Shown here: positions 1 through 64,000 of the stretch, one piece after another
How positions within the stretch are numbered: the first letter of the stretch is position 1
How the letters are laid out: the number at the start of each line of letters is the position of its first letter
NCBI GenBank assembly: GCA_963700155.1
Contig: OY969472.1
Location: forward strand, 598,431 to 662,430
From: an uncultured bacterium
Lineage (GTDB): Bacteria > Patescibacteriota > Dojkabacteria > J137
DNA length: 64,000 nt
Reading direction: 5' to 3'
Notes under the pieces: model-generated
What the model was told of the DNA's origin: nothing
What the model saw: only the letters and a program-made list of their open reading frames with translations
Database searches by the model: none
Made by a program: the position numbers and the translations under genes

Positions 1-1599
1 TCAAAAGGATAATGGAATCTTGCATAGGGCATAGCCCCCGAATCATACCAAACATCTATTACATCAGGGATTCTTTTGTATTTTTCACCATCTATTTCAA
101 ACTCAATTTCATCGACAAAAGGTTTATGAGGATCATTTAATTCTGCTCCTGATAATTCTTTTAATTCTTTAAATGAGCCGATAACCATTACTTTCCCAGA
201 TTCTGACTTCCAGACAGGGAGAGGAGTTCCCCAATATCTTGATCTTGATATTCCCCAATCTTTTATTTCGGCTAACCAATTTCCAAATCTACCTTCTTTT
301 ACATGAGACGGAACCCAATTAATTTTTTCATTATTAGCTACTAATTTATCTCTTAATTGGCTCATTGATATGTACCAGGATGTAATAGGTTTATAGATCA
401 GTGGAGTATTAGTTCTCCAACACATTGGCATATCATGTTCATATTGTTCTTCTCTAAATAATCTATCTTTTTGTTTTAAATCTTCAATAATTTTAGGGTT
501 TGCATCTCTATAATTTAACCCAGCATAAGGCTGGATCTCGTCAGTAAAGTCTCCTTGATCATCAAGAACATCGAAACTTTTTATTCCAACTTTTTGAAAA
601 ATTTCATTATCCTCAGCTCCGTAAGGCGCCAAATGAACAATCCCTGTTCCTGAATCAGTTGCTACATAATCAGCATCATATATTTTGTGGGCATTTTCTC
701 GACCAATAAAAAAATCAAATGGAGGAACATATTCTTTTCCTATTAATTCTTCAGCCGAAATTTCACCAACAACTGTGAATGGATCTCCTTTAAATACATT
801 ATCCAAAAGATCTTTTGCAACAATATATGTATTTTCTGTATAGATCCTTTCACTTTTACATATTTAATATTTTTATTAATTAGCTAATCCTAGATTTGAG
901 GGAATAGTCCAAGGAGTTGTCGTCCAAGCTAATAATTATAGTTTTAGGATCTTCTTTTAATGGAAATTCAACAGTTATTGCAGGATCTATAAAAGGTTTG
1001 TATCCTCCTAAAGCTACTTCTGCATTAGATAAAGTTGTTCCTGCTCTAGTTGAATAAGGTACAACTTTGAATCCTTCATACAGTAGTCCTTTATTCATAA
1101 AGCTCTTTTAATGACCACCAGATAGATTCTATGTAATCTTTATCCATTGTTGCATATTCTTCTTCATCATTTGTTAATCTCCCCATCATTTCTTCTAGTT
1201 CCACAATTTGTGCTCTTTTATCAGTTACTAATTTTCTACATAGTTCATTGAACTTGGCAACTCCAAATTTTTCTATATCCTTTTTTTCTTTAAATCCTAA
1301 GTTTTTTTCAACTTCATACTCAACAGGTAATCCTTGGCAATCCCAGCCGATACTTCTTGAGTTACTCTAAATCCTTGCATAGTCCAATATCTTGGAATAA
1401 TGTCTTTTAGTGAGAATGTGAGTGCATGGCCTATATGAGGATCTCCATTTGCAGTAATTGGTCCATCATAAAAAGTTTTATTTTTATCATCAGGTCTTTG
1501 GTTAATTGATTTTTCAAGAATATTGCTTTCTTTCCAATATTTTAGTATTTCTTGTTCAAAAGAAAAAAAATCAGGTTTTCCTGAAGGTTTGCTAAACAT
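1..1599 (-). pseudogene. ileS: Isoleucyl-tRNA synthetase (ileS), N-terminal ~530 codons running off the window start; interrupted by at least five single-nucleotide A indels between ~845 and ~1365
   Basis: The minus-strand translation shows the HIGH-region 'DPHIGHAL...PRYWTMQGFRV', then 'RSIGWDCQGLPVEYEVEK', 'SIWWSLKELYE', 'KGLLYEGFKVVPY', 'WTTTPWTIPSNLGLA', and from ~845 down to 1 an uninterrupted 'ERIYTENTYIVAKDLL...DVWYDSGAMPYARFHYPF'. These are class I IleRS motifs. Consecutive pieces lie in different frames, and each junction can be repaired by one A insertion or deletion. Confidence 0.7.
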
Positions 1600-1631
1600 A
1601 TTTTTCTAATTTCTAAAAGGTAATTGAGTAC

Positions 1632-2087
1632 ATGCAATTTTACATTCAATGTAAGTTATATGCAATGTTGTATAATCAACCAAATAAATATTATTCCAAT
1701 AGTATGGACAAACATTTTAGAGTTGATGATGGATATAATAATACTATTACAAAAAAGAATGCATTAGTAGCTTTTATAACAATGTCTAGATGGGATTTAT
1801 GGCACTGTGAATATTTGATAAATTTTGCAAAAAATTTAGTTTCAGATTTCGATAAACTTAGCTATTTAGATGTAGGACTTTTTAATGATTTACCTGAAGT
1901 TAGGACGATATTAAATTTAAGATTGGAAGGAACAATAAAAGAAAGAGAATTAGAAGTAATGTCAGGGATAATATATATTGTATTTATGATTAAAAAAAAT
2001 ATTGAGAGAGAATCTATGATACAAAAACTAGAAAAAGTTCTTGAATACAAAGTATCTTTTTTTGATCCTAATTCTTATTTATATTAA
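1632..2087 (+). CDS. hypothetical protein (151 aa)
   Basis: ORF with no recognisable motif; it sits between ileS and the next ORF. Confidence 0.3.
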   Translation: MQFYIQCKLYAMLYNQPNKYYSNSMDKHFRVDDGYNNTITKKNALVAFITMSRWDLWHCEYLINFAKNLVSDFDKLSYLDVGLFNDLPEVRTILNLRLEGTIKERELEVMSGIIYIVFMIKKNIERESMIQKLEKVLEYKVSFFDPNSYLY

Positions 2088-2119
2088 TCATAAATATTCA
2101 AGAATCTTTAAACAAAAGA

Positions 2120-2455
2120 GTGACACTTGATAATTTAATAGTTTCTTATTTTATGTACGATATTCCCGAGAGTGAGAGAGAAGAAGTTCTAGATACATTA
2201 GTAAAAGATTTAGCGATATTAGTCAGACAAAGTGAAATATTCTCGCCTAAAGATCCATATAAACTCTATGGACTTTCTGAAATAATTGATATCCTAAATG
2301 TTGATTTGGGTAGTCAAGTTTCAGTTGAGACACAAATACGAAATAAAATTTTAGAAATGATAGATATAGTAAATAGTAAGGGGTATGGATATAAAACTAA
2401 AGTTGAGAATCTCCTCAAGTTAACAAAGTTTTTTACCCAAGCAAAATATTATTAA
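2120..2455 (+). CDS. hypothetical protein (111 aa)
   Basis: ORF only. Confidence 0.3.
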   Translation: MTLDNLIVSYFMYDIPESEREEVLDTLVKDLAILVRQSEIFSPKDPYKLYGLSEIIDILNVDLGSQVSVETQIRNKILEMIDIVNSKGYGYKTKVENLLKLTKFFTQAKYY

Positions 2456-2498
2456 TTAACGTCACAAACAGTCCTACGTTAGAATAATTAGGTTAACA

Positions 2499-3311
2499 GT
2501 GTATAATTGCAAAATGAATCCAATAACTGAAAAAATTTTAAATTCGAGAAAGTATAAAGATATCTATCCAAAAACAATCGAAAGAATAGTAAATGATTGT
2601 ATTAAAAGATATGGAGAAAAACGTGCAGAGAAAGAAGCGAAAGAGCTTATCCATCAAGTATGGGGAGCCTTCTATCGAAGTAGACCAGATTTCCAGAAAT
2701 TACTTGAAAAATTCTCTGCAGATGTTCCAGAAGATGATTATGATTTTGCAAATTTAAAACAGATAGATGATTTATTAAGAATACATTCTTCTACAGTAGA
2801 AAGAATGAAATTCATAGATGAATTTTATTCTAAAATATTTAAAATTACTGGGAAACCAAAGTCCATACAGGATATTGGTTGCGGATTTACTCCTCTGGGT
2901 ATTAAACATATGGGGATTTCAAAGAAAACTATGTATACCGCCTCTGATATTGATTTGGAGGAAATCCGCTTCTTGGCAAAAATATCTAAAATATTATTTC
3001 CGGACTATAATGTAAAATTTGAGGCTGCTGATGTTTTAGTGGATGATTTTGAATATGCTGATGTAGTATTTTTATTAAAAACTATTCCAATCTTAGAAAG
3101 ACAAGAAAAAAATGCTTCTGAAAATATTTTGGATAAGTTAAAGTATAAATATTTAGTTGTTAGTTTCCCTTTAAAAAGTTTATCTGGAAGAGAAGTGGGA
3201 ATGTCAAAATTTTATTCTGAGAACTTTGATGAGATTTTACAAAAAAAATCATTAGTTTATAAAAAATTAGAATTTACAAATGAACTTGTATATGTCATTA
3301 GTTCTGTATAA
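2499..3311 (+). CDS. FmrO/ArmA/RmtB-family 16S rRNA (guanine1405-N7)-methyltransferase homologue (aminoglycoside-resistance type)
   Basis: At 270 aa it matches the family in length. It is collinear with RmtB as I recall it. 'ILNSRKYKDIYPKTIERIV' aligns with 'ILASKKYRALCPDTVRRIL'. The SAM motif 'IQDIGCGFTPLGI' aligns with 'VLDIACGLNPLAL'. 'VFLLKTIPILERQEKNASENIL' aligns with 'IFKLLPLLEREQAGSAMALL'. 'YLVVSFPLKSLSGREVGMSKFYSENFD' aligns with 'RMAVSFPTRSLGGRGKGMEANYAAWFE'. The C-terminal 'ELVYVISSV' aligns with 'ELIYLIKKNG'. Confidence 0.6.
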   Translation: MYNCKMNPITEKILNSRKYKDIYPKTIERIVNDCIKRYGEKRAEKEAKELIHQVWGAFYRSRPDFQKLLEKFSADVPEDDYDFANLKQIDDLLRIHSSTVERMKFIDEFYSKIFKITGKPKSIQDIGCGFTPLGIKHMGISKKTMYTASDIDLEEIRFLAKISKILFPDYNVKFEAADVLVDDFEYADVVFLLKTIPILERQEKNASENILDKLKYKYLVVSFPLKSLSGREVGMSKFYSENFDEILQKKSLVYKKLEFTNELVYVISSV

Positions 3312-3349
3312 TGCTAATATAATAAATATTAGTTTTTAATTATTTACTA

Positions 3350-3604
3350 ATGGGTAAAGTTGAAGCAAATATGGATAGCTCTATCGATGTACAGAAGGTG
3401 TTAAAGTATATCCCAAGAGTTATTGCAGCATTATTCTTTGGAGGATTGGTTGTTTATCAAAATTATATTATATTTCATCTTTTGCAAACTACATTAGGTT
3501 GGGAAAACATTGGAGATATGCAGATAGTTCTGGCTGCAGCTGTTGCCTCAACTGTAATTGAGACATACTTAATTGCAAGAGAGATTGGAAAGTGGATGAG
3601 ATAG
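3350..3604 (+). CDS. small integral membrane protein (84 aa, two predicted TM helices)
   Basis: Hydrophobic segments 'VIAALFFGGLVVYQNYIIF' and 'IVLAAAVASTVIETYLIA'. Its stop is 1 nt before the fmt ATG. Confidence 0.35.
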   Translation: MGKVEANMDSSIDVQKVLKYIPRVIAALFFGGLVVYQNYIIFHLLQTTLGWENIGDMQIVLAAAVASTVIETYLIAREIGKWMR

Positions 3605-3605
3605 T

Positions 3606-4532
3606 ATGGACAAAATTAAGACGATTATTATTGGGACTTCTGAATTTGCTGTACCGATTTTAGAGGCGGCTTTAGCACATCCAATGCTTGAAGTTGCTGC
3701 AATTGTAACTCAACCTGATCGTCCTGCAGGCCGTGAACAAACGCTAAAGCCGTCTGCTGTAAAACAATTCCTTTTAGACAAAAAAAGTGAAATTACAATA
3801 ATTCAACCCGAAAAAATAAAAGATATTTCAGGCGAACTACTTGATGAATATGAACCTGAATTAATTATAGTAGCTTCTTATGGGCAGATAATTCCGAATA
3901 ATATTTTGGAATATCCAAAATATAAATGTCTAAATTTTCATGGTTCATTACTTCCAAAATTAAGAGGTGCTGTTCCAGTAAATATGGCAATTTTACTTGG
4001 ATTTGAGAAAACAGGAGTAACTTTACAGATTATGGCTGAAAAAATGGATGTTGGAGATATTATCTCAACTAGAGAATATATTTTAAAACCTGATGAAACG
4101 GCTGAATCTTTGATGGCTGAACTTTCAATGCTCTCAGTTGAAATCTTAAATCAAGATTTAGAGAAATGGATATTAGGTCAGATTCAGCCATCTGCTCAAG
4201 ATGAATCAGAAGCTACTTATTGTTATAGAGGTGATATTTCTAAAGATAAAGCAGAGATAAAATTTGAAACTGATATAGATTTAGCAGAGCGAATGATTAG
4301 AGCTTTTTATCCATGGCCGGTTGTCTGGTTTGAGCTTCCGGGAAAGGGAAGAGTAAAAATATTTAAAGCTAAAAAATCTGATATTCAAAGCCAGGCAACC
4401 GGCCTTCAATTAACAAAATCAGATAAAAAATTACTACTGAATCTTCAAAATGGTACTCTTGAACTTTTAGAACTTCAACTTGAAGGAAAGAAGAGGGATA
4501 GTGTAATTAATTATTACTTTCTTGTTAATTAA
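3606..4532 (+). CDS. fmt: methionyl-tRNA formyltransferase
   Basis: N-terminal formyltransferase fold with 'IIGTSEFAVPILEAAL', 'IVTQPDRPAGR' and 'NFHGSLLPKLRGAVPVNMAIL' (cf. E. coli SLLPRWRGAAPIQ), followed by the C-terminal Fmt domain. Length is 308 aa. Confidence 0.9.
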   Translation: MDKIKTIIIGTSEFAVPILEAALAHPMLEVAAIVTQPDRPAGREQTLKPSAVKQFLLDKKSEITIIQPEKIKDISGELLDEYEPELIIVASYGQIIPNNILEYPKYKCLNFHGSLLPKLRGAVPVNMAILLGFEKTGVTLQIMAEKMDVGDIISTREYILKPDETAESLMAELSMLSVEILNQDLEKWILGQIQPSAQDESEATYCYRGDISKDKAEIKFETDIDLAERMIRAFYPWPVVWFELPGKGRVKIFKAKKSDIQSQATGLQLTKSDKKLLLNLQNGTLELLELQLEGKKRDSVINYYFLVN

Positions 4533-4534
4533 TG

Positions 4535-5074
4535 TTAATATCTGAATTTCTTTTCATCAGGGTAGTATGTCATTTCAGAAACATCAGGATCTAAAGATAA
4601 TTCTTTTATGAATCTTGCTCTTTTCTCCGAGATTGAAAGTGCTTCCATAAGATCTAACCCATGTTCTTCGACACAACAATAGAAATATTCTCCAAAAACC
4701 AGTAATCTCAATCGTGAACTAAAACTGAATCCCCTAATTTCAAATGCAGTAATTATTGATGATTTATTATTAAGATCACTGAAGAAGAATAGTCTTTCAC
4801 GCAATATTTGTGAATATCGATTAATTCTATCAAGTTCCCTTTCTATTCTTATTTTTATTGTATCATCTGAAAGCTTAGATACTTCCATTGCTTGAATTGC
4901 TGGCAAATAGAAAAGTACAGCCTCCGGATCATTACTAATTTGACTAACTAGTTTATCCCACTTGTTATTTAGTTCTATCTCTTCACGAAGTTTAAGTTCA
5001 TTATAGCCATCACCTCTTTGATAGAAATCATAATCAGGATGAACCAAAAGATATATTTTATTTATTTCTGTCAT
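4535..5074 (-). CDS. hypothetical protein (179 aa)
   Basis: ORF convergent with fmt; it overlaps the next ORF by 4 nt (ATGA), suggesting an operon. Confidence 0.4.
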   Translation of the reverse strand: MTEINKIYLLVHPDYDFYQRGDGYNELKLREEIELNNKWDKLVSQISNDPEAVLFYLPAIQAMEVSKLSDDTIKIRIERELDRINRYSQILRERLFFFSDLNNKSSIITAFEIRGFSFSSRLRLLVFGEYFYCCVEEHGLDLMEALSISEKRARFIKELSLDPDVSEMTYYPDEKKFRY

Positions 5075-5331
5075 GGTTCAATAAAGAAGGGTCTTTTAAC
5101 ATTTATACCTTCTTCAGTTAGTTCATATTTACCTAAATAATCTGCAATTTCTTCTGAATCATTCTTACAACCGACAATTAATCTTTTATAAATTTCTTCA
5201 TCGCTAAATCGTGTATCAGTTATCATAATATAAATCCTTGCTTTTTCTTCATTACTGCCAATATAAGGAGTTATTCTTTCAAATAAGTCTTCTCTAGCTT
5301 CTGTATAGTTTTCTATTGAGGGTATATCCAT
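5071..5331 (-). CDS. hypothetical protein (86 aa)
   Basis: ORF translationally coupled to 4535..5074. Confidence 0.35.
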   Translation of the reverse strand: MDIPSIENYTEAREDLFERITPYIGSNEEKARIYIMITDTRFSDEEIYKRLIVGCKNDSEEIADYLGKYELTEEGINVKRPFFIEP

Positions 5332-5379
5332 AAAATTGCTTTAAAAAATAATAGTTAAAATTCTACCATATGATGAATT

Positions 5380-5622
5380 TTAGTTCTGAAGATCACTGAT
5401 TTTTTGAAGTATATATTGCTCCGGCCAATAATCTGCGGCTTGGTGTAAATATTCTAGTTCTTTTGATTTATTTCCATCTTTCTCAGCTTGGACAGCAAGG
5501 TTATAGAAGTTTCTTGCTTTTGTTTTGGGAACTCCAATAAAATACATATAAGAAAGGAATAAAGCTCCAACAGCAATAGATACTAAAACAAAAACGGAAA
5601 ATTTTTTAATCATCTTCATCAT
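5380..5622 (-). CDS. small signal-anchored protein (80 aa)
   Basis: N-terminal TM 'FSVFVLVSIAVGALFLSYMYFI', then a short helical tail; it overlaps the AI-2E gene by 17 nt. Confidence 0.3.
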   Translation of the reverse strand: MMKMIKKFSVFVLVSIAVGALFLSYMYFIGVPKTKARNFYNLAVQAEKDGNKSKELEYLHQAADYWPEQYILQKISDLQN

Positions 5623-6721
5623 ACTTTACTTTTAAATAACCACCGCTACTTAAGAATTTTTGATGATAAATATCAATTATTGAAATAAAGAAGACAATTA
5701 TCAAAGGTCCATATAGTATTCCTAAAGGACCAAAGTAGTAAAGACCTCCTAAAACACTAAAAATAGTAACTAGTGGATGGATTTTTACAGTATTTTTCAT
5801 TATTCTTGGTCTTACTGTAGTATCAATAACATTAATGATAACTGCACAATAAACAACAAGCGCAACTGCAATTAATATTTCAGATGCATTTCCTGTACGT
5901 ATTCCATCAAACGCTAAGAATATTCCTAATGGTCCCCAGACTAGACCTGATCCAATAGGCAATAAAGATAAAATTACCATAATGATCCACAATAATATTG
6001 GTGCACCAACATTTAGAATTAATAAAGGTATCAATACAGCAGTTGCTTGTAATATTGCTACAAAGAAGCTTCCTTTTATAACCCCTTTTGTAGTAGCTTT
6101 AAAATTTTTTACTAAAATTAAGTCTAAATCTTTATCTAGTGGAGATAATCTACTTATAATTTCTGGTAAATTATCATAAATTGGAAAGAAATATATCAAG
6201 CAAAGTAAAAGCAAGAATAAACTAAATAATATTAATCCACTGAGCGATAGAAATTGTTGAACAAATGGTAATAATTGATCCTGTACATTATTTGCAATAC
6301 TTACAGCTAATTGCTGACTATTTAAAGAAGAAATTGTATAGTTCAAATTCAAGCTTTTGAAAACATTATTAATATTATCTATTGTCACATTTATGCTAGA
6401 TTGAAGATTGCTTAAACTCCCAAATAAATCTGAATTTGCTGTTACTGTCGAAACTTCACTTAGTGTTAATAATGCCAAAATAATTATCGGAATAATCATT
6501 AATAATATTGTTAGTATGACAGAAAGAGTAGTACTGATTGCCTTGCTCTTAGTTCTTCTCAAAAAGAATTTATAAAATGGATGGAAAATTTGAACAAGAA
6601 TTAACGCAACAATGATAATGTTCAGATAAGGCAAAAATAATGTGATAGCTAAGTATGCTATTAATACTAAAACTACAAGTAGAAAAATATTTTTTATTTC
6701 AAGTTCTTTTAGTGTACTCAT
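5606..6721 (-). CDS. AI-2E family transporter (PerM/UPF0118-like permease)
   Basis: 371 aa with ~8 TM segments and the characteristic N-terminal TM pair followed by 'FHPFYKFF'. A conserved C-terminal 'GPLGILYGPLIIVFF' hairpin matches AI-2E family topology. Confidence 0.7.
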   Translation of the reverse strand: MSTLKELEIKNIFLLVVLVLIAYLAITLFLPYLNIIIVALILVQIFHPFYKFFLRRTKSKAISTTLSVILTILLMIIPIIILALLTLSEVSTVTANSDLFGSLSNLQSSINVTIDNINNVFKSLNLNYTISSLNSQQLAVSIANNVQDQLLPFVQQFLSLSGLILFSLFLLLLCLIYFFPIYDNLPEIISRLSPLDKDLDLILVKNFKATTKGVIKGSFFVAILQATAVLIPLLILNVGAPILLWIIMVILSLLPIGSGLVWGPLGIFLAFDGIRTGNASEILIAVALVVYCAVIINVIDTTVRPRIMKNTVKIHPLVTIFSVLGGLYYFGPLGILYGPLIIVFFISIIDIYHQKFLSSGGYLKVKYDEDD

Positions 6722-6756
6722 ATCTAGGTATAAGTTTACCCTGTTTTAAAAATTTT

Positions 6757-8748
6757 TTACACTATATTATTTTTGCCCCTATTAATTACCAATCCGACAC
6801 GGTTTAATCTTGACCAGTAATAATCAAATGTTCCAGAATCCATCCAGATTAATCCAAACCAAGGATCATTTATATAAAAGGCTTGTGGATTATCAACGGT
6901 ACCTCTTATTCCAGTTATAACTCCACCATGCTGACCATTAATAGCATAAATTCCCGGAGTTCCCCATTGTAAATCGGAATTACTGCTTGTCCCATTATAT
7001 CTCCATATCTCTACTGGATGACCATTTTCTATCGATTTTGCGAGATCATAAATATTCCAGTTAGTATGAAGTTCCGTTTGTATTCCATGATTTGTATAAA
7101 CTTTTTGAATAGGATTCCAATAAACTCCATATCCCCAACTTCCATCTGAATTTCCGACAAAAACTTGATTAGGATCAGCTAGCCATCTTCCTTGTGCATC
7201 CTGGCTACTATCATGTCCTGTTTCTGAAATAATTGAAGTTATACTTAAATCTACTCCTTTCCAAGCTAGTCCCATTTTGGTTGCATAAATATTACATGAG
7301 AACGAGACTGGGTATTGAGGCTGGTAATATAAAGGCATTGAAATTATTACTTCATTATTCCTAATAGTAAATTGAGAGCTGAATTCTTCTGTACTGTTTA
7401 TTCCATCTACAGATTTAACACCTTTAGAAATTTTTACTGTGTAGGATGTTGAGAATGATAAATTACTACTAGGTGTGAAAATTAATGTTTGCTCTTTCCA
7501 TCTATATTTACCTGCAACATTTGGTTGAATTGAGAAATGTTCTTGTGCAGATGTATGATCGACATCCTGATTAAATGTAATTTTAATTTGCGATTTTTCA
7601 TCAACTTTAACTTCACCATTGAAAGGATCAAATTCTTTTACTGCAGCTTTTCCAATAGTTTCAAAAGTATATTTTAATTTCTTGTTTGTTGTTAACCCAC
7701 TTTTACTTTTTGCACCAGAACTCAGTGTAACAGTGTACTTTGTTTCTTTTGGTAATAATGATTCTGGTGTAAATATTAAGGCCCGATCATTTAGCCAATT
7801 ATATGTTCCTTGGGTATTTGGTTCAATTTCCAAATTTTGTTCAACAGAAGATCGATCCATTGCAGTGGAAAATAGTATTTTTATTTTTTCATCAGACTTT
7901 ATATCACTACCGTTTGGTGAAAAGTGGCTTATTAAAGGTTCATTTTGAGTATCAAATTCAAAGTTATGAATAAGAACCGGATTATCATGTTCAATTTCAG
8001 TATTTGTCTCTAAATTATAAGTTTTTGCAGTCCGAAAGATTTGAAGAGTATAGTGAGTACTTAACTCATAATTATCTTTTGGAGTGATTTTAAATTCAGT
8101 ATCACTAATTTTATTTAAAGAAAAATCAATATTAGGCGTGAATTTATAATTAATGTCTACTAAATTATTAACAGGTTTATCGTAAGTTAAAGTTATTTCT
8201 TGATTCTCACTAACTTCAAGAGCTTTATTTTGCGGATTTGTCTCGATAATCTCAGGCAGTTTAGGGCTATCAAAAACAAATCCGCCTTCATGGCCTTCAT
8301 CTCTAAAGCCAAATCTACCTATACCAGTAAAGTAAATAACAATTCGCTGTCCCGGGAAAAGCGTTTCTTTAGGATAAAATTCACCTTCTCTTGTCAACCT
8401 TTGTATTCCTAAATATGGTTTCCATACCCAGTCACCATTTATTTTAGGATTTATATTCTCATAGAGCTTTAAAACATCTACAGGCATATTAAAAATTACT
8501 TTTATTGGCTTATCATAACTTTCCCAGATTCCTTCTGTAACAGGTGTGGTATTTTGAATTTGAGGAGTTATAGTGACATATTTAACCAATGTTATCCCTA
8601 ATGCAGCTATAAGCAATACAACGCTGATAAAAAGCTTTAGAAATTTTTTATTTCTCTTCTTTTTTATTATCCAATAGACATTAAGCCCGAGATCTAAAGC
8701 AATCAATAAAAGAGAGAAGAGTATTATTAAGTCAAAATCAATATCCAT
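6757..8748 (-). CDS. secreted/membrane-anchored protein with tandem Ig-like (SbsA/Big-type) domains and a C-terminal peptidase C39-like (BtrH-type) domain
   Basis: N-terminal TM 'LIILFSLLLIALDLGL'. Repeated ~90-aa beta-rich modules follow. The C-terminus 'PLYYQPQYPVSFSCNIYATKMGLAWKG...GHDSS' resembles the Cys-containing Peptidase_C39_2 core. Confidence 0.5.
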   Translation of the reverse strand: MDIDFDLIILFSLLLIALDLGLNVYWIIKKKRNKKFLKLFISVVLLIAALGITLVKYVTITPQIQNTTPVTEGIWESYDKPIKVIFNMPVDVLKLYENINPKINGDWVWKPYLGIQRLTREGEFYPKETLFPGQRIVIYFTGIGRFGFRDEGHEGGFVFDSPKLPEIIETNPQNKALEVSENQEITLTYDKPVNNLVDINYKFTPNIDFSLNKISDTEFKITPKDNYELSTHYTLQIFRTAKTYNLETNTEIEHDNPVLIHNFEFDTQNEPLISHFSPNGSDIKSDEKIKILFSTAMDRSSVEQNLEIEPNTQGTYNWLNDRALIFTPESLLPKETKYTVTLSSGAKSKSGLTTNKKLKYTFETIGKAAVKEFDPFNGEVKVDEKSQIKITFNQDVDHTSAQEHFSIQPNVAGKYRWKEQTLIFTPSSNLSFSTSYTVKISKGVKSVDGINSTEEFSSQFTIRNNEVIISMPLYYQPQYPVSFSCNIYATKMGLAWKGVDLSITSIISETGHDSSQDAQGRWLADPNQVFVGNSDGSWGYGVYWNPIQKVYTNHGIQTELHTNWNIYDLAKSIENGHPVEIWRYNGTSSNSDLQWGTPGIYAINGQHGGVITGIRGTVDNPQAFYINDPWFGLIWMDSGTFDYYWSRLNRVGLVINRGKNNIV

Positions 8749-8751
8749 AAT

Positions 8752-11700
8752 TTAATCACCATTAATAAACTTGGTTGTATCCCACTGTGAAAAAACAGTT
8801 TCTAGATTTGCAAAAACAACAGGACCTTTATCATCTGAATATCTATACTGTTTTATATCATCAAATAATGCTTTAATTTTCCATTCATCAACTGAAACAA
8901 ACCAGTGAGGGTGCGTAAGGTAAACTAAATCTTGAGGATGATCTAGAGGCGCTTGCTTGTTTGTGAAATTGTCATTAAATCTTTTTATTAAATCTTCTTT
9001 TGTAAACCAATAGGAGTCAGCTCCATTATCTGGAAATTCCCAAATGCTTAATCTGTCTGAAAGATTACCTTCCCATTTGTTAATATCACTTTTGCTTGGA
9101 AGATATGGATATGTAGTATCTTTTAAATTCCATGGAAGTTTTGTACTATATGACACATTAGCATTTACTAAACCTCCTGTCCTCCCAGATGAATCAATAA
9201 GAAATCCAGTATTTTGCAGTGCGGTTAGTACATTTTCACCTCCCATCCAAGCTCCAATTCTGAAAGAAATTGGACTACCTAGGCCTTTATCGATGAGTTT
9301 ATTTCTTCCCCAAGTATAAATTTTTTCAAGTTCACTTTCAGTATAAGCATAAGAAGGTACATCAGAACCATAAGTTCCTTGTATTATAGGACTTGTTCTT
9401 GGAGTAACTCCGGCTTCTTTCACCATATCATCCCACATATGAATGTGCATTCCAATTTCATCACCATGATTTTGCTGCCTGTCTTTTATCCAATTTGTTA
9501 AGTAATCAGCTCTTTCTTTAGAAATTGTTGCTATTGTTCCATTTTGATCACTTTGTTTTTTTACATAAATTCTTGGATTAAAGAAATGGGTCGATTGAAT
9601 TCCATAAGTATCTTCGATATTAGCTATTGCATTCAAATTATCCTGAGACACATCCCATCCTTCCCAGTCAAATGTCCATGTTACATATAGCGGGTAGGTA
9701 TAAATAAAGGATAATTTCTGGCTTCGATTAATTTTTAGAATGTTATTTGAGTCTGTTGCATTTACTTGGATTGAATATGTCCCTGTATCAAGTCCTGTTA
9801 AATTAATCGAAGCCTCGTAAACACTATTTCCTTTTAAAGTTAACTTTCCAGATTTATTAGTTCCATCGATTGCATAGGTGACAACACTATTGTCGGTAAT
9901 TCCAGCACCTTTGGTATTTGCATCAATTATTAAATTTGTTGATGCTGCAGTAGAAATTTGATTTTTCAAGAACCATTTCCTATTTAAACTTAATTTTACA
10001 GGGTGAATTTGTTCATCTCCTAAAGATATTCCATCACTCGTTGGAGTAGAAGTATATTTATCTTTAGATACGCTAAACTTTTCTGCAAATTCATTACCAT
10101 AATACAAAAAATAATTTGTTGTTATATTTCCAGGGTCTAGATTATCGATAAGTTTAAATGAAATAGCAGTTGAAGATGTATTAGGTTTTTCAAGAAGGAA
10201 CGGCAGCACAAGGTAACTTCCTTTATCGCTGTCAAAATAAATTATTCTTAAATCTGTTCCATCTTTCATCGCTGCTGTTCCTTCTCCGATAGCTTTTTCA
10301 TGATCAAACTTTAATGTTATCCAGCTTCCCGAAAAGAGTGGTAGTGATGAGCTAGTATTTTTTACCGTGATTAGTCTTTTTATCCCAAAACTATCATCCC
10401 ACCAATTTTCTTCTTGTAAAATTAACCTTTTTCTATATATGACAGTATTTGTATCTGCTAAAGCTGGCTTAATAAATACTTCTTGATATAGTGAAGCACC
10501 AACAACTGTAAAAATTATTATAAATACTAAACTTACTAAGGATCTTTCAGTAAAAAACCACCAGACTGTGTTGTAATCTTTTTCTTTAAGTGTCCATTTT
10601 TTTAAGTAATTTTTTATACTTGTAAAAACAGCTGAAAAGAATAAGACAATAAATGTTAGTATCAAAATATCTGTAAAATATAAATGTTTTATTCCGTCTG
10701 GATTTTCGGGAGTAGTAGTGAAATATTTATATCCAAACAACAAAAGTGTGCTGAAAACTAGAGCTTCAATTGCAGTTATCCCAAAATAATTAAATATATT
10801 TTTTATAAATTTCGGAGTGACTTTATAGAATATTTGAAATAACAATAAGACAATTAGTGTTAAAGATAGACTGAGTGTCAGGAATGTTATTGAAGGAGGA
10901 AATCTTCCTTGATCTGGGAGTGGGAATAATAAAGTTGATCTTAAATATAGATAACTTAAAGTTCCTGTTACTGTTAATCCAATAAAGACAATCAGCCAAA
11001 TTATATTTACCCGAATTCGATGAATAAGACTTCTATGATTGTAAAAAAAGTGACCTAGGTATATTCCCAATAAAAATATTGGGAAGTACTGAAAAAGAGG
11101 AAACGCATGTAATGCTCCATCTGAATAAACTTGACCTCCTAGAAGGGCTTTTAGCGTATTTAATTTATCCGATCCAAAATCAATTTGGGAAATTAAACTT
11201 CCAATTCCATAAATCACAGACATAAAGAATAGTCCGAATAAAGGATTCTTTATTAAATATTTATATAGTTTAGGTAGCAAAAGTACAGTAAGTGAAATCA
11301 GGAATAAAGGAATCAAAAACTCACTAAATACAGGAACTATAAAGAAAAATAATGTTGAAATAATATTATTCAGCCATGAGAATGATGGTGGAAATGAATA
11401 AAGTGAAGTATTAACCAAAATAGATGCTGTTGCTAGAATATAATAAGCAAATAATAATTTTATTAAACGGCCGGTTTTTCGTACAACTCTTGCATTTCTA
11501 GATCCATGTTCTTCAACTTCAGGGCTAAAAGTAGAGTAGTAAGCAGCCATTCCAGAGATAAAAAGAAATGAGGTGAAAGAAAATATACCACCAAAGAGAC
11601 CGATGTAATAAACAGCTTTGCTAGATGCATTCCCAGAATAAGTTATTGCAATTACATGAGTGATTATCATTGCAATAACTGCAAACCCTCGCAAAATATC

Positions 11701-11796
11701 GATTATCTTTTCACGTTTATGTTTTGGTGTCTGAATATTAATATTCTGATTTAAATCTGAATAAGTTGTTTCTGTTTTAGCAGGATAAATCTTCAT
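8752..11796 (-). CDS. large polytopic membrane protein with a ~600-aa extracytoplasmic domain
   Basis: 1014 aa. The N-terminal ~430 aa is a ~10-TM domain opening with 'IIDILRGFAVIAMIITH' (acyltransferase_3/DUF1624-like). It is followed by a 'WWDDSFG' motif (cf. WWDYG of STT3/PglB/AglB). The distal domain carries 'TFDWEGWD' and 'HIHMWDD', reminiscent of NodB-type deacetylase motifs. Confidence 0.5.
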   Translation of the reverse strand: MKIYPAKTETTYSDLNQNINIQTPKHKREKIIDILRGFAVIAMIITHVIAITYSGNASSKAVYYIGLFGGIFSFTSFLFISGMAAYYSTFSPEVEEHGSRNARVVRKTGRLIKLLFAYYILATASILVNTSLYSFPPSFSWLNNIISTLFFFIVPVFSEFLIPLFLISLTVLLLPKLYKYLIKNPLFGLFFMSVIYGIGSLISQIDFGSDKLNTLKALLGGQVYSDGALHAFPLFQYFPIFLLGIYLGHFFYNHRSLIHRIRVNIIWLIVFIGLTVTGTLSYLYLRSTLLFPLPDQGRFPPSITFLTLSLSLTLIVLLLFQIFYKVTPKFIKNIFNYFGITAIEALVFSTLLLFGYKYFTTTPENPDGIKHLYFTDILILTFIVLFFSAVFTSIKNYLKKWTLKEKDYNTVWWFFTERSLVSLVFIIIFTVVGASLYQEVFIKPALADTNTVIYRKRLILQEENWWDDSFGIKRLITVKNTSSSLPLFSGSWITLKFDHEKAIGEGTAAMKDGTDLRIIYFDSDKGSYLVLPFLLEKPNTSSTAISFKLIDNLDPGNITTNYFLYYGNEFAEKFSVSKDKYTSTPTSDGISLGDEQIHPVKLSLNRKWFLKNQISTAASTNLIIDANTKGAGITDNSVVTYAIDGTNKSGKLTLKGNSVYEASINLTGLDTGTYSIQVNATDSNNILKINRSQKLSFIYTYPLYVTWTFDWEGWDVSQDNLNAIANIEDTYGIQSTHFFNPRIYVKKQSDQNGTIATISKERADYLTNWIKDRQQNHGDEIGMHIHMWDDMVKEAGVTPRTSPIIQGTYGSDVPSYAYTESELEKIYTWGRNKLIDKGLGSPISFRIGAWMGGENVLTALQNTGFLIDSSGRTGGLVNANVSYSTKLPWNLKDTTYPYLPSKSDINKWEGNLSDRLSIWEFPDNGADSYWFTKEDLIKRFNDNFTNKQAPLDHPQDLVYLTHPHWFVSVDEWKIKALFDDIKQYRYSDDKGPVVFANLETVFSQWDTTKFINGD

Positions 11797-11886
11797 TTTA
11801 TTAAATTGATATTTCCTTTATAGGATATCATTTAATTACAAATTTTGAAATTTGGAATTTTGACCTAAAAAGAATTATGTTTTGGA

Positions 11887-11918
11887 AGGCAAAGTATGGA
11901 CTTAAGTCCATACTTTGC
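11887..11918. repeat. 32-bp perfect palindrome GGCAAAGTATGGACTTAAGTCCATACTTTGCC
   Basis: Read directly. It lies in the divergent region between the start of the 8752..11796 gene and tRNA-Asn, and it abuts a TATAAT hexamer at 11920..11925. Confidence 0.85.
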
Positions 11919-11952
11919 CTTATAATCTCTTCGCAATATTAATAATTTTTGT

Positions 11953-12024
11953 TCCGGCTTAGCTCAGCGGTAGAGCGCTCGCCTGTTAAGCGATTGGTCG
12001 CTGGTTCGAATCCAGCAGCCGGAG
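11953..12024 (+). tRNA. tRNA-Asn (anticodon GUU)
   Basis: Manually folded cloverleaf. The acceptor TCCGGCT pairs with AGCCGGA. The D-arm is GCTC/GAGC. The anticodon stem is CTCGC/GCGAT with loop CTGTTAA. The T-arm is GCTGG-TTCGAAT-CCAGC. The discriminator is G, and CCA is not encoded. Confidence 0.85.
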
Positions 12025-12046
12025 ATTTAAATTCTTCAATTTAGAA

Positions 12047-12379
12047 ATGATTGTATTTAAAGAAGAGATTGGTACTTCAGATGACAATTTGGTAGTAGAT
12101 GTTCCTAATGATCCGACAAGAAGGTCTGGAATTCCTTTTAATGAAACTTTAATCAATCTTTTTAAAGAGTGCGGTGCTTTAAGAAAAGCTGAGATTTTAG
12201 AAAGATTCTTATATGATTTTAGTTGTAACAATACAACAGATATTATAATCAGTATAAGAAGTGGGGATGTTCCTATGGAGTTGCTTTTAGATATTGTAGG
12301 TTTAAAAAGTGCCGGTGGGGATACAATGCCTATTAGTATAGTGGATGCTGCTCAAAACTGCTTAGAGAATTTAGTATAA
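12047..12379 (+). CDS. hypothetical protein (110 aa)
   Basis: ORF downstream of the tRNA; the overlapping minus-strand ORF 11986..12231 runs through the tRNA and is rejected. Confidence 0.3.
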   Translation: MIVFKEEIGTSDDNLVVDVPNDPTRRSGIPFNETLINLFKECGALRKAEILERFLYDFSCNNTTDIIISIRSGDVPMELLLDIVGLKSAGGDTMPISIVDAAQNCLENLV

Positions 12380-12441
12380 TTATTCCTTTATCTTTAATAT
12401 AAATTCAAGTATATTTTTTAATAATCTTTATAAATATTTAA

Positions 12442-12945
12442 ATGGCATTATTTAATTTTAAACCGCCTAAAAAAGAAGGGATTATAGATGGAAAATCACT
12501 TTTAGATAAATATCAAGTCCCTAAAGAACTTTTTAAAATGATTGAAGAAATACTTCAAGAAGAAGGTCTTAATAATTATTTTACTCCTAATGTAATTAAA
12601 TTAATGATTGAATCAAAAGATAAGGTTTTATCAAAAAGTAGACATTTTTCAGATCTGCTTGCTGTAGATAGAAATCATGAAGATCTAAAGATCTTTTTAT
12701 CGAGATTCAAGAGTGATTTAGAAGAAAGAATTAAAGATATAGAAGAGGGGATCAGCAAATATGATATTCAAGACAGTATCTTAAAAGAAAATCTTTTAAA
12801 AATTCTTAGGTCTTATTTATCACTAGATATTAATGTATTTAGGATAGCTTTTAATACACCTGAAAATATGGATATTAACGATAGAATAGAGCAAGTCAAT
12901 AGAAATCTCAGAGATTTCTTTTTAGATAAAGAAAAAGCTGCATGA
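12442..12945 (+). CDS. hypothetical protein (167 aa)
   Basis: ORF convergent with the ABC transporter gene; helical, charged. Confidence 0.35.
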   Translation: MALFNFKPPKKEGIIDGKSLLDKYQVPKELFKMIEEILQEEGLNNYFTPNVIKLMIESKDKVLSKSRHFSDLLAVDRNHEDLKIFLSRFKSDLEERIKDIEEGISKYDIQDSILKENLLKILRSYLSLDINVFRIAFNTPENMDINDRIEQVNRNLRDFFLDKEKAA

Positions 12946-12952
12946 TCAAATT

Positions 12953-15163
12953 TTATTCATATCTTAGCGCATCTAAAGCAGAGATCTTTGTAGCTCTAGT
13001 AGCTGGATATAATCCTGTCAAAACGCCTGTTATTCCAGAAATTAATAGAATTATAACTGCACTCGAAATAGGTAGATTTACAAGGTTCAGATATCCATAA
13101 CCTCTTGAAATTGAGATTAAGGAGATTATAAATGATAATAAATTTCCCGCAATAACACCAAATAGTATACCTACAATCCCTCCTAACAACCCCATTGTTA
13201 TAGATTCAGACAAGAACAAGTGTTTTACTTCTTCTGCTCTCATTCCGATAGCCTTCATTAATCCAACTTCTTTTGTCCTTTCTAAGAGTGATACAGTTAG
13301 TGTATTAAACATTCCTAATGCGGCAACAAATAATGCAACAAATCCTACTATGGCAAATACAACTCTAGCATTATCAAAAAAGCCCTGAATTTGTTGAACA
13401 GTATCTAAAATTGCAGTAGTTCTGAATCCAAGTACATTTAACTGTTGTCTCAAAGTATCAACATCAGTTTGATCACTAGTGACTAATCTTACTTGTGAGT
13501 AGTTCTTAATCCCAAGTGATTGTACGTCTTGGATTGGAGCATAAGCTTTTGGTGCGTCATTAGAAGATATTACTCCAACAATAGTATAATCAAAAGATTT
13601 TGGTTCAGATGTCTTATCAGTTTTTTGAGCACTATCAGTTAAAATGTATGAAATTTTTAATGTCTTATTAATCGCATTACCTGAGTTAAGACCTATAACG
13701 TCTAAGAATGACTGATTAACAACAATGCCTTCATTTCCAGAAATTGGATTATCTTCAAACAAATTCCCGGTAGTTATTTTTGATTCAATAGTATTTAAAT
13801 ATGCTGATTGTACGCCATAAACCACAACATCAGCATTAGAATCCTGATAATTAACATTCCCTGCGATACTTATTACAGGATATGTCTGTTCAACATGATC
13901 AAGTCCTTTTAAAGTACCAAGAGCATCTTCATTTATTATTACGCTTTCACCCAAAGACGGATAAACATCTATTTGTTTTAATTGTTCTAGTTCAGCAACT
14001 TGAGATATAACAAGATTTTCTATTCCAAAACCAATTGAAACTAAAAAGGCTGTGAATCCTATACCTAACGCAACTCCCCCTATTGTTATAAGTGCTCTAT
14101 TTCTTTTTGCAAAAAGATTTTTGAAAGAAAGTTCAAATATATCAATATAGCTGATACTTTGTATTTTTGATTTATCAAGAATATCAATAAATTTATCATA
14201 AATCCCAGTTATTAATTTATCTAATGGTTTAAATATAACTGAGATAGAGAATACTTTGTGCAAAATTCTGTAAGTTAAGGACACTATTACTAATATTGTT
14301 GAAAGTATAACAAGTCCAATTGTTGTGAAAATGTTTTTAAAAAAACCAGAATTTTGCTCTCTCTTTCGTTTTGGATTGCTAAGGTTAGAAAGATCGGCTT
14401 TATAAGGTACTGCTGTCCCATCATCAACTTTATTTTCAGTTATCAAAGACTCTTTTATTTCTTTAATGTTATCTTTAGTTATTACTGAATCTCGTACAAT
14501 CTTCCCATCAAAGATATATAGAAATCTTTTGGCGAAATCTAAATTATCAATATTATGAGTAACCATAATTACTGTTTTCCCCTCAATACTTAGTTTTTGA
14601 AGGTATTCGGACAGTTCTTTACCGCTTTTATAATCCAAGTTTCCAGTAGGTTCATCAGCAACAATTATTTGTGGATCTGTAATTAAAGCTCTTGCGAGGG
14701 AAACTTTCTGTTGTTGTCCTGAGGAAAGCTCGCTTGGCAAAAAAGTAGCCCATTCTGAAAGCTCGAATTGTTCAAGCATCTTTAAAGCTTTGGTATTTGC
14801 GTCAATCTTAGAGTAACCTCTTAAAACTAAGGGAAAAGCTACATTTTCTTGTACATTTAATGATTTTATCCAATAAGGTTGTTGATATATTATTCCCACA
14901 TTCTTTTTTCTGAAGTTAGCGAGTTCTTCACTATTTGCATTTGTTATATCAACCCCTGCAAAATTGATTGATCCTTTGGTGGCATCTTCTAATCCTAGCA
15001 GAACGTTAAGAAGTGTTGATTTACCACTTCCCGAAGGTCCAAATATCATTGCAAACTCACCTTGTGAGATTTCGACATTAACGTCTTTTAATACATCGAT
15101 GCTTTTAGGTTTTACATCATACCTTTTGAATATATTTTTTATCTTTATTATCGGATTATTCAT
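12953..15163 (-). CDS. ABC transporter, fused ATP-binding and FtsX-type permease (MacB-like topology)
   Basis: Walker A 'GPSGSGKST', signature 'LSSGQQQKVSLARAL', Walker B 'IVADEPTGNLD' and H-loop 'VTHN' in the first ~230 aa. A TM follows, then a ~300-aa extracytoplasmic domain, then three C-terminal TM helices (FtsX/MacB fold). Confidence 0.8.
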   Translation of the reverse strand: MNNPIIKIKNIFKRYDVKPKSIDVLKDVNVEISQGEFAMIFGPSGSGKSTLLNVLLGLEDATKGSINFAGVDITNANSEELANFRKKNVGIIYQQPYWIKSLNVQENVAFPLVLRGYSKIDANTKALKMLEQFELSEWATFLPSELSSGQQQKVSLARALITDPQIIVADEPTGNLDYKSGKELSEYLQKLSIEGKTVIMVTHNIDNLDFAKRFLYIFDGKIVRDSVITKDNIKEIKESLITENKVDDGTAVPYKADLSNLSNPKRKREQNSGFFKNIFTTIGLVILSTILVIVSLTYRILHKVFSISVIFKPLDKLITGIYDKFIDILDKSKIQSISYIDIFELSFKNLFAKRNRALITIGGVALGIGFTAFLVSIGFGIENLVISQVAELEQLKQIDVYPSLGESVIINEDALGTLKGLDHVEQTYPVISIAGNVNYQDSNADVVVYGVQSAYLNTIESKITTGNLFEDNPISGNEGIVVNQSFLDVIGLNSGNAINKTLKISYILTDSAQKTDKTSEPKSFDYTIVGVISSNDAPKAYAPIQDVQSLGIKNYSQVRLVTSDQTDVDTLRQQLNVLGFRTTAILDTVQQIQGFFDNARVVFAIVGFVALFVAALGMFNTLTVSLLERTKEVGLMKAIGMRAEEVKHLFLSESITMGLLGGIVGILFGVIAGNLLSFIISLISISRGYGYLNLVNLPISSAVIILLISGITGVLTGLYPATRATKISALDALRYE

Positions 15164-15213
15164 TATACTTATTAAACATTTAATATATGATTATGATTTT
15201 CAAGTTCATTTTA

Positions 15214-18200
15214 TTACAAAAAGCTAAAGATGTCTTGTAACCCTTTCAAAACAATATCAAGTGCACTCTCAGATTTCTGAGGTGCAATAGTTACAATATT
15301 ATTAGTTTGCGATTCATTCTTACTACTATCATCAGATACAGCTCTTAAGTGATATACACCGGATGGTTTAAGATTAGAAACAATTACAACATGTTTAAGA
15401 CCTAAAGTTCTATCAATCTGAGTACTTTGACTGTAATCACCAGAAGAACCTTCACCAAATTCTACTTGACTTGTAGCAAGTTCATCAGTGGTCCAAGAAA
15501 CAATAACTTGAGCAGTAGAGTCTTGAGAATCAGGATTAACAGCTTCAACTTTAATGTTAGAGATAGCAGGAGGTCTAGTATCAGTCGCAGTAGTAAATGT
15601 ATGAACATCAGAAGTAGCTTGATTACCAATAGAATCTGTACCTTTTACTACAAGTGAGTACTTAGTATCAGTCGAAAGATTTTCAATAGTTAACTTATGA
15701 TCGGTTTTAGGTTCAATATCGATGACATTTTTAATAAGATCTGGATTATCAGCAGGATAGAATGAAACAATTGATGATATCTCAGTATTAGAAGACCAAG
15801 AGACATCAACAGTAGGTTGGGCAACATTCTTAACTTCTTGAATTTGTATATTACTTACAGTTGGTCTTGGTAATGTAGTTAGGTCTAAAATGGTACCTTG
15901 ATACTCGAATCCTTCAACATCTGTTGGATTAATTTTAAAGTAATATTTAGTTCCGTCATCTAAATTACTTAAAAGAGCAGTGTAAGAACTTTCAATAAAT
16001 GCAGTGTCAATAGTTTTCAATCCTCCAAAATCAGTTGATTTTCCATAATATACTTTTACAGATTTAGCATTAGTAACTGTAAAATTGATTAATGCTGAAT
16101 CAATTCCAACATTAGATGCATTTGCATTCTTAACTGTTGGTGCAGGATCTGTGGAGAAAGTTTTCTCTTCACTGATACCTGTATTCCCATCTTCATCAGT
16201 CCATTTAGCTCTGTAGTAGTAAGTTGTTCCAGCCGACAGATTATCAAGAGTAACAGTATGAGCAGTAACTTGAGCAGAAACAGCACTTTCAGCTTCAAGA
16301 TAATCATTAGATGAAAGTCCTATTTGAATTTTAGAGTCAGATCTTCTGTCTGTTACCCATGAGATAACTGCTTTTCTTGTAGTAGTAGCATTAACAGTAG
16401 GACCGGAGATTAAATCAGCAGGACTAGTATATTTACCTGTAGGATATTTAGTAACAGTACTAGAAACAGCAGAGCAATTGTTTGCAGAGTCACATGCTTT
16501 TATGCAGTAATAGTAATCTTGTTGTGATAGTCCTGTATCAATATATGATGTTCCTAATACTGTACTGATTTTTGAGAAGTCTCCAAAACTGACACTACAA
16601 GAAGCACTGGTAGTAGTAGATCTATATACATCGTAATTAGAAACTCCTGCACCAACATTAGAAGGAGTGGTCCAAGTTAAAGCTAATTTCCAATCAGAAG
16701 TATCTTTATTAGAGATATCAGCAACATCAGGGTTCAAAGGAATACCAGGTGCTTGTCCGGAATAGGTAAATGTAATAGATGTATATGTACTGTAATTGAT
16801 ATTCCCAGCCTCATCTTTAGCAACTACATAGAAAGTATTAGTGTCAGGTTGATTAGCGAATGCGTCTGCTGATAAACTTGTTACACCTGCGCTAGTATAT
16901 GTACAAGTGTTTACGCTAGGTAAGGTATTAATTGTATAGCAGTATGTTAGGTTGCTAACACTACCAGTAAAAGTTCCTGGAGGATCCCAGTCAAAAGCAT
17001 AAGAATTAGTAGTATTATCACTTGGTGTAACACTTAAGTTTTGTGGTTCACTAGGTGCATTAGTGTTAATTTTTAGTACTCCTGAGATACTTGATGTAGA
17101 AATATTCCCAGCTAAGTCTAATGTTCTAAAGTAAATGATGTTGTTACCATCAGAAAGGTTAGGATAATCATAAGTAGGATCAGTAGTATAGGTGCCGTCA
17201 TTAACAAGTCGGTCAGTTAAATCTTGATTACCATTATGTAAATCTCCATACCATGTACCTCCACTTCCAATTCTGTATTGTAAACCTGCTAAACCGGCAC
17301 CAACATCAGTAGCTTCATTACCTCCAGTTGTTGGCCAAGTGATAGTGGCATCTTTAGTAGAGATAAAGTTAGATGGCATAGAGATAAAGTCAGGGTTCTC
17401 TGGAGGTGTATTATCAAATTTGAATGAAATTAAATCCTGGTAAAGATTAGAAGCACCACTCCAAATATTACCGGTAACATCAACAGCTTTGATAGAGAAG
17501 TAGTATTGTTTACCTGTTGTTAGAGTCAATCCAGAGATACTACTTAAGTCAACGTGATCCCCTGTAGCAATGTAATCACAATAACTTTCACTTACACCAT
17601 CATCAAGACCATGGAGGATACCTCCACTAGTAGCAGGGTTAACACTGCTAGAGTTACCAGGAGTAGCTTCGTCAAGTGAAATACAATATCCTAACAACCC
17701 ACTTCCACCAACATTGTCGTTACCTTCGGTCCAGTTAATTTGAGGTTTAGACTTGACCCAGTCACCGTCATTAACTCCTGAGATATTAATACTTGTGGCA
17801 TTTTGTGTTGGTAAGGTTGTATCATAAGTTAAGTCTAAAGATACATCTGAAAGAACAGGAGTATTCTGTCCACCAGAACTTAGGAATGATTTAAATGCAA
17901 AATATTTACTAGAAGGACTAAAGCTAGAGATATTAGTGTTAATATCAGAAGCAATATTGGAATTAGCACTTGAACTAGCGTTACTCCAAGCAGCACCATC
18001 CCAGTATTTCCAAGTATTATTTGAATTACAATTAGAAACAGTATCACCACATATTTGATAATATATCTCACTTCCTGCAGGTTTAGTAGAAGTAGTAGTA
18101 CAGTTACTACTACCATCTAAAGTACCTTCACAGAAGTGATCAATCGATTGTGGCCTAGATGTTAGATCTAAAGAGTTAGTAGAACTAACTGATGGTTTAT

Positions 18201-18440
18201 CAACAGGATAATTTTGATAAGTAAATGTATTACTTGATATTTTAGGTAAGTAACTAGAATTATCAGTTTCAAGAATAGTTTTGTATTGAAAATATTGATT
18301 ATTAGAAACGTTACTTAAAGCAAAAGTAGGTAAGTCAGTAGAAGTATTATTAGCATCAGAATAATATGTATTGGAAGTCCCATCAGGACCGATAAATGAC
18401 TCTCCAGAGCAAGCATTATCATCACATGATCTAACCTGGT
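15214..18440. repeat. ~3.2-kb near-identical direct repeat, copy 1 (3' two-thirds of paralogue A)
   Basis: Nucleotide stretches from 15214 to ~18440 are almost identical to 20217 to ~23445. The encoded proteins run from 'KYQVRSCDDNACSGESFIGPDG...' to the C-terminus with only scattered substitutions. Confidence 0.8.
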
Positions 18441-20196
18441 ATTTTACATTTTGGAGACCTCTTTTATAAATAGTATTAATTTCAGTTGGAGAAAGACTTT
18501 TATTGAAGATAGAGAATTCGTCCATAAATCCTTTAAATTTAGATGATGGACTGCCTGAGTATAGTGCTCCAATTTCCATTTTATTTTGTGTTATTGATCC
18601 AAAGGTGGTAGAAACTGTTGAAGCTGCAACACCATTTACATATGTAGTTAAATTATTCCCATTACGAACTCCTACTACATAATACCATTTTCCTGCTTCA
18701 ATAATATTGGAGTAAGTTGATCCTACTATATGACTAGCATCATCTCTAACTAAAAACGTTATGTCATTATTACCTGTAGCGAATTGAAATAATACGGCTG
18801 AACCGGCTGTAGTAGTTCGATAAGCACCGATCGTGTATGAAACAGACACTGAGTCTACATTTATCCAAGCTGATACAGAATAATTTGTTCCCAGAGTTGT
18901 TCCAGGGTAGGGATCATTAAGTTCAATATAGCTATTGCCATCAAAGTATTCTGAGTAACTACCTAATTTATAGACTAAATTAGAAAATTGGGATGAGCCT
19001 ACAATAGTACCATTTTTGCTATTGCCACTTGAATCATTTGCATTCCCGTCAAAGTGCCAAAGCCCCTGATTGTTCGACATATCAACATTATCTGTACTAT
19101 ATTGAGTTTCAATTCCTTTATTATCTGGCAAATTCTTCCCGTAAGGAGCATTTGGTAACCAATTAATATTTTGCCAAGTTGTCCCATCAGAAACAGATGT
19201 ATCAAAAACTTTTGAAGTATATTCCCCATACAGACCTGCACCTTTTTCATAATTTGTTTTAATTTCACTTGCAGACAAGGCAGTAGAGTATATCGTTGTA
19301 TCGTCTAGAGCTCCGACAAAATATCCATGCCCCCCAGAAGGATCAATAGAAATACTTTTCCAATTAAAATATCGTAAGTTACCAGATGAAGATCCATTCT
19401 TAATATACTCACCATTTAGATATAGTGATATTGTATTATTATTATTGACAACGGTAACAAAATTCCATCCAGAAAGAGTAGTGCTATAAACTAAATTATA
19501 AGGCATTAACCCAGATTTTTGCTCACATAATGTAATCCCATTAGTCCCAACATTGATTCCTAATCCGGTTCCACCTGTAACATAGTGGGGATAGAATATA
19601 GTTCTATTAGATGTTAAATTTGAAAAGCATTCAACCCCACTTCCACTTTGAGATCCAAGATGAGTAGTTGATTCAGGTTTAACCCATGTACTTATTGTAA
19701 ATGTTGTACTACTAATTTCCCCATCAGGAACATCTACATAACTAGTGTTGTCAAAATGTCCAGCTGTTCCTATCTGTCCTGTTGTAAATATTGCTCCATA
19801 AGATGTACCATTATAATTACCTAATTCATCATTCCAGTTATTCTCAAATCTCCACTGTGCAACAACCCCCGGATCGTTTGAAGGGGTAGAAGCTGGTGTA
19901 TTACTTAAAGTTAAATTACCAGAAGAATATTGAGTATTATTGTATGTACCTAAATCATATTTAGCTTGAGAATCATCAGTAATATCAGTTTGAACTTGTT
20001 TTAAAGAAGCTTCACCTCCAGTTACTTGAATCTTATTGGAATCAGATAAAGTATAGTCTGAAGGTGTAGAAAAATCCCAGGTGAAGCTGGTTGATGCAAA
20101 TAATTTAGTACCTATAAAAATTATAGGTATGCTAACCAGAACAATAATAATAAAGACTTCTTTTTTTTCAATTTTCTTAATTCTAAATTTTTTCAT
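15214..20196 (-). CDS. giant surface protein, paralogue A (1660 aa): signal anchor, LamG/ConA-like lectin modules, Cys-rich linkers, multiple Fn3/PKD-like domains
   Basis: N-terminus 'MKKFRIKKIEKKEVFIIIVLVSIPIIF' with one TM. The conserved module 'FASTSFTWDFSTPSDYTLSDSNKIQVTGGEASLKQVQT' follows. Two LamG-like modules are present (e.g. 'NYSVSAWINVDSV...YVVGVRNGNNLTTYVNG'). Repeated ~95-aa beta modules such as 'TSPADLISGPTVNATTTRKAVISWVTDRRSDSKIQIGL...TTYYYRAKWTDEDGNTG' follow. The C-terminus is 'ALDIVLKGLQDIFSFL'. Confidence 0.7.
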   Translation of the reverse strand: MKKFRIKKIEKKEVFIIIVLVSIPIIFIGTKLFASTSFTWDFSTPSDYTLSDSNKIQVTGGEASLKQVQTDITDDSQAKYDLGTYNNTQYSSGNLTLSNTPASTPSNDPGVVAQWRFENNWNDELGNYNGTSYGAIFTTGQIGTAGHFDNTSYVDVPDGEISSTTFTISTWVKPESTTHLGSQSGSGVECFSNLTSNRTIFYPHYVTGGTGLGINVGTNGITLCEQKSGLMPYNLVYSTTLSGWNFVTVVNNNNTISLYLNGEYIKNGSSSGNLRYFNWKSISIDPSGGHGYFVGALDDTTIYSTALSASEIKTNYEKGAGLYGEYTSKVFDTSVSDGTTWQNINWLPNAPYGKNLPDNKGIETQYSTDNVDMSNNQGLWHFDGNANDSSGNSKNGTIVGSSQFSNLVYKLGSYSEYFDGNSYIELNDPYPGTTLGTNYSVSAWINVDSVSVSYTIGAYRTTTAGSAVLFQFATGNNDITFLVRDDASHIVGSTYSNIIEAGKWYYVVGVRNGNNLTTYVNGVAASTVSTTFGSITQNKMEIGALYSGSPSSKFKGFMDEFSIFNKSLSPTEINTIYKRGLQNVKYQVRSCDDNACSGESFIGPDGTSNTYYSDANNTSTDLPTFALSNVSNNQYFQYKTILETDNSSYLPKISSNTFTYQNYPVDKPSVSSTNSLDLTSRPQSIDHFCEGTLDGSSNCTTTSTKPAGSEIYYQICGDTVSNCNSNNTWKYWDGAAWSNASSSANSNIASDINTNISSFSPSSKYFAFKSFLSSGGQNTPVLSDVSLDLTYDTTLPTQNATSINISGVNDGDWVKSKPQINWTEGNDNVGGSGLLGYCISLDEATPGNSSSVNPATSGGILHGLDDGVSESYCDYIATGDHVDLSSISGLTLTTGKQYYFSIKAVDVTGNIWSGASNLYQDLISFKFDNTPPENPDFISMPSNFISTKDATITWPTTGGNEATDVGAGLAGLQYRIGSGGTWYGDLHNGNQDLTDRLVNDGTYTTDPTYDYPNLSDGNNIIYFRTLDLAGNISTSSISGVLKINTNAPSEPQNLSVTPSDNTTNSYAFDWDPPGTFTGSVSNLTYCYTINTLPSVNTCTYTSAGVTSLSADAFANQPDTNTFYVVAKDEAGNINYSTYTSITFTYSGQAPGIPLNPDVADISNKDTSDWKLALTWTTPSNVGAGVSNYDVYRSTTTSASCSVSFGDFSKISTVLGTSYIDTGLSQQDYYYCIKACDSANNCSAVSSTVTKYPTGKYTSPADLISGPTVNATTTRKAVISWVTDRRSDSKIQIGLSSNDYLEAESAVSAQVTAHTVTLDNLSAGTTYYYRAKWTDEDGNTGISEEKTFSTDPAPTVKNANASNVGIDSALINFTVTNAKSVKVYYGKSTDFGGLKTIDTAFIESSYTALLSNLDDGTKYYFKINPTDVEGFEYQGTILDLTTLPRPTVSNIQIQEVKNVAQPTVDVSWSSNTEISSIVSFYPADNPDLIKNVIDIEPKTDHKLTIENLSTDTKYSLVVKGTDSIGNQATSDVHTFTTATDTRPPAISNIKVEAVNPDSQDSTAQVIVSWTTDELATSQVEFGEGSSGDYSQSTQIDRTLGLKHVVIVSNLKPSGVYHLRAVSDDSSKNESQTNNIVTIAPQKSESALDIVLKGLQDIFSFL

Positions 20197-20216
20197 TAAT
20201 TTCTACCCATACTTGA

Positions 20217-23200
20217 TTACAAAAAGCTAAAGATATCTTGTAAACCTTTCAATACAATATCGAGTGCACTCTCAGATTTCTGAGGAGCGATAGTTACAAT
20301 ATTATTAGTTTGCGATTCATTTTTACTACTATCATCAGATACAGCTCTTAAGTGATAAACACCAGATGGTTTAAGATTAGAAACAATAACAACATGTTTA
20401 AGACCTAAAGTTCTATCAACTTGAGTACTTTGACTGTAATCACCAGAAGAACCTTCACCAAATTCAACTTGACTTGTAGCAAGTTCATCAGTAGTCCAAG
20501 AAACAATAACTTGAGCAGTAGAATCTTGAGAATCAGGATTAACAGCTTCAACTTTAATGTTAGAGATAGCAGGAGGTCTAGTATCAGTAGCAGTAGTAAA
20601 TGTATGAACATCAGAAGTAGCTTGATTACCAATAGAATCTGTCCCTTTAACTACTAAGGAATATTTAGTATCTGCTAAGAGACTAGTAACTTCAAGTTTA
20701 TGCTCGGTTTTAGGTTCAATATCGATAACATTTTTAACAAGATCAGGCTGATCAACAGGATAGAATGAAACAATTGATGATATCTCAGTATTAGAAGACC
20801 AAGAGACATCAACAGTAGGTTGAGCTACATTCTTAACTTCTTGAATTTGTATATTACTTACAGTAGGTCTTGGTAATGTAGTTAAGTCTAAAATAGTCCC
20901 TTGATATTCGAATCCTTCAACATCTGTTGGATTAATTTTAAAGTAATATTTAGTGCCGTCATCTAAGTTAGTCAATAATGTAGTATATGAGCTTTCGATA
21001 AATGCAGTGTCAATTGTCTTTAATCCTCCAAAATCTGTTGATTTCCCATAATATACTTTTACAGATTTAGCATTAGTAACTGTAAAATTGATTAATGCTG
21101 AATCAATTCCAACATTAGATGCATTTGCATTCTTAACTGTTGGTGCAGGATCAGTTGAGAAAGTTTTCTCTTCACTAATACCTGTATTCCCATCTTCATC
21201 AGTCCATTTAGCTCTGTAGTAGTAAGTTGTTCCAGCAGATAAATTATCAAGAGTAACAGTATGAGCAGTAACTTGAGCAGAAACAGCACTTTCAGCTTCA
21301 AGATAATCATTAGATGCAAGTCCTATTTGAATTTTAGAGTCAGATCTTCTGTCTGTTACCCAAGAGATAACTGCTTTTCTTGTGGTAGTAGCATTAACAG
21401 TAGGACCGGAGATTAAATCAGCAGGACTGGTATATTTACCTGTAGGATATTTAGTAACAGTACTAGAAACAGCTGAGCAATTGTTAGCAGAGTCACATGC
21501 TTTGACACAATAGTAATAGTCTTGTTGGATAAGTCCAGTATCAATATATGAGGTACCTAATACTGTACTGATCTTGGAGAAGTCTCCAAAACTGGCACTA
21601 CAAGAAGCACTAGAAGTAGTAGATCTGTAAACATCATAACTAGAAACTCCAGCACCAACATTACTTGGAGTAGTCCAAGTTAAAGCTAATTTCCAATCAG
21701 AAGTATCTTTATTCGAAATATCAGCAACATCAGGATTCAATGGAATACCTGGTGCTTCTCCAGAATAGGTAAAAGTAATAGATGTATAGGTACTGTAATT
21801 AATATTTCCGGCTTCATCTTTAGCGACTACATAGAAAGTATTAGTATCAGGTTGATTAGCAAATGCATCTGCTGAAAGTGAGGTTACTCCTGCAGATAGT
21901 ATACGTGCAAGTAGTGCTACTAGGTAGAGTATTAATTGTATAACAGTATGTTAAGTTCCTAACACTACCGGTAAAAGTTCCAGGAGGATCCCAGTCAAAA
22001 GCATAAGAATTAGTAGTATTATCACTTGGTGTAACACTTAAGTTTTGTGGTTCACTAGGTGCATTAGTATTAATCTTTAAAACTCCACTAATACTTGATG
22101 TAGAAATATTCCCAGCTAAGTCTAATGTTCTAAAGTAAATGATGTTGTTACCATCAGAAAGGTTAGGATAATCATAAGTAGGATCAGTAGTATAGGTGCC
22201 GTCATTAACAAGTCGGTCAGTTAAATCTTGATTACCATTATGTAAATCTCCATACCATGTACCTCCACTGATCCAATTTTGTACTGCAATCCAGCTAAAC
22301 CAGCTCCAACATCAGTAGCTTCATTACCTCCGGTTGTTGGCCAAGTGATAGTAGCATCTTTAGTAGAGATAAAGTTAGATGGCATTGAGATAAAGTCAGG
22401 GTTCTCTGGAGGTGTATTATCAAATTTGAATGAAATTAAATCCTGGTAAAGATTAGAAGCACCACTCCAAATATTACCGGTAACATCAACAGCTTTGATA
22501 GAGAAGTAGTATTGTTTACCTGTTGTTAGAGTCAAACCAGAGATACTACTTAAGTCAACGTGATCACCAGTAGCAATGTAGTCACAATAACTTTCAGTAA
22601 CACCATCATCTAAACCATGGAGAATTCCACCACTAGTAGCAGGGTTAACACTGTTAGAGTTACCAGGAGTAGATTCATCAAGTGAAATACAATAACCTAA
22701 CAAACCACTTCCTCCAACATTATCATTACCTTCAGTCCAATTAATTTGAGGTTTAGACTTAATCCAATCACCATCATTAACTCCAGAGATATTAATGCTA
22801 GTAGCATTCTGTGTTGGTAAAGTTGTGTCGTATGTTAAGTCTAAAGATACATCTGTCAGAACAGGAGTATTCTGACCACTAGAACTTAAGAATGATTTAA
22901 ATGCAAAATATTTACTAGAAGGACTAAAGCTAGAGATATTAGTGTTAATATCAGAAGCAATATTAGAATTAGCACTTGAACTAGCATTACTCCAAGCAGC
23001 ACCATCCCAATACTTCCAGGTATTATTACTATCACAATTAGAGACAGTATCACCACAAATTTGATAATATATCTCACTTCCAGCAGGTTTAGTAGAAGTC
23101 GTAGTACAGTTACTACTACCATCTAAAGTACCTTCACAGAAGTGATCAATAGATTGTGGTCTTGATGTTAAATCTAAAGAGTTAGTAGAACTAACTGATG

Positions 23201-23445
23201 GTTTATCAACAGGATAATTTTGATAAGTAAAAGTATTACTTGAAATTTTAGGTAAGTAACTAGAATTATCAGTTTCAAGAATAGTTTTGTATTGAAAATA
23301 TTGATTATTAGAAACGTTACTTAAGGCGAAAGTTGGTAAATCAGTAGATGTATTATTAGCATCAGAGTAGTAAGTATTAGAGGTTCCATCAGGTCCGATG
23401 AAGGATTCACCTGAACAAGCATTGTCATCACAAGAACGTACCTGA
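20217..23445. repeat. ~3.2-kb near-identical direct repeat, copy 2 (3' two-thirds of paralogue B)
   Basis: See copy 1. Identity extends through the conserved C-terminus 'ALDIVLKGLQDIFSFL'. Confidence 0.8.
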
Positions 23446-25157
23446 TATTTTACATCATTTATTCCACGTTTGTATAAGGAGCCCACTTCAGAATTAGTTA
23501 AGACATGGTTAAAAATTGCTAATTCATCCATTCCACCAGTCCAGTACTGTGAATTACCTCCTCCTAAAGACATAGTTTGTATTGCCGGAGCAGTCAGTGC
23601 GGTAGTGTTAGTTCCTAGCTTGGTACCATTTTCATAGATGTTATAAACATCATTATTAAAATCCCAATCGATAGCAACATGAATCCAGGTATTTGCGGCA
23701 AATGCAATAGGGCCAGTTATTGCTCTATAGTTCAAATTAATATAAGAATAAAATCCTGAAGCAACACTATAAGATAATTGTATACCAGAAGTTGTTGTTC
23801 CCCACTGAAAAATAGGGTTATATGTTGTTGGTGGAGAGCTTGAGTTAAAACTTGGTTTCAACCATACACTTAATGTTCCTGTATTAACATTAAATCCTGT
23901 ATTTCCTAAAGTTATATAATCACCACTCCCATCAAAATAAGCACCATTACTACCAAATTTTGCAGTCGATGATGGTGTTGAATTCCCGGATGGACTTGCT
24001 GTATTATTTTGTCCACTAGAATCATTCCAATTTCCATTAAAATGCCAAAGTCCAATATTTCCACTCATATCTACATTATCTTCAGAATATTGTGTTTCAG
24101 CAGCTGCATTATTTGGAAGTTCTTTCCCATAGGGAGAATTTGGTACCCAATTAACATTTTGCCAAGTAACCCCATCTGTTATCGAAGTATTGAAAACTTT
24201 TGAAGAATACTCACCATAATGTCCAACATTTTTAAGGTAATTTTCCTTAATTTGTGTATCTGTTAATACAGTATTATATACAATTACTTCGTCTGCTGAT
24301 CCTGCTGTCCCATGTGCACCTGAAAGACTTCCTATTGCAAAAGGTGCGTTATTTGTTACTCCATTACTTATTACATCAGTATCTTCGAGGTTACCATCAA
24401 AATATAATTTCTGTGTATTTGTTGCCGCATTAAATGTACATATAACATAATGCCAATTCCCGTCAGTGATTGTAGATGTTGATGTTGAATATGCATCTGG
24501 GGCATAACAACTAACCTTATTTGCTGTAGGATAATTTGTTGTAATGAAAGAACCATTTGGACTACCAGCTAAGTGCTTTGAAATAGGGATACCTTGAGTT
24601 GTTATCGTGGTTTTTATCCAGCCACCATATGATCTATCATAATCTCCAAACTCAATTTGTGAATATTCCGGGATTGTAACGTAGTTTGTTCCAGAGAAGG
24701 AAAGTGCATTTCCTACTTTACCTGTTGTCCATGTAGGTGAACCAACAAGTGTCCCGTTATGCCCCAATCCGCTAGAATCACTTGCAGTGGTTCCTGACCC
24801 ATCGTCTAGTTTCCAAAACCCTACTAAGCCACTATCAGGCGCAGTTATATGCTGAGATGTATTTCCTAATGTTAAATTACCAGAAGAATAAAGTGTGTTT
24901 GAATATGTACCTAAATCAAATTCAGATTGAGAGTTATCAGTGATATTAGTTTGAACTTGTTTTAAAGAAGCTTCACCTCCAGTAACTTGAATCTTATTAC
25001 TGTCCGATAAAGTGTAATCAGATGGAGTAGAGAAATCCCAAGTGAAGCTAGTGGATGCAAAAAGTTTAGCAGTAATAAAAATTATTGGAATACTTATTAA
25101 AATTACTATGATTAATATTTCTTTTTTTTGAATTTTTCTAGATTTAAATCTTTTCAT
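20217..25157 (-). pseudogene. giant surface protein, paralogue B; reading frame broken by two single-nucleotide insertions (near 22275 and 21905), splitting it into 22221..25157, a middle piece, and 20217..21740
   Basis: Piece 22221..25157 (978 aa) has the same N-terminal module as A but different LamG cassettes. Piece 20217..21740 (507 aa) is ~97% identical to the C-terminus of A. In between, B has 'ggatcagtggagg' where A has 'ggaagtggagg', and 'gcagatagtatac' where A has 'gcgctagtatat'. Each is a 1-nt insertion that shifts the frame, and a TAA follows in the shifted frame. Confidence 0.6.
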
Positions 25158-25169
25158 TATATATTTTAA

Positions 25170-28100
25170 TTACAAAAAGCTGAAAATATCTTGCAAACCT
25201 CTTAAGACAATATCTAATGCATTCTCGGATCTCTGAGGAGTAATAGTAACAATATTATTGCTTAAGGTTTCGTTTTTGCTACCATCTTCTGAAACTGCTT
25301 CTAAGTGATATACACTTGATGGTTTCAGGTTTGAGATAATGACTACATGCTTTAAGCTCAAACTTCTATCAATTTGAGTCCCTTGAGCGAAGGAACCTCC
25401 GGTTCCTTCGCCATAAAGAACTTGACTTGTTGCTAGCTCATCTGTAGTCCAAGACACTACAATTTGAGCAGTAGAATCTTGAGAATCAGGATTCACAGCT
25501 TCAATTTTTATATTAGAAATTTCTGGTGGTCTTGTATCTGTTGCTGTAGTAAAAGTATGAACTTCTGAAGTCGCTTCATTGCCGATAGCATCTGTACCTT
25601 TAACAACAAGTGAGTATTTAGTGTCGGCATTTAAAGTTGCAACCTCAAGCTTGTGATCAGTTTTCAAATCAAGATCAATAACATTTTTTACAAGGTCAGG
25701 ATTATCAGCTGGATAGAATGAAACAATAGATGATATATCTGTATTTGATGACCAGGTTACATCAATTGTAGGTTGAGCAACATTCTTAACTTCTTGAATT
25801 TGTATATTACTTACAGTTGGTCTAGGAAGAGTAGTGAAATCCAGAACAGTTCCTTGATATTCTGTACCTTCTGTGTCGGTTGGATTAATTTTGAAATAAT
25901 ATTTCACACCATCAGTTAACTCTGTTAATACAGCAGTATAAGAACTTTCAATAAATGCAGTATCTAGTTCCTGTACTGCTCCAAATCCTGTAGTTTTACC
26001 ATAATATATTTTTACTAAGTTAGCATTATTACTTGTAAATTTAATTAAAGCTGAATCAATTCCAACGTTTGTAACTTTAACATTTGTAATAACAGGAGGT
26101 GGATCGGTAGTGAATGATTTTTCTCCACTTGTGCCAGTATTTCCATCTTCATCAGTCCACTTGACTATATAGTAATATGTAGTACCAGCCTTAAGATTAT
26201 TGAGTGTTACTGTATGTGCAGTGACCTGAGCGGAAATACCGACTTCTTCTTCAAAGTAATCACCAGAGGATAAACCATATTGAATTTTAGAGTCGGATCT
26301 TCTATCTGTTACCCACGAGATAACTCCCTTTGTAGTAGTTTTTGCATTTAATGAAGGGCCTGAGATCAGATCGGCAGGACTAGTATATTTCCCTGTAGGA
26401 TATTTAGTAACTGTACTGGATACTGCAGAACAGTTGTTAGCAGAGTCACATGCCTTCACACAATAGTAATAGTCCTGTTGGCTAAGTCCTGAATCAACAT
26501 AAGATGTTCCTAATACTGTACTAACTTTATTAAAGTCACCAAAATCAGAACTACAAGAAGCACTAGCAGTTGTAGATCTATATACATCATAATTAGAAAC
26601 TCCAGCTCCAACATTACTTGGGGTAGACCAAGTTACAGCTAATTTCCATTCTGAAGTATCCTTATTGGAGATATCTGCAACATCGGGATTTAAAGGAATC
26701 CCTGGAGCTTCACCTGAATAAGTAAAGGTAATTGATATATTGGTACTATAATTAATATTCCCAGCTTCGTCTTTAGCAACAACATAGAAAGTATTGGTGT
26801 CAGGCTGGTTAGCAAATGCATCGGCTGATAAACTTGTTACACCCGCACTAGTATATGTACAAGTAGTTGAGCTTGGCAAGGTGTTAACAGTATAACAATA
26901 TGTTATCGCTGAAACACTTCCTGTGTAAGTTGCCGGAGGATCCCAATCAAATGCGTATGAGTTGGCGGTGTTATCAGAAGGTGTTACACTTAAGTTTTGT
27001 GGTTCACTAGGAGCAGTTGTATTGACTTTTAATAAACCATTTACCGTTGAACTGGAAACATTTCCTGCAAGGTCCAATGTTCTGAAATATATAATATTGT
27101 TTCCATCAGATAGGTTAGGGTAATCATAAGTGGGGTCAGTAGTATATGTACCATCATTAACAAGAAGATCCATTAAATCTTCACTCCCAGTATGTAAATC
27201 TCCATACCATGTACCTCCAGAACCAATCTTATATTGTAATCCATCTAAACCAGCACCAACATCGTTAGCAGCATTACTATCACCAACAGGCCAAGTAATA
27301 GTTGCGTCTTTAGTAGAGATAAAGTTAGACGGCATAGAGATAAATGTAGGATTAGTAGGAGGGGTATTGTCATATCTAAATGATATTAAATCTTGATAAT
27401 CTCCTGATGATCCACTCCAAATATTACCGACGACATCAACAGCTTTAATAGAGAAGTAGTATTGTTTACCTGTTGTTAAAGTAAGTCCTGGAATACTACT
27501 AAGGTCAACATGATCTCCTGTAGCAATAAAGTCACAATAAGTGTCTGTTACTCCATCATCAAGACCATGAAGAATGCCAGCACTAGTAGCAGGGTTAATA
27601 CTACTGGAGTTATCAGGTTCAGCTTCATCTAAGGCAATGCAATATCCAAGGATTCCACTTCCATTAACATTATCATCACCTTCAGTCCAGTTGATTGTTG
27701 GTTTAGATTTGACCCAGTCACCATCATTTACATCTGAAATATTTATACTGGTGGCATTCTGTATAGGTGCAGTTGTATCATAAGTTACATCAAGTGACAC
27801 ATCAGAGAGTACTGGTGTATTTTGACCACCGGAGCTTAAGAAAGATTTAAATGAAAAGAACTTACTAGAAGGACGAAAGATAGAAATATTAGTATTAATT
27901 GTACTTGCAGTATTAGAGTTAGAACTTGAGCTTGCATTGCTCCAAGCAGCACCATCCCAATACTTCCAAGTATTATTAGAATTACAATTAGAAACAGTAT
28001 CGCTACATACTTGATAATATAGTTCGGTATTTGTAGGCTTAGTAGAAGTAGTAGTACAGTTACTACTTCCATCTAAAGTACCTTCACAGAAATGATCGAT

Positions 28101-29591
28101 AGATTGAGGTCTGTATGTTAAATCCATAGAAGTAGTAGGATTAACTGTTGGTTTATCAACAGGATAATTCTGATAAGTAAATGTATTACTAGAAATTTTT
28201 GGTAAATAACTTGCATTACCACTTTCTAGAGTAGCTTTATATTGAAAGTATTGATTACGGGTTAAAGATGATATATCGAAAGTGGCAGGTGAATTTGTCG
28301 TGTTATGGATTTCATCATAGTAACTACTTGAAGTTCCATCAGGACCAATAAAACTTTCGCCAGAACATGCATTATCATCGCATGATCTAATCTGGTATTT
28401 TACATTTTGAATTCCACGTTTATAAATATTAAGAATTTCAGTGTCCGATAAAATTCTGTTCCAAACAGCCACATCTTCAATTTGACCCTTGAAGTTGTTT
28501 AAGTAAGCATGAGAATATTGATTGTATACAGTACCTATAAGAAAACTAGAATAATATGCATTTAAAGTCTCAGTTCTTGAATTCTCTAGTTGTCCGTTTA
28601 CATATATATATCCATATCCTGTTGTACCATTACGGACACCAGTTATTAAGTACCAAACACCTGGTGTTAATGTGGTAGTTGACACAACTGAAGATCCATT
28701 ACTGCAGCCTGAAGGAAGTATGTCCATCCCAGCTTTACCAGTACTTCCTATGTTTATACCATATCCATACCAACAACTTATTGAGTCTGCTGCTTCCTTG
28801 CCTGCTATTGCCATAGTAGTCCCAATTTGTGTAATTTTTACCCATGCAGAAATAGTAAAGGTACTTATTCCTAATGACCCTCCATCACTTACTGTTCCAT
28901 AGTCACCGTTGCCATCTAGGTCTAATACCTTAGTTGGCCTATCTGAGTTTACAAATGCAGCATTCCCGCTGAGAGTTACCGAATGATTGTATCCGCTTGA
29001 ATCACTTGTATTATTCATATGCCATAAGCCAAGATTCCCGGTCATATCGATATTACCAGTTGAGTATCCTGATTCAGTTGCATGATTATTAGGCAATTCT
29101 TTTCCATAAGGTAACTCTGCACTCCAATTAAAGTTTTGCCACGCTACGCCATCTATGGCTGATGTGTCATATATTTTTGAGGTATAACTTCCTGATAGTG
29201 ACAAACTATCCAAGGTTAAATGCCCAGAAGAGTATTGAGTATTATTATATGTTCCTAAATCGAATTCAGATTGTGAATCATCAGTTGTATTTGTCTGTAT
29301 TTGTTGTAAAGATACATTTCCACCTGTGATTTGCATCTTGTTGCTGTCAGATAATGTGTAATCCGAAGGAGTAGAAAAATTCCATGAAAAACTAGTAGAG
29401 GCAAATAATTTTATATAAATTACAGGAATAATTAAGATAGCTATAAAAATAACAGTCAAAACGACATATGCTTTCCTGACCTTGTTTAAAGGATTTTTTT
29501 TGCCTAAATTTGTATGTAACATCTTCTTTAACATAATATATAGGTTTCCCCTATAAATCAACATAGATAATAAGGATAAATGAAAAATCAA
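25170..29591 (-). CDS. giant surface protein, paralogue C (1473 aa as listed; the true start is probably the internal Met near 29531)
   Basis: Same architecture as A and B but ~75-80% identical. It has the N-terminal 'LFASTSFSWNFSTPSDYTLSDSNKMQITGG' module, a LamG-like module, the 'KYQIRSCDDNACSGESFIGPDG' Cys linker, Fn3-like repeats and the C-terminus 'ALDIVLRGLQDIFSFL'. Confidence 0.7.
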   Translation of the reverse strand: MIFHLSLLSMLIYRGNLYIMLKKMLHTNLGKKNPLNKVRKAYVVLTVIFIAILIIPVIYIKLFASTSFSWNFSTPSDYTLSDSNKMQITGGNVSLQQIQTNTTDDSQSEFDLGTYNNTQYSSGHLTLDSLSLSGSYTSKIYDTSAIDGVAWQNFNWSAELPYGKELPNNHATESGYSTGNIDMTGNLGLWHMNNTSDSSGYNHSVTLSGNAAFVNSDRPTKVLDLDGNGDYGTVSDGGSLGISTFTISAWVKITQIGTTMAIAGKEAADSISCWYGYGINIGSTGKAGMDILPSGCSNGSSVVSTTTLTPGVWYLITGVRNGTTGYGYIYVNGQLENSRTETLNAYYSSFLIGTVYNQYSHAYLNNFKGQIEDVAVWNRILSDTEILNIYKRGIQNVKYQIRSCDDNACSGESFIGPDGTSSSYYDEIHNTTNSPATFDISSLTRNQYFQYKATLESGNASYLPKISSNTFTYQNYPVDKPTVNPTTSMDLTYRPQSIDHFCEGTLDGSSNCTTTSTKPTNTELYYQVCSDTVSNCNSNNTWKYWDGAAWSNASSSSNSNTASTINTNISIFRPSSKFFSFKSFLSSGGQNTPVLSDVSLDVTYDTTAPIQNATSINISDVNDGDWVKSKPTINWTEGDDNVNGSGILGYCIALDEAEPDNSSSINPATSAGILHGLDDGVTDTYCDFIATGDHVDLSSIPGLTLTTGKQYYFSIKAVDVVGNIWSGSSGDYQDLISFRYDNTPPTNPTFISMPSNFISTKDATITWPVGDSNAANDVGAGLDGLQYKIGSGGTWYGDLHTGSEDLMDLLVNDGTYTTDPTYDYPNLSDGNNIIYFRTLDLAGNVSSSTVNGLLKVNTTAPSEPQNLSVTPSDNTANSYAFDWDPPATYTGSVSAITYCYTVNTLPSSTTCTYTSAGVTSLSADAFANQPDTNTFYVVAKDEAGNINYSTNISITFTYSGEAPGIPLNPDVADISNKDTSEWKLAVTWSTPSNVGAGVSNYDVYRSTTASASCSSDFGDFNKVSTVLGTSYVDSGLSQQDYYYCVKACDSANNCSAVSSTVTKYPTGKYTSPADLISGPSLNAKTTTKGVISWVTDRRSDSKIQYGLSSGDYFEEEVGISAQVTAHTVTLNNLKAGTTYYYIVKWTDEDGNTGTSGEKSFTTDPPPVITNVKVTNVGIDSALIKFTSNNANLVKIYYGKTTGFGAVQELDTAFIESSYTAVLTELTDGVKYYFKINPTDTEGTEYQGTVLDFTTLPRPTVSNIQIQEVKNVAQPTIDVTWSSNTDISSIVSFYPADNPDLVKNVIDLDLKTDHKLEVATLNADTKYSLVVKGTDAIGNEATSEVHTFTTATDTRPPEISNIKIEAVNPDSQDSTAQIVVSWTTDELATSQVLYGEGTGGSFAQGTQIDRSLSLKHVVIISNLKPSSVYHLEAVSEDGSKNETLSNNIVTITPQRSENALDIVLRGLQDIFSFL

Positions 29592-29688
29592 ACCTTTTTC
29601 TAATCTGGGAAATTATTATTATTTTATGGATTTCTGAAAGTGTCTTTTCCTTAACAGGGAGGCTTTATAAAGTTTATATAATTTTTCT

Positions 29689-29735
29689 TGACACTTTTGG
29701 TATACCATGTATACCATATAAGTATACTAATTTAT
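29689..29735 (+). promoter_or_regulatory. candidate lexA promoter (TTGACA -35) overlapping a triple GTATAC / TGGTATACCA palindromic array (putative LexA operator) in the divergent intergenic region shared with the giant-protein operon
   Basis: Sequence 'cTTGACActtttGGTATACCatGTATACcatataaGTATACtaa' lies 12-58 nt upstream of the lexA ATG. TGGTATACCA is a perfect 10-bp palindrome. Confidence 0.4.
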
Positions 29736-29747
29736 TAACTTAGGTAT

Positions 29748-30386
29748 ATGTCAAAATTTTTAACTTCAAAACAAAGAATAGTTTTAGATGCTCTTTCATC
29801 TTATCTTGAAGAAAATGGCGAGGCGCCAACCTTGGCTGAACTTCAAGAAATCCTTGGAATAAAAACTAAGAGAGGCGTTGCAAAACACCTAGAAGCTTTA
29901 GAAAGAAAAGGCTTTATTTATCGAAGTGGGAAATCTAGAGGAATTATGTTAGAAAATAGCCTTAATTCGGAAATGTATGATGTCCCAATTTTAGGGTATG
30001 CAAATGCAGGTCAGCCTTTAGTTTTTGCCGAAGAAGATATAGTTGGATCAATTAAAGTTGACAAAGATATTATTAAAAACAAAAAAAATATTTTTGCTCT
30101 TGTTGTAAAAGGTGATTCCATGAATATGAGAACTATTAATAAAGTCCCAATTGTAGATAAGAATTTTATCTTAGTTCAAAAAGAGAGCTCTTATGATAAT
30201 GGAGATGTTGTACTTGCAGTAATAGATAATGCAGCAACAGTAAAAACATTTAAAAGAAGTGATAATTCAGTAATACTTTATCCTGAATCAAATAATCCTG
30301 TTCATACTCCAATTTATTTAAGAGATGATGTTCATGGATTTATTAATGGGAAAGTAATTGCTGTTTTAGAAAATCCATCAAATTAA
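29748..30386 (+). CDS. lexA: LexA-like SOS repressor (S24 peptidase family)
   Basis: N-terminal winged HTH 'PTLAELQEILGIKTKRGVAKHLEALERKGFIYR', a linker, and the C-terminal S24 domain with 'VVKGDSMNM' (catalytic Ser) and a downstream Lys in 'ATVKTFKR'. Confidence 0.85.
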   Translation: MSKFLTSKQRIVLDALSSYLEENGEAPTLAELQEILGIKTKRGVAKHLEALERKGFIYRSGKSRGIMLENSLNSEMYDVPILGYANAGQPLVFAEEDIVGSIKVDKDIIKNKKNIFALVVKGDSMNMRTINKVPIVDKNFILVQKESSYDNGDVVLAVIDNAATVKTFKRSDNSVILYPESNNPVHTPIYLRDDVHGFINGKVIAVLENPSN

Positions 30387-30403
30387 ATATTATTTTAAAT
30401 ATA

Positions 30404-30838
30404 ATGAATAGGTACAAAATTTCAAATTTAAAGTCATCAGTAAGAATAGAGGAGATAGTAAAATTATTTATGGAATGTGGTTGGGGTCAAAAATATAGTA
30501 TTCAAAGTGCAAAAGAGATTTTAAAGAATAACAACATGGCAATATTTGCAAGAGATAACAAAGGCAAATTAGTTGGATTGTTAAGAATTTTGAATGAAGG
30601 CTCACGTTCAGCTAATGTAATGGATGTCGTAATTCATCCTAGGTATTCAAGCAGTTTAATTACGTCAAAATTAGTAAATTCTATAAAGAAACAATTTAAA
30701 GGAAGAAAAATTTATATAGATGAACTAAATGAATCAAGCAACTATTTTTTTATAAACCGAGGATTTAAATTAAGAAATTCGGTTCAAACACAGCAAGTTC
30801 AAGTTCCTTGGTTCGCGAAATTATTTGGAAACTATTAA
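30404..30838 (+). CDS. GNAT-family N-acetyltransferase-like protein
   Basis: 144 aa with 'LVGLLRIL...VMDVVIHPRYSSSLITSKLVNSI', resembling GNAT motif A. Confidence 0.45.
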   Translation: MNRYKISNLKSSVRIEEIVKLFMECGWGQKYSIQSAKEILKNNNMAIFARDNKGKLVGLLRILNEGSRSANVMDVVIHPRYSSSLITSKLVNSIKKQFKGRKIYIDELNESSNYFFINRGFKLRNSVQTQQVQVPWFAKLFGNY

Positions 30839-30955
30839 CTATTTTTATTTATTATATTAAAAAAATGAAAGCAGGAATGGATTATGCAAAATATGTAGAA
30901 GCTAGAAAACAGAGCTTTTTTCAGAAACTAAATCAATTTATGGGGAAGAAGTTTG

Positions 30956-31333
30956 CTAATATTTAAATCTTTTGTTCTTTTTTCTACGATTTAATTCCAA
31001 ATAAACAATGAGAATAATAGAAATTGCTAGACACGAACCACCTACAAGAATAAACAACCCTGATTCTGAGGTAAGTGTGTTTGAGATATTTAATCCTGAA
31101 GTTAATTTTGAATTAGTATCATCGTTATTATTTGATGATATTACTCCCGCTACTTTCCCGTCATAAGATATATTCTGAGTTTGTTCAATCCTTTTATTAG
31201 AATTGTTAGTAAAATTGCTAATAACCAAACAAGGTAAAATAAAAAAAAGAATGACCGAAAAAAAAGCTATAATAAACTTCCCAAAGCTTAATTCTTTTTT
31301 AATTTGTTTTAATTCAATTGAAAACTGATCCAT
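30956..31333 (-). CDS. small membrane protein (125 aa, two TM helices)
   Basis: Hydrophobicity only. Confidence 0.3.
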   Translation of the reverse strand: MDQFSIELKQIKKELSFGKFIIAFFSVILFFILPCLVISNFTNNSNKRIEQTQNISYDGKVAGVISSNNNDDTNSKLTSGLNISNTLTSESGLFILVGGSCLAISIILIVYLELNRRKKNKRFKY

Positions 31334-31361
31334 ATTTATATTCTATACAAAAGCATAGAAT

Positions 31362-32438
31362 TTACAAATATTTGGAAATATTTGACTGATGTTCTTCATA
31401 AGTCACTGAATAGTGAGTTATATTATTTTTATCTCTTAAGAAATAAAAATAGTCAGTCTGTTCAGGTGAAATAGCTGCTTTGATTGATGTTATACCTGGA
31501 CTGTTTATTGGTGTTGGTGGAAGTCCAGCATGCAGATAAGTATTATACGGTGAATCGATTTTTGTGTCAGAAATTAAGACAGTATCATCCTGCTTTCTAG
31601 TTATATAAACGATTGTGGCGTCCGATTGTAAAGGATAGTTCTGATTTAATCTATTATGAAAAACTCCAGAAATCAATGCATAATTATCACCAAGAGTTGC
31701 CTCTTTTTCTATTATTGAAGCTAGTACAATAACTTCATAAAGACTATTTAAACCTGTTTGTTTAGATAAAGTAGATTGATTGATATTATTATCATCAAGT
31801 TTCTTTTTAAAGTTGCTAACTAATGTTTCTACAACTGATTTAGCATCCGTATCAGTATTAAAACTATATGTATCTGGGAAAATCAACCCCTCTAATGAGT
31901 TACCTTTAGGTTTGAAATCATCCAAGAAGGTAGAAATATCAGAGTTAAATGTAGTGTTGTCAGGGTTGTTAACAATATTTAAAAACTCACTTTCACTGAA
32001 TTTTGCTTCAGGAACTTTACTAAATTGATTATTAAGGACATTTGCTATTTCATCACTTCTTAATCCCTCTTTAATTGTTATCTGAAGTGAAGGTTTATAT
32101 ACACCTTGATCAAGAATATCTATTAGCTCTGGAAAGTTTACATTAGAAGCGATGGTGTATTTACCTACCTTAATTATAGGTGAAACATTCTGTAGTCTTA
32201 AATAAATTCTAGCAGCATTTTCATCTTTAACTAATCCTTGGGTTTGAAGCTGATCTAAAATATTTAAAAGTGTATTACCTTCTTTTACTTCAAATTCAAC
32301 ATAGCTAGTATTTGAATTTGCAGGATCATAAATCGAACTGTTGTACCAGTTTGTAATCAAAATTGAAATTCCTACCAAGATTATTACAATTATAAGAACA
32401 AACAGAATTATTTTAGGGAAATTGGATTTCTTCTTCAT
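31362..32438 (-). CDS. mltG: endolytic murein transglycosylase MltG (YceG family)
   Basis: N-terminal TM, a LysM-like region, and the YceG core 'GLIFPDTYSF...LASIIEKEA...GVFHNRLN...LQSDATIVY...PYNTY...GLPPTPI'. Confidence 0.8.
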   Translation of the reverse strand: MKKKSNFPKIILFVLIIVIILVGISILITNWYNSSIYDPANSNTSYVEFEVKEGNTLLNILDQLQTQGLVKDENAARIYLRLQNVSPIIKVGKYTIASNVNFPELIDILDQGVYKPSLQITIKEGLRSDEIANVLNNQFSKVPEAKFSESEFLNIVNNPDNTTFNSDISTFLDDFKPKGNSLEGLIFPDTYSFNTDTDAKSVVETLVSNFKKKLDDNNINQSTLSKQTGLNSLYEVIVLASIIEKEATLGDNYALISGVFHNRLNQNYPLQSDATIVYITRKQDDTVLISDTKIDSPYNTYLHAGLPPTPINSPGITSIKAAISPEQTDYFYFLRDKNNITHYSVTYEEHQSNISKYL

Positions 32439-32839
32439 AATTTATATCTTTTATAATCTAAATATTCTTGTAACATAATTCTTGCAGCCTCTGCATCAAT
32501 ATATCCGTGCTTGTAATTTTTTAAATTTTCTTTTGCAGCTTCTGAAGTTAAAGTCTCATTCCAAAGTTTGTAATCTAATTCAGATTCTTTTGCTAATTTT
32601 TTCGAAAATAGATTAATTTTTTCTGACATTTGTGTAGGTTTAGATTCAAGTCCTAATGGATTTCCTATTACTAAAAAATTAATATTATATTTCTGAATAA
32701 TCTCTTTCAATTGTTTTATTCCATCATTCTCATCTTTAACTTCTAGAACTTGGAATGCTTGTGCAATAGTTTCTGTTTCATCAGAGATAGCAGTCCCAAT
32801 TCTTTTTGTACCATAGTCAATTCCTAATATTAAAGACAT
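32435..32839 (-). CDS. ruvX: Holliday-junction resolvase-like RuvX/YqgF
   Basis: 'LGIDYGTKRIGTAISD' RNase H-like N-terminus; 134 aa; overlaps mltG by 4 nt. Confidence 0.8.
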   Translation of the reverse strand: MSLILGIDYGTKRIGTAISDETETIAQAFQVLEVKDENDGIKQLKEIIQKYNINFLVIGNPLGLESKPTQMSEKINLFSKKLAKESELDYKLWNETLTSEAAKENLKNYKHGYIDAEAARIMLQEYLDYKRYKL

Positions 32840-32906
32840 TTGTAAGAAGTTTGTAATATGTATTTTTTAAAATTATTAAGCATTCTATCACTAATTTCAA
32901 TAAGAT

Positions 32907-33602
32907 ATGTTTTTGATTAATGAATACTTAAACTTATTCCTGGATTTCATATTCCCAAAAAGATGTTATTTTTGTAAATCAACAGGAAATTATATTTGTA
33001 GAAATTGTAAAAAAAATTTAAACATAAATTTAGTCCAAAGATGTCATGTTTGTGGCAAAGAAGTAAGGTTAGGTTTTGTACATTCAGACTGCAAAGATTC
33101 TACCTATTTGGATGGACTAATTTACGTTGTTTTATACGATGGAGCAATAAAAACAATGATTAAAGACGTAAAGTACCATTTTTATTATGATATTTTGAAT
33201 GAAATTTCAGAAATAATGGCAGATCATATCTCGAAATATAATTTTGATAAAATTTTATATACATCTGTACCTCTGCATTGGAAAAAGAAAAATTATAGAG
33301 GTTTTAATCAAGCAGAATTACTTTCAAGAAAAGTTGCAAAAAGAACAAAAAAAGAATATTCAGAACTTCTAATTAGAAAGCGAAATACAATTGCACAAGC
33401 TAGTTTAGGTAGAGAAGATAGAGAGAATAATCTAAAAGAAGTTTTTGATTATGTTGGAGAGTGGAATTTAAATGAGAGGTCGATAATTTTAGTTGATGAT
33501 GTATTTACAACAGGATCTACTTTGAATGAGTGCGCCAAAGTGCTAAAGCACTTTGGCGCACGACAGGTTTATGGATTTTGCTTCGCAAAATCCCGTGAGT
33601 AA
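32907..33602 (+). CDS. comFC: ComF/ComFC-family phosphoribosyltransferase-domain protein
   Basis: N-terminal 4-Cys finger (CYFC...CRNC...CHVC) and C-terminal PRT motif 'ILVDDVFTTGSTLNE'. Confidence 0.7.
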   Translation: MFLINEYLNLFLDFIFPKRCYFCKSTGNYICRNCKKNLNINLVQRCHVCGKEVRLGFVHSDCKDSTYLDGLIYVVLYDGAIKTMIKDVKYHFYYDILNEISEIMADHISKYNFDKILYTSVPLHWKKKNYRGFNQAELLSRKVAKRTKKEYSELLIRKRNTIAQASLGREDRENNLKEVFDYVGEWNLNERSIILVDDVFTTGSTLNECAKVLKHFGARQVYGFCFAKSRE

Positions 33603-33604
33603 CT

Positions 33605-34099
33605 ATGTTAATATTCTTTATGACTACAGAATTATTTGATAATAGTTTTAAAACTTATTTTGACTCCTTTGGAGATAAAGCTATATATCTTTTAAAATTA
33701 CTTTTTAGTGAAAAACATTTTAGAGGTCCAAGTAGCGACATTTACTTCTACTTAAAATTTAAAAGATTCGTTATTTTTTTATCTTGTTTAAATGACCAAC
33801 AGTTAACAATCTTGAGAGAATTAATTGTCAAGAAATATAACTGTACTCCGAAAACTTTTACTAGAATATATAATACTTTACAAAAATACTTTGGTTTTAA
33901 AGAACCAGAAACAAATTTTGAAGTTTTAAATTTAAAACTAGATAAAATCGAGAATCAACTTAGTTTGCCTAAGTCTTATAAAAGAGGTTCATTGTCAATA
34001 ACTAATTTACAAAACCTTTATGATAAAAGAAGAGCTTTAAGAGAGGCTCTTTTTGAGTTGATTCTTTCTGAATACAATCTCTCCATAGAAGAGCTATAA
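33605..34099 (+). CDS. hypothetical protein (164 aa)
   Basis: ORF only. Confidence 0.3.
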   Translation: MLIFFMTTELFDNSFKTYFDSFGDKAIYLLKLLFSEKHFRGPSSDIYFYLKFKRFVIFLSCLNDQQLTILRELIVKKYNCTPKTFTRIYNTLQKYFGFKEPETNFEVLNLKLDKIENQLSLPKSYKRGSLSITNLQNLYDKRRALREALFELILSEYNLSIEEL

Positions 34100-34131
34100 T
34101 CAAATCTAGCAAGGAGATCTAGCCTATTTTA

Positions 34132-34140
34132 TGGTATAAT
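34132..34140 (+). promoter_or_regulatory. extended -10 promoter (TGGTATAAT) for ssrA
   Basis: TGnTATAAT match ~60 nt upstream of the tmRNA 5' end. An 11-bp stem hairpin (34173..34200, GAGAAAGACAT/ATGTCTTTCTC) lies in the leader and abuts the mature 5' GGGG. Confidence 0.4.
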
Positions 34141-34200
34141 GTATTGCTCATTAAAAAAGGATAAACATTCGCGAGAAAGACATCTACTAATGTCTTTCTC

Positions 34201-34655
34201 GGGGATGTTTATTCGACAGTGAATTGCGGGTTTTAAAGCAAGTCAGAAGTTTATTAATTTCTTCTGTAAATCTCAAATTAATCGTTCCGTAAGGAATGTT
34301 TTGACAATAAACGTCAATAAAATTTCTAATGCATTTAACAGTGCTGTAAATGCTGTAGCTAGAGCTTTTGCTCCCAACTACAACTTATTTGTAGCCTAAG
34401 TTATTTGCAGTAGCTCGAATACAAAAGTAGAGCTACCGTTTGATTTTTCTTCTCTCGATGAGAAACTTCAGGCGAAACAAAGTCGGGATACAAGAAAAGT
34501 TTTTTAATTTATGAAACTTTTCCCAAGTTTAAAATAAATTCGGCATAAGTTTGTTTTTCTAGTTTTTAGAATTTATGCTGTAAAGAAAATTAGATAAACT
34601 TGTAAAACTTTAAGATTTTATATTTGCTGGACAGGGGTTTCCCTCATCTCCACCA
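34201..34655 (+). ncRNA. ssrA: tmRNA (ssrA)
   Basis: The 5' end GGGGATGTTTATTCGACAGTGAATTGCGGG parallels E. coli GGGGCUGAUUCUGGAUUCGACGGGAUUUGCG. The 5' GGGGATG pairs with 3' CATCTCC, including the G3:U70 wobble (Ala identity), and is followed by an encoded ACCA. An internal reading frame GCT..AAC TAC AAC TTA TTT GTA GCC TAA gives the tag '...(A)PNYNLFVA' (cf. ANDENYALAA). The T-arm looks unusually compact. Confidence 0.75.
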
Positions 34656-34784
34656 AAAGAATCTCACATAAAGTGGGATTTTTTTGTATATAATGTAAAA
34701 AATAAATATAGGTTCTTCGCATTTTTGATATTATAGGTTATTATTAGAACTGCAAATTCAAGTTTTAGCGATTAATTTAAATAA

Positions 34785-35645
34785 ATGGATATATTTACAA
34801 TTCTTTTTTATCAGCCGATTTATAATCTCCTGATTGTTCTATACAGATTGTTTTCAGACAATTTAGGACTTGCGATTATTATTGTTGCATTGCTTTCCAG
34901 ATTAATTACTTTGCCAATCACAATCAGGCAGATGAAAATGATGGGTAGTAACAAAGAAATGCAAAAGAAGATGAATGAGATAAAGAAGAAATATAAGAAC
35001 AATAAAGAAAAGTTACAGCAGGAACAGATGAAAATTCAATCAGAATATCTACCTTCACAACTTGCTGGATGTCTTCCAGCTATTCTTCAATTAGTCTTAT
35101 TTATAAATGTTTATAATGTTATAAATAACATCATTGCTCAAGGAGTAGAAAGTTTCAATGTTGTAGCATATTCATTTGTTCCAGGTTTTGATCCAAGTTA
35201 TCACTTGAATACTAATTTTTTAGGAATTTTTGATCTAAAAACTTCAGCAGCTTCGGTTGTACAAGCAGATGGAGCAGTTACTTTAGCTGTAGTTTTATAT
35301 TTAGGACTAATTGTATTAGTTGCAGCTTCTCAATATTTATCAATGAAATATATGACAGGTGGAAATATGATGATGCAATCTGATGATAAACAAAAAGAGA
35401 ATGATAAGAATAAATCAAAGAATAAAGACAAAAAAGATAAGGAAAAGCCAGAAGACTTTGCATCAATTGTTCAGCAATCTTCAAAACAAACGGCTTTCTT
35501 ATTTCCTATGATGATTGGTTTAATTTCTTACAATGTTGCTTCTGGTCTTGCTTTTTACTGGATTGCACAGAGTGGTTTTGTTATAATACAACAGTTTGTT
35601 ACAAAGCGGATTAATAAAAGCCAGATTCAGCCTAGTGTGGTATAA
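34785..35645 (+). CDS. yidC: membrane protein insertase YidC (short Gram-positive/CPR type) with a Lys-rich cytoplasmic insertion
   Basis: 'LLSRLITLPITIRQMKMMGSNKEMQKKMNEIKKKY...LPSQLAGCLPAILQLVLF' is the YidC/Oxa1 core; 5 TM. Confidence 0.8.
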   Translation: MDIFTILFYQPIYNLLIVLYRLFSDNLGLAIIIVALLSRLITLPITIRQMKMMGSNKEMQKKMNEIKKKYKNNKEKLQQEQMKIQSEYLPSQLAGCLPAILQLVLFINVYNVINNIIAQGVESFNVVAYSFVPGFDPSYHLNTNFLGIFDLKTSAASVVQADGAVTLAVVLYLGLIVLVAASQYLSMKYMTGGNMMMQSDDKQKENDKNKSKNKDKKDKEKPEDFASIVQQSSKQTAFLFPMMIGLISYNVASGLAFYWIAQSGFVIIQQFVTKRINKSQIQPSVV

Positions 35646-35676
35646 TTGACCGCTAAAATTATTACAATAATGATTT

Positions 35677-36357
35677 ATGAAAATTGAAGCAGAGAATAGA
35701 GAATTAACTGGGAAAAAATCAAAGACCTTAAGGACACAAGGTTTAGTTCCTGGTGTTGTTTTTGGACCTAATATTCAGCCAAAAAACGTTCAAGTTGATA
35801 AGAAAGCTTTAGCAGCTTTATTCAAAAAAGTTGGTCACAGTAAGTTTTTTGATTTAGATGTTGAGGGTCAAAAACCATCAAAAGTTTTGATTAAAGAGAT
35901 AGCAATTCATCCTTTAACTGATGAATTTTTAAATGTTAACTTTTATCAAGTTGCTGAGGATAGAAAGATTACTGTTGAAGTTCCAATAAACTTTATTGGA
36001 GATGCTCCAGCAATAAAGTTGAATTTAGGATTCTTGATCACACCAATGGAATCAATTATGCTTCACTGTTATCCAAAGGATCTTCCTACAGAATTAACAG
36101 TTGATATTTCTACATTAGCTAATACTGGAGATGCAATTACTGTCGGAGATATCCAACTTCCAGAAAATGTTGAATTAGATAGTAGTATGGATGCATCGTC
36201 TGCTATTGTATTTATTGCTGCTGCTCAGAAAGAAGAAGTTGAAGAAGTTAAGGAACCTGAGTTAGATGAAGAAGGTAATCCAATTGTTCCTGAAGGTGAA
36301 GAAGGAGCTGTTGCTGCTGAAGGTACTGAAACTGCTGAAACAGAAGAGGAAAAGTAA
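35677..36357 (+). CDS. rplY: 50S ribosomal protein L25 / general stress protein Ctc
   Basis: 'LRTQGLVPGVVFG' (cf. RRAGKVPAVVYG), beta-barrel N-domain plus Ctc C-domain, acidic tail. Confidence 0.85.
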   Translation: MKIEAENRELTGKKSKTLRTQGLVPGVVFGPNIQPKNVQVDKKALAALFKKVGHSKFFDLDVEGQKPSKVLIKEIAIHPLTDEFLNVNFYQVAEDRKITVEVPINFIGDAPAIKLNLGFLITPMESIMLHCYPKDLPTELTVDISTLANTGDAITVGDIQLPENVELDSSMDASSAIVFIAAAQKEEVEEVKEPELDEEGNPIVPEGEEGAVAAEGTETAETEEEK

Positions 36358-36389
36358 TATTCCAACTATCTTTATGGTAAACTTCCAGT

Positions 36390-36857
36390 ATGGAAATACC
36401 AGATCAATTACATGATTTTTTAGCAAAAAGGAGGCTCCTTTCAATAGCTACAGTTGATGAGAATTCGATTCCATGGATATCAAATGTATACTATTCTTCA
36501 GATGATGATTTAAACTTGTTTTTCATTTCTCCAGAAGATAATAACCACAGCAGACATATTGCAGAGAATAAAAATATATCTTTTTCTATAGCTTGGTACA
36601 ATGAAGAAGATTTAGGAGATAGAAAATCTGTTCAAGGTAAAGGAGTTTGTGAAAAAGTAACAAACATAAAAGAGATGGCTAATGTTTTAAAAATTCATCT
36701 AAAGAAATATCCTGATTGGAAAGATATAATAAATTTGGACAATATTGTGAAAAAAGTTATCGAGTCCAAAGTCTATAGAATAAAACCATCATATATAAAA
36801 TTCTGGAATGATGAACTTTATGGAGATGAAGGTACAGAAGAATTTTTTATTTCTTAA
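36390..36857 (+). CDS. pyridoxamine 5'-phosphate oxidase-like FMN-binding split-barrel protein
   Basis: 'LLSIATVDENSIPWISNVYYSSDDDLNLFFIS...H..NI..N' pattern, 155 aa. Confidence 0.45.
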   Translation: MEIPDQLHDFLAKRRLLSIATVDENSIPWISNVYYSSDDDLNLFFISPEDNNHSRHIAENKNISFSIAWYNEEDLGDRKSVQGKGVCEKVTNIKEMANVLKIHLKKYPDWKDIINLDNIVKKVIESKVYRIKPSYIKFWNDELYGDEGTEEFFIS

Positions 36858-36866
36858 ATCCAAAAT

Positions 36867-37175
36867 ATGGGATATATGGTTGAACTAAACACATTACTTG
36901 GTCTTCCAAAAGAATTTGATTCTAATTCTTTACAAGTTGGTAATAGTTTCCAAATTCTTAAAGATAGAGAACGCGCGTTCCCCCTACATATTGCAGTATT
37001 AATGGTTGATAGTGAATGGAACTTCTATGGTTATGCTGTTGTTCACTCGGCTTTAGTTAAAGATAAGAAAACAGAATTTAATTTTGAAGTCTTATCCTTA
37101 TTTTCTGAAGAGATTCGGGAAGAATATAAAAAGAACTTTCTCCATGCAGCTAAAATTACAGGCGAAGTTAGTTAA
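36867..37175 (+). CDS. hypothetical protein (102 aa)
   Basis: ORF only. Confidence 0.3.
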   Translation: MGYMVELNTLLGLPKEFDSNSLQVGNSFQILKDRERAFPLHIAVLMVDSEWNFYGYAVVHSALVKDKKTEFNFEVLSLFSEEIREEYKKNFLHAAKITGEVS

Positions 37176-37270
37176 TCAAGTTATTTAAATCGGAATACTT
37201 AAATAGTAATCTTGATTACTTAAGTCATCTATTATAAATTAGATAGGTAGTTACTATTTATCTAATATTA

Positions 37271-38428
37271 ATGTCAGATCAACAAAATATAAATAATACA
37301 TCAACAAAACCAACTCAAAGTGCTGCTTCACCAAATCTAGATTTAGATTATGAAATTAATGTTCTAAAGCAGAAAGTTGAATCTGCTAATTTACCAAAGG
37401 CTTTAAATGAGAAAGTAAATGGAATGATATTCCGTTTAATTAAAATGTCTCAAAAAGGAAATTTCTCACAGGAATTTGAACCGGTCTCTGAATATATAAA
37501 TTGGGTGGTTCAAATTCCGTTCGATAAGTTTAGTGATGACAATATTGATATTAATCATGCTAAAGAAATGTTGACTAAAAATCATTATGGACTTGAGGAA
37601 GTGAAGAACAGAATTATGGAATATCTTGCAGTTATAAAACTACATCAAGTCGAGAGCTCCCAAAGCAGCTCTGATGCAGAGCTCAGAGGAAGCTCATATA
37701 ATGCCCCAATTCTTTGTTTTGTCGGTATCCAAGGTGTTGGTAAAACATCTATGGCTAAGTCAATAGCTTCAGCTCTAGGTAGAGAATTCTCAAGGATTGC
37801 TTTGGGAGCTCTCGGTTCAGTTACTGAAATAAGAGGGATTTCAAAAGGTACGGTTGGTGCTGAGCCTGGGCAAATTATAAAAACACTTATCCGAGCTCAA
37901 GTAATGAATCCACTAATACTTCTTGATGAAATTGATAAAGTTAGCTCAGATACAGGTTTGAGATCCGATGTTATGGCAGCGCTATTAGAAATTTTAGATC
38001 CTGAGCAAAACTCAGCTTTTACGGATAAATATGTTGATTATCCAGTAAATCTTTCCAAAACAATATTTATCTGTACTGCAAATAATCTTGGAGGAATTTC
38101 AGCAGCTCTTTTGGATAGGCTTGAAATAGTTAGATTTGGAAGTTATACAGATGAAGAAAAAATTATTATAGCTAAAGATTATTTACTCCCTAAAGTTAGA
38201 AAAGCCACAGGGATAACAGAAGATCAATTATCGTTTGAGGATGATGTTTGGCCGTTAGTAGTCAGGCCTCTTGGTTTTGATGCTGGTGTCAGACAACTTG
38301 AAAGGACTTTAACTCAACTTGCTAGAAAAGTAGCACTTCAAATTGTGCAAGGTTTAACAAAGGGAGTGGTGCTAACAAAAGATAATTTTAGACAATATAT
38401 TCCAGAAGATTTTGGAGTTTATAGTTAG
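37271..38428 (+). CDS. Lon-like AAA+ ATPase lacking the S16 protease domain
   Basis: Collinear with the Lon A-domain. 'HYGLEEVKNRIMEYLAV' aligns with DHYGLEKVKERILEYLAV. Walker A 'GIQGVGKTSMAKSIASALGREF' is present. 'LLDEIDKVSSD' (Walker B), 'LLEILDPEQNSAFTDKY' and 'FICTANNL...LLDRLEIVRF' follow. The protein ends after the AAA module at 385 aa with no Ser-Lys protease domain. Confidence 0.65.
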   Translation: MSDQQNINNTSTKPTQSAASPNLDLDYEINVLKQKVESANLPKALNEKVNGMIFRLIKMSQKGNFSQEFEPVSEYINWVVQIPFDKFSDDNIDINHAKEMLTKNHYGLEEVKNRIMEYLAVIKLHQVESSQSSSDAELRGSSYNAPILCFVGIQGVGKTSMAKSIASALGREFSRIALGALGSVTEIRGISKGTVGAEPGQIIKTLIRAQVMNPLILLDEIDKVSSDTGLRSDVMAALLEILDPEQNSAFTDKYVDYPVNLSKTIFICTANNLGGISAALLDRLEIVRFGSYTDEEKIIIAKDYLLPKVRKATGITEDQLSFEDDVWPLVVRPLGFDAGVRQLERTLTQLARKVALQIVQGLTKGVVLTKDNFRQYIPEDFGVYS

Positions 38429-38453
38429 AAATTTTTACTCTTAGAAATATTTC

Positions 38454-38843
38454 ATGAATGATTCTTTTACAGAGGAATTAGTTGATGGTGGTTTATCTGA
38501 ACCATTTGTTTATGAAAATGAATTTTATAGAGAATTAAAAGATGGTAACTGGATTATTTTATTTAAACAGCCTGATCCGAAAGATTATCTTCTTGAGCCT
38601 GGTGAAGAGGAATTCAAATTAATAATCGATGGCGCAATTGGGCAGACAATTACTTTAAATTTAAGAGGAAAAGAGATTAAATTTTGGATTATTGATTGGA
38701 TTGATTCAGCTGAACCTGATCTTTTAGAACTTATGGAATTTATTACTAGTTTCAAAATATTTGTAACAAATGATTCTGTGATAGAAGCGTATGATTTGAA
38801 AGATAAGCTACGTAAGGATAACAAAAGCAATAGTTATTACTGA
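38454..38843 (+). CDS. hypothetical protein (129 aa)
   Basis: ORF only. Confidence 0.3.
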   Translation: MNDSFTEELVDGGLSEPFVYENEFYRELKDGNWIILFKQPDPKDYLLEPGEEEFKLIIDGAIGQTITLNLRGKEIKFWIIDWIDSAEPDLLELMEFITSFKIFVTNDSVIEAYDLKDKLRKDNKSNSYY

Positions 38844-38899
38844 TGGGGTTTAGTGACTGATTCCTAAAGAGAGTAGAGAATTCTTCTAAAGTGATTTAA

Positions 38900-39466
38900 T
38901 TAGCCTTGCAAGTAGGTCTTGTATTCTTTATCTTTTTTCATTTGTTGCTCAACAGCATTTCTAACTATTTGAGCTTTATGCATTCTCTTTGTTTGAGCTG
39001 ACCATTCAAGGTATCTATCAATCTCTGGAGAAATGATAAGAATGAATTTAGAATCTAATTTACTAGCAGCTTCTTTCAAAGCTTTATTGATTACATCGAT
39101 TATATCGTTTGAAGTGTACTTTTTTCTAATAAGTGTTCTAGATTTATTTCCGTGAATATTAGGATAAATATTCTTAGATTTTTCATCTTCAAAGGCAATA
39201 ACTACTTTTTTCTCATCTAAAGCTCTGGCAATTTCATATCCAACTTTAGAATCAGCATTAGTAATTTCTGCAATTAAAATATCAGAATCTTTGATAGCTT
39301 TATCAGTCTTGTTAAAATTTTTTATTATGTCGTTTACAGCATTCTTTTTATTAGTATCATAAGTTTCATATACATTATGACCTAATTTTTTTAAATGAGA
39401 AACACCTTCTAAAAAAGAACCTAATTTTTCAGGTTCATCTATTGGCAACGAAACTACAATTTTCAT
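38900..39466 (-). CDS. nucleoside 2-deoxyribosyltransferase-like domain protein with a ribbon-helix-helix-like C-terminal tail
   Basis: 'DILIAEITNADSKVGYEIARALDEKKVVIAF' resembles the Nuc_deoxyrib_tr core; the C-terminus 'RMHKAQIVRNAVEQQMKK' is RHH-like. Confidence 0.3.
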   Translation of the reverse strand: MKIVVSLPIDEPEKLGSFLEGVSHLKKLGHNVYETYDTNKKNAVNDIIKNFNKTDKAIKDSDILIAEITNADSKVGYEIARALDEKKVVIAFEDEKSKNIYPNIHGNKSRTLIRKKYTSNDIIDVINKALKEAASKLDSKFILIISPEIDRYLEWSAQTKRMHKAQIVRNAVEQQMKKDKEYKTYLQG

Positions 39467-39721
39467 AATTAATTTTACTAAAATCTTTATTTACTTACAA
39501 AATGTGCCTAGATCACAATCTAAGCCTAAAATTAATACTACCTTATCTTTTGTTAGGTAGTATATACTAAGTATATCACATCTTTAATTTTTTGCAAATA
39601 AGCTTTAAAGTTCTAGTATGTAATCTAATTTCATTATCTGTACAAAACATTTATACTTTATCAGGTCTGGATTGAGAATTCTAGCTTTTTTATGTATATT
39701 ATCTTAGATTAAATAAATAAA

Positions 39722-40948
39722 ATGCTTTTTAGTAGGAAAAAAAACACAAAAACAAACCAACAAAAGAATCAGTCATTTATTGCCATTGATATTGGTACAG
39801 AGTATGTAAAGACAGTTGTATACGTAAGAAATGATGATGGAGTAGAAGTTATTGGATATAACCAGATGAGACAAAAAGAGTCATCTATGTATGCAGCTTT
39901 TATAATAAGTATAAAGGAAGTTACAGACACAGTTGATAAAAGTATTGGTGAAGCTTTAAATGTTGCAAAAAAAACTGCTGGTGAATCTTTCCAAATGCCG
40001 CAAGAGGCAATAATAGGGATAGCTGGTGAACTTGTTCAAGGAGTAACTGTTATGGTCAATATAGATAGGGAGAATCCAAATTCGGCAATAAATGAGAAAG
40101 AATTAAGAGATTTAATAAAAAAAGTTAAAAGACATACTTTTGAAAATACTAAAGGAGAAATTGCAAAAGAAATTAGTATTAACCCAAGTTTGATTCAAGA
40201 AATTGATACTTATATCAATAGTGTTTATATCGATGGTGTAAGAGTTACAAATCCTTTGGATTTCAAAGGCAATGAACTTATTTATAGAGTATTTTCTACA
40301 TTTGCCCCTAAAATTTATTTAGATTCGTTAAACCAGATAGCAGAAAATTTAAATTTAAAATTAAAAAAAATAGTTGTTGAGCCTTATGCTTTAACCTTGG
40401 GGCTAAAAGGTATGAGAGATACAAACTCAAGTGCAATAGTAATTGATATTGGAGGAGGAACTACAGATGTAGCCCTTGTTCAGAATGGAGATATTATTGG
40501 AACTAAAATGTTTGCAATCGGTGGAAGAGTGTTTACTAAAAGAGTAGAAAAAGAGTTAGGTATAAGTTTTGAAGAAGCTGAACAAACAAAGATCGATTAT
40601 TCAAATGGGAAAATTGATAAAAATACTGCAGATAAACTCGCAAGGGTTTTTACAGCAGATGTAAAAGTATGGTTAACAGGAGTTGAAATTTGTTTAGAAG
40701 AGTTTGAAGATACAAGTGAATATCCATCAACTATTTATTTATGCGGTGGAGGAGCCTTATTACCTGAAATACAGGAAGGATTAATTACACATCCATGGAT
40801 GCAGACTTTGAATTTTAAAAAGTATCCAAAAGTTAATTTTGTATTTCCAACAGGAGTTAAAGATATTGTAGATAAAACAAAACTTGCAAATATGCCTACA
40901 GATGTAACTCCATTGGCATTAGCAAGAATGGATTTAGAAATTAGTTAG
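39722..40948 (+). CDS. ftsA: actin-like ATPase of the FtsA/PilM family
   Basis: 'FIAIDIGTEYVKTVVY' phosphate-1, 'IVIDIGGGTTDVALV' phosphate-2, 'AEQTKIDY' and 'YLCGGGALLPEI' adenosine motif; 408 aa. Confidence 0.55.
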   Translation: MLFSRKKNTKTNQQKNQSFIAIDIGTEYVKTVVYVRNDDGVEVIGYNQMRQKESSMYAAFIISIKEVTDTVDKSIGEALNVAKKTAGESFQMPQEAIIGIAGELVQGVTVMVNIDRENPNSAINEKELRDLIKKVKRHTFENTKGEIAKEISINPSLIQEIDTYINSVYIDGVRVTNPLDFKGNELIYRVFSTFAPKIYLDSLNQIAENLNLKLKKIVVEPYALTLGLKGMRDTNSSAIVIDIGGGTTDVALVQNGDIIGTKMFAIGGRVFTKRVEKELGISFEEAEQTKIDYSNGKIDKNTADKLARVFTADVKVWLTGVEICLEEFEDTSEYPSTIYLCGGGALLPEIQEGLITHPWMQTLNFKKYPKVNFVFPTGVKDIVDKTKLANMPTDVTPLALARMDLEIS

Positions 40949-40971
40949 ATTCTAGCTTTAATATTAATAAA

Positions 40972-43101
40972 ATGGCGATTGTAAGTTCTGAAAAAATTTT
41001 TGTTGATCCTAAAGAAGAGGTAACAACAGTATTAGAAAGAATCCTTAAAAGTGAGAAAAACAGGGTAATTATTGTTTTGCCACAAAATTCTTTATTAATG
41101 AGTAGTTATGTAACAATAGATATCCTTTTTAGAGAAATTGCAAAATCTTCCAAAGTATCTGTAATGGTAACAGAAGATGAATATGGAGCAAATATTGCAA
41201 AGAAAGCAGGATTCCAAGTTGTTTCTAAAGTTAGTCAAGTTACTTCTGACCATTGGGACTTAGCAACTCAAAGTAAGAAAGATTTACTAAATAAGTTAGA
41301 ACTGAGAAAAAGAAAACTGTTAGAAAACTTTCAAGGTGATCAACCAATCGAAGAATCTCCTACAATAACTTCTGAAAATGAAGTTCAAGGTGGGGAGGTT
41401 TTGCCTCCGGAAAGTGCTGAAAATATTGAGAAACCCGAAACTTCAATGGAGGCAAAACCTCCCCTTGAAACAGCTGAAACAATTGAAACAGAGATGTCAG
41501 AAACTCCAGAACCAAAAGAAAAAGTGCTTTCAAAAGAGGAAGCTGCGGAAGAAGAGGCGATAGTTAAAAAGTTTATGAAACCAAGACGAGAGCCTAAAAT
41601 GACAAATATTGAAGGTATTGAAATTCTTAGTGGTGGGGATATACTTAATGAGAATCATGATAAAGAAAATTATGATAAAATAGAAGGCTTAAATGAGAAT
41701 AGTAATATTATGAATGATATAGGTTCAGAAGAATCACCGGATGAAAATATTATCCCTGCAAGAAGACTCCCTGAGAGAAGAGTTTCTAATTTTACAGGTA
41801 AAGATTTTACCAGAGCTGTTGGCAAAGGTATTTCGATTGGTGGCTTTTTCAACTTCTTTAAAAGAGGACCAAAAGCAAATATTTTTCAAGATAATGAACT
41901 TAGAAGAGGAAATAACAAAAAAAGAAGGAAATTTATTTTATTTGGTATTGCAGCGTTTGTCTTTTTATTTTTACTAGGTGGTTATGTTTTAGCTTTTCAG
42001 TCTTCTTCAGTAAATATTACGCTACAACTAAAAAAAGAGAATGTGAGCACTTCAGCTTCAATTATTGTTGATACAACTGCTGATCAAGTTACATATGATC
42101 CTTTAACAATTCCAGGCATTGTTCTTAAACAGGATGATTTAAGTATTTCTAGAACTGGTGAAGCTAATGGTACTGGTGAAACTGGAGATAAAGCTACAGG
42201 ACTTATTGATTTGATTAATATTATGGATCCAACTACAGAGATAGTTCTTAATAAAGGTACAAAAGTCACTAGTGTTTCTAATAATTTAGTTTATGTATTA
42301 ACAAAAGATACTACGGTTCCAAAAGCAACTAAGGATTCGGAAGGTGTAATAGTTCCTAAAAGACTCGAAGACGTTCCTGTAGAAGCTGCAGAAATAGGGA
42401 AGGAATATAATGTTACAGGGACTGATTCAAATACTACATTTACTGTAGAAGGTTATTCAAGGTCAACTCAACTCCAAGCAACAAGATATGTAGATTTTAC
42501 CGGTGGAACTTCCAAGAGTTTTGTTGCGGTTTCAAAAAGTAATGTAAATTCTTTAAAGAAACAGATTTTACCTGATATAAAAAGTGAAGGAGAAACAAAA
42601 TTAAAACTTCAAGTTCCTAATGATTATAGATATCTTCCAGAAACTTTAGAATTTGTTGAAAAAGAAGCAGATGCAAATCCAAAAGTTGGAGAAGCTGCTC
42701 CTGATAAAACTTTTAATTTGTCTTTGGTGGGTTCTGTAACTGCAATTGCTGTTAAGAATGAAGATTTAGAGGCTGCAATTACAAGAATTATTCAGCAGGA
42801 TAAGAATAATGGTGGGAATGTATCTGTTCAAGGAATAGAGGATCTAAGTATTGATAAAGTTGAAAAGTCTGATGATAAACTGGTTTTGACTGTGTCTTCA
42901 AAGAGTTCTTTACAAAAGAATCTAACAATTGATCAGATAAAAAAGGATATCGCAGGAAAGAATATCACTGAGGCAAAAGACTATTTGAATCTTTTAGAAG
43001 AAGTTGATAAATATTCATTCTCATTCTCTCCGGATATAGTTCCTTTAAGTCTTCAACGTGTTCCGACTGATTTGTCCAGAATTAATATAAAAACTCAGTA
43101 A
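40972..43101 (+). CDS. large membrane-anchored protein with an acidic low-complexity N-terminal half and a beta-rich C-terminal domain (709 aa)
   Basis: Single TM 'FILFGIAAFVFLFLLGGYVLAF' at ~residue 315. The cytoplasmic part is Glu/Pro/Thr-rich. No FtsZ GGGTGTG motif. Confidence 0.4.
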   Translation: MAIVSSEKIFVDPKEEVTTVLERILKSEKNRVIIVLPQNSLLMSSYVTIDILFREIAKSSKVSVMVTEDEYGANIAKKAGFQVVSKVSQVTSDHWDLATQSKKDLLNKLELRKRKLLENFQGDQPIEESPTITSENEVQGGEVLPPESAENIEKPETSMEAKPPLETAETIETEMSETPEPKEKVLSKEEAAEEEAIVKKFMKPRREPKMTNIEGIEILSGGDILNENHDKENYDKIEGLNENSNIMNDIGSEESPDENIIPARRLPERRVSNFTGKDFTRAVGKGISIGGFFNFFKRGPKANIFQDNELRRGNNKKRRKFILFGIAAFVFLFLLGGYVLAFQSSSVNITLQLKKENVSTSASIIVDTTADQVTYDPLTIPGIVLKQDDLSISRTGEANGTGETGDKATGLIDLINIMDPTTEIVLNKGTKVTSVSNNLVYVLTKDTTVPKATKDSEGVIVPKRLEDVPVEAAEIGKEYNVTGTDSNTTFTVEGYSRSTQLQATRYVDFTGGTSKSFVAVSKSNVNSLKKQILPDIKSEGETKLKLQVPNDYRYLPETLEFVEKEADANPKVGEAAPDKTFNLSLVGSVTAIAVKNEDLEAAITRIIQQDKNNGGNVSVQGIEDLSIDKVEKSDDKLVLTVSSKSSLQKNLTIDQIKKDIAGKNITEAKDYLNLLEEVDKYSFSFSPDIVPLSLQRVPTDLSRINIKTQ

Positions 43102-43144
43102 ATAAATTCAGTAATTATATATTATTCCTTGTGTAGTAGTTAAT

Positions 43145-43199
43145 TGACAATTTCGTACTTGAATTGATATTATTAGCATGCGCTCATATAAACTGCTAA
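43145..43199 (+). promoter_or_regulatory. sigma70-type promoter (TTGACA-17-ATATTA) followed by a CIRCE-like inverted repeat TTAGCATGC-N9-AACTGCTAA upstream of groES
   Basis: Read directly. Compare the HrcA operator consensus TTAGCACTC-N9-GAGTGCTAA: the 9-nt spacer is identical and 13/18 arm positions match. Confidence 0.45.
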
Positions 43200-43234
43200 G
43201 CGCTTCAAACAAATTATTTATTATTTAATTATTT

Positions 43235-43543
43235 ATGGCAAAAACTGTAAAAGGTATAAAGCCAGTTGGCGAATATATTCTTGTAAAACCTGAAGAAGAT
43301 CAGGAACAAACAACTGCTTCAGGTTTGATAATTCAATCTTCCAGCAAAGGTGAGAGACCTCAAAAAGGAACAATCATTGCTTTAGGGAAAGGGAGAAGAG
43401 ATGAGAATGGAAAACTGGTTGAGTTTAATGTTTCAGAAGGTGATATTGTTATGTTTAAAAAATATTCTCCAGAAGAGATTGAATTAGATGGAGAAAAGCT
43501 ATTACTGATGAAAGAATCAGATATTTTAGCAATTATAGAATAA
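43235..43543 (+). CDS. groES: co-chaperonin GroES
   Basis: 'IKPVGEYILVKP...TTASGLII...GDIVMFKKY'; 102 aa. Confidence 0.9.
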   Translation: MAKTVKGIKPVGEYILVKPEEDQEQTTASGLIIQSSSKGERPQKGTIIALGKGRRDENGKLVEFNVSEGDIVMFKKYSPEEIELDGEKLLLMKESDILAIIE

Positions 43544-43570
43544 TTATTTAGATATTAAATATTAATTTAA

Positions 43571-45205
<1,635 letters not shown>

Positions 45206-45214
45206 TCCAGGAAA

Positions 45215-45236
45215 ACCCCTCGAAAGAGGGGTTTTT
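45215..45236 (+). terminator. rho-independent terminator after groEL
   Basis: CCCCTC-GAAA-GAGGGG followed by TTTTTT. Confidence 0.8.
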
Positions 45237-45258
45237 TAATTTTTAACTAAAAAATTTT

Positions 45259-45858
45259 ATGACAAATAATAGTCTAGTACAGCAGCCAATAAAGAAAACT
45301 GCCTATATAGTTTATAATGATATTATAGATGAGCCTAGAATTCAGTGGTTTATGACACAATTAGGAGGGCTTTTCTCATCTAATAATTATGATAAATTTG
45401 TAATCTTAATTTCATCAAATGGTGGAGATCCAGCAGCAGGTTTGACAGCATATAATTTTTTAAGAAGTTTACCGCTAAAAGTAGTTACGCATAGTATTGG
45501 ATACGTACATTCCGCAGCAGTTATTCTTTTTCTAGCTGGAGAAGAAAGATACTCGTGTGAAGGTAGTACTTTCTTGATACATAGTATAGCATTTAACCTC
45601 CCAAATGGAGGCCAGATAACCCCAATTAATTCTGGAGATATAGATTCCGTAATCAAGGTAAATAATGAGACTGCGAGAAAGATATATAAAGAACGAACAA
45701 CTTTAACTGCACAAAAAATTACCGGATTGCTAAAATCTAACATATTACAAGATACCAAATTTGCTAAGGATTATAGTCTTATCAATGAAGTCAAACCTAT
45801 TGAAATTAAAGATGGTGATTTATTTGTTGTTAACTATATTGCCCAGGCTCCTAAGTAA
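45259..45858 (+). CDS. ClpP-family serine peptidase-like protein (divergent)
   Basis: Aligns to the ClpP core. 'ILISSNGGDPAAGLTAYNF' aligns with INSPGGSVTAGLAIYDT. 'GYVHSAAVILFLAGE' aligns with GQAASMGAFLLTAG (Ser retained). 'FLIHSI' aligns with MIHQP (His retained). A downstream Asp lies in 'QDTKF'. Confidence 0.55.
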   Translation: MTNNSLVQQPIKKTAYIVYNDIIDEPRIQWFMTQLGGLFSSNNYDKFVILISSNGGDPAAGLTAYNFLRSLPLKVVTHSIGYVHSAAVILFLAGEERYSCEGSTFLIHSIAFNLPNGGQITPINSGDIDSVIKVNNETARKIYKERTTLTAQKITGLLKSNILQDTKFAKDYSLINEVKPIEIKDGDLFVVNYIAQAPK

Positions 45859-45955
45859 ACTAGAATAGCTAGTCTATTTCTTACTAAGGCTGATTAGTGT
45901 AAAATTAGCTCAAGAAGCTATTTTAGCTTTTTGTTCTTAGCTCTTAGTTTAAAAC

Positions 45956-46288
45956 ATGTTCACATTCGCAATTAATTTTATTGTCTGGTGGTATCTAATA
46001 AAGTCTAGAGAATTCTTTACTTCAGAAGTCTTTGGTGGCTTTATATTCCAAATGAACTACACTAGAACTTTACCAATGGTGCGAAATTTTACTACACCAT
46101 TATTTAGAGATAGTTCATCTTTTGGCAAATCGATAAGTATTTTTATAAAATTTTGGTGGATAGGTTTTGGAACAATAGTAAGCTTAATAAAAATAATTCC
46201 CAAATTTCTAATATTTTTAGTGATTATTTCATTACCGATAATTCCGGTAATTCAATTCATTCTCTTTTTAACGAGAACTTTAGTATGA
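45956..46288 (+). CDS. small polytopic membrane protein (110 aa)
   Basis: Three or four hydrophobic helices; its stop overlaps the ATG of the following Clp ATPase (ATGA). Confidence 0.3.
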   Translation: MFTFAINFIVWWYLIKSREFFTSEVFGGFIFQMNYTRTLPMVRNFTTPLFRDSSSFGKSISIFIKFWWIGFGTIVSLIKIIPKFLIFLVIISLPIIPVIQFILFLTRTLV

Positions 46289-48882
46289 AAGTATTAACAG
46301 GTAAAAGACAACTTGCAACTTTTAAAAACTCATTAATCTATGTTGATTTTGATGAGCTCCTTAGATACAAAGGGGAGCGTTTATCAATTGTAAGAGCAGA
46401 GTACGGATTTGGTAGAATGTTTTTTTATGGTGGTTTATTCTTATTTTTCGGTTCTTTAATATTATTATTTCTTGCTGGTGAGTTGAAATTTAATGCTATC
46501 GTTCTGCCTATAGATATCTTGGAGTTAATGCCTAGTATTTCACTCCTCCCTATTACTTTTGGATTTTATTTATCAAGAAATAGAGATATTTTTGATCATA
46601 AAATAAAAGATAATTTGTCTGATGAAATAATCAGTAATTTTGCCTCACATGATGAAGTTACAAATAAAGAAATTGATATTTCTGTGCTAATGTCAATTAA
46701 ATTGAAGTCATTTATGGATTATGCATATTTTAATCATAATCAGGACTTTTTAATCGAAACTTTAAATTACGCGTTTTCCCAGAAGAGTAGCAATTTGTTC
46801 ATTGAAAAAAGGCTTGGATTAAATCTGGGAAGTTTGCGTGAAGCTTCAATTAAATATTTCTTAGATAAAAATACTTCATTTGATGCAATTTATTTTGATC
46901 TATTCATAAGACTTTTTGATGAAGCAGTGAAATTTGAGAGTGAAAAAATTGATGATGATATCTTATTCTTTACCTTACTTAAATATTATCTTGTAAATGT
47001 TTTATTAGATTTTGGAATAACAGAACTTGAACTAGAAGGGTTAAGACGTTGGTTTAAAAATGAAAATAAGAAAAACGAGTACTACAGAAGATGGCAGAGA
47101 TTATCTAAACTAAAACCTAAAGGAGCAATCAACAGTACTTATACTTCAAAGGCAACCCCAACTCTAGATCAGTATGGGATTGATTTTACAAATTCAATTT
47201 CAAATAGAAATTTTGTACTTACATTAGGAAAAGAGTATGAAATGGGTTTGATTTTAAATATGCTCCAGAGGGAGAATGGAACAGCGATTATGATTTTAGG
47301 AGAACCAGGGGTAGGGAAGACTCAATTTATTAAACATCTCGCAACAAGAATGGTTGTCGAAGATGTTCCAAAAACATTACAAGATTATAGATTAGTAGTT
47401 TTAGATTTAAACAAGATATTTACACAAACTTCAACAGTTGAAAATTTCAAAGTGTCAATTCAGAAAATGGTAGATGAGGTCAAAAACTCAGGAAATATTA
47501 TTATTTGCTTCGAAGAAATTAGTCAAATATTCAATATTAGGGATGAGGGGAAACTTGAAGTTATTAATCTTTTAACAAATTCTATCGATAATTCACATAT
47601 AAAAATCCTAGCAACTGCTACACCTGAAAATTACAAAGATTATATTCAACCGAATAAATCGTTTGCTTCAAAGTTCGAAAATATTACACTAAAAGAACCA
47701 GATCCTAATGTACTTTTACAAATTCTGCTTGATGAAATACCAAGGCTAGAATCTAAATATAGGGTTAGTATTCAAATTACCGCTATAAAAAGAATCGTTG
47801 AATTTGGATATAAGTTTGATTATGAACGTGCGATGCCTGATAAAGGAATAGATTTGCTTGAAGAAGCTATTGTTAATGCACAAGCAAAAGGTTTGAACTA
47901 TCTAGACTTAGATACAGTTGATGAACTATTTAAAAATAAAACAGGAGTTAATGTTGGAACAATAAGTGAAGCTGAATCCAGTAATTTGCAGAAACTTGAA
48001 AGTAAAATGCATGAAAGAGTAATAGGTCAGGATGATGCTATTCATGCTATAGCCTCAGCGATCAGAAGATCTAGATCGGGATTAAGTAATAAGAAAAGAC
48101 CGATTGCTTCATTCTTATTTTTTGGACCAACAGGTGTAGGAAAAACTGAAGTAGCCAAAACCTTGGCTGAAACTTATTATGGTGATGAAAATTTAATGAT
48201 CAGGATAGACATGTCTGAGTATCAAGAAGATAAAAATCTAGATAGATTGATAGGGTATACCGATGAGAAAGGAACTTTTAATGGGGGATATTTAACTGAG
48301 AAGGTAAAATCAAGACCATTTTCACTAATCCTTTTTGATGAAATAGAGAAGGCCAATAGAAAAGTTTTAGACTTGTTTTTACAAATTCTTGATGATGGTT
48401 TTGTAACTGATGGATTGGGAAGAAGAGTAGACTTTACAAATACAATAATAATAATGACTTCTAATGCTGGAACAAAAGAAATTACAGAGCTTTTGAATCA
48501 GGGGGTGAAATATCATGATATAGAAAGAAAAGTATTAAATATTTTAAGAGATAATTTTAAAATTGAATTTCTTAATAGATTTGATAAGTTGGTAATGTTT
48601 AAAAGCTTAAGTCAAAATGAGGTTAAAAAAATAGTTTCTTTGATGTTGAATCAGTTAAATGATAAATTAGGTGAACAAGGGATTTCAATTAGCTGGAACA
48701 AAGATACAGAAAAAGAAATTTCTCAGATAGGATATAGTGAAATTTATGGAGCTAGAGAGCTAAGAAGAGTTATACAGGAACAAATTGAAGATCAATTGGC
48801 AGATTTAATAATCACAGGAGATTTGAAGAGTGGTAAAACTGCTGTATTTGAAGGGGTAAAAGTGGTAAAAATTAATGATTAG
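46285..48882 (+). CDS. ClpA/ClpC-type double AAA+ unfoldase with an unusual ~330-aa N-terminal domain containing TM helices
   Basis: The probable start is the ATG at 46285 (MKVLTGKRQ...); the 46153 start lies in a region overlapping the previous ORF. D1 is 'ILGEPGVGKTQFIKHLATRMVVEDVPKTLQDYRLVVLDL' with 'MPDKGIDLLEEA'. D2 is 'FGPTGVGKTEVAKTLAE', 'SLILFDEIEKANRKVLDLFLQILDDGFVTDGLGRRVDFTNTIIIMTSN'. The linker is short (ClpA/C-like, not ClpB). The N-terminal TMs are 'RMFFYGGLFLFFGSLILLFLAG' and 'LMPSISLLPITFGFYL'. Confidence 0.75.
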   Translation: MKVLTGKRQLATFKNSLIYVDFDELLRYKGERLSIVRAEYGFGRMFFYGGLFLFFGSLILLFLAGELKFNAIVLPIDILELMPSISLLPITFGFYLSRNRDIFDHKIKDNLSDEIISNFASHDEVTNKEIDISVLMSIKLKSFMDYAYFNHNQDFLIETLNYAFSQKSSNLFIEKRLGLNLGSLREASIKYFLDKNTSFDAIYFDLFIRLFDEAVKFESEKIDDDILFFTLLKYYLVNVLLDFGITELELEGLRRWFKNENKKNEYYRRWQRLSKLKPKGAINSTYTSKATPTLDQYGIDFTNSISNRNFVLTLGKEYEMGLILNMLQRENGTAIMILGEPGVGKTQFIKHLATRMVVEDVPKTLQDYRLVVLDLNKIFTQTSTVENFKVSIQKMVDEVKNSGNIIICFEEISQIFNIRDEGKLEVINLLTNSIDNSHIKILATATPENYKDYIQPNKSFASKFENITLKEPDPNVLLQILLDEIPRLESKYRVSIQITAIKRIVEFGYKFDYERAMPDKGIDLLEEAIVNAQAKGLNYLDLDTVDELFKNKTGVNVGTISEAESSNLQKLESKMHERVIGQDDAIHAIASAIRRSRSGLSNKKRPIASFLFFGPTGVGKTEVAKTLAETYYGDENLMIRIDMSEYQEDKNLDRLIGYTDEKGTFNGGYLTEKVKSRPFSLILFDEIEKANRKVLDLFLQILDDGFVTDGLGRRVDFTNTIIIMTSNAGTKEITELLNQGVKYHDIERKVLNILRDNFKIEFLNRFDKLVMFKSLSQNEVKKIVSLMLNQLNDKLGEQGISISWNKDTEKEISQIGYSEIYGARELRRVIQEQIEDQLADLIITGDLKSGKTAVFEGVKVVKIND

Positions 48883-48908
48883 CAATTTTAGTTATTAAAA
48901 ATGCATAC

Positions 48909-49271
48909 GTGAAAAAATTAAAAGGAACAATATTAACTTTACTAGTTGTTTATATAGGTTATCCTGCAATTGTATTTGCACAAAATGTTGGGCAAGTAAC
49001 AATACCAAATCCCTCAGGTTATAATAGTCTTGAAGAATTGATTAATGCAGGATTAAGTTTATTGAGACCACTTTTTATAGTTACTTTTGCGGCAATGATT
49101 ATGTATGGAGCTTGGACTTGGTTAACTTCACAAGGAGATGCAGAAAAGATTGGAAGAGCTCGAAAAATAATCATTGCCGCAGTCATAGGTTTTGCAATTG
49201 CTGTATTGGCACCATCTATAGCCGGAATTGTTGCAAACTTTATTAAATTACAAGGATTTAATGGAATATAA
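48909..49271 (+). CDS. small secreted two-helix hairpin protein, paralogue 1 (VirB2/TrbC-like topology; candidate pilin)
   Basis: Signal peptide 'MKKLKGTILTLLVVYIGYPAIVFA', then 'FAAMIMYGAWTWLTSQGDAEKIGRARKIIIAAVIGFAIAVLAPSIAGIV'. This is a TM, a short charged loop, and a second TM. Confidence 0.45.
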   Translation: MKKLKGTILTLLVVYIGYPAIVFAQNVGQVTIPNPSGYNSLEELINAGLSLLRPLFIVTFAAMIMYGAWTWLTSQGDAEKIGRARKIIIAAVIGFAIAVLAPSIAGIVANFIKLQGFNGI

Positions 49272-50106
49272 ATTTAGTAATAAATTAAAAAGCTTTACAA
49301 TAATAATCTTTATAGGATTCATTTTTGTATTCGGATCGTTTATTTATACCCATAAAGCATATGCTTCAATAATATGTTCAGGTGATACAGGGCCTTGTTC
49401 TGGAATGGCTGTTGGAAGGGATGGATGTTATTCAGGTGGTATTCCTAGTGTTTGTGAACCAAAGGATTTTAATTCTGGACCTACAAATAGTGCTGTTAGT
49501 TGTCAATGCGTACAATCAAATCAAGATGTCTTACAACAAATTGATACATGGAACAATAAATATGCAACTTCGTCAGCATCATCTTGTGAAAATGGTATTC
49601 CTTCAGCTTGTACTGATAGTTATGTACCTGATTTTGCATGTATTAATAAGAAGATTATAGATCCTGGATATGCTTGCTGTGAAAATACATGCATAGATTC
49701 TTCAGGCAATCCAACTTCAGGAGTATCTGATCCAGGGTTAGAGAAATATAGAGAGTTTGGGATATTAGGATTAACAGTTAAAATAACTCCTGAAAGTATA
49801 CCATCACTTATTAATGTATTGTTATCTACTTTCTTGGGAATAATCGCTCTATATGCATTGTTTAGAGGAATTTATGTAGCGGCTATAAAAAGAACTCAAG
49901 CTACAGAAGAAAATCTTGAAGCTGTTAATAAGGAGCTGACAAATATAGTGATAGCATTTGTTATTGCTTTTGCATCAATCTTTATTATTCAGTTAGTATT
50001 TAATTTACTTGGACTAGGGTCTTTAAATAAATTTAATGTAAACTTTACGAATGAAGATACTAGCGGACCTGCTTTAGTTATAAATAGTAATGGCTCTCAA
50101 CAATAA
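49261..50106 (+). CDS. hairpin-protein paralogue 2 with an N-terminal Cys-rich (16 Cys) ectodomain
   Basis: The probable start is the ATG at 49261, overlapping the paralogue-1 stop. The ectodomain is 'CSGDTGPCSGM...CQCVQ...CENGIPSACTD...ACCENTCID'. The C-terminal hairpin is 'LSTFLGIIALYALFRGIYVAAIKRTQATEENLEAVNKELTNIVIAFVIAFASIFII'. Confidence 0.45.
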   Translation: MEYKFSNKLKSFTIIIFIGFIFVFGSFIYTHKAYASIICSGDTGPCSGMAVGRDGCYSGGIPSVCEPKDFNSGPTNSAVSCQCVQSNQDVLQQIDTWNNKYATSSASSCENGIPSACTDSYVPDFACINKKIIDPGYACCENTCIDSSGNPTSGVSDPGLEKYREFGILGLTVKITPESIPSLINVLLSTFLGIIALYALFRGIYVAAIKRTQATEENLEAVNKELTNIVIAFVIAFASIFIIQLVFNLLGLGSLNKFNVNFTNEDTSGPALVINSNGSQQ

Positions 50107-50123
50107 ATTAGTTTATTTATATT

Positions 50124-50663
50124 ATGAAAAAAAATATTTTAAAAATTTCAGGTTTTATTTTTCTTTTTGTGACATTAACCTTAAATTTGATAGTATATGC
50201 TGCTAATAATGATGCTAATTTAAATGTAGGTGATCTTAATCTACAGTCAATAAGAATTCCACTTTTCCTGCCATTTGATCCTAAATTCGGATCCTCTTTA
50301 ACAGTATTTTCATGGATAACTTATATTGGGATAATTGCTACTGGAGCTATAATTGTTTTCTGGATATATTTAATCATTAGAACTGCAGTAAAAGCAATGC
50401 AGAGTCATGGAGAAGCTGATGCATTGGCAGATGTAAGTAAAAGATTTAGATCAATTTTTATAGGAATGTTTATAACATTCCTTTTCCCAATAGTATTAAG
50501 TGTAATAGGTGTTTTATTAGGAGTAGGTACGATATTCGCTTGGCCAAAAATGTTTAGTCGTTGTGATAATCATAGCGGAAGTACAGGTTATGAGTACTAT
50601 TTTCAAGCGTATCTTGAGTTAGGTGGGGATGATGCTGATGTTCGTTGCGGTTATACAACTTAA
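50124..50663 (+). CDS. hairpin-protein paralogue 3
   Basis: Signal peptide, then 'IIATGAIIVFWIYLIIRTAVKAMQSHGEADALADVSKRFRSIFIGMFITFLFPIVLSV', then a Cys-containing tail. Confidence 0.45.
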   Translation: MKKNILKISGFIFLFVTLTLNLIVYAANNDANLNVGDLNLQSIRIPLFLPFDPKFGSSLTVFSWITYIGIIATGAIIVFWIYLIIRTAVKAMQSHGEADALADVSKRFRSIFIGMFITFLFPIVLSVIGVLLGVGTIFAWPKMFSRCDNHSGSTGYEYYFQAYLELGGDDADVRCGYTT

Positions 50664-50694
50664 ATAATAATTAATCCTTAAATATTAATATAAA

Positions 50695-51162
50695 TTGAAA
50701 AAACCTAAGAATTTAAAATCTAACCTAGCTAAAAGTTTACTCTATTTTTCTATAATTGGATTACTATTTCCAGTTATAGCTTACGCAGATGATAATACAG
50801 GAGGATTGTGCGGAATTCTTCCTTGTCAATTAGCATCTCCATGTCTTGGGACAAACTGTGGTGGTGATTCACTTTCGCTTGTTGGAACTTTATTAGAATT
50901 TGCTTTAAGTTTTATATTTGTCGGGATTTTAATTTTTGGAATATGGCTAATCCTTCAAGCTACCTTAAAGATAATTAGAAGTGAGGGGAATGAAGAGCAA
51001 GTTCAATCTGGGTACAAACTAATTAAAGGAGCTTATACTGGAATAGTATTAATATTTGTTGGAATAATTGGATTAGTTGTAGTTTTTGCATTATTTAATG
51101 CAACTGATATTTTTAAAGTAGGGACGGGAAATATACCAGAATTATCAGCACCAACTCAGTGA
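50695..51162 (+). CDS. hairpin-protein paralogue 4
   Basis: Signal peptide, a CGILPCQ...CLGTNCGG Cys knot, then 'FVGILIFGIWLILQATLKIIRSEGNEEQVQSGYKLIKGAYTGIVLIFVGIIGLVVV'. Confidence 0.45.
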   Translation: MKKPKNLKSNLAKSLLYFSIIGLLFPVIAYADDNTGGLCGILPCQLASPCLGTNCGGDSLSLVGTLLEFALSFIFVGILIFGIWLILQATLKIIRSEGNEEQVQSGYKLIKGAYTGIVLIFVGIIGLVVVFALFNATDIFKVGTGNIPELSAPTQ

Positions 51163-51242
51163 TTAAATTATAAAGTAATAACTTGATTTCATCTTTATAT
51201 TGTGTTTTAATGATGAAAATTAATATATGTTAGTTTAAAAAA

Positions 51243-51674
51243 ATGCCAGTATTATTAGCTCAAGCAGGAACAGCTCCATCAGGGAATTTAGTTTGTAAAG
51301 TGTTTCCTTTTCTACAGAATATAAAATTTGATTATATTCAACAACTTTGTGGAACTGGACAAGAAATTACATCTCAAACAGCTGTTCAACAAGGAGTTCT
51401 ATTAGTGCAAACATTAGTCAGTCTTATTTTTGTAGGAATAATAATAATTGCAGTTTATGTAATTATTAAAGCTGCAATCAAGTATATTAGAAGTGAAGGA
51501 AATGATGAAAAGATTCAAGAAGCTCAGAAAGCAATTAAGAGTGTATTTATTGGTTTAGTTGCTTTATTTGTAGGAATAATAGGTTTAGTATTAATACTTG
51601 TAATCTTCAATGCATTAGGTGCAGTAAATAGCGCTACAGTAAATGATACTGGAGATATTGTTCGGCCTACATAA
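51243..51674 (+). CDS. hairpin-protein paralogue 5
   Basis: 'FVGIIIIAVYVIIKAAIKYIRSEGNDEKIQEAQKAIKSVFIGLVALFVGIIGLVLI' is near-identical in pattern to paralogue 4; there is no obvious signal peptide at the listed start. Confidence 0.4.
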   Translation: MPVLLAQAGTAPSGNLVCKVFPFLQNIKFDYIQQLCGTGQEITSQTAVQQGVLLVQTLVSLIFVGIIIIAVYVIIKAAIKYIRSEGNDEKIQEAQKAIKSVFIGLVALFVGIIGLVLILVIFNALGAVNSATVNDTGDIVRPT

Positions 51675-51708
51675 TAAATACTTAAAAGTAGATTTTAAAA
51701 GGTAAGAA

Positions 51709-52488
51709 ATGCAGATGTTCTCAAAAAAGATTTTAATAACATCGCTTCTTACCTTTTTGTTTTTAAATTTCTTTCTTACATTTGTTTCAGCTCAAATTCA
51801 AACGACTCCTTTTTCAGGAAATGATGCTTCCAGCTATCAATGTATTGGGAAAAACGGACAAATTGAGCCTAATGCAAAAGTTCAAAAAGATTCAGTAACT
51901 AATAATTTTGTTTGTTATAACGCAGATGGAAGTATTATAGATAGAGATGGAAATGGCAAACCGGATCAAGCAATATTAAAACCTGTTGCCCTTGAACAAA
52001 TTCAAATTTGGTTTGTAAGAATAATTTATGTTATTTGGGCATTGGTTGGAACTTATTCATTCTTATTATTGGTATATTTAGGCTATCAATATATGCTTAG
52101 AGGAGGGACCTCAGATGAAGAATTAGTTAAACTACGAAAAAGAATAATCTACTATGTAATAGGATTTGCATTGGTATTTTTAGCAATTCCAATTCTTTCA
52201 ACTGTTTTTAGGCTTTTAAATATTAATACTGCAGTAGATTGTTATAATGTTAATATCCCAACTTTTCAGTTTTTCTTTGCAACACTTTGTACAGATCCAA
52301 ATGAAATTATTGTAGGTGAGCCATGTAACGTAGAAAACTGGCAAAGCGGAGCTGCTGTAGGGTTAGCATGTCCTACTAATGGTGAGGCGCATGGGTGTCC
52401 TACAGATTCATTACCTTTGATTTGTTATTACTGTAGCGGGAACATATGGAATAAAGGGACAATTTTCAACTCGCAATGTAGGCAATAA
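51709..52488 (+). CDS. hairpin-protein paralogue 6 with a C-terminal Cys-rich domain
   Basis: Signal peptide 'MQMFSKKILITSLLTFLFLNFFLTFVSA'. The hairpin is 'VIWALVGTYSFLLLVYLGYQYMLRGGTSDEELVKLRKRIIYYVIGFALVFLAIPIL'. The Cys-rich tail is 'CYNVN...CTDPN...CNVEN...CPTNGEAHGCPTDSLPLICYYCSG'. Confidence 0.45.
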   Translation: MQMFSKKILITSLLTFLFLNFFLTFVSAQIQTTPFSGNDASSYQCIGKNGQIEPNAKVQKDSVTNNFVCYNADGSIIDRDGNGKPDQAILKPVALEQIQIWFVRIIYVIWALVGTYSFLLLVYLGYQYMLRGGTSDEELVKLRKRIIYYVIGFALVFLAIPILSTVFRLLNINTAVDCYNVNIPTFQFFFATLCTDPNEIIVGEPCNVENWQSGAAVGLACPTNGEAHGCPTDSLPLICYYCSGNIWNKGTIFNSQCRQ

Positions 52489-52566
52489 TTATATCCTAAG
52501 TGTTGTAACAAAATGTCAAACTTTCGTAATTTCTTTTTTTCATATACAATGTGTTAGTTAACTACT

Positions 52567-54141
52567 TTGCTTAACTTTAAAACTATGGCTTTAAAAATTT
52601 TATCAATCGAAATAAAAGATTCTAGGGTAAACTTTCAGAAGAAATATGAATTTGCCGAAGAATTATTTGTAAGACAAAGTGAAGCGGTTTTAATTCTTCA
52701 AAATATTTTGAACTTTATTTCAATACCGAATAGAAATCTGATCGAAGCTACAACCGAAGTTCAGATCGATTCTGATTTAATTAAGATTTATAAATCATAT
52801 TCTACAAACTCTGTTAAATATTTTATTAACAATAAGGAAGAAAATATAGACATATATAAGTGGCTGTCAGAGAAACTGAAATTGACAATAGATCCACCAT
52901 CATGGGGAAGCAGGTTTATTGATTTAAAAAATGAGAATGTTCAAAATATTGATGATTTGAATAAGCTGTTCAGAAATAAAGATGCGATTTTGCAGCCTTC
53001 TTCTGAACTCCTTCAGAAGAAGGCTGCTTTGACAGCTCAATTTGAGAAGTTAAGATTGGAATCGATTAAGGGATTAACTCAAGAACAAGTTCAAAAAAGC
53101 GATAGGTTGCGTGAAGTTAAATTACGAATAGATAGTATTCAAAAAGAAGTTGATGCTTATCAATCAGAAAAAACTGGGAAAGAAGATTTAGATTCAAATA
53201 TTAGAAATAAAGAGCAGGAACTAAGTACGATAAATGAAAAATTACAATCAGTAGAATCATTAAAGATCTCCAAGCAAAAAGCTGTTCAAGAGCTTCAAAA
53301 ATACAATTCTGTTTCAAATGTACAAAATTCTTCTGATTTAAAAAACGAAAAGATACAAAAACTTGAACAATCGCTGTACGGAGCCTTTACTAAACCAGTC
53401 CACAAAAGCATATCTGATGATGAGGCAGATGAATCTAAATTAAATTTGAAAAAAGTGCTCCTTATCATTCAAATCCCATTTACCTTAACTGTATTAATTA
53501 TTTTTTATCTATTAGTAAAACAAGAGTTAATTCTTTTAATAGGTTTTCTTTTGATAGTTTTAGAATTTGCTTATACTATTTTTGAATTCCAGAAAAAGCC
53601 TAAAGAGGACTTAAATCTTTTACAGCCGGAATCTCCACAACAGAATCAACAAGATGATATATCAGTTAACCTTAACCAAGATCAGATATTAATAAAACAA
53701 GCTTGGAGAGGAGCATATGAACAAGAATTGAACAGAATTGATCAATTAATTTCATCTAATCTAGATGGTAAAAGTTATGAGGATATGCAAAGTGAAAAAT
53801 CTAAGATAGATAATGAAATCGCACAGTTAAAAAAACAACAGGAAGATTTAGAAAAAAATAGTTTGGATTCTGAGAGTTACTATAAAAAGAGAAGAGAGTT
53901 AGATATTTTAAAAATTGAAAAAGAGAATCTTGAATTTGGGTCAAATATACAAATACCAAATGAAGATCAGCTAAATAATTTGAGTCTTCAGCTAGATCAA
54001 ATAGATGAAGATATTGATTCGATTGAAGATATAAGAAGCTCTTTGCCTTTTATAATAATTAATATAAAAGATTCAATAAAAGAAATGCTAAAGAATTTAT
54101 CTTTAAGAAGGCAGATTATTTTAATTAGTAGCAGGAAATGA
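52567..54141 (+). CDS. coiled-coil protein with a central TM hairpin (524 aa)
   Basis: Long heptad-rich Q/E/K regions on both sides of 'VLLIIQIPFTLTVLIIFYLLVKQELILLIGFLLIVLEFAYTIF'. The N-terminus 'MALKILSIEIKDSRVNF' resembles an SMC/SbcC head but has no P-loop. Confidence 0.4.
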   Translation: MLNFKTMALKILSIEIKDSRVNFQKKYEFAEELFVRQSEAVLILQNILNFISIPNRNLIEATTEVQIDSDLIKIYKSYSTNSVKYFINNKEENIDIYKWLSEKLKLTIDPPSWGSRFIDLKNENVQNIDDLNKLFRNKDAILQPSSELLQKKAALTAQFEKLRLESIKGLTQEQVQKSDRLREVKLRIDSIQKEVDAYQSEKTGKEDLDSNIRNKEQELSTINEKLQSVESLKISKQKAVQELQKYNSVSNVQNSSDLKNEKIQKLEQSLYGAFTKPVHKSISDDEADESKLNLKKVLLIIQIPFTLTVLIIFYLLVKQELILLIGFLLIVLEFAYTIFEFQKKPKEDLNLLQPESPQQNQQDDISVNLNQDQILIKQAWRGAYEQELNRIDQLISSNLDGKSYEDMQSEKSKIDNEIAQLKKQQEDLEKNSLDSESYYKKRRELDILKIEKENLEFGSNIQIPNEDQLNNLSLQLDQIDEDIDSIEDIRSSLPFIIINIKDSIKEMLKNLSLRRQIILISSRK

Positions 54142-55913
54142 AAGAAAGATTAAGAGTTGCGGCTATAATAACTTTAATAATCTTTACACTAACTAGCAGT
54201 GTAGTTTTTGCCAGATCTTCTTCAGATATCCAAAAAGATATAGATAAACAACAGCAGGAGCTTCAACAAACAGAAGATGATTTGAATGCTGCCAAAAATA
54301 ACCTTGATTATTATAATGGTGCTTTATCACAGGCGAGTGGAGGAGTTCCGCAGCTTGAGGCTCAAATAAAACAGATAGAGGCACAGATTGAATATAATCA
54401 AAAACAGTTGGATTTATTAAAGCAGAGCAAAGATTTAAAAGAGCTTGAGAAGGCACAAAAGGAAGCTGAAAGACAGGAATCCTTAAAAAGTAATTATATG
54501 ACTTGGAGATCAAGGTCAATTGGATTTGTGCAGTTTTTGAATGATGAATATGATTTCAAAAAGAATGAACAGTACAGCGATTTGATTTTAAATCGTCAGC
54601 AAAATAATATTATGGGATTGAACTCAGAGCTTACTGTAATCAATGCTGATATAGACCAGTATGCAACAAAAAAGGCGGACTTAGAGAAGTCAAATACAGA
54701 TTTGCAAAAACAAAAACAAGATCTAGAAAATCAAATCGCGTACTATAACTCTCAAATTAACTATAACAGCAGCAGCATTAGTAATTTAGAAAATAATATT
54801 AACAGTATTCAAAAAACTATCTCGCTTTTATCTGGTGAACAAAAAGATGCTTATCTTAAAGAGGCTGAACTTGCCCAACAGGCAGGTAATGGGGGCCAAA
54901 GTATTGGAGGGTGCGTAACTTCAGATGATGGAAATAATGATAATAATATTCAATTTTGCGGAGTTGGAAATGATTTTGTTCAAGGACATGGTGTGGGTAT
55001 GAGCCAGTGGGGAGCAAATGGGATGGCCTTAAAAGGCTTTAGTGCTAATGAGATAACGCAGTTTTATTATACTGGAGTTCAAGTTGCTACTGGATATCAG
55101 AATAGAACTGTTAATGTGGAAGGGTATGGAACAATAAATGTTGAAGATTATGTTGCAGGACAAGGAGAGGTGCCGGGAAGAGCATGCGGAACGCAACAGC
55201 AAGCAAATCAAAATCCAAGCAAGTATGTTGTAGATAATCCGAACTCTTCTTGGGATTGTTGGCCAGAAGAGGCAATTAAAGCTCAGGCAATTGCATTTAG
55301 AACTTATGGACTTTATTATGCTGGCTTCTTGCATGCAGATGCAAGAAGCCAGGTCTACAACGGTTCCCATTATTCACAATGGGCTGCTGATGAGACTAAA
55401 GGTAAAGTCTTAACTTCTGGTGGTCAAATAATTGAAGCTTTGTATTCTGCAGATAATAATCAAGGCTTCGGAACTGCTAATAATGAAACTATATTTCAAG
55501 ATTTTGCTGGAAATGGTACAGCTATATCATATCTTAGATCAGTTAATGATAATGCTATGGCTACTTATACTAGTTACACCAATTGGGGGTATAGAAGTAA
55601 TACTTATACAATGAATGATATTTATAATATGATGAATTGGACCATTTCAAATGATGGAGGAGGCTTTGCCAGTTTTTTGCAAGGTATAAAAAATCAACTT
55701 GGGGCAAAGCCTACAAAGATTTCATTTATAAGAGATCCTTCACTTAGAGTAGCAAAGGTAAAGCTTCAAACTCAGAGTGGTAACTCAGCAATAATAGGTG
55801 CGTGGTGGTTTACGTATATGTACAATGTTTATAATAGCAGTCATAATGTGAAGACTCCTGAAGGTAATAAGGACTGGCTTTGGAGTCAGACATTCTTCGT
55901 GCATGTAAAGTAG
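54138..55913 (+). CDS. secreted coiled-coil protein with a C-terminal SpoIID/LytB-type peptidoglycan-hydrolase domain
   Basis: Signal/TM 'VAAIITLIIFTLTSSVVFA', ~230 aa of coiled coil, then 'FCGVGNDFVQGHGVGMSQWGANGMALKGFSANEI...QAIAFRTYGLYY' (SpoIID hallmark HGVGMSQ-GA). Overlaps the upstream gene by 4 nt. Confidence 0.6.
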   Translation: MKERLRVAAIITLIIFTLTSSVVFARSSSDIQKDIDKQQQELQQTEDDLNAAKNNLDYYNGALSQASGGVPQLEAQIKQIEAQIEYNQKQLDLLKQSKDLKELEKAQKEAERQESLKSNYMTWRSRSIGFVQFLNDEYDFKKNEQYSDLILNRQQNNIMGLNSELTVINADIDQYATKKADLEKSNTDLQKQKQDLENQIAYYNSQINYNSSSISNLENNINSIQKTISLLSGEQKDAYLKEAELAQQAGNGGQSIGGCVTSDDGNNDNNIQFCGVGNDFVQGHGVGMSQWGANGMALKGFSANEITQFYYTGVQVATGYQNRTVNVEGYGTINVEDYVAGQGEVPGRACGTQQQANQNPSKYVVDNPNSSWDCWPEEAIKAQAIAFRTYGLYYAGFLHADARSQVYNGSHYSQWAADETKGKVLTSGGQIIEALYSADNNQGFGTANNETIFQDFAGNGTAISYLRSVNDNAMATYTSYTNWGYRSNTYTMNDIYNMMNWTISNDGGGFASFLQGIKNQLGAKPTKISFIRDPSLRVAKVKLQTQSGNSAIIGAWWFTYMYNVYNSSHNVKTPEGNKDWLWSQTFFVHVK

Positions 55914-55971
55914 AAGGAATATTATTTTACTTCCCAAATACCCAGTAGAGTGGAGTTTCTTTAAATAGAGT

Positions 55972-56000
55972 CTAGAATCAACAATTCTAGTATTTAATTT
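55972..56000 (+). terminator. candidate rho-independent terminator after the SpoIID-domain gene
   Basis: CTAGAAT-CAACA-ATTCTAG followed by TATTTAATTT. Confidence 0.35.
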
Positions 56001-56461
56001 CCCTGCAATATTTAAAATTCCTATATAAGGTCCTCTCAGAACATTGTTAGAGTTTTAAAATATGTTCTTCGAGCAAGGTAGTTATTTAATAAGCTTAAAA
56101 ACTTGTTTAAGGGTTAGCTAGAGATATTTATTACAGTGTATTTATATATACTATTTACCTTATGAGGTCTCCCTTTTATTAGATTCTTGGCGTAATGAAT
56201 ATCATATACAAGACTAATAATTAACGTTTTGAATAGATATTCTTTAGAATACTGTATTTTCTTAATCAAAGTATCCACAATCTACGATCAAAGTTACATA
56301 GATGTAATTCTATTTAACAATTTATGTCAACTTATGGAAACTTTAGTATAATTAATAATAGTACAAACGCCAATTATCAATGACAGTTTTTAAGTGTGAA
56401 ACATTTACAAAAGTAAATTTAGCTTATAAATGCTAAAATAGGATAAATTTAATCAATTAAG

Positions 56462-57151
56462 ATGAATAATCAAGAAAGTGGTGTAAAAACTCCCATGAAT
56501 CTTTCAAATAAACCTCCTAGGCCATTTAACAGAGGTTTAGCTCAAGTAGTTGACGAAGAGTTAGAAAGAGTAGTTCCTGAAAAGGTTTCAAAATGGTTTG
56601 GAAGTCTTTCTTATAGACCTAAGGCTACTTTCTTTTCTAATCAGAATCCAGAAGAGAAAGTCTACTTATTATTAAGAAGACATTGGATAAAAAACCTCGG
56701 ATGGATAATAAGTAATACTTTCTACGCTTTTGTACCGATAATTATTCTTGTTATATCAGATGCCTTAAGAATTTCTCTTGATTTTATAAGCTTTAAAGTC
56801 TATTTCATTATAATATTGGCATATTATTCAGTTATTCTTACTAATGTACTTAGAAACTTCTATGACTGGTACTTTGATATTTATATAGTTACTAATGAGA
56901 GAGTTTTAGAATATTCATTTAGTCCTTTTGTATCATATAGTATTTTAGAAGCAGAATTAGAAAGCATTCAGGATGTAAAAGAGAGTGCAAATGGAGTAGT
57001 TGCTGATATTTTCAGCTACGGAGATTTACGGATAACAACTGCCTCAAGGCTAGGAGAGCTCTTTTTTGATTCAATTCCAAGTTCGACAGAAGTTCGTAAT
57101 ATTTTAATGGATCTTGTAGAAATTATTGACGAATATAAACATGAACTTTGA
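56462..57151 (+). CDS. membrane protein with bacterial PH (bPH_2/YdbT-like) domain
   Basis: 'YLLLRRHWIKNLGWIISNTFYAFVPIIILVIS' TM pair, followed by 'YFDIYIVTNERVLEYSF...GDLRITTAS', typical of DUF304/bPH_2. Confidence 0.45.
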   Translation: MNNQESGVKTPMNLSNKPPRPFNRGLAQVVDEELERVVPEKVSKWFGSLSYRPKATFFSNQNPEEKVYLLLRRHWIKNLGWIISNTFYAFVPIIILVISDALRISLDFISFKVYFIIILAYYSVILTNVLRNFYDWYFDIYIVTNERVLEYSFSPFVSYSILEAELESIQDVKESANGVVADIFSYGDLRITTASRLGELFFDSIPSSTEVRNILMDLVEIIDEYKHEL

Positions 57152-57362
57152 TATAAATATAAATAACAACTTAATACAATTTGCAAAAATAGTAGCTTTA
57201 TTCTTTGCTATGTTCCATCTTTTGGTTGGTTTCGTACTTTATAGAAGAGTAGCCAGAATAAATAAAATTTTAACTACTTCTAGATCCTGGCTGATTACTT
57301 CAATGAATATAACCTATATCGTCATTCTGATTCTTCTAATCATTTTGATTATTGTTGCCTAA
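57126..57362 (+). CDS. small two-TM membrane protein (78 aa; VirB3-like size and topology)
   Basis: Hydrophobicity only: 'IVALFFAMFHLLVGFVLY' and 'ITYIVILILLIILIIVA'. Confidence 0.3.
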   Translation: MTNINMNFDININNNLIQFAKIVALFFAMFHLLVGFVLYRRVARINKILTTSRSWLITSMNITYIVILILLIILIIVA

Positions 57363-57455
57363 AGGGATATTATTAATTAAATTTAGGGTTTAATATATTA
57401 ACTTCTAATGCAATTTTGATATACTGAACTTGAATTTAATCTAACTGGATTTTTT

Positions 57456-59852
57456 ATGAATATAAAAGCCGAATACCTTGTAGGTAAACAAAAGAATAAT
57501 GAATGGGCAGGAGTTTATGGTTATAGGCCTGAAAGTGATACTGATAAAAGTAAAGCAGAAATGTTTGCTGTTACTAGAATACAAACAGATGCTGAAGTTG
57601 ATAATCTTGAAAGAGTTGCAAAAATGCTTCTTGATGAACTTCAACAGAATTTTTACTCCGATGAAGAGTCTAAAGATGAAATCTTAAGAATTGAACATGC
57701 TTTCAACAAAATGAAAGCGAAATTAGAAGTAATACTTTCAAGGGAAGAGGAAATCCAGGAGAAAGGTCTTGATATTGAGATTGCAGCAGCATTTTTGCTA
57801 GATGATGTACTTTATGTTGGGGTTGTCGGCGAAAGTAAGGTTTTTATATTTAGAAATGATAAATTTGTAGATATAACAAGAGCATTAGTTGATGCTAATA
57901 TGTCTGGATTTATTAAAACTGGTAGTTTAAAGGTCCAGGATGACGACATATTTTGTTTAGCAACCTCCAAAGTAGCTGCTGATTCTGAGGCTTTGCAGAA
58001 TGGAGTGTCCAAATTGAATACAGAATTAATGGCAGAGCTCAAAGATATTGAAGGATCTGCAATATTATTATTTGCTGATGAGTCACTACAATGGAATAAG
58101 ACTGTTGAATTCCAAGATGAAAAAATGACAGAAGAAGCTTCAATTGATCAAACAGTTGAAGAAGAAAAAGACTTCTCCTCTCAAGATTTTGCCCCAGAAT
58201 TTTCGGAAGATAATCAAGAAGTACAACAATTAAGTCCTGTTGTAGGTGCTGTTCCAAATACTCCAATAGGAGATAATAATATTGTTGAAAATGAAAATAA
58301 GTTCTCAGAATTCAATGAGGAAGAAAATTCTGAAGATGAAGGTGAATATATTGAGACTGAAGAAAATGCAGATTTAAGTGGAAGATCACAAATGGCTAAT
58401 AAGCTTACAAATCAAGTTGGTAATATAAAAACTAAATTATTCTCAATTTTCAGTAATGTAAAAACTAAAGGATCTAATTTTGCCGATAATTCAGACACTG
58501 GAAGTAAGAAGACTTATATAAAAATAATAAGCGATATTATTACCTGGATAAAAAATGGAATAACATCACTAATAAATATGTTTAAGCGCGAAATCTTAGG
58601 GCAGGGAATTGATCGAACAAACAGAGTACTTTATCAGAATAAGTTACAAAGAAACAGGAAGATTTTGTTTATAGTATTAGTTATTGCGGTAATATTTATT
58701 TATATTGGATTAAAAGATGCAGAATCAAGACGGATTGAAGCTGAGAGAATTGATAATGCGAGAACAGAGCTTACTCAGTTACAAAATGATTTCGCGCCTT
58801 TGAACTCCCAGGTTGAAACAGTAAAAACACAAGCTCAAGCTAAAAAAGATATTCTAATTTCAAGTTTAGATAATATTATTAATGAAGCAGAATCACAAAA
58901 GAGTACTGGTTTGTTGACGAATGATCTAAATGATTTAATTACTCAAGCAAATCAAGCAAAAGACAATGTCCAGTTAATAAAAGAAGTAAATTCTGAAAAT
59001 ATACAGGTAATTTCGGATATTGGGAAAGTTCATGCAGATTCAGAACCTACTGGTATTGTATTTACGAATGGTAATATATTCGTAAGTGATAATAAAAGAG
59101 GTGTAATATATAAAATAACTCCAAATGTTAACTCTGATCCAACAGAATTTGTTAAAAACTTAACAAGTCCTAATGTACTTACAAAAAATTCAGCTGGAGA
59201 TATAATTTTCTATGACAGTGATTCTTCAACTGCAATAGCAAAAGTAAATCCTAAATCTGGTGAAGTTTATCGATTTCCTTATTTATCTACCGGGGTTATA
59301 GGCACAATTACTAAGGCTGCTGTATATAGTGGGAATGATGCTTTATATGAAATTCATCAGGATCACCAGCAGATATTTAAAAGGGATAAAGATGGACAAA
59401 ACTATTTTGGAGGTGGGGCGATTTATTCAACAGTTAATCCACCTAACTGGAAAACAGATCCAGAATTTTCAAAAGCAATTGATATAGCAGCACCTTACGA
59501 GATATATGTATTAATCCAAGGTGGAGGGTTAAGAAGATATCTTGCTGGCGGAGATAATTCGTTAACTTATGATACTTTCTCGAATTTCGCGCAAAGTGAT
59601 TATAATGCTATAAATGATGCAACAGCAATCGATGTCGATGGAAAGTATTTAGCAGTAGCAGATCCAAAGAACAAAAGAGTATTAGTGTTCGAAATACAGG
59701 ATAATGATCAGAAGAATTTGCGATTTACTAAGCAATTCGTTTATAGAGGAGATGATAATACTTTTAGTAACATTACAGAATTGGCTGTAAGTGAGGCAAA
59801 TAATGAAGTATTTGTTCTCGATGGAACTAAAGTAGTTAAATTAAATTTATAG
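57456..59852 (+). CDS. large bitopic membrane protein: cytoplasmic alpha/beta N-domain, acidic linker, TM, extracytoplasmic coiled coil and NHL/beta-propeller-like C-domain (798 aa)
   Basis: TM 'KILFIVLVIAVIFIYIGL' at ~residue 400. The C-terminus has repeated 'SD...GVIYKIT', 'AVADPKNKRVLVFE' and 'NEVFVLDGTKVVKL' blades. Confidence 0.4.
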   Translation: MNIKAEYLVGKQKNNEWAGVYGYRPESDTDKSKAEMFAVTRIQTDAEVDNLERVAKMLLDELQQNFYSDEESKDEILRIEHAFNKMKAKLEVILSREEEIQEKGLDIEIAAAFLLDDVLYVGVVGESKVFIFRNDKFVDITRALVDANMSGFIKTGSLKVQDDDIFCLATSKVAADSEALQNGVSKLNTELMAELKDIEGSAILLFADESLQWNKTVEFQDEKMTEEASIDQTVEEEKDFSSQDFAPEFSEDNQEVQQLSPVVGAVPNTPIGDNNIVENENKFSEFNEEENSEDEGEYIETEENADLSGRSQMANKLTNQVGNIKTKLFSIFSNVKTKGSNFADNSDTGSKKTYIKIISDIITWIKNGITSLINMFKREILGQGIDRTNRVLYQNKLQRNRKILFIVLVIAVIFIYIGLKDAESRRIEAERIDNARTELTQLQNDFAPLNSQVETVKTQAQAKKDILISSLDNIINEAESQKSTGLLTNDLNDLITQANQAKDNVQLIKEVNSENIQVISDIGKVHADSEPTGIVFTNGNIFVSDNKRGVIYKITPNVNSDPTEFVKNLTSPNVLTKNSAGDIIFYDSDSSTAIAKVNPKSGEVYRFPYLSTGVIGTITKAAVYSGNDALYEIHQDHQQIFKRDKDGQNYFGGGAIYSTVNPPNWKTDPEFSKAIDIAAPYEIYVLIQGGGLRRYLAGGDNSLTYDTFSNFAQSDYNAINDATAIDVDGKYLAVADPKNKRVLVFEIQDNDQKNLRFTKQFVYRGDDNTFSNITELAVSEANNEVFVLDGTKVVKLNL

Positions 59853-59873
59853 GAATATGCTATTATAAGCTTT

Positions 59874-60329
59874 ATGAAAAGCTTAAGCAGTAACAAAAAA
59901 GCACACTTTGATTATGAAGTTTTAGATAAAATTGAAGCAGGGATTTCCTTATTTGGATGGGAAGTTAAATCAATAAAAGCTGGTTCAATGTCTTTATCGT
60001 CTTCATTTGTAATAATCAGAGATGGTGAGGTTTATATAATCGATAGCTTTGTCCCTTCATGGAAATCTGCACCAAAAGAGAGTAAAGAAGTTGAGAATCG
60101 AAAGAGGAAATTATTAATGACAAAATCAGAGATACATAGCCTTGAAGGAAAATTAAAACAAACTGGATTTTCTGCTGTTCCTTTAGAGATTTATGAAAAT
60201 GAAAAAGGGATAATAAAAGTTACTGTTGCTGTTGTAAGGGGTAAAAAAAGATTTGATAAGAGAAGGAAGTTAAAAGAGAAAGATTTAAAAAGAAGAGTGG
60301 AGTCTGAAAGAAAACAATATAATTTTTAA
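59874..60329 (+). CDS. smpB: SsrA-binding protein SmpB
   Basis: 'FDYEVLDKIEAGISLFGWEVKSIKAG' and basic C-terminal tail; 151 aa. Confidence 0.85.
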   Translation: MKSLSSNKKAHFDYEVLDKIEAGISLFGWEVKSIKAGSMSLSSSFVIIRDGEVYIIDSFVPSWKSAPKESKEVENRKRKLLMTKSEIHSLEGKLKQTGFSAVPLEIYENEKGIIKVTVAVVRGKKRFDKRRKLKEKDLKRRVESERKQYNF

Positions 60330-60331
60330 TT

Positions 60332-60934
60332 TTGTCCGATTTACAGACATTAAATATGGATAGTAATAATAATCAAAAAGTAGATCCTCAATTAGTTCAG
60401 ATTTTAGAACTTTTAGGTAAATTTGGTTTTAAATTTTTTGGATATAGTGAGAATAAAGAACCTTTAGTTATTGCAGAGAATGGGCAGGTGGTAACTGTCT
60501 CTGTAGCATATAACTTTGTACAGACACAAATGGCAAAAGCATCTGCGGCAGCTTCAATGGGGAATATTGAAACGATGCCACAAATGCCGCAGATGCCTCA
60601 AATGCCAACATCGCCAGAAGGTAAAGTTGAAAGCAAATTAGAGCAAGGTATGGAAAAGCAGGATAAGACAAACTTTGGCCTAGAAAATATACCTAAAATT
60701 GGGAATCAGCAACAGACTAATCCTCAAAATCAAGGGCAACAGCAAGTTCCTCAACAAGTCTTTGGAGATGGTTTCAAAATTAGCTCTTTTAATCCATCTA
60801 ACATTGATCAGACAATAGAATTTGTTAAGAAAAATAGTCAAGCAAGTCAAACTTCCCCAAAAAAGTATTTAGCAATTCAGTTAGAAAAATTCTTGGCGGA
60901 AATACGCATGTCAAGGCAAAATAATAAAAGCTAA
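60332..60934 (+). CDS. hypothetical Gln/Pro-rich protein containing an (MPQ)4 repeat
   Basis: 'TMPQMPQMPQMPTSPEG' is encoded by a 9-bp tandem repeat at ~60575..60610. Confidence 0.35.
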   Translation: MSDLQTLNMDSNNNQKVDPQLVQILELLGKFGFKFFGYSENKEPLVIAENGQVVTVSVAYNFVQTQMAKASAAASMGNIETMPQMPQMPQMPTSPEGKVESKLEQGMEKQDKTNFGLENIPKIGNQQQTNPQNQGQQQVPQQVFGDGFKISSFNPSNIDQTIEFVKKNSQASQTSPKKYLAIQLEKFLAEIRMSRQNNKS

Positions 60935-61017
60935 AGTTAATCTTGAATTACTAAACTTTTCTTTCAACAGCGGTTATAATGAAGGGAATAAATTTAATTT
61001 TGGGACTGTAAATATTT

Positions 61018-63462
61018 ATGCTAGGTTCTTCCAATATTTTTGATACGTCAATTTTAATAACAATTGTAATTGGACTGTTAGTTCTTCTTGTTATTGCGTT
61101 CGTAATTATTATAGGTGTGAATAGATTCTATAAAAGTATAAAAGAGAGCATCTTAAAAGAAAAAAATTTAGGATTGGTTTTCTATGAAGTCAGGTTGCCG
61201 AATGTTAATGAAGTTGAAATCAAAGCAGCAGAACAAATGTTTACAGGTTTAATTGGTATCGGAGAAAAACTTACAGGCTTAAAAAAGTATTTCGGTGCAA
61301 AGACTTTTGTAAGTTTTGAAGTTGTAGCTTTTAAAGAGAGTATAAAGTTTTTTGTAGTTTGTCCAAAGCGAATAGCCTCGGTAGTTGATAGGCAAATAAA
61401 TGGAACATATCCTACTGCAGAGATAATAAAAGTAAAGGAGTACAATTTATTCCCTGAAGATGGATACGTAGCTTCTACAGCTTTACAGCTTGAAAAAGAG
61501 TACAGATATCCAATCCAAACTTATGAAGAGCTCCCAGTTGATACTATTGCGACTTTAACTGATGCATTCAGTAAATTACAAGAAGGAGAAGCAGCTGCAT
61601 TCCAATTGATTATTTCACCCGCTGGCTCAGAATGGAGAAATCAATCAAGAGAGTATGTAAAGAAAATGCGTGAAGCTCCAACTGATGAAGAAGGCAAAAA
61701 GAAAGTCAATGTTGATGATGAGGCATTAAATTTAATTGATCAAAAGATTCAAAAATCCGGATTCTTTGCTAACGCAAGGTTAATTGTTGTTTCAAATGAC
61801 AAATACTCAGCTGATTCACACTTAGCAAATATTTTAAGTTCTTTTGATCCTTTTACAAAGGAAGGGAGTAATCGCTTTAAGAAGGTTAAATCGGATAAAT
61901 TAAAGAACTTTGCTACAGATTTTGTTTATAGAATTCCAAGAGAAGGTATGATTTTAAATACCGCAGAACTTGCGACTTTGTTTCACTTTCCTAATAGAAA
62001 TATAAAGACACCTTATATTCAATGGCTTTTATCTAAAAGGGAACCAGCACCTGATTTTGTTACGAGCAGATATGATAAGGATTATATGTATGTTGGACGA
62101 AATACATATAGAGGGCAGACTAGAGAAGTTTTCTTAAAACCAGAAGATAGATTAAGGCATTTTTATGTCATTGGACAAACTGGTACTGGTAAATCTGTGT
62201 TTATGTCAGGAATGATGATAAGAGACATGAAATTAGGTCATGGATGCGGATATATTGATCCACACGGAACAGACGTTGAAAAGATCATGCAGCAAATTCC
62301 TCCAGAAAGAGTAGAGGATGTTGTTATTTTTGATCCTGCTGATTTGGATAGACCAGTGGGTTTAAATATGCTTGAATTTAATTCAGAGGCTCAAAGAACC
62401 TTGGTAATTAATGAGATGCTTAATATATTTGATACTCTTTATAATCTTAAAGTTACTGGTGGACCAATGTTTGAGCAGTATTTTAGATATGCAATCATGC
62501 TTTTAACAGAAGATCCTGAGTCGGGTTCAACTTTAATGGAAGTGCCAAAAGTATTCGCTGATGAAGGATATAGAGCTTATAAGCTTTCGAAATGTAAAGA
62601 CCAGGAAGTCATAGATTTCTGGAAAAAGCAAGCAGAGCAAGCTGGTGGAGATGTTTCTTTAAAGAATGTTACACCATATGTAACTTCGAAAATGGCAAGC
62701 TTTTTATCAAATGCATACGTAAGACCAATTATTGCACAGCAACAATCTACTATAAAATTCAAAGAGATAATGGATCAACAAAAAATCCTTTTAGTAAAGC
62801 TTTCCAAAGGCAAGATTGGAGATTTTAATGCATCTCTTTTGGGAATGGTAATGATAGGTAAGCTTTTAATTGCAGCTCTTGAAAGAGAAGGGACAGCTGA
62901 AAAAGATAGAAAGCCTTTCTATCTTTACATTGATGAGTTTCAAAACTTCTTGACTGATGGAATTATGATTATCCTTTCTGAAGCTAGAAAATATCGATTA
63001 GCATTAACAATAGGACATCAGTTCTTAGGACAGTTAACAAGAGAAGGGGGAAATACTAAGATTAAAGATGCAGTTTTTGGAAATGTAGCTAATAAAGCAA
63101 TTTTCAGAGTTGGAGAAGAAGATTCTCCATTCTTAAGAAAAGTAATAGGTGAAGAGCTTCTTGAAGAAAAAGATTTACAGCAAGTTGAAAACTTTAACTT
63201 TTATCTAAAGATGCTTGTTGATGGAAGACCGACACCTGCATTCTCGGTTAATACTTTCTATAAAAGTATGTCACCATATGATATGTTAGGAGATCCAAAT
63301 GTAGAAATAGCTGAAGTTGCAAGACAGATTTCAAGATTGAAGTATGGAAAAGATAGAAATATTGTTGAGAATGAGATTAAGCTTAGAGGAACCTTTATAA
63401 AAGAGAAGGAAGATGATGGTAAAGGTAAAAATTCATTATTTGGTGGCTTTGGAGGATTCTAG
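61018..63462 (+). CDS. membrane-anchored FtsK/HerA-superfamily ATPase of the type IV secretion family (VirD4/TraG coupling-protein-like; VirB4/TraE-like not excluded)
   Basis: N-terminal TM 'ILITIVIGLLVLLVIAFVIIIGV'. Walker A is 'FYVIGQTGTGKSV', followed by 'GYIDPHGTDVE...VVIFDPADLDRPVGLNMLEF' (cf. T4CP DPKGD...NPL). Walker B is 'FYLYIDEFQNF'. The family-typical 'ARKYRLALTIGHQ' R...Q motif is present. 814 aa. Confidence 0.55.
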   Translation: MLGSSNIFDTSILITIVIGLLVLLVIAFVIIIGVNRFYKSIKESILKEKNLGLVFYEVRLPNVNEVEIKAAEQMFTGLIGIGEKLTGLKKYFGAKTFVSFEVVAFKESIKFFVVCPKRIASVVDRQINGTYPTAEIIKVKEYNLFPEDGYVASTALQLEKEYRYPIQTYEELPVDTIATLTDAFSKLQEGEAAAFQLIISPAGSEWRNQSREYVKKMREAPTDEEGKKKVNVDDEALNLIDQKIQKSGFFANARLIVVSNDKYSADSHLANILSSFDPFTKEGSNRFKKVKSDKLKNFATDFVYRIPREGMILNTAELATLFHFPNRNIKTPYIQWLLSKREPAPDFVTSRYDKDYMYVGRNTYRGQTREVFLKPEDRLRHFYVIGQTGTGKSVFMSGMMIRDMKLGHGCGYIDPHGTDVEKIMQQIPPERVEDVVIFDPADLDRPVGLNMLEFNSEAQRTLVINEMLNIFDTLYNLKVTGGPMFEQYFRYAIMLLTEDPESGSTLMEVPKVFADEGYRAYKLSKCKDQEVIDFWKKQAEQAGGDVSLKNVTPYVTSKMASFLSNAYVRPIIAQQQSTIKFKEIMDQQKILLVKLSKGKIGDFNASLLGMVMIGKLLIAALEREGTAEKDRKPFYLYIDEFQNFLTDGIMIILSEARKYRLALTIGHQFLGQLTREGGNTKIKDAVFGNVANKAIFRVGEEDSPFLRKVIGEELLEEKDLQQVENFNFYLKMLVDGRPTPAFSVNTFYKSMSPYDMLGDPNVEIAEVARQISRLKYGKDRNIVENEIKLRGTFIKEKEDDGKGKNSLFGGFGGF

Positions 63463-63478
63463 TGTATAATCCTCCGTA

Positions 63479-64000
63479 TGAATGTTTTTGATGAATCATT
63501 TCTAAAAGATCCCTTGCAGTTAAGACCTGATGAGACTTTAATTTTTCCTCATGCATTTGGAGAGCATAGATTAAGGATTAATGAGAATCTTGTGCTAGAT
63601 TCTTCACAAGATGAAATAGATATCCATAAGGTAGATAAAGTATTAATAAGCGATCTTTCTAACTTTGCTAAAGCTGCACAAGACTTCTTAACACCAAATA
63701 GAATTGAAGATTATCTAATTTATTGCAAGAATCCTAATATTATAAATTATCTAAAACTTATTAGAGATAATGGATATTTGGATTCAATTGATTTGTCTTG
63801 TTATGGAATAGAGTATGTATACCATTCTGCATGCAACTTATATGTAGATTCTGATGGAGCATTATCTGATAAGTTAGAAACTTTAAAGTTAAATAGAGTA
63901 TATGGATCACAAACAAGGGTTAGTTATTTTAGTGTTGACCCAGCGATGGCCCTGAGTCATGGCATTGGAAATTATAATTATCTTACCCAAAGACGATCGA
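63479..64000 (+). CDS. hypothetical protein, 5' part (continues beyond window end)
   Basis: Open frame from the ATG at 63479 to the window end with no stop. Confidence 0.3.

Follow-up and report, generated by a model that had tools for sequence, protein, structure and literature searches.

The intergenic region upstream of lexA in the window (the whole 64-kb stretch of DNA that was analyzed) contains an array of GTATAC units that is most likely an autoregulatory lexA operator, belonging to a lineage of the Patescibacteria (CPR) that is related to Dojkabacteria/WS6. Judged from the promoters compared here, the control logic is most likely that of every other lexA promoter, but the box would be lineage specific and based on GTATAC. 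The features are listed in window coordinates.

25170 to 29522, minus strand: giant Laminin_G_3/fn3 surface protein gene, 1,450 to 1,473 amino acids (aa) (Pfam); divergent and not counted in the regulated unit.
29688 to 29693, plus strand: −35 hexamer TTGACA of the lexA promoter (promoter scan, conservation).
29700 to 29714, no strand: candidate core operator GTATAC-N3-GTATAC, units 1 and 2, putative LexA site (PSSM and conservation).
29712 to 29717, plus strand: −10 hexamer TACCAT inside unit 2 (promoter scan; the alternative is TATACC at 29710 to 29715).
29722 to 29727, no strand: unit 3, GTATAC, putative auxiliary operator unit downstream of the −10 hexamer.
29744 to 29749, no strand: GTATAT over the lexA start codon, GGTATATG, identical in the window and in relatives L203, L202, L002, and L004.
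29748 to 30386, plus strand: lexA, 212 aa, canonical cleavable LexA repressor (Pfam PF01726 and PF00717, alignment).
30404 to 30838, plus strand: GNAT acetyltransferase gene, 17 nucleotides (nt) after lexA (Pfam Acetyltransf_1).
34201 to 34655: tmRNA gene (Rfam RF00023, 53 bits), filling a 686-bp gap before yidC and not called by ARAGORN.

When the letters of the window were reread, TTGACA at 29688 to 29693 was followed by cttttgGTATACcatGTATACcatataaGTATACtaatttattaacttagGTATATG. GTATAC units start at 29700, six bases after TTGACA, and at 29709 and 29722, with the spacers cat and catataa; the array is directly 5′ of lexA. An earlier reading of the sequence alone had reported TTGACA and GTATAC repeats at this place, and that description was correct. 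It had also singled out a 10-bp palindrome, and this palindrome, TGGTATACCA, is indeed present around unit 1 at 29698 to 29707, but the palindrome as a whole is not kept: in the window-clade comparison the relatives carry GGGTATACCT or AGGTATACCA there, and just the GTATAC core stays the same. GGTATATG comes 16 bases after unit 3 and has its ATG at 29748. The GTATAT that it contains is 22 bp after unit 3, a spacing that recurs in Dojkabacteria arrays, and it is either a fourth unit or simply the ribosome-binding site plus ATG.

To score such sites we used a 19-nt PSSM trained only on the lexA sites of relatives. The site at 29698 to 29716 scored 26.4 bits, the top value in the window and close to the training median of 25.8; the next site scored 13.6, and all others scored 5.3 or less.

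In about 80 species the array has been retained beside lexA, whereas the flanks and the neighboring genes differ. The comparison set consisted of 80 lexA loci from species-representative genomes, plus further loci of closer relatives (loci are cited by L number). In an unbiased count of hexamers from −120 to −1 of 79 nonidentical lexA promoters, GTATAC was the most enriched, being found in 79/79 versus 3.9 expected, although the sequences are related and P values therefore overstate their independence. At least two GTATAY units were present in 77 of the 79, with two to five copies per promoter. The density of GTATAC was 11.9/kb in the lexA promoters versus 0.46/kb in the remaining ∼590 kb of the same loci, the latter being close to the 0.34/kb expected from composition. 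No gene other than lexA is always found beside the array; the upstream neighbors of lexA vary and include genes for a giant protein, a DUF4870 protein, acyltransferase/tRNA, small open reading frames (ORFs), and others.

Within the window clade, in which LexA is 65 to 84% identical, the layout is TTGACA, 6 to 7 variable bases, GTATAC-N3-GTATACCAT, in most cases another GTATAC, and GGTATATG. Conservation is confined to the −35 box, the units, and the −10 hexamer; the flanks diverge. The pair formed by units 1 and 2 is kept in L203, L202, L002, L004, L003, L005, and L006 and is slightly degenerate in L204 and L206. Unit 3 is found in the window, L203, L202, L002, and L004, and its place is taken by AGTACT or AATACT in L005, L006, and L003. 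Over the whole set, the exact N3 pair, with its 9-bp spacing, occurs in 35 of the 79 promoters, including that of the window, and the units of other subclades are spaced 22/14/22, 21, or 15/8. When direct symmetry was compared with inverted symmetry, the flank identity was 23 to 28 of 96 in all registers.

The array also has a defined position relative to the promoter. The sole strong sigma-70-type match that the promoter scan found in the region was TTGACA-18 nt-TACCAT (10/12). Unit 1 is in the spacer of this promoter, unit 2 contains the −10 hexamer, and unit 3 is just downstream; read from these coordinates, the units lie where repressors that occlude RNA polymerase classically bind. Ten window-clade relatives have TTGACA at this place (TTGACC in L002), and the sequence upstream of it is not alignable. 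All window-clade relatives retain TACCAT, including those with a degenerate unit 2 (atATACCAT in L204 and GTgTACCAT in L206). In Dojkabacteria, one unit is always 34 to 39 bp before the ATG and embeds the −10 hexamer TATACT, and this unit is accompanied by a second one 9 bp downstream or by others upstream. Several units fall on −10 or −35 hexamers (TATACT/TACCAT are −10-like, TTGTAT is −35-like), so some of the conservation may reflect promoter constraint.

Two other features of the Dojkabacteria lexA genes were observed. A second conserved block, tACTATAAGTAsTTGc, is found in their promoters at about −60 to −75 (for example, in L026, L031, and L048); it contains the palindrome TACT-ATA-AGTA, abuts the −35 box, and is present even when there is no GTATAC unit there. 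In L010, L015, L026, and about 25 other Dojkabacteria, two GTATAC units lie 32 bp apart inside the lexA coding sequence, at +193 and +225 from the ATG (codons ∼64 to 76), where they fall in the codons for R-G-I-H and V-Y-D-Y. The invariant Gly-Ile is encoded by GGT-ATA in 49 of 82 lexA sequences versus 12.7 expected from lexA codon usage, and this bias suggests selection for the intragenic GTATAC sites. The lexA gene of the window has no such intragenic units (its codons there are AGA GGA ATT).

By alignment, the ORF downstream of the array is a canonical LexA with the cleavage site and the Ser/Lys dyad in register. Its winged-helix-turn-helix (HTH) domain (PF01726, LexA_DNA_bind; E value, 1.9e-15; residues 3 to 65) aligns to residues 2 to 80 of Escherichia coli LexA, and its peptidase domain is PF00717, Peptidase_S24 (E value, 5.4e-20). 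The full-length protein aligned to the E. coli LexA structures 7b5g, 1jhh, and 3jso with E values of about 1e-24. The Ala-Gly cleavage site, A87-G88 (ANAG), aligns to E. coli A84-G85 (VAAG), and S124 (GDSM) and K166 align to E. coli S119 and K156; all four residues are invariant in 34 homologs. Also invariant in these homologs, which are 49 to 100% identical, are T40, K41, R42, G43, V44, and H47. Residues T40 to H47 align to E. coli S39 to H46 (helix 3), the segment that forms the recognition helix in the 3JSO LexA-operator structure. Before the shared histidine, six of the seven residues at 40 to 46 differ from E. coli S39 to E45, namely, T40 to V44 plus the noninvariant residue 46. Such a distinctive recognition helix fits a DNA specificity that is different from that of E. 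coli but constant within the clade. The nearest LexA proteins are in Patescibacteria-group and “Candidatus Dojkabacteria” (WS6) assemblies. An identical LexA is encoded on a 1.14-Mb contig, but the best GTDB species representative has a LexA that is only 69% identical, so the genome of the window is not one of these representatives. The GNAT gene that follows lexA, which has a homolog at the same position in L202 (45% identity), is probably cotranscribed with lexA and would therefore be under the same operator.

LexA is a textbook regulator whose binding motif has changed repeatedly in evolution. The sequence-only reading had found no match to three known LexA boxes, and the result held when we extended the comparison to eight patterns (those of E. 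coli, Gram-positive bacteria, Alphaproteobacteria, Bdellovibrio, Cyanobacteria, Geobacter, Verrucomicrobia, and Leptospira): the window matched none of the eight classes. Among the 79 lexA promoters, seven of the known classes were found in 0/79, and TTAC-N3-GTAA was found in 1/79, a chance match. There are likenesses to the E. coli (CTGT-N8-ACAG) and Gram-positive (GAAC-N4-GTTC) systems, in which the boxes also lie in and over the core promoter of lexA, the repressor also has two domains with an Ala-Gly site and a Ser/Lys dyad, and the lexA promoter also has multiple operator units. Unlike in those systems, the sequence here is unrelated to the boxes, the repeated unit is itself a 6-bp palindrome, and the spacing varies between subclades. 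The arrays can equally be read as direct repeats, like the boxes of Alphaproteobacteria/Acidobacteria (GTTC-N7-GTTC) and Balneolaeota, but the half-site and the spacing are different.

The motif may have been described before. The WS6 genome GW2011_GWF2_39_15 (L009), which carries a GTATAC pair upstream of lexA, was presumably already public in 2017. In that year, Sanchez-Osuna, Barbe, and Erill (Environ Microbiol 19:3465) reportedly studied the LexA regulon and binding motif of the Patescibacteria, the same superphylum. A later paper cites the Patescibacteria LexA of 2017 as an example that recognizes a direct-repeat motif (PMC7739468). Because GTATACCAT-GTATACCAT in the window can be read as a 9-bp direct repeat and so fits this description, the GTATAC motif may already be contained in the 2017 study. 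In the accessible full texts and supplements, we found no statement of a Patescibacteria LexA consensus, and the accessible full-text literature did not yield LexA paired with GTATAC as its binding site. At least 17 LexA motifs have been reported (PMC8565304). Each newly defined LexA motif lets the SOS regulon of a whole lineage be read from sequence, and a defined box (GTATAC-N3-GTATAC and its variants) would allow complete genomes of the Dojkabacteria type, which belong to uncultivated CPR bacteria of reduced genome size, to be scanned for genes induced by DNA damage. The practical gain is modest, since the control logic is ordinary and the motif is possibly published.

An AT-rich hexamer could have clustered by chance in an intergenic region that is itself AT rich. 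The window is about 31% G+C, and its total of GTATAC is not above expectation (13 observed versus 9.95 expected), but three of the units fall within 28 bp. Of 20,000 windows simulated with a first-order Markov model, 25 had the exact GTATAC-N3-GTATAC pair and none had a triple cluster (three units within 22 bp), and the presence of GTATAC in all of the orthologous promoters refutes chance, to which we give practically no weight. (Avoidance of GTATAC due to restriction-modification was also considered and was rejected because the window-wide count matches expectation.) A more substantial alternative is that a regulator other than LexA binds the units or that they are themselves unusual elements of the lexA promoter (extended −10/−35 mimics), with LexA binding elsewhere or not regulating its own gene. 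The coincidence of units with −10-like and −35-like hexamers is in its favor, as is the variable unit spacing, which is atypical for a dimeric repressor. Yet the densities given above (0.46/kb versus 0.34/kb expected) indicate that GTATAC is not a general promoter feature, two to five copies exceed the needs of one promoter, and promoter elements would not explain the intragenic units of ∼28 Dojkabacteria with their GGT-ATA codon bias. The array has no consistent link to any gene but lexA; these promoters contain no alternative conserved palindrome or known LexA box at which LexA could bind; and autoregulation of LexA is near-universal (PMC8565304, introduction). We therefore consider this alternative unlikely.

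One point against a LexA operator of the usual kind is that the spacing differs across the clade, whereas a rigid dimer should require a constant one. LexA dimers can use nonpalindromic half-site arrangements (PMC8565304, PMC7739468). It is conceivable, if rather doubtful, that GTATAC is a single, self-complementary, orientation-free LexA unit and that the DNA-binding domains reach across spacings of 9, 14, or 21 to 22 bp, giving arrays of two to five units, some of them placed in the lexA coding sequence by codon choice. By extension of this doubtful reading, the variable surface-protein segment beside the array would have come under SOS control. If GTATAC is such an orientation-free unit, LexA would bind DNA with unusual flexibility; in any case, that a palindromic unit is spaced so variably bears on the flexibility of the LexA dimer.

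In the autoregulatory operator that we favor, LexA, a winged-HTH protein with an S24 self-cleaving repressor domain, would bind the GTATAC units. The core GTATAC-N3-GTATAC would fill the spacer and cover the −10 hexamer of TTGACA-18 nt-TACCAT, with the third unit just downstream, and bound LexA would block RNA polymerase at the lexA promoter. Upon DNA damage, RecA-stimulated self-cleavage at Ala87-Gly88 would free the promoter, and lexA and probably the downstream GNAT gene would be transcribed. We infer LexA as the binding protein, the binding geometry, and derepression by RecA. The proposal of a noncanonical LexA box, made from the window sequence, is well supported by the 79/79 promoters, the overlap with the core promoter, the lack of a known box, the distinctive helix, and a site upstream of a helicase gene.

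This helicase site came from scanning the lexA neighborhoods. Outside the lexA promoters there were only four PSSM hits of at least 12 bits in 653 kb. The best (L053, 6472 to 6490, 17.3 bits) is 10 bp upstream of a gene for a 387-aa RecD-like helicase with AAA_30 and UvrD_C_2 domains. The ortholog of this gene in the WS6 genome GW2011_GWF2_39_15 has GTATACaagGTGTAC, which scored 19.7 bits (L210, 2455 to 2473), about 47 bp before its ATG. The helicase is conserved, at 385 to 390 aa, and the site is present in two of five Dojkabacteria species (L053 and four orthologous loci); in the other three species compared there was no operator-like site upstream of the gene. These sites provide evidence, partial but independent, for a transcription factor site that lexA shares with a DNA metabolism gene.

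In the sequence covered, no other members of the regulon emerged. The 64-kb window contains no recA, uvr, dinB, or nrd genes, and signatures of recA, uvrA/B/D, ruvB, dinB, recN, and nrd near lexA, looked for in the window and in the 80 lexA loci, gave no usable match. Of the at least 120 matches listed in a metagenome-wide scan with GGTATACTNGGTATA, all were chance matches in unrelated organisms, and none was beside lexA. The second-best PSSM hit in the window, GTATATACTAAGTATATCA at 39560 to 39578 (13.6 bits), is in a TTGCAA-16-TATACT promoter. The gene behind it encodes 188 aa with weak similarity to Nuc_deoxyrib_tr and a ribbon-helix-helix-like C-terminal tail, and it is divergent from an ftsA-like gene. 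We rejected this site as an operator and treated it as a promoter because three syntenic relatives keep TTGCAA/TTTACA-N17-TATAAT without the GTATAC pair. At L047, where nrdR-nrdD are 3 kb from lexA, GGTATATAGAAGTATATAA (GTATAT-N4-GTATAT) was found at about 4645 to 4665, ∼150 bp upstream of nrdR, and there was a 16.3-bit PSSM hit inside nrdD; these sites may weakly connect LexA with ribonucleotide reductase, or they may simply be AT-rich promoter sequence.

In some bacteria lexA is divergent from a gene for an SOS cell division inhibitor, as in the lexA-yneA pair of Bacillus subtilis and the lexA-sosA pair of Staphylococcus aureus. The arrangement in most Dojkabacteria (e.g., L011, L016, L017, and L022) is similar: lexA is divergent from a gene for a small membrane protein, a DUF4870 protein of 111 to 117 aa (MAEEKKAKK...), and GTATAC units extend across the shared region, which is 130 to 140 bp long and holds four to five GTATAY units spaced 30/22/14/22 bp. 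By analogy of position with yneA and sosA, the DUF4870 protein may be an SOS-controlled small membrane protein. In the window, unlike in these pairs, the gene divergent from lexA encodes a surface protein of 1,450 aa that is located in a variable segment and has no similarity to YneA or SosA.

In the close relatives L203, L202/L207, and L002, the gene order is acyltransferase, tRNA-Asn, zero to two small ORFs, and lexA. The window has the same acyltransferase gene (8752 to 11796) and tRNA-Asn (11952 to 12025), but an extra ∼16.7 kb separates them from lexA. This segment, 12953 to 29591, has tRNA-Asn and two small ORFs on one side and lexA on the other; it encodes a MacB-like ABC transporter and four giant proteins (1660, 507, 978, and 1473 aa) with Laminin_G_3/fn3/Pur_ac_phosph_N domains, and its G+C content is 0.35 versus 0.30 to 0.31. 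The segment looks like a variable surface protein island. The longest ORF of the giant gene next to lexA starts with TTG at 29591; on an identical public contig, however, the gene is called from an ATG equivalent to 29522. With the start at 29522, the intergenic region is about 225 bp. The array lies 108 bp from the TTG and 177 bp from the ATG.

The sequence-only reading had further suggested SOS coupling of the giant adhesin-like genes, and for this we found no support. A single operator would serve both divergent genes, so that LexA on the array would also repress the giant surface protein cluster and link adhesins to DNA damage. In its favor, the two divergent genes have a common 225-bp intergenic region, divergent SOS genes such as yneA and sosA lie beside lexA elsewhere, and the four-unit arrays of Dojkabacteria span the region between lexA and the divergent DUF4870 gene. 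However, the adjacency is peculiar to one genome. In L203, L202/L207, and L002 (LexA 84%, 77%, and 69% identical), tRNA-Asn and zero to two small ORFs precede lexA and the segment at 12953 to 29591 is missing from that position; L209 has a giant gene and MacB, but these are codirectional with lexA, and the giant gene starts 8 kb away. The divergent pairing of the giant gene with lexA, which was absent from L203, L202/L207, L002, L004, L204/L208, L206, L209, and ∼70 Dojkabacteria, is therefore specific to the window genome. Within the window, the array is 108 to 177 bp from the start of the giant gene, and the minus-strand promoter candidates, at 29646 to 29618 and 29561 to 29533, are weak (9/12 each, no commoner than in shuffled sequences), at least 53 bp from unit 1, and without overlap with 29700 to 29727. 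No block upstream of the lexA −35 box is conserved, and there is no GTATAC pair elsewhere in the giant gene cluster. We consider a shared operator very unlikely.

The surroundings of lexA have some other features. Between about 24000 and 36000, the GC skew, at first near 0 or negative, becomes strongly positive, and around lexA and the tmRNA gene the mostly minus-strand genes give way to genes that are all on the plus strand; replication origins show such a pattern. We rejected the intergenic region as an origin, as DnaA boxes were not enriched (16 near-matches versus 21.9 expected), and neither a dnaA gene nor a cluster of DnaA boxes was seen. In the comparison set, L018 (JAMNZA010000075.1), which is labeled as a Methanobacteriota archaeon, has a lexA locus of the Dojkabacteria type, and the 160 bp upstream of its lexA are identical to those of L019, a Dojkabacteria metagenome-assembled genome (MAG); the contig was probably misbinned into an archaeal MAG. 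Finally, a cluster at 49228 to 63462 encodes a protein like a T4SS pilin (51709 to 52488), a SpoIID domain protein, and several large proteins without Pfam hits, and its 814-aa protein at 61018 to 63462 has a weak, below-cutoff match to TrwB/VirD4. The cluster may be a type IV secretion/competence-like system of the Patescibacteria.

Follow-up and report, generated by a model that had tools for sequence, protein, structure and literature searches.

A membrane-anchored Hsp100-type ATPase encoded with a small membrane protein in Dojkabacteria and other Patescibacteria

Downstream of groES and groEL, the Dojkabacteria contig studied here carries, on the same strand, genes for a ClpP-like peptidase, a small membrane protein and a large Clp-type ATPase. 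Do the peptidase and the ATPase form one protease, or is their adjacency accidental? The earlier note on this DNA favored the first answer, a membrane-tethered two-component Clp protease in an FtsH-like niche. We analyzed the locus within its window, the whole stretch of 64,000 nucleotides, and in related genomes. The three open reading frames (ORFs) of the earlier note stand, and the ATPase ORF is real, but it encodes 865 amino acids rather than 866. The features of the locus are as follows.

43235-43543, + strand: groES, from ORF call, outside the module
43577-45205, + strand: groEL, from ORF call, outside the module
45210-45237, + strand: intrinsic terminator after groEL, a 12-bp stem followed by a T-run, from sequence
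45259-45858, + strand: orphan ClpP-superfamily peptidase of 199 aa with a shortened N-terminus, accessory gene within a slot of variable content
45859-45955, + strand: spacer of 97 nt separating the ClpP-like gene from the small-protein/Hsp100 operon
45956-46288, + strand: conserved membrane protein of 110 aa, the true partner of the ATPase (AF2 model, pLDDT 95.1)
46285-48882, + strand: membrane-anchored Hsp100 of 865 aa without a ClpP loop, its start codon overlapping the small gene's stop codon (ATGA)
48909-52488, + strand: array of VirB2/TrbC-like T4SS_pilin paralogues directly downstream, given as context and not shown to belong to the module

By "anchored-Hsp100 + small-partner module" we mean a Patescibacteria family defined within the present analysis.

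The ClpP-like gene and its slot

The groES/groEL pair (43235-45205) is a conserved upstream context of the module in Dojkabacteria. Cpn10 and Cpn60 genes lie upstream of it in five of six related loci (L001, L004, L005, L092 and L093), and in the sixth, L002, the view is limited to the 3′ end of groEL. The slot between groEL and the module is variable. It holds nothing, a 94-aa ORF, a 161-aa ORF, or a DUF4145, Fic or VirD4-like gene across the six loci, and it is empty in the closest relative. The ClpP-like gene is missing from it in all six, and none of 80 other CPR loci inspected had such a gene beside the ATPase. In the window, the strong terminator parts groEL from the ClpP-like gene. A weak promoter-like site was found at 45839-45866, and the RNA fold of the spacer was unremarkable (z = -1.5). 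The ClpP-like gene is a strain-specific accessory passenger in this slot and not the partner of the ATPase.

Its product belongs to the ClpP superfamily: it passes the Pfam CLP_protease threshold (E = 5.9e-17, 62.6 bits against a gathering score of 20.2). It falls far under the cut-off of every NCBIfam ClpP model (for example, 27.7 bits for TIGR00493, with a cut-off of 308.6; the best match gave 53 bits, with a cut-off of 228). The candidate Ser/His/Asp positions of the earlier note held in part. Ser85 and His108 are present, but the position of the catalytic Asp is occupied by Asn161, so the canonical ClpP triad is incomplete. Asn161 aligns with N172 of Listeria ClpP1, and this position is unconserved across the eight homologues. 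These eight, all distant, were the only homologues of the protein found, and their contexts resemble mobile elements or toxin-antitoxin loci.

Alignments of the peptidase begin at ClpP residues 12-28, and the protein may lack the N-terminal axial loop with which ClpP engages its unfoldase. Its score with the PHROG head-maturation protease equaled its Pfam ClpP score, and its core shares 56-58% identity with phage head-protease genes. Judged by such scores, it is about as close to phage head-maturation proteases as it is to cellular ClpP. Neither capsid genes nor a second, canonical ClpP paralogue was found within the window.

The closest relatives in the PDB are ClpP1 of Pseudomonas plecoglossicida (PpClpP1, 9UXT) and Listeria ClpP1 (4JCQ). 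With these non-canonical ClpP paralogues the peptidase shares a short N-terminus, a retained Ser-His pair and a third residue other than Asp, which is Asn here as in Listeria ClpP1. Its identity to non-canonical ClpP paralogues or phage proteases is merely 26-40%, however, and its family, unlike those paralogues, has no conserved residue at the Asp position. PpClpP1, the closest solved relative, is without the N-terminal region and shows no binding to ClpX. Some activity can remain in Ser-His ClpP variants without the Asp (PMC12900304). The gene encodes an N-terminally short Ser-His peptidase of a type seen in phage or mobile contexts.

Anatomy of the ATPase

The start codon at 46285 is correct because 57 relatives have 845-865 aa and align from residue 1. 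The following parts were identified in the protein.

46303-46347, + strand: predicted cytoplasmic beta-hairpin, aa 7-21 (AF2 strands 7-13 and 16-21)
46378-46587, + strand: transmembrane hairpin with helices at aa 32-63 and 78-96, from hydrophobicity and AF2
46657-47109, + strand: divergent Clp_N-fold domain, aa about 125-275, behind the transmembrane hairpin
47110-47190, + strand: conserved linker into D1, L-K-P-x-G-x-[IVM]-N-x-x-[YF]-T-S-x-x-T-P-x-L-D, in the window LKPKGAINSTYTSKATPTLDQYGIDFT, aligning with ClpC 156-178
47221-47904, + strand: D1 AAA+ module, catalytically degenerate
47299-47322, + strand: D1 Walker A, GEPGVGKT
47419-47451, + strand: D1 pore loop without Tyr, TSTVENF in place of KYRGEFE
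47497-47523, + strand: D1 Walker B, reading FEE
47659-47679, + strand: D1 arginine-finger site with SK instead, ASKF in place of ERRF
47962-48600, + strand: D2 AAA+ module, catalytically intact by sequence
48124-48147, + strand: D2 Walker A
48244-48300, + strand: D2 pore loop, non-GYVG, RLIGYTDEKGTFNGGYLTE
48325-48354, + strand: D2 Walker B, DEIEKA
48460-48534, + strand: position of the ClpP-docking [ILV]-G-[FL] loop, with a shorter stretch, SNAGTKEITELLNQGVKYHDIERKV, and the loop deleted
48565-48579, + strand: D2 arginine finger, EFLNR
48607-48843, + strand: D2-small domain
48748-48768, + strand: sensor-2, GARELRR

As the earlier note had predicted, the N-terminus has transmembrane helices, with two hydrophobic cores at aa 45-63 and 72-94; the AF2 model (pLDDT 84.7) places helices at 32-63 and 78-96. 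At least one N-terminal hydrophobic segment was present in 57 of 57 Dojkabacteria relatives, and a conserved motif, Y-L-x-R-[DN]-[RK], follows the hairpin on the predicted cytoplasmic side. These observations support membrane anchoring of this Hsp100-type ATPase. In some other Patescibacteria the segment equivalent to the beta-hairpin, upstream of the region aligned by hhalign, is a DnaJ-type CXXCXGXG zinc finger (4 of 14 N-termini). The Clp_N domain had been thought replaced by this N-terminal region, but a divergent Clp_N fold is retained behind the hairpin. A Pfam search of the ATPase gave no Clp_N match. The earlier note had staked its view of the N-terminus on membrane helices being real and a standard Clp_N repeat being absent: the helices are real, and the Clp_N double repeat of Clp/Hsp100 class I is there in a non-standard form.

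The two AAA+ modules of this class are also present. Pfam detected PF00004 (AAA, aa 335-451) and PF17871 (AAA_lid_9, 478-536) in D1, and PF07724 (AAA_2, 605-768, E = 2.7e-54) and PF10431 (ClpB_D2-small, 775-853) in D2 and its small domain. D1, described earlier as canonical, is not: besides the FEE Walker B, the exchange of ERRF for ASKF and the altered pore loop in the window, none of 131 family members has D1 arginine fingers, and the family lacks the pore-loop Tyr. Where D1 Walker B should have Glu, 65 of 74 other-CPR members have Asn, and Dojkabacteria vary. D1 therefore lacks the catalytic competence of ClpA, ClpC and ClpE D1; it probably binds nucleotide but is catalytically degenerate by its motifs. 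The catalytic set of D2 is intact, with Walker A, Walker B, arginine finger and sensor-2 conserved in 100% of the 131 members and sensor-1 also kept, but its pore loop is not GYVG. The loop has 7-11 residues versus 12 and lacks the GYVG Tyr, and the sole candidate for a substitute pore aromatic is a Tyr/Phe just before LTE (68 of 73 and 45 of 54 members).

The absence of a ClpP-docking loop, suspected earlier, was confirmed by an alignment gap of 7 residues opposite FAGFGGS of S. aureus ClpC. The window reads ELLNQGVKY at this position, unlike ClpA, ClpC and ClpE. The loop is deleted in 129 of the 131 family members; Firmicutes ClpC matches show LGF or VGF.

The best PDB sequence matches of the ATPase were ClpC and ClpA (ClpC 6em8, E = 2e-117). 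It resembles them in its order of Clp_N, D1, D2 and D2-small, in being colinear with ClpA and in having no M-domain insertion. The absence of the M-domain follows from one uninterrupted, colinear match to ClpA 188-729, ClpA itself being without this domain. Against ClpC, the D1 and D2 alignments run into each other and leave no insert, and Pfam detected neither UVR (PF02151) nor a SMAX1-type NBD (PF23569) in the ATPase. It differs from ClpC and ClpA in its N-terminal transmembrane hairpin, the deleted docking loop, the lack of a UVR/M-domain, a D1 without arginine fingers, pore-loop Tyr or a reliable Walker B, and the non-GYVG D2 loop. Nor is it an FtsH, which is a single AAA+ module fused to M41: the protein has two Hsp100-type modules and no Peptidase_M41 match.

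The small membrane protein and its pairing with the ATPase

The ATPase gene starts with the ATG at 46285, which shares nucleotides with the stop codon of the 110-aa ORF (ATGA), in agreement with the translational coupling proposed earlier. The same proposal had called the small protein polytopic. It is not clearly so, and looks like two transmembrane helices plus an amphipathic N-terminal helix. The N-terminal helix carries a WWY motif, and a conserved loop, N-x-F-x-P-[ML]-[FY] ... G-[KR]-x-[IL]-[SG], comes after it. The C-terminal part is a hydrophobic hairpin of helices in which a Pro is conserved, mostly as Leu-Pro. The protein had no match in Pfam, NCBIfam, PHROG or PADLOC.

In the window and in all six related Dojkabacteria loci, the small gene stands immediately before the ATPase gene, and homologous small genes precede the Clp_N-bearing relatives in three further loci (L009-L011). 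A genome scan with the small protein matched 528 species genomes. Among 80 loci inspected, an Hsp100 follows the small gene in every complete one, in most at a distance of a few nucleotides or with an overlap. The small protein and the anchored Hsp100 thus form a two-gene operon (45956-48882 in the window) that recurs across Patescibacteria, and their gene pairing is obligate. Going by gene adjacency and co-conservation, the two proteins may form a complex in the membrane.

The window contains the module in full: a small membrane protein (110 aa here, 105-125 aa in the family) with WWY and N-x-F-x-P-M-[FY], and immediately downstream an ATPase with a transmembrane hairpin, a degenerate D1, an intact D2 with a short non-GYVG loop, no ClpP loop and no M-domain. 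We found no description of such a module in the searchable literature. Its surroundings vary. Beside it, 52 of the 80 loci encode a canonical Hsp100 carrying the IGF loop in divergent orientation, YidC lies upstream in L009, and the pilin synteny is conserved in Dojkabacteria only, being absent beside the module in L009-L011.

Possible functions of the ATPase

Which machine could this be? We lean, with some reserve, toward a ClpP-independent, D2-driven anchored Hsp100 that works with its small partner beside an unrelated passenger ClpP-like gene. The two-component Clp protease of the earlier note is very improbable and largely refuted by comparative genomics. Its genes are adjacent, on one strand and downstream of groESL, and the peptidase retains Ser and His, passes the Pfam threshold and, like other Asp-less variants, might keep some activity. 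Against this, the ClpP-like gene is absent beside the ATPase in 6 of 6 Dojkabacteria and 80 of 80 other CPR loci, the ATPase family has lost its docking loop, and the ATPase is coupled to another gene, with a terminator before the peptidase gene and a 97-nt gap after it. The peptidase also appears to lack the axial region (no alignment reaches a ClpP residue before 12), and its closest solved relative does not bind ClpX. Even undocked, the ClpP-like protein might still process what the ATPase releases. An ordinary ClpB-like disaggregase, incidentally tethered and working with DnaK on cytosolic aggregates, also seems improbable. The heat-shock neighborhood and the best NCBIfam match (TIGR03346, ClpB, 471.6 bits) speak for it, and the ATPase shares with ClpB/Hsp104 a missing ClpP loop and a very similar D2; that score, however, is far under the cut-off of 1232, and the coiled-coil M-domain, the element of ClpB/Hsp104 that couples to DnaK, is missing, as are both pore-loop tyrosines. 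Moreover, D1 is inactive, the protein is membrane-anchored, and a canonical Hsp100 paralogue coexists beside the module in many genomes.

Two further readings were weighed. A non-threading ATP switch like Torsin-LAP1, in which D2 would serve as a nucleotide-dependent clamp to control or assemble the small protein or some other membrane complex and would translocate no polypeptide, is unlikely but deserves weight. Torsins resemble the D2 of Hsp100s, have no pore-loop aromatics and need membrane cofactors (LAP1/LULL1). The ATPase likewise is a degenerate Hsp100 at the membrane with a dead D1, a canonical aromatic pore loop in neither ring and an obligate small membrane partner, and it has a weak Pfam Torsin match at aa 565-633. 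The threading model is weakened because neither ring has such a loop. The ATPase is, however, a two-ring Hsp100 with Clp_N, and its D2, unlike that of Torsin, has its own arginine finger and a full, completely conserved catalytic set. In addition, Clp_N and, in some lineages, the DnaJ zinc finger are substrate-handling elements, and the base of the D2 loop keeps a conserved aromatic residue. We give little credence to an export motor like PTEX, in which a hexamer with 12 transmembrane helices and the small protein would push unfolded proteins, pilin-like ones for example, outward. The T4SS_pilin array always follows the module in Dojkabacteria, with a VirD4-like gene nearby, and Plasmodium HSP101 is likewise a ClpP-independent Hsp100 at a membrane with dedicated membrane partners. 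HSP101, however, does not span the membrane, has two active rings with pore tyrosines as well as an M-domain, and turns the exit side of D2 to the membrane pore. The N-terminal anchor of the ATPase would put the entry face there instead, given the established polarity of Hsp100s; the pore loops are weak, and the pilin synteny is missing in other module-bearing lineages.

For the anchored Hsp100 with its small partner, the most likely function would be that of a ClpP-independent remodeler or extractor of membrane proteins. The proteostasis setting of the module speaks for this reading: groESL upstream in Dojkabacteria, the divergent canonical Hsp100 in 52 of 80 loci, YidC in L009 and the DnaJ-type finger in some N-termini. 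To our knowledge, substrates enter every known Hsp100 at its N-domain/D1 face. The ATPase may assemble as a hexamer, with its anchor and small partner keeping this face on the membrane's inner surface. The D1 ring would likely still bind nucleotide but neither hydrolyze it nor grip substrate, and ATP hydrolysis in D2 would pull, extract or remodel membrane-embedded or membrane-associated proteins. These may be released to the cytosol for GroEL or other proteases, not into a ClpP chamber. Neighbors other than the small gene vary between lineages and point to no particular substrate.

FtsH and Msp1/ATAD1 are N-terminally anchored AAA+ machines that pull proteins from membranes. The ATPase shares the N-terminal anchor with them and, presumably, a ring entry face at the membrane. 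It differs in belonging to another AAA+ clade, with two AAA+ modules rather than one, in having neither an M41 peptidase domain nor a canonical pore-loop aromatic, and in its dedicated small membrane partner. Its working geometry would be that of an FtsH- or Msp1-like dislocase built from an Hsp100.

Gene order and the ClpP-like gene

The module consists of a gene for a 110-aa membrane protein and a gene for a membrane-anchored Hsp100 ATPase. It lies downstream of groESL in the window, which has a G+C content of about 31%. Among named organisms, the closest relatives of the window's proteins are Candidatus Dojkabacteria, a lineage of Patescibacteria/CPR. The features of the locus are as follows.

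43235-43543, plus strand: groES ORF
43577-45205, plus strand: groEL ORF
45210-45237, plus strand: strong intrinsic terminator 3′ of groEL
45259-45858, plus strand: ORF of the ClpP-like peptidase, 199 aa
97 nt, in plus-strand order: spacer from the peptidase ORF to the 110-aa ORF
45956-46288, plus strand: ORF of the small membrane protein, 110 aa
46285-48882, plus strand: ATPase ORF, 865 aa; its start overlaps the stop of the small gene by ATGA

For the ATPase, a TTG start at 46153 (909 aa in a mechanical ORF list) was rejected in favour of the ATG at 46285, because 57 full-length relatives measure 845-865 aa and the longer reading runs into the conserved small gene. The 57 relatives align from this ATG, and the ATPase therefore occupies 46285-48882 with 865 aa. 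The public gene call (P0001, 908 aa) is identical to the window ATPase over the aligned length; it begins at the upstream TTG and covers the 3′ portion of the small gene (46153-46284). The small protein had no entry in the protein collection searched. Public annotation of this genome appears to have overlooked the conserved partner gene. Database labels are 'ClpC' or 'AAA family ATPase' for the ATPase family and 'hypothetical' for the partner. A search for CIRCE/HrcA operators across the window gave no matches, and the spacer (45856-45960) scored z = -1.5 for structured RNA and matched no Rfam family.

The peptidase was above the Pfam threshold for CLP_protease (E = 5.9e-17) and far under every NCBIfam cut-off for ClpP (for example, 27.7 bits vs 308.6 for TIGR00493). 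Its match to a head-maturation protease in PHROG was equally good (E = 3.5e-16), and phage head-protease genes showed 56-58% identity to its Ser-His core. The best PDB relatives, ClpP1 of Pseudomonas plecoglossicida (9UXT) and ClpP1 of Listeria (4JCQ), are both non-canonical ClpPs. In the former, the N-terminus is truncated, the triad is Ser-His-Pro and binding to ClpX is absent (PMC12900304). Of the candidate Ser/His/Asp positions listed in the earlier note, Ser85 and His108 were retained in the PDB alignments, while the catalytic Asp column is occupied by Asn161, opposite N172 of LmClpP1. Only eight homologues were found, all distant; Ser and His are invariant among them and the Asp column has no conservation. 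One homologue lies at a locus with Peptidase_U49 and SNase genes and small ORFs that carry no annotation; another adjoins an MqsA/HTH gene. In PADLOC neither the peptidase nor the small protein matched a defence system, and the ATPase matched generic AAA models only.

In six related loci of Dojkabacteria the interval from groEL to the ATPase operon, here called the slot, was visible.

Content of the slot in related Dojkabacteria loci
L092 (closest relative): nothing, 263 nt
L001: 94-aa ORF
L002: 203-aa ORF and VirD4-like gene
L004: DUF4145 and 75-aa ORF
L005: Fic gene on the other strand
L093: 161-aa ORF on the minus strand

None of the six slots holds a ClpP-like gene. The pairing of peptidase and unfoldase proposed in the earlier note is thus not a conserved neighbourhood: this region is variable, with the peptidase as cargo particular to this genome. 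The adjacent ClpP-like gene is likely an annotation trap, and comparative genomics rejects the reading 'Clp protease'. The region 45206-45955 and its equivalents in Dojkabacteria appear to be a hot spot at which accessory genes insert.

The small protein and the anchored Hsp100

The small protein had no match in Pfam, NCBIfam, PHROGs or PADLOC, and no curated family model (NCBIfam) fits the module. A homologous ORF of 105-111 aa lies directly 5′ of the ATPase gene in all six related loci (L001, L002, L004, L005, L092 and L093), frequently with an overlap. Clp_N-bearing membrane-anchored relatives in other Patescibacteria (L009-L011) are preceded by ORFs of 117-125 aa, which share with the window protein a WWY motif, an N-x-F-x-P-M-[FY] loop and a C-terminal hydrophobic hairpin with a conserved Pro. 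A full HMMER scan with the small protein gave 46 clusters, essentially all of 63-143 aa. P0158, a protein of 1877 aa that matched the query in seven stretches, was discarded as an artefact of a low-information tandem repeat.

Relatives of the small protein are encoded in at least 528 genomes (one genome per species in the scan), a lower bound that counts genomes matching two narrow sequence patterns. Every named source of the scan matches is from Patescibacteria (CPR), and every annotation is 'hypothetical protein'. The query of the locus scan was a three-sequence alignment of the small protein, an eight-sequence alignment being too divergent. At 73 of the 80 loci kept, the small gene is followed by an Hsp100 of 860-935 aa with N-terminal transmembrane segments, which in most cases starts within a few nucleotides of it; three further loci were confirmed by tblastn and the remainder were cut by contig ends. 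The small gene and the anchored Hsp100 gene are an obligate pair. Many TPA MAGs titled 'uncultured Gammaproteobacteria bacterium' (L012, L013, L015, L017 and others) carry the module with typical CPR neighbours, and this label looks wrong.

The AF2 model of the small protein was very confident (pLDDT 95.1), with a helix at 2-35, the conserved loop at 44-54 and helices at 55-92 and 95-109. Foldseek gave no meaningful match for it.

The earlier note had seen transmembrane helices at the N-terminus of the ATPase, and these were recovered. Two segments stood out by hydropathy, their cores at aa 45-63 and 72-94, and at least one such segment is present in 57/57 members from Dojkabacteria and 71/74 from other Patescibacteria, most having two. 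The AF2 model of aa 1-312 (26-sequence alignment; pLDDT 84.7, pTM 0.76, confident) placed a beta-hairpin at 7-21, two helices after it (32-63 and 78-96) and, from about 125 to 275, a helical domain. Basic residues stand at both ends of the transmembrane hairpin, including a conserved YLxRDR after helix 2; they fit the predicted N-in/C-in topology.

The same note held that Clp_N had been replaced. A sequence profile of the N-terminal 312 aa found nothing significant among PDB sequences, only a weak match of 198-247 to ClpC 8-60. Structural comparison of the N-terminal region gave N-domains of the Hsp100 family:

Structural comparison of the ATPase N-terminus, with scores
HSP101 N-domain: 9.3
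ClpB N-domain: 8.2
ClpC2: 8.1
Hsp104 N-domain: 8.0
ClpV N-domain: 7.6
ClpA: 7.1

Foldseek agreed with these matches (TM-score 0.53-0.55), its E-values not being significant. Profile-profile comparison with the N-termini of the other Patescibacteria members gave 99.8% probability over 283 columns, and Pfam Clp_N matches 11 of 14 of those N-termini. We therefore concluded that a divergent Clp_N has been kept, C-terminal to an added transmembrane hairpin. A DnaJ-type CXXCXGXG zinc finger forms the very N-terminal end in some lineages (Pfam DnaJ_CXXCXGXG in 4/14 N-termini; CxxCxG twice in 12/74). In Dojkabacteria this end is only a hairpin without cysteines. Many anchored Hsp100s from outside Dojkabacteria (database proteins P0059, P0061, P0062, P0064, P0065 and others) have two CXXCXGXG motifs before the transmembrane hairpin.

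Pfam identified AAA, AAA_lid_9, AAA_2 and ClpB_D2-small in the ATPase, whose best solved relatives are ClpC, ClpB and ClpA. It is colinear with ClpA 188-729 in a single stretch and therefore has no M-domain. Key motifs were tabulated across the 57 Dojkabacteria and 74 other Patescibacteria members of the family. In D1, the Walker A lysine is kept in 128/131, but the arginine fingers and the pore-loop tyrosine are absent across the family, and the Walker B Glu is variable in Dojkabacteria and Asn in 65 of the 74 others; 'canonical' was therefore the wrong word for this domain. In D2, conservation is 100% for Walker A, Walker B, the arginine finger and sensor-2. This domain lacks the GYVG tyrosine, its pore loop has 7-11 residues vs 12, and the residue before LTE, Gln in canonical proteins, is Tyr or Phe in 68/73 and 45/54 members; in the window protein it is Tyr669. 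The ATPase has a 7-residue gap opposite the docking loop RFAGFGGS of S. aureus ClpC. The absence of an IGF loop, suspected for this protein, was borne out and extends to the family (ClpP loop deleted in 129/131). Judged by these motifs, D1 is predicted to be dead and D2 intact, with ClpP docking lost. We are highly confident of this anatomy and of the partnership with the small protein.

Neighbouring genes

Gene order around the module is conserved in Dojkabacteria. It begins with an FtsA/PilM-like gene, one encoding about 700 aa, and groES and groEL. After the slot come the small gene and the Hsp100 gene, and downstream of these a T4SS_pilin paralogue array, a gene for about 500 aa and one with a SpoIID domain. 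In other lineages the module adjoins unrelated genes, so the T4SS pilin linkage was ruled out as a functional clue and kept as lineage-specific synteny only. In the window the array (48909-52488, plus strand) contains at least three tandem VirB2/TrbC-like T4SS_pilin paralogues by Pfam, probably about six, each with a two-TM C-terminal module; the array keeps its synteny with the Hsp100 module at every Dojkabacteria locus seen. A VirD4/TrwB-like coupling protein is encoded 9 kb beyond it (61018-63462, plus strand). A bioRxiv paper on the 'Pam pilus' is unrelated to the module. We found no paper on a membrane-anchored Hsp100 module in CPR in a search outside subscription journals, and a prior mention is possible.

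At L009 the module lies 3′ of rnpA-yidD-yidC. A Glycos_transf_4 gene follows it in 69/80 loci, and a canonical Hsp100 gene adjoins it in divergent orientation in 52/80, with KFRGEFE, DELH, ERRF, a long M-domain, GYIG and a TIGF loop. The only constant neighbour of the anchored Hsp100 is the small gene. The recurring chaperone and insertase neighbours suggest a role in proteostasis; this context does not name the substrates. In Falkowbacteria-like loci (L011, 2845-5487, minus strand; also L022 and L083), the divergent Hsp100 joins a long ClpB-type M-domain to a TIGF ClpP-docking loop, a ClpB/ClpC hybrid architecture.

Several other genes were observed in the window. A 385-aa protein (37271-38428, plus strand) is the AAA+ module of Lon only (TIGR00763 positions 255-567 of 795, E = 1e-108; Pfam Lon_lid), without the protease domain and almost without the N-domain; its gene is followed by 470 nt of non-coding sequence and a minus-strand gene. 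A tmRNA gene (34201-34655, plus strand; Rfam 53 bits) lies directly 5′ of yidC (34785-35645, plus strand), 25 kb from smpB (59874-60329, plus strand). Four large tandem genes (15214-29591, minus strand; 507-1660 aa), with Laminin_G_3 in three and fn3 and Pur_ac_phosph_N domains in three, probably encode surface proteins. The genes beside them encode an ABC transporter of MacB type (12953-15163) and a Big_5 and Peptidase_C39-like protein (6757-8748).

Possible function of the module

Hsp100 machines are textbook soluble unfoldases, and membrane-anchored AAA+ extraction is usually credited to FtsH where bacteria are concerned, and in eukaryotes to Msp1 or Cdc48. The lineage described here is membrane-integral, has neither ClpP docking nor an M-domain, apparently lacks D1 catalysis, and has a remodelled pore loop in D2. 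Its gene is firmly tied to that of a dedicated small membrane protein, and the module is conserved across Patescibacteria.

Substrates of Hsp100 proteins enter at the N-domain/D1 face. The N-terminal anchor would keep this face against the membrane, the arrangement of FtsH and Msp1, and with such a placement the likeliest activity would be extraction or remodelling of membrane proteins driven by D2. The small protein could act as co-anchor, adaptor or substrate gate, and substrates would be released into the cytosol. We put this mechanism forward tentatively, on the basis of Hsp100 polarity. The main rival is a non-threading switch like that of Torsin, because the canonical pore aromatics are absent; we consider it doubtful. 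Two further readings, an exporter like PTEX and a ClpB-like disaggregase on a tether, are both unlikely. The membrane-tethered ClpP protease of the earlier note, with the docking loop deleted and no ClpP-like gene in the six related slots, is very unlikely.

Within the extraction or remodelling mechanism, it is possible, with still less confidence, that the two proteins form a 6:6 (or similar) membrane complex. Such a complex would be a CPR-confined Hsp100 dislocase of membrane proteins with a single active ring and a relocated pore-loop aromatic, a functional analogue of Msp1 or Cdc48-ERAD. If this is true, a large share of bacterial diversity would use an undescribed machine of membrane proteostasis. 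Its role might include turning over those surface and pilus proteins that CPR bacteria need for their episymbiotic life. The module offers a testable case of how an Hsp100 with one active ring works and of membrane-protein quality control in genome-reduced bacteria.

Follow-up and report, generated by a model that had tools for sequence, protein, structure and literature searches.

The array and its neighbours

The window is a 64,000-nucleotide stretch of a Candidatus Dojkabacteria (WS6, Patescibacteria) chromosome. On its plus strand, six co-oriented ORFs (p1 to p6) lie within 48909-52488, as a sequence-only reading had described, with intergenic distances of -11 to 80 nt and no opposite-strand ORF of at least 60 aa across the array (Table 1). 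The p2 ORF is 292 aa from its TTG and 281 aa from the ATG, which is the likely start and gives the same length as the public gene call.

Table 1. Features of the array and of the downstream cluster
Feature	Coordinates	Strand	Description
p1	48909-49271	+	120 aa; short Cys-free T4SS_pilin: putative signal peptide, ~15-residue exposed N-tail, helical hairpin
p2	49261-50106 (TTG ORF start 49228)	+	281 aa; 12-Cys extracytoplasmic domain, then pilin hairpin
p3	50124-50663	+	179 aa; pilin hairpin and conserved C-terminal tail
p4	50695-51162	+	155 aa; pilin of the p4/p5 subfamily, IRSEGNEE loop
p5	51243-51674	+	143 aa; pilin of the p4/p5 subfamily, no signal peptide in this genome
p6	51709-52488	+	259 aa; hairpin between N-terminal beta-rich and C-terminal 8-Cys domains
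Coiled-coil protein	52567-54141	+	524 aa; central hydrophobic segments, conserved neighbour
SpoIID/LytB-domain cell-wall enzyme	54138-55913	+	N-terminal anchor and coiled coil; PF08486, E 1e-7
Membrane protein	56462-57151	+	229 aa
Small hydrophobic protein, DUF5657-like	57126-57362	+	78 aa; PF18901, 22.1 bits (cut-off 25)
Membrane protein with C-terminal NHL/beta-propeller-like region	57456-59852	+	798 aa; weak NHL and T2SSM matches
VirB4/VirD4-superfamily (T4SS-type) ATPase	61018-63462	+	814 aa; Pfam TrwB_AAD_bind, DUF87, TraG-D_C

In each of the six proteins, two long hydrophobic segments and a short intervening loop of the type S-x-G-(D/N)-x-E-K give a hydrophobic hairpin. An N-terminal hydrophobic segment ends at VFA/Q in p1, AYA/S in p2, VYA/A in p3, AYA/D in p4 and VSA/Q in p6, which supports Sec-type signal peptides, assigned solely by inspection, in five of the six proteins, the number proposed earlier. 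The exception is p5, where an in-frame TAG lies 12 nt upstream of the ATG and the N-terminal hydrophobic segment is missing; its orthologs in two related loci (L010 and L014) are likewise leaderless.

Cysteines occur only N-terminal of helix 1 or C-terminal of helix 2, and these extracytoplasmic cysteines are conserved in all members except the Cys-free p1. The Cys-rich additions that had been described for p2 and p6 are present, with 12 and 10 cysteines instead of the 16 and 9 first counted, although they are not confined to these two proteins, as p3, p4 and p5 carry 2, 4 and 2 cysteines outside the hairpin. Those of p2 all fall in the region that follows the signal peptide and precedes the hairpin (about residues 179-256 of 281), and in p6 two lie in the N-terminal domain before the hairpin (residues 95-169) and eight after it. 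In the p6 alignment of 88 sequences, C178, C194, C221 and C242 are invariant, and C45, C69 and C230 are at least 90% conserved. The C-terminal tail of p3 has the motif W-P..F..C ... YYFQ ... C, with C147 and C175 invariant in 10 orthologs. The p4 cysteines are in its N-terminal exposed segment, the p5 pair precedes the hairpin, and the orthologs of p4 and p5 keep Cys pairs.

The cell-wall hydrolase and the T4SS-type ATPase that had been noticed are both present downstream of the array. The former scored 101.7 bits against TIGR02669 (cut-off 83.3) and is a candidate VirB1 analogue. The ATPase has a Walker A motif at about residue 386 and one N-terminal hydrophobic segment, probably transmembrane; it gave weak NCBIfam matches to TraD/VirD4/TraG and VirB4 models, and the best PDB matches of its profile, covering the Walker A region only, were DotL (1.3e-5) and TrwB (4e-4), so the weak matches lean to coupling proteins and not to VirB4. 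The coiled-coil protein matched no Pfam family, and the 229-aa membrane protein had no Pfam or NCBIfam match. Besides the ATPase, no canonical T4SS part (VirB3/PrgI, VirB6 or VirB8) was recognised in the window with Pfam and NCBIfam, and no VirB5 tip protein was recognised and no relaxase seen there.

Relationships of the six proteins

The family, which the earlier reading could not name precisely, can be named: based on sequence comparison, p1 to p6 are related T4SS pilins of Pfam family PF18895 (T4SS_pilin), and NCBI labels some of their orthologs 'pilin'. PF18895 was the only family that recurred across the array and was repeatedly matched in every ortholog group. Against its curated cut-off of 26.6 bits, p1 (31.7 bits) and p6 (26.9 bits) scored above and p5 (22.5 bits, E 1.2e-4) just under. 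Taken alone, the window p2, p3 and p4 fell below the threshold, p2 and p3 with about 10.5 bits each and p4 without any Pfam match at E<=1; they join the family through ortholog and profile-profile evidence. All eight p1 database homologs are annotated PF18895, and the family was matched by 7 of 10 p2 orthologs (best E 5.4e-9), 18 of 30 members of the p4/p5 subfamily and 9 of 10 p6 orthologs, two of which also matched PF04956 (TrbC/VirB2; best E 5.3e-8). With matches in only 2 of 10 orthologs (best E 0.024), p3 is the weakest member at the single-sequence level. The recurrence of PF18895, together with PF04956 in the two p6 orthologs, supports the earlier reading of the proteins as VirB2/TrbC-like T4SS pilins.

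The claim of six tandem related two-helix proteins was borne out by the ORFs, the loops and the profile comparisons. Pairwise identity is 20-33%, in register over the hairpin, for all pairs except p4/p5 (46-49%, E 1e-16 to 1e-24). Profile-profile comparison of ortholog-group alignments gave 93.7-99.9% probability in 14 of 15 pairs and 74% for p2-p4, while column-reversed controls reached at most 5% in 13 of 15 pairs, 19% for p2-p5 and 45% for p2-p4. With hhalign, p3 gave 97.5-97.8% with p1 (97.5% over 77 hairpin columns) and 99% with p4/p5, p2 gave 97.8% with p1, and p4-p5 gave 99.9%. When the group HMMs were run against all window ORFs of at least 50 aa (E<=1), only the six array ORFs were matched. 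Similarity at the profile level thus exceeds chance.

Fold searches with the array hairpins were non-discriminating overall, including a superposition of the p6 hairpin on TrwL at 2.7 Å over 67 of 69 residues, and the p1 profile matched no solved pilin structure by sequence search. In the AF2 model of p1, helices span residues 41-72 and 78-117 (pLDDT 85-93). The p6 model has a mean pLDDT of 81.7, with block means of 84-96 in the N-domain, about 52 in the linker (170-200) and 77-90 in the C-domain apart from the last nine residues (74).

Only 89 relatives of p2 were found among 1.84 billion representatives, and in all but one of them the match starts at about residue 90-105, which makes the additional Cys segment at the N-terminus of p2 rare. 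One p2 ortholog had a weak CagC match. A further link is to NF045849, the Mbov_0395 family of pilin-like conjugal transfer proteins from Mycoplasma ICEs, whose hairpin profile of 80 positions aligns over its full length with the hairpins of p2 (E 1.5e-6), p1 and p6; it was matched by 7 of 10 p2 orthologs (best E 5.3e-10) and 12 of 88 p6 orthologs (best E 4.8e-7). As all window proteins score below its curated 40-bit cut-off, this indicates relatedness, not membership.

Conservation across Dojkabacteria

The SpoIID-like gene was used as an anchor and recovered 24 Dojkabacteria loci. In 9 of the 10 other arrays, the best cross-species match of p1, p2, p3 and p6 was in each case the gene with the corresponding ordinal position; the tenth (L024) is without p2 and p3 and keeps the positional match for p1 and p6, so that p1 has an ortholog at its position in all ten. 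Median cross-species scores were 88-108 bits vs 25-29 bits for the best within-array paralogue, and this 3-4-fold excess indicates that the duplications predate the clade. Each ortholog group carries its own invariant cysteines or motifs. Only the p4/p5 subfamily varies, with one to three copies across species, and one locus (L008) has two near-identical copies whose aligned cores do not differ in sequence. By these comparisons, the array is ancient and ordered.

The conserved order is ClpB/C-like, p1-p6, coiled-coil protein, SpoIID, TM229, DUF5657, NHL798, SmpB, Q200 and ATPase. An ortholog of the coiled-coil protein lies directly upstream of the SpoIID-like gene in seven loci, the gene for the 229-aa membrane protein is kept downstream of it in 17 of 24, orthologs of the 798-aa protein occur in 16 of 24, and the DUF5657-like gene is conserved in five. 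Linkage to the ATPase, proposed as a check, held in all eight related loci with an array and enough downstream sequence, the ATPase gene lying about 8-9 kb downstream of the array. No pilin was found within 10 kb upstream of the anchor at six loci of more distant Dojkabacteria (L007, L016 and L020, together with the SpoIID paralogue loci L004-L006), so the adjacency of array and cluster is clade-specific.

Proposed role of the array

Tandem arrays of VirB2-like pilins at Patescibacterial T4SS loci were described between 2023 and 2025, and one survey (PMC12102498) reports 441 arrays, each of 2-11 genes, from 383 assemblies of Patescibacteria. The closest known cases are the T4SS locus SEML1_0006-0019 of Southlakia epibionticum ML1, with its six essential VirB2-like pilins (PMC10633639, PMC12857230), and, in Nanosynbacter lyticus TM7x, the 'Sec secreted array'. 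Like p1 to p6, Patescibacterial arrays consist of tandem, divergent paralogues of PF18895 (25% mean and 54% maximum identity in the literature, 20-49% here), are chromosomal and lie near a T4SS-type ATPase and wall-degrading enzymes. The novelty suggested by the sequence-only reading was therefore over-estimated.

We consider it probable, at roughly three in four, that p1 to p6 are paralogous VirB2-type pilins of the chromosomal T4SS typical of Patescibacteria, which may form a filament. Each pre-protein would be exported by Sec/YidC and form a helical hairpin in the cytoplasmic membrane, with both termini outside and the short charged S-x-G-D/N-x-E-K loop on the cytoplasmic side. A VirB4-family ATPase would then pull the hairpins out and polymerise them into a tube, either a pilus or a conduit. 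The SpoIID-type lytic enzyme encoded nearby would open the wall for the tube to cross, and the tube could reach the host cell on which these epibionts depend. VirB2-type subunits have both termini on the outer face of the filament, so the Cys-rich modules, N-terminal in p2 and p6 and C-terminal in p3 and p6, would decorate its surface or tip. Being small, Cys-free, the best conserved and encoded first, p1 is likely the major subunit, and the others could be minor subunits specialised as tip, adhesin, base or adaptor, these roles being assigned purely from size, conservation and gene order.

The same proteins share with VirB2/TrbC (PF04956: Agrobacterium VirB2, R388 TrwL, RP4 TrbC) a signal peptide, a helix-loop-helix of about 70 residues, a small charged Gly-containing loop and a T4SS ATPase encoded with them, although none of the six window proteins matched PF04956 at E<=1. 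Unlike those systems, the host is monoderm, without an outer-membrane core complex, and a fixed set of six paralogues takes the place of the single pilin; some of the six have disulfide-rich ectodomains, up to about 130 residues long, that classical VirB2 pilins are without.

Another possibility, to which we give a small share, is that the array is a store of interchangeable major pilins kept for surface variation or host-strain matching, as PMC12102498 suggests by analogy with Bartonella and Anaplasma. Those T4SS loci also have several tandem VirB2 paralogues, which are taken to be variants of one subunit that differ in antigenicity or host range. The low identity among the paralogues, the weaker conservation outside the hairpin (mean identity 19-31% vs 32-43% within it) and the variable p4/p5 copy number, with its near-identical pair, would fit. 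However, four of the five groups here are single-copy positional orthologs from duplications older than the clade, with group-specific invariant residues, and their ectodomains differ (none, N-terminal, C-terminal or both), which is unexpected for interchangeable subunits; in S. epibionticum, the pilin genes are reported as essential (PMC10633639).

Somewhat less probable still is that the proteins are T4SS membrane components other than pilus subunits, resident in the membrane or forming a short wall-spanning channel with no extended filament. Monoderm conjugation systems have comparable small hydrophobic proteins (VirB3/PrgI-like, the Mycoplasma ICE 'pilin-like' family matched by p2 and p6 orthologs), the fold searches do not discriminate, and MPF_FATA monoderm systems, the source of Patescibacterial VirB4, are said in PMC12102498 to be without pili. 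VirB3/PrgI proteins are likewise small, hydrophobic, two-helix and T4SS-encoded, yet no VirB3 or PrgI model in Pfam or NCBIfam matched the array proteins. VirB3 proteins are not known to carry ectodomains or a cleavable signal peptide; the Sec signal peptides and terminal cysteines of the array fit VirB2 topology instead. The ectodomains, structured, Cys-rich and 60-130 residues long, point to an exposed function, and the direct PF04956 matches and the tubular structures, maybe T4SS pili, at a Patescibacterium-host interface (bioRxiv 10.64898/2026.06.21.733656) also speak for pilins. That the six are unrelated small membrane proteins (holins, bacteriocin-immunity or membrane-remodelling proteins) resembling pilins by hydrophobic composition is already disfavoured and very improbable, since the scattered weak Pfam matches such hairpins draw (tetraspanin, 7TM families), one Phage_holin_3_6 match in a p2 ortholog (E 0.017) and the high p2-p4 reversed control stand against the recurrence of PF18895 alone, the low controls elsewhere, group HMMs that match no other window membrane protein and the lack of phage or bacteriocin genes near the array.

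With p1 to p6 read as pilins, the array is an instance of a feature described in recent years, not a system of a new kind, and in our reading it is a fixed, non-redundant set. By the survey criteria (i-Evalue <0.001, >50% profile coverage), only p1, p5 and p6 would probably have scored, so a scan with Pfam alone understates the size of the array. The survey paper names Dojkabacteria only in passing, and no mention of positional orthology, Cys-rich ectodomains or a leaderless member was found in the passages searched of PMC10633639, PMC12102498 and PMC12857230. The Mycoplasma NF045849 hosts are also monoderm and both T4SSs are MPF_FATA-related, although the Mycoplasma copies are on mobile ICEs and mycoplasmas have no wall. 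Judged against the published work, the fixed gene set, the conserved cysteines and this sequence link to the Mycoplasma ICE family NF045849 seem to go beyond it.

The six array genes and their hairpin proteins

The six tandem genes p1 to p6 form a pilin array, and their recognition from the sequence is correct and independent. It concerns a known feature, as Patescibacterial pilin arrays are already described in the literature. When PF18895 and PF04956 were run on 3,035 Patescibacteria genomes, VirB2-like pilins were reported in 1,948 assemblies, with 441 arrays of 2-11 genes each and an identity of 25% on average and 54% at most (Quinonero-Coronel et al. 2025, PMC12102498), and the preprint of that study places Dojkabacteria among the T4SS-bearing lineages. 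A 2025 review of T4SS describes six essential VirB2-like pilins in S. epibionticum, conserved in structure and divergent in sequence, and raises the idea of the pilus as a conduit (PMC12857230). Tubular structures that may be T4SS pili have also been reported at a Patescibacterium-host interface in a 2026 preprint (bioRxiv 10.64898/2026.06.21.733656), which is the one indirect sign of an extracellular pilus in the literature and concerns other Patescibacteria.

The six ORFs are co-oriented over 48909-52488 and spaced by -11 to 80 nt; the opposite strand of the array has no ORF of 60 aa or more. A publicly available gene call for a 15-kb contig of identical sequence agrees on all six genes and gives p2 as 281 aa, which is also the length of the 292-aa ORF when read from its likely ATG at 49261; the start codon of p1 is GTG. 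In a scan of 45800-57500, promoter and terminator counts were at chance level and no + strand terminator was found inside the array. As tests of origin proximity, a DnaA-box scan yielded as many boxes as chance would give, without clustering near 30 kb, and the fine GC-skew profile showed no clear switch point.

Positions of the array genes and of the features discussed (window positions unless a related locus, L003 or L008, is named; the arrow marks the predicted cleavage site)
Feature	Position	Strand	Length (aa)	Leader end
p1	48909-49271	+	120	VFA↓Q
p2	49261-50106	+	281	AYA↓S
p3	50124-50663	+	179	VYA↓A
p4	50695-51162	+	155	AYA↓D
In-frame TAG region upstream of p5	51231-51245
p5	51243-51674	+	143	
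p6	51709-52488	+	259	VSA↓Q
Four very large proteins	15214-29591	-	1660, 507, 978, 1473	
ComF-like protein	32907-33602			
YidC	34785-35645			
ClpP	45259-45858			
Membrane-protein ORF overlapping the annotated ClpB/C-like start	45956-46288		~105-110	
Homologue of this ORF	L003 1834-2151			
ClpB/ClpC-like protein (likely start ~46285)	46153-48882			
SpoIID/LytB protein	54138-55913			
DUF5657-like protein	57126-57362		78	
smpB	59874-60329			
VirB4/VirD4-superfamily ATPase	61018-63462		814	
Second VirB4/VirD4-superfamily ATPase	L003 62-1282			
p5-type pilin copies	L008 6664-7185, 7311-7832			
Pilin fragments	L008 5998-6216, 6359-6538			

Each protein carries two long hydrophobic segments, which flank the short loops picked out in the sequence-only reading. 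A-x-A-like cleavage sites were predicted by hydropathy and inspection in five of the six N-termini, in line with the earlier count of five cleavable signal peptides. The exception, p5, has no leader and an in-frame TAG 12 nt upstream of its ATG; this stop breaks what would otherwise read MMKINIC, stop, FKKMPVLLAQA. Judged by its reading frame, p5 has lost its signal peptide in this genome, and leaderless p5 recurs in the clade, because the p5 orthologs in two related loci (L010 and L014) are also leaderless and start just before a conserved Cys pair. Cysteines are confined to the segments outside the hairpin: none in p1, two in p3, four in p4, two in p5, 12 in p2 (all between leader and hairpin) and ten in p6 (two before the hairpin and eight after), which corrects the 16 and 9 first counted for p2 and p6.

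In the AlphaFold2 model of p1, the leader helix is followed by a tail of 20 disordered residues and then by two helices, 41-72 and 78-117 (pLDDT 85-93). For p6, modelled with an 88-sequence alignment (mean pLDDT 81.7), a small N-terminal domain rich in beta structure (block means 84-96) precedes the hairpin (95-130/136-169), and a poorly defined linker (170-200) leads to a C-terminal domain that contains beta structure (77-90, apart from its last nine residues). The array thus has the VirB2-type architecture of signal peptide, two hydrophobic helices and short charged loop, with a predicted termini-outside topology.

Compared pair by pair, p4 and p5 alone show a clear relationship, with an identity of 46-49% (E 1e-16 to 1e-24); the other pairs share 20-33% identity, in register over the hairpin. 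As hydrophobic hairpins may align by composition alone, alignments of ortholog groups were built and their profiles compared. The probability was 93.7-99.9% for 14 of the 15 pairs and 74% for p2-p4, while column-reversed controls gave at most 5% for 13 pairs, the worst being p2-p4 (45%) and p2-p5 (19%). Against the p1 group, the p2, p3, p4 and p5 groups reached 97.4-97.8% in hhalign (reversed controls 0.1-0.2%), and the p1-p3 alignment (97.5%) spanned 77 columns of the hairpin and matched the S-x-G-D-x-E-K loop in the two groups. At E≤1 the group HMMs found p1-p6 and no other ORF of at least 50 aa on either strand of the window, its other membrane proteins included. By these profile comparisons p1-p6 are homologous, and the proposal of six tandem hairpin paralogues was borne out by ORFs, hydropathy and profiles alike.

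Conservation of the array in Dojkabacteria

With the SpoIID-like neighbour gene as anchor, 24 related loci were recovered, and every one with an informative title is from Candidatus Dojkabacteria (WS6). In L002, L003, L008, L010, L011 and L013 the gene order is a ClpB/C-like AAA+ gene, p1-p6, a coiled-coil protein, the SpoIID-like gene and a 229-aa membrane protein, continuing with the DUF5657-like protein, a 798-aa NHL protein, SmpB, a Q-rich 200-aa protein and the 814-aa ATPase. Two loci that start at p1 (L019 and L025) match this order from there on. L014 matches over its extent, except that p1 is preceded by GroEL in place of the ClpB/C-like gene, and L024 contains pilin genes only, without p2 or p3.

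For p1, p2, p3 and p6, the best match in nine of ten other arrays occupies the same ordinal position, and in the tenth, L024, so do the best matches of p1 and p6. Across species the median scores were 88-108 bits, compared with 25-29 bits for the best within-array paralogue; therefore, the duplications predate the divergence of these species. The groups also have their own signatures: a C-x-C core conserved N-terminal to the hairpin in p2; invariant C147 and C175 with a W-P...F..C...YYFQ tail in p3; and, in 88 p6 sequences, invariant C178, C194, C221 and C242, near-invariant C45, C69 and C230, and the motif CY...FQFFF...CTDP. Mean identity is higher in the hairpins (32-43%) than in the remainder (19-31%).

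A published idea is that a pilin array provides 'variation for host range'. The p4/p5 subfamily would fit this, being the only variable part of the array and expandable at 1-3 copies. However, the other four groups are single-copy, each with its own conserved cysteines and domains, and a fixed, differentiated set of this kind argues against the idea for most members, for which it is the less likely explanation. With p4/p5 set apart, the positional orthology and the group-specific architectures favour a fixed, differentiated kit over a variation cassette. In L008, tandem near-identical p5-type copies and two pilin fragments indicate recent duplication or decay within this variable subfamily.

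In more distant Dojkabacteria (L007, L016 and L020) the SpoIID-to-ATPase block is kept with no pilin found within 10 kb upstream, and a relaxed HMM search of the flanks of L004-L007, L009, L012, L016-L018 and L020 gave only noise and no pilins. That the array adjoins this block is therefore a clade-specific trait. The best-scoring SpoIID-like homologs, in L004, L005 and L006 (match 10001-11740; 45-53% identity), lie in a wholly different neighbourhood with no other cluster genes and are probably a paralogous enzyme copy.

Assignment to the T4SS pilin family

The only recurring family was Pfam PF18895 ('Type IV secretion system pilin', T4SS_pilin; curated gathering threshold 26.6 bits). In the window, p1 (31.7 bits) and p6 (26.9) reach the threshold, p5 (22.5), p2 (10.8) and p3 (10.5) score below it, and the p4 copy had no PF18895 match. 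Among orthologs, counted at E≤0.1, the family was matched by 7 of 10 for p2 (best 5.4e-9), 2 of 10 for p3, 18 of 30 for p4/p5 and 9 of 10 for p6 (best 6.1e-11). The sub-threshold p2-p5 are tied to the family through their group-profile homology with p1, itself above threshold. The TrbC/VirB2 HMM (PF04956) matched no window protein at E≤1; it was matched by 2 of 10 p6 orthologs (best E 5.3e-8), and a database relative of p6 (P0099) is annotated with both families. CagC was matched weakly by one p2 ortholog, and some p6 orthologs are already named 'pilin' at NCBI. The VirB2/TrbC-like pilin reading is therefore supported by PF18895, the architecture and the ATPase linkage, but its statement that the family cannot be named does not hold, as the family is PF18895.

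Homolog searches with the array proteins returned only Dojkabacteria proteins. An exhaustive search of 1.84 billion representatives yielded only 89 relatives of the p2 type. In nearly all of them the match begins at about residue 90-105, which makes the additional Cys-rich N-terminal stretch of p2 in this genome rare. Searched against solved structures, the p1-group profile found no pilin and a single match to an ABC transporter (E 0.18); Agrobacterium VirB2 finds only itself in the same search, which is therefore blind to pilin relationships. Foldseek with the p1 model against the PDB returned only generic helical hairpins (E about 1). With tblastn of VirB2 against plasmids, almost only Rhizobiales copies and a few from acetic-acid bacteria were recovered, too narrow a set for a useful VirB2 profile-profile comparison.

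Sub-threshold matches were repeatedly obtained to a protein family of Mycoplasma ICEs, NCBIfam NF045849 ('Mbov_0395 family pilin-like conjugal transfer protein'). The scores in the window (p2 27.8 bits, E 1.5e-6; p1 20.1, 3.7e-4; p6 15.8, 8e-3) all lie below its curated cut-off of 40 bits, and orthologs matched in 7 of 10 cases for p2 (best 5.3e-10) and 12 of 88 for p6 (best 4.8e-7). On these scores the array proteins are related to NF045849 and not members of it, which suggests that the pilin could share a monoderm ancestry with the rest of the Patescibacterial T4SS.

Type IV pilus and Flp pilins, the latter suggested for checking, have a short leader ending in Gly followed by a hydrophobic helix with Glu at +5. 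The array N-termini are instead Sec-type (MKK..., hydrophobic core, A-x-A) and none is of the prepilin-peptidase type, which speaks against this assignment; the lone regex match, GYNSLE in p1 (residues 37-42), is located past the signal peptide, and orthologs do not keep its Gly. A holin or bacteriocin immunity protein found no support, with just one weak Phage_holin_3_6 match (E 0.017, one p2 ortholog) and no phage or bacteriocin genes found in the array neighbourhood.

Neighbouring genes and a possible secretion tube

The cluster was said to hold a cell-wall hydrolase and a T4SS-type ATPase, and both were recovered. The SpoIID/LytB domain is solid (TIGR02669, 101.7 bits against a cut-off of 83.3), and the 814-aa protein, 8.5 kb downstream of the array, belongs to the VirB4/VirD4 superfamily (TrwB_AAD_bind, DUF87, TraG-D_C). 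Its presence in eight related loci also upholds the co-occurrence expected with VirB4/VirD4. Its best matches are weak and to coupling proteins (TraD/VirD4 models; DotL 1.3e-5, TrwB 4e-4), and its Walker A is at about residue 386, after a 350-residue N-terminal domain; in VirB4 an N-terminal domain likewise precedes Walker A. It may be either VirB4 or a coupling protein. No VirB3/PrgI, VirB6 or VirB8 model from Pfam or NCBIfam matched in the window. The small hydrophobic DUF5657-like protein (PF18901, 22.1 bits; cut-off 25), whose ORF overlaps the end of the 229-aa membrane protein gene and is kept in five related loci, might be the missing VirB3-like component.

Upstream, the ClpB/ClpC-like double-AAA+ gene lies 26 nt before p1 and is also next to p1 in L002, L003, L008 and L010. 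With its N-terminal extension of ~290-330 residues (depending on the start) containing hydrophobic segments, it may be a membrane-anchored unfoldase that might act on the pilins. The membrane-protein ORF overlapping its annotated start is conserved. In L003 a second ATPase, 36% identical to the 814-aa protein, lies ~0.9 kb upstream of the ClpB/C-like gene, and a small membrane-protein ORF separates the two; the window has ClpP and GroES/EL in its place. Here, as in all related Dojkabacteria loci that cover the position, housekeeping smpB (encoding the tmRNA partner) sits between the NHL-propeller membrane protein and the ATPase. A ComF-like protein (double zinc ribbon and phosphoribosyltransferase) and YidC are encoded 14-16 kb upstream of the array, and YidC is the likely insertase for leaderless or short-tailed hairpin proteins. 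The four very large proteins are made up of Laminin_G_3, purple-acid-phosphatase-N and fn3 domains, and their region has a GC of 0.34-0.37, slightly above that of the remaining window. They resemble the giant surface adhesins that epibiotic Patescibacteria typically carry.

In the VirB2 model, which we adopt and which the array follows in family membership, architecture and conservation, Sec/YidC would insert each pilin as a hairpin with both termini out, the ATPase would extract the hairpins from the membrane, and the pilins would polymerise into a tube crossing the wall opened by the SpoIID-type enzyme; we infer this assembly into a pilus. Our fuller reading, tentative at a probability of about 0.3, is that the six pilins, rather than being versions of a single subunit, are an ancient, ordered, non-redundant kit for a heteromeric T4SS tube. 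The candidate shaft subunit would be p1, and the exposed disulfide-rich modules of p2, p3 and p6 would serve as tip, adhesin and host-envelope contact, functions that are provided elsewhere by VirB5 and surface adhesins. The lineage would come from monoderm (MPF_FATA, Mollicutes-ICE-like) stock, like the rest of the Patescibacterial T4SS, and not be borrowed from diderm systems.

The basic picture, already in the literature, is unchanged. The NF045849 link, if confirmed, would bear on the origin of monoderm T4SS pilins, and shared monoderm ancestry, if true, would qualify the published claim that MPF_FATA systems lack virB2 homologues. The T4SS with its pilin array is essential in the sole genetically tractable Patescibacterium and is the leading candidate for the conduit by which ultra-small epibionts draw on their hosts. 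To this the window adds a clean Dojkabacteria example, with four single-copy groups and one expandable subfamily, in which the putative shaft and the three subunits with exposed modules are worth targeting.

Follow-up and report, generated by a model that had tools for sequence, protein, structure and literature searches.

A probable satellite locus of the Patescibacteria type IV secretion system in Ca. Dojkabacteria, with a candidate accessory envelope module

Organisation of the locus

[quoted passage not shown]

48909..49271, + strand: VirB2-like T4SS pilin 1, with a signal peptide and two hydrophobic helices (hydropathy); PF18895 T4SS_pilin, 31.7 bits against a cut-off of 26.6
49228..52488, + strand: five further pilin-like paralogues (49228-50106, 50124-50663, 50695-51162, 51243-51674 and 51709-52488)
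52567..54141, + strand: 524-aa coiled-coil protein with a central transmembrane (TM) hairpin at residues 294-342 (hydropathy)
54138..55913, + strand: 591-aa membrane-anchored coiled-coil protein with a SpoIID/LytB-type (lytic transglycosylase family) domain (TIGR02669, PF08486)
55914..56461, no strand: AT-rich intergenic gap of 548 nt (sequence)
56462..57151, + strand: 229-aa protein with two TMs (residues 79-131) and a bPH-like C-terminal domain (YdbS/YdbT-like architecture)
57126..57362, + strand: 78-aa two-TM protein, DUF5657-like (PF18901, 22.1 bits against a cut-off of 25)
57456..59852, + strand: 798-aa bitopic protein (PP2C-fold domain, linker, TM, coiled coil, NHL propeller)
59874..60329, + strand: smpB (SsrA-binding protein), a housekeeping passenger (PF01668, 156.7 bits; TIGR00086, 159.5 bits)
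60332..60934, + strand: 200-aa Q/P-rich protein, Dojkabacteria clade only
61018..63462, + strand: 814-aa membrane-anchored T4CP-like ATPase (Walker A GQTGTGKS, Walker B YIDEF)

All ORFs from 52567 onwards lie where the initial annotation had placed them. The transmembrane segments that it claimed were all found by hydropathy, and the motifs that it quoted (HGVGMSQWGA, GQTGTGKS, DPHGT, FDP..VGLNML, IDEFQNF and RKYRLALTIGHQ) are all present in the translations.

The pilin array and envelope proteins

The pilin-like array directly upstream of the coiled-coil gene is VirB2-like, as judged by PF18895. Each of the five further paralogues has a C-terminal two-helix pilin core, and all have a common topology by hydropathy. 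Two of the six paralogues score above the PF18895 cut-off of 26.6 bits and so qualify as VirB2-type pilins: pilin 1 (31.7 bits) and the product of 51709-52488 (26.9 bits). That of 51243-51674 scores 22.5 bits, and the remaining three are also below threshold. Iterated profiles match the same pilin arrays in relatives. The pilin 1 gene lies outside the coordinates of the finding that was followed up, yet is part of the same locus.

The 524-aa coiled-coil protein matches no Pfam family and is confined to close Dojkabacteria relatives, the sole homologue found being a 314-aa protein of locus L082. Its ORF overlaps that of the 591-aa protein by 4 nt (ATGA). The latter has an N-terminal membrane anchor (hydropathy) and passes the curated cut-offs of both SpoIID/LytB models (TIGR02669, 101.7 bits against 83.3; PF08486, 32.9 against 23), so that the peptidoglycan hydrolase named by the initial annotation is indeed present, as a predicted enzyme. 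Alignment with solved SpoIID in the PDB revealed that the domain is circularly permuted, query residues 254-316 corresponding to SpoIID 263-326 and residues 377-454 to SpoIID 84-186. The protein is conserved in 48 CPR-type metagenome loci.

The 548-nt gap that follows probably divides two transcription units. It has no Rfam match, and a promoter and terminator scan performed no better on it than on shuffled sequence; tRNA-Asn and tmRNA were the only Rfam matches, neither of them in the region under study.

Beyond the gap, the bPH-like gene comes after the SpoIID gene in 23 of 31 metagenome loci. The architecture of the 229-aa protein, including the TM hairpin, is consistent with the bPH label, but the Pfam matches are below threshold (bPH_3, 14.6 bits against 23, E 0.048; bPH_2, 13.5 bits against 22, E 0.091). 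The 78-aa protein has an L082 orthologue with a likewise weak match to PF18901. It had been called VirB3-like; no likeness to VirB3 was detectable with Pfam, and hhalign of the DUF5657 family gave probabilities of 0.1% for TcpE (a test of low power, with two TcpE sequences only) and 1% for pilins. Within the limits of these weak tests (profile scan and hhalign), the VirB3 identity is rejected.

The 798-aa protein is bitopic with an extracellular beta-propeller, as originally proposed. In order along the chain come a PP2C-fold domain in the cytoplasm (residues 1-210), a disordered acidic linker, a single TM (397-424, by hydropathy), a coiled-coil stretch and, outside the cell, an NHL beta-propeller (508-798). 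Inspection by eye did not reveal the canonical metal-binding motifs DGxGG and SDGL among the conserved residues of the PP2C-fold domain, which is therefore probably a catalytically dead pseudo-phosphatase. No gene for a partner kinase was seen adjoining it in the locus. An exhaustive search of representative sequences returned 646 clusters of homologues, where earlier homologue searches had given seven sequences only.

The coiled-coil SpoIID, bPH-like, DUF5657-like and PP2C-like/NHL genes form a conserved and so far undescribed envelope block, no description of which was found in PMC10633639, PMC12102498 or the other literature searched. Its members do not match any described T4SS family (Pfam, NCBIfam, hhalign). 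This counts against a role as T4SS accessory and favours an alternative, in which the block and smpB form a housekeeping module for wall growth, division or envelope signalling, the adjacency of pilin and T4CP genes results from inherited order or shared regulation, and the ATPase has been exapted, for example for nucleic-acid uptake or DNA translocation. Wall remodelling and wall-sensing signalling are the usual settings of SpoIID and PP2C/NHL (PknD-like) architectures, and exaptation of the T4CP was raised as a possibility in a 2025 survey (PMC12102498). The embedding of smpB, noted initially and unambiguous in its assignment, points the same way. It is conserved: smpB occupies the same position in Dojkabacteria loci covering that position. 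Among the 21 metagenome loci that extend 6 kb or more past SpoIID on the downstream side, 15 contain it, usually directly after the 798-aa homologue. With smpB inside the block, adjacency here need not mean common function. The 200-aa Q/P-rich protein matches no family, and homologues were found in L002, L082 and L083 only.

The ATPase

Behind an N-terminal TM (residues 4-41), the 814-aa protein has a DUF8128 domain (approximately 50-345), then an NTPase of VirD4/TrwB type that carries an all-alpha insertion (approximately 350-790). It is thus a RecA-like NTPase anchored in the membrane, in which both Walker motifs (A and B) and an all-alpha domain are present, and its sequence is nearer to T4CPs than to VirB4, FtsK or HerA; Pfam T4CP models gave borderline matches only. 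Its sequence places the ATPase among the type IV coupling proteins (T4CPs), in the VirD4 class. Of the T4CP/VirB4 hallmarks first ascribed to it, those of a T4CP are borne out; a VirB4 identity is rejected, as is a housekeeping FtsK/HerA reading, in view of the greater nearness to T4CPs. No PDB entry among the top matches corresponded to the DUF8128 domain.

More than 3,483 homologues were found, in more than 599 genome loci, with 38-42% identity across CPR classes. PHROGs contained a single family of unknown function for the ATPase, and a phage origin was rejected because a scan of viral contigs gave only 11 loci, most matching the NTPase domain alone. On Bacillus plasmids, full-length homologues are also encoded, by the gene that opens the conjugation operon (T4CP, relaxase, TcpC, TcpE, VirB4). 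The CPR coupling-protein family therefore has its whole architecture, including DUF8128, in common with relaxase-adjoining coupling proteins of Bacillus conjugative-type plasmids, which ties it to a DNA-transfer ancestry. Association of the T4CP with a relaxase or T4SS is seen for these plasmid homologues; in the window and among CPR relatives the only such association is adjacency to VirB2-like pilins, in Dojkabacteria-type loci.

Absent components and gene neighbourhood

The region had been described as a putative conjugation-like apparatus. To our knowledge, a VirB4-family ATPase is the hallmark of every T4SS. We examined 49 window ORFs (nearly all those of at least 100 aa, and the 78-aa one), of which a Pfam scan covered 46, and searches with ATPase-domain and VirB4 queries covered all 49. 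There was no match to VirB4, AAA_10, CagE_TrbE_VirB or P-loop_TraG in these ORFs, no Pfam or NCBIfam match in the window to VirB3, VirB6 or VirB8-like channel components, and no member of a relaxase family among the scanned ORFs. The region is therefore not a complete or conjugation-like apparatus, the hallmark VirB4 being missing together with VirB3, VirB6 and relaxase. The accompanying statement that the window holds no relaxase, VirB6 or second related ATPase was upheld, and extends to VirB4 across the 49 ORFs.

Sequence past the window end was judged from the close relatives L082 and L083. Neither has VirB4 within 10 kb downstream of the ATPase, and the genes found there encode surface, XerC/D-like, FtsH and PolA proteins. 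The suggestion that the system might continue beyond the ATPase fails in these relatives, as no further T4SS components follow. Two observations had been named beforehand as telling against a T4SS; one was made, namely this lack of components downstream of the ATPase, and the other was not, since the ATPase falls inside the T4SS families. With a validated CPR VirB4 query, VirB4 was found within 10 kb in only 2 of approximately 160 related loci, which counts against a T4SS-accessory role. So do the mevalonate/UppS housekeeping genes on the far side of the pilin arrays in metagenome loci. Together with GroEL, ClpB and ClpP on the upstream flank in the window, and FtsH, PolA and XerC/D-like genes downstream in relatives, they are consistent with the housekeeping alternative.

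An integrated conjugative or mobilisable element would account for the T4CP homologue, the T4SS-type pilins and the tyrosine recombinase gene that follows the ATPase in relatives. The recombinase, however, keeps its position in two distant relatives, which is the behaviour expected of XerC/D. The GC content of the region (0.30-0.35) is that of the rest of the window, housekeeping genes are embedded in it, and it has no flanking tRNA, the only tRNA gene of the window lying at 11952. In addition, the ATPase family is phylum-wide, and Dojkabacteria whose ATPases are 60-73% identical retain the gene order of the locus. Along with the failure to find relaxase or VirB4 in the scanned window ORFs, these results effectively refute an integrative element, which had been raised initially as a point to check by GC, and leave it extremely improbable.

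The gene set and order recur across many genomes and metagenomes, and are thus no chance arrangement. In 23 of 29 metagenome loci the envelope block adjoins VirB2-like pilin arrays, always divergently transcribed, whereas block and array are co-directional in Dojkabacteria. Of 82 genome loci, 14 have the block, or its 798-aa member alone, next to a T4CP, and three gene orders occur among them; T4CP lies next to the block in Dojkabacteria and some Levybacteria. No T4CP was found within 10 kb of the block in any of the 48 CPR-type metagenome loci, which counts against a T4SS-accessory role. Against the housekeeping alternative, pilin adjacency has been kept through an inversion and the block stands next to T4CP in other lineages as well. 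Since both adjacencies persist despite rearrangements, two independent T4SS-family partners associate with the same block, and such repeated re-association is hard to explain by inherited order alone. We regard a housekeeping module as possible, if on the unlikely side.

Proposed function

Patescibacteria have a chromosomal T4SS with VirB2 arrays, their T4CP genes seldom lie close to virB4 (148 of 5,713 do) and relaxases are almost always missing (PMC12102498). The T4SS was essential for epibiotic growth in the single species examined, and its function has been called completely unknown (PMC11665869; PMC12857230). We take the locus described here for a satellite of this known T4SS, with a new candidate accessory module, and not for a novel secretion system or a mobile element. 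On balance, the region reads as a vertically inherited chromosomal locus of Ca. Dojkabacteria (Patescibacteria/CPR) with peripheral components of the MPF_FATA-derived T4SS of the phylum and not the whole system. It is made up of a six-gene VirB2-like pilin array, the envelope block, smpB as a passenger and a membrane-anchored VirD4-class ATPase. In favour of this reading are the spread of the ATPase family across CPR classes, its T4CP identity, the pilins above the Pfam cut-off and the adjacency of the block to pilin arrays and to T4CP. As part of this best explanation, the VirB4/VirB3/VirB6 core would, rather more probably than otherwise, be placed elsewhere in the genome. In S. epibionticum, where the T4SS is essential, the T4CP-like SEML1_0293 is non-essential and SEML1_0142 essential; either is at most a putative orthologue of the window ATPase, and SEML1_0293 counts against the accessory role.

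A further alternative is that pilins, envelope block and T4CP make up a self-sufficient machine of T4SS descent, for a pilus or for translocation, that works without VirB4. We consider this improbable. We know of no characterised T4SS pilus that does not require VirB4, T4CP is missing from most loci with pilins and block, and T4CPs with the N-domain of the window ATPase are encoded on Bacillus plasmids beside a VirB4. Moreover, both Dojkabacteria assemblies in the available part of a published table are scored VirB4-positive (PMC12102498).

Guilt by association suggests how a satellite of the T4SS might work. The SpoIID-like enzyme would make a local opening in the wall at the site of pilus or channel passage, and the pilins would be polymerised by a VirB4 machine encoded elsewhere. 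Outside, the NHL-propeller protein may touch the wall or host surface, while its PP2C-like domain may signal to, or dock, cytoplasmic partners. A hexameric T4CP could use ATP to recruit substrate, protein or nucleic acid, and feed it to the channel. Classical conjugation would not be the function, because no relaxase was found among the scanned window ORFs. More speculatively, and in our opinion unlikely, a dedicated and so far unrecognised envelope module would serve the VirB2-like arrays of Patescibacteria, linked directly in some lineages to a coupling ATPase; together they would constitute the part of the CPR T4SS that crosses the wall and touches the host, or even a pilus or translocation device that works without VirB4. 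The four-gene block, travelling with pilin arrays and sometimes with a coupling protein, provides testable candidates for wall crossing and host sensing.

Comparison with known systems

Among the closest known relatives of the ATPase is the Firmicutes Tcp/ICEBs1-type MPF_FATA coupling protein, represented by WP_213380696.1 of B. subtilis plasmid NRS6107_2 (25% identity over 741 columns, E 2e-39). The alignment spans the DUF8128-like N-domain and the NTPase, and the Walker motifs are identical. The WP_213380696.1 gene is on a plasmid and is followed by relaxase, TcpC, TcpE and a VirB4-like AAA_10 ATPase, whereas the window gene is chromosomal and lacks these neighbours. Compared with the Gram-negative T4CPs TrwB, VirD4 and DotL, the window ATPase has one TM rather than two, and an extra cytoplasmic domain of approximately 300 aa (DUF8128) between TM and NTPase.

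The 591-aa protein has the motifs HGVGMSQ(W/Y)GA and E-A-(L/I)-K-A-Q-A-(I/V)-A in common with SpoIID/LytB lytic transglycosylases (SpoIID of sporulation engulfment; C. difficile 5I1T, B. anthracis 4RWR). It differs from the solved structures in its permuted segment order, in a coiled-coil stalk of approximately 250 aa before the domain and in an extra C-terminal region after it. Unlike sporulation SpoIID, it belongs to a non-sporulating CPR bacterium and its gene is linked to pilin arrays. The 798-aa protein joins in one chain the PP2C and NHL parts known from receptor-type PP2C and NHL-sensor proteins (M. tuberculosis PstP and PknD; the T6SS regulator PppA).

The CPR chromosomal MPF_FATA-related T4SS (Wang et al. 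2023, PMC10633639; Quinonero-Coronel et al. 2025, PMC12102498) is found in the same phylum and has VirB2-like arrays whose pilins diverge in sequence, with six pilins here and six in S. epibionticum. Both are chromosomal and vertically inherited, with T4CP away from virB4 and no relaxase. The window locus differs in having no VirB4, TrsD, PrgI or VirB6, and in that its pilins are linked to the coiled-coil SpoIID, bPH, DUF5657 and PP2C-NHL block and, in Dojkabacteria, also to a T4CP.

Gene content of the locus

The initial annotation described a putative type IV secretion (T4SS) or conjugation-like apparatus at 52567-64000. Its eight ORFs were correctly placed, all on the + strand; every motif that it quoted was found in the translations, and its membrane topology was borne out by a hydropathy scan. 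The 524-aa ORF shares its last 4 nt (54138-54141) with the start of the 591-aa ORF.

Features of the locus, with membrane topology from the hydropathy scan
48909-52488: array of six VirB2-like pilin genes
524-aa protein: TM hairpin, residues 294-342
54138-55913, + strand: SpoIID protein (591 aa), N-terminal signal anchor
229-aa protein (bPH-like): two TMs
78-aa protein (DUF5657-like): two TMs
798-aa protein (P798): one TM, residues 397-424
59874-60329: smpB
61018-63462, + strand: ATPase (814 aa), N-terminal TM, residues 4-41

The pilin array is preceded by an FtsA/PilM-like gene, groES/groEL, clpP and a ClpB-type AAA+ gene. Two of the six pilins passed PF18895, and all have the two-helix core. 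The closest named relatives of the ATPase are from Candidatus Dojkabacteria. GC content is about 30% throughout the window and does not deviate across 48-64 kb, so that the check for an integrative element by GC gave no indication of one; a reading of the locus as an ICE is effectively refuted.

The 49 window ORFs examined comprise almost every one of 100 aa or more, and the 78-aa ORF; Pfam searches covered 46 of them, and ATPase-domain and VirB4 queries were run on all 49. As annotated initially, no relaxase, VirB6 or second related ATPase was found among these 49, nor was VirB4. It had also been suggested that the system might continue beyond the ATPase. In two Dojkabacteria loci that keep this gene order, and whose ATPases are 73% and 60-62% identical to that of the window, no T4SS genes lie downstream: a large surface protein follows the ATPase in one, a XerC/D-like recombinase and FtsH are present in both, and a methyltransferase, malic enzyme and PolA lie further 3′ in the more distant relative. 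Because of these 3′ genes, the T4SS-related gene set is predicted, from the two relatives, to end at the ATPase.

A partial ORF 3′ of the ATPase (63478-64000, 174 aa inside the window) had no Pfam match; by an annotation-level comparison, the gene at this position in the two relatives differs in length and domain content. Elsewhere in the window, a run of four genes (15214-29591, - strand) encodes large proteins, secreted or on the surface (1660, 507, 978 and 1473 aa), with LamG, fn3 and purple-acid-phosphatase-N domains; beyond them, at about 30 kb, the coding strand switches and positive GC skew sets in.

Class of the ATPase

Pfam gave borderline matches of the ATPase to coupling protein (T4CP) models and DUF87/HerA (TrwB_AAD_bind, 21.8 bits against a cut-off of 20.5; TraG-D_C; DUF87). 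NCBIfam models for TraD, VirD4-like proteins and TraG matched weakly, and VirB4 at the P-loop only. In the PDB, a profile of 14 family members matched DotL (2.4e-5), a HerA-type helicase (0.003) and TrwB (0.006), and VirB4 was not among the matches. The decisive evidence for the predicted class came from tblastn against plasmids, which detected full-length homologues, including the N-terminal domain (DUF8128), on Bacillus and haloarchaeal plasmids. Two plasmids, NRS6107_2 of B. subtilis and one of 27.5 kb, have the homologue (25% identity in a 741-column alignment, E 2e-39) at the head of a conjugation operon; behind it lie genes for a replication-relaxation protein (relaxase), TcpC, TcpE and a VirB4-like ATPase matching AAA_10. 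Because of the profile matches and these full-length homologues in conjugation operons, the ATPase is assigned by homology to the MPF_FATA-type T4CP lineage.

The initial description of T4CP/VirB4 hallmarks therefore holds for T4CP and not for VirB4, which was rejected on the P-loop-only match and the PDB search. The other candidate, a housekeeping FtsK/HerA paralogue, was rejected on the full-length plasmid T4CP homologues. On a Haladaptatus plasmid (L086, 9785-13607) the counterpart of the N-terminal domain seems to be encoded on its own, by a 350-aa gene between VirB4-like and T4CP-like genes, which suggests a fusion or fission in the family.

The family is very widespread in Patescibacteria (CPR): over 3,483 homologues were counted and over 599 genome loci confirmed, with identities of 38-42% between classes. 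This breadth matches the published 5,713 T4CP homologues in 2,918 of 3,035 CPR genomes, 148 of them near virB4 (Quinonero-Coronel et al., PMC12102498). The ATPase also matched phrog_5156 (260 bits), to which PHROG assigns no function. Only 11 IMG/VR contigs had relatives, most matching in the NTPase domain only.

Conservation of the block

An ATPase-anchored survey with iterated profiles yielded 82 related genome loci in addition to that of the window. The SpoIID, bPH, DUF5657 and P798 genes, or P798 alone, adjoin the ATPase in 14 of the 82, and in 8 of the 40 that have 6 kb or more of sequence on each side. The 14 come from four clades of the ATPase tree, with three gene orders among them:

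Order A (Dojkabacteria-type): pilins, SpoIID, bPH, DUF5657, P798, smpB, ATPase
Order C (Levybacteria): ATPase, SpoIID, bPH, DUF5657, P798
Order D: ATPase, then convergent P798

A metagenome survey anchored on the coiled-coil SpoIID protein yielded 80 loci, 48 of them CPR-type. Where upstream sequence sufficed, a VirB2-like pilin array lay within 3 kb in 23 of 29 loci, divergent every time. bPH was next to SpoIID in 23 of 31 loci, P798 was present in 15 of 22, and smpB in 15 of the 21 with enough downstream sequence. None of the 48 CPR-type loci had the ATPase within 10 kb. On the far side of the pilin arrays were mevalonate-pathway, UppS, NUDIX and ECF-sigma genes, and no T4SS core genes. When a validated CPR VirB4 (P-loop_TraG 103 bits, AAA_10, CagE_TrbE_VirB) was used as query, VirB4 was found within 10 kb at just 2 of about 160 loci.

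Taken together, the ATPase-anchored, SpoIID-anchored and VirB4 surveys indicate that the robust unit is the pilin array with the SpoIID, bPH, DUF5657 and P798 genes, usually with smpB attached. In some lineages, including that of the window, the T4CP accompanies this unit.

In metagenome loci, two conserved genes come after the pilin arrays in the same orientation and encode proteins of about 750-970 and 510-580 aa (L101:399-6024, L108:1-4004, L116:1-3589, L120:1426-5237, L127:2766-8298). In L101 the larger protein carries a lysozyme-like SLT_3 domain. Neither protein had a homologue that could be detected in the window. Further CPR lineages (L031, L032 and 13 metagenome loci) repeatedly have a ComFC-like gene (double zinc ribbon and phosphoribosyltransferase; 32907-33602 in the window) close to the SpoIID/bPH/P798/smpB block.

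The individual proteins

The SpoIID/LytB call was upheld above curated cut-offs (TIGR02669, 101.7 bits against 83.3; PF08486, 32.9 against 23). From its N-terminus it comprises an anchor, some 250 aa of coiled coil and a SpoIID domain. Compared with solved SpoIID structures the domain is circularly permuted, the HGVGMSQxGA segment preceding the canonically N-terminal segments: residues 254-316 correspond to C. difficile SpoIID 263-326, and 377-454 to 84-186. All CPR homologues examined keep this permutation.

For the 229-aa protein, the label bPH has a sub-threshold match only (E 0.05-0.09). The 78-aa protein, called VirB3-like initially, is instead DUF5657-like by a sub-threshold score (22.1 bits, cut-off 25); its family showed no profile similarity to TcpE (VirB3-like; two sequences compared) or pilins. 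The family of P798 (PP2C-like with an NHL propeller) amounts to 145 clusters at 50% identity (E<=1e-30), most of them full-length. Because canonical PP2C metal motifs were not visible by eye among its conserved residues, P798 may be a pseudo-phosphatase. The 524-aa and 200-aa proteins were found in close Dojkabacteria relatives only.

The smpB call is unambiguous. The gene usually lies directly 3′ of P798, and the Dojkabacteria loci covering the position also have it; loci with this arrangement include the window, L092, L097, L100-L102, L116, L131, L137, L140, L159 and others. A connection of smpB with an envelope machine is not obvious. A tmRNA gene (34201-34655) lies 25 kb upstream.

Relation to known type IV secretion systems

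We lean slightly towards the block working with the CPR T4SS, because two different T4SS-family genes, those for VirB2-like pilins and for the T4CP, have each become linked to it anew in various lineages and orientations; this double re-association is the best available evidence. The main rival takes the block for a housekeeping module of the wall or of signalling, with an adjacency that is not mechanistic and a T4CP that has been exapted. Both smpB inside the block and the housekeeping genes on the flanks speak for this rival, which we consider rather improbable. A machine that works independently of VirB4 is possible but quite unlikely. If the block does cooperate with the T4SS, the SpoIID-like enzyme would open the wall locally, the pilus would be assembled by a VirB4 machine encoded elsewhere, P798 might serve in outside-in sensing or anchoring, and the T4CP would recruit substrates. 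The observations of the initial annotation are confirmed, and its interpretation is partly supported.

No paper in the literature searched pairs SpoIID with Patescibacteria or mentions DUF5657 or DUF8128, and SpoIID and PP2C are not listed in the S. epibionticum supplementary tables. Two T4CP-like genes of S. epibionticum differ in their Tn-seq class: SEML1_0142, which has a TraM recognition domain, is listed as essential, and SEML1_0293 as non-essential (PMC10633639 Table S1); a 2025 survey gives the t4cp homologue as not essential (PMC12102498). The CPR T4SS, VirB2 arrays, scattered T4CP genes and the lack of a relaxase are already published (PMC10633639, PMC12102498, PMC12857230). The locus is a satellite of this known CPR T4SS, a variant that carries a candidate accessory module.
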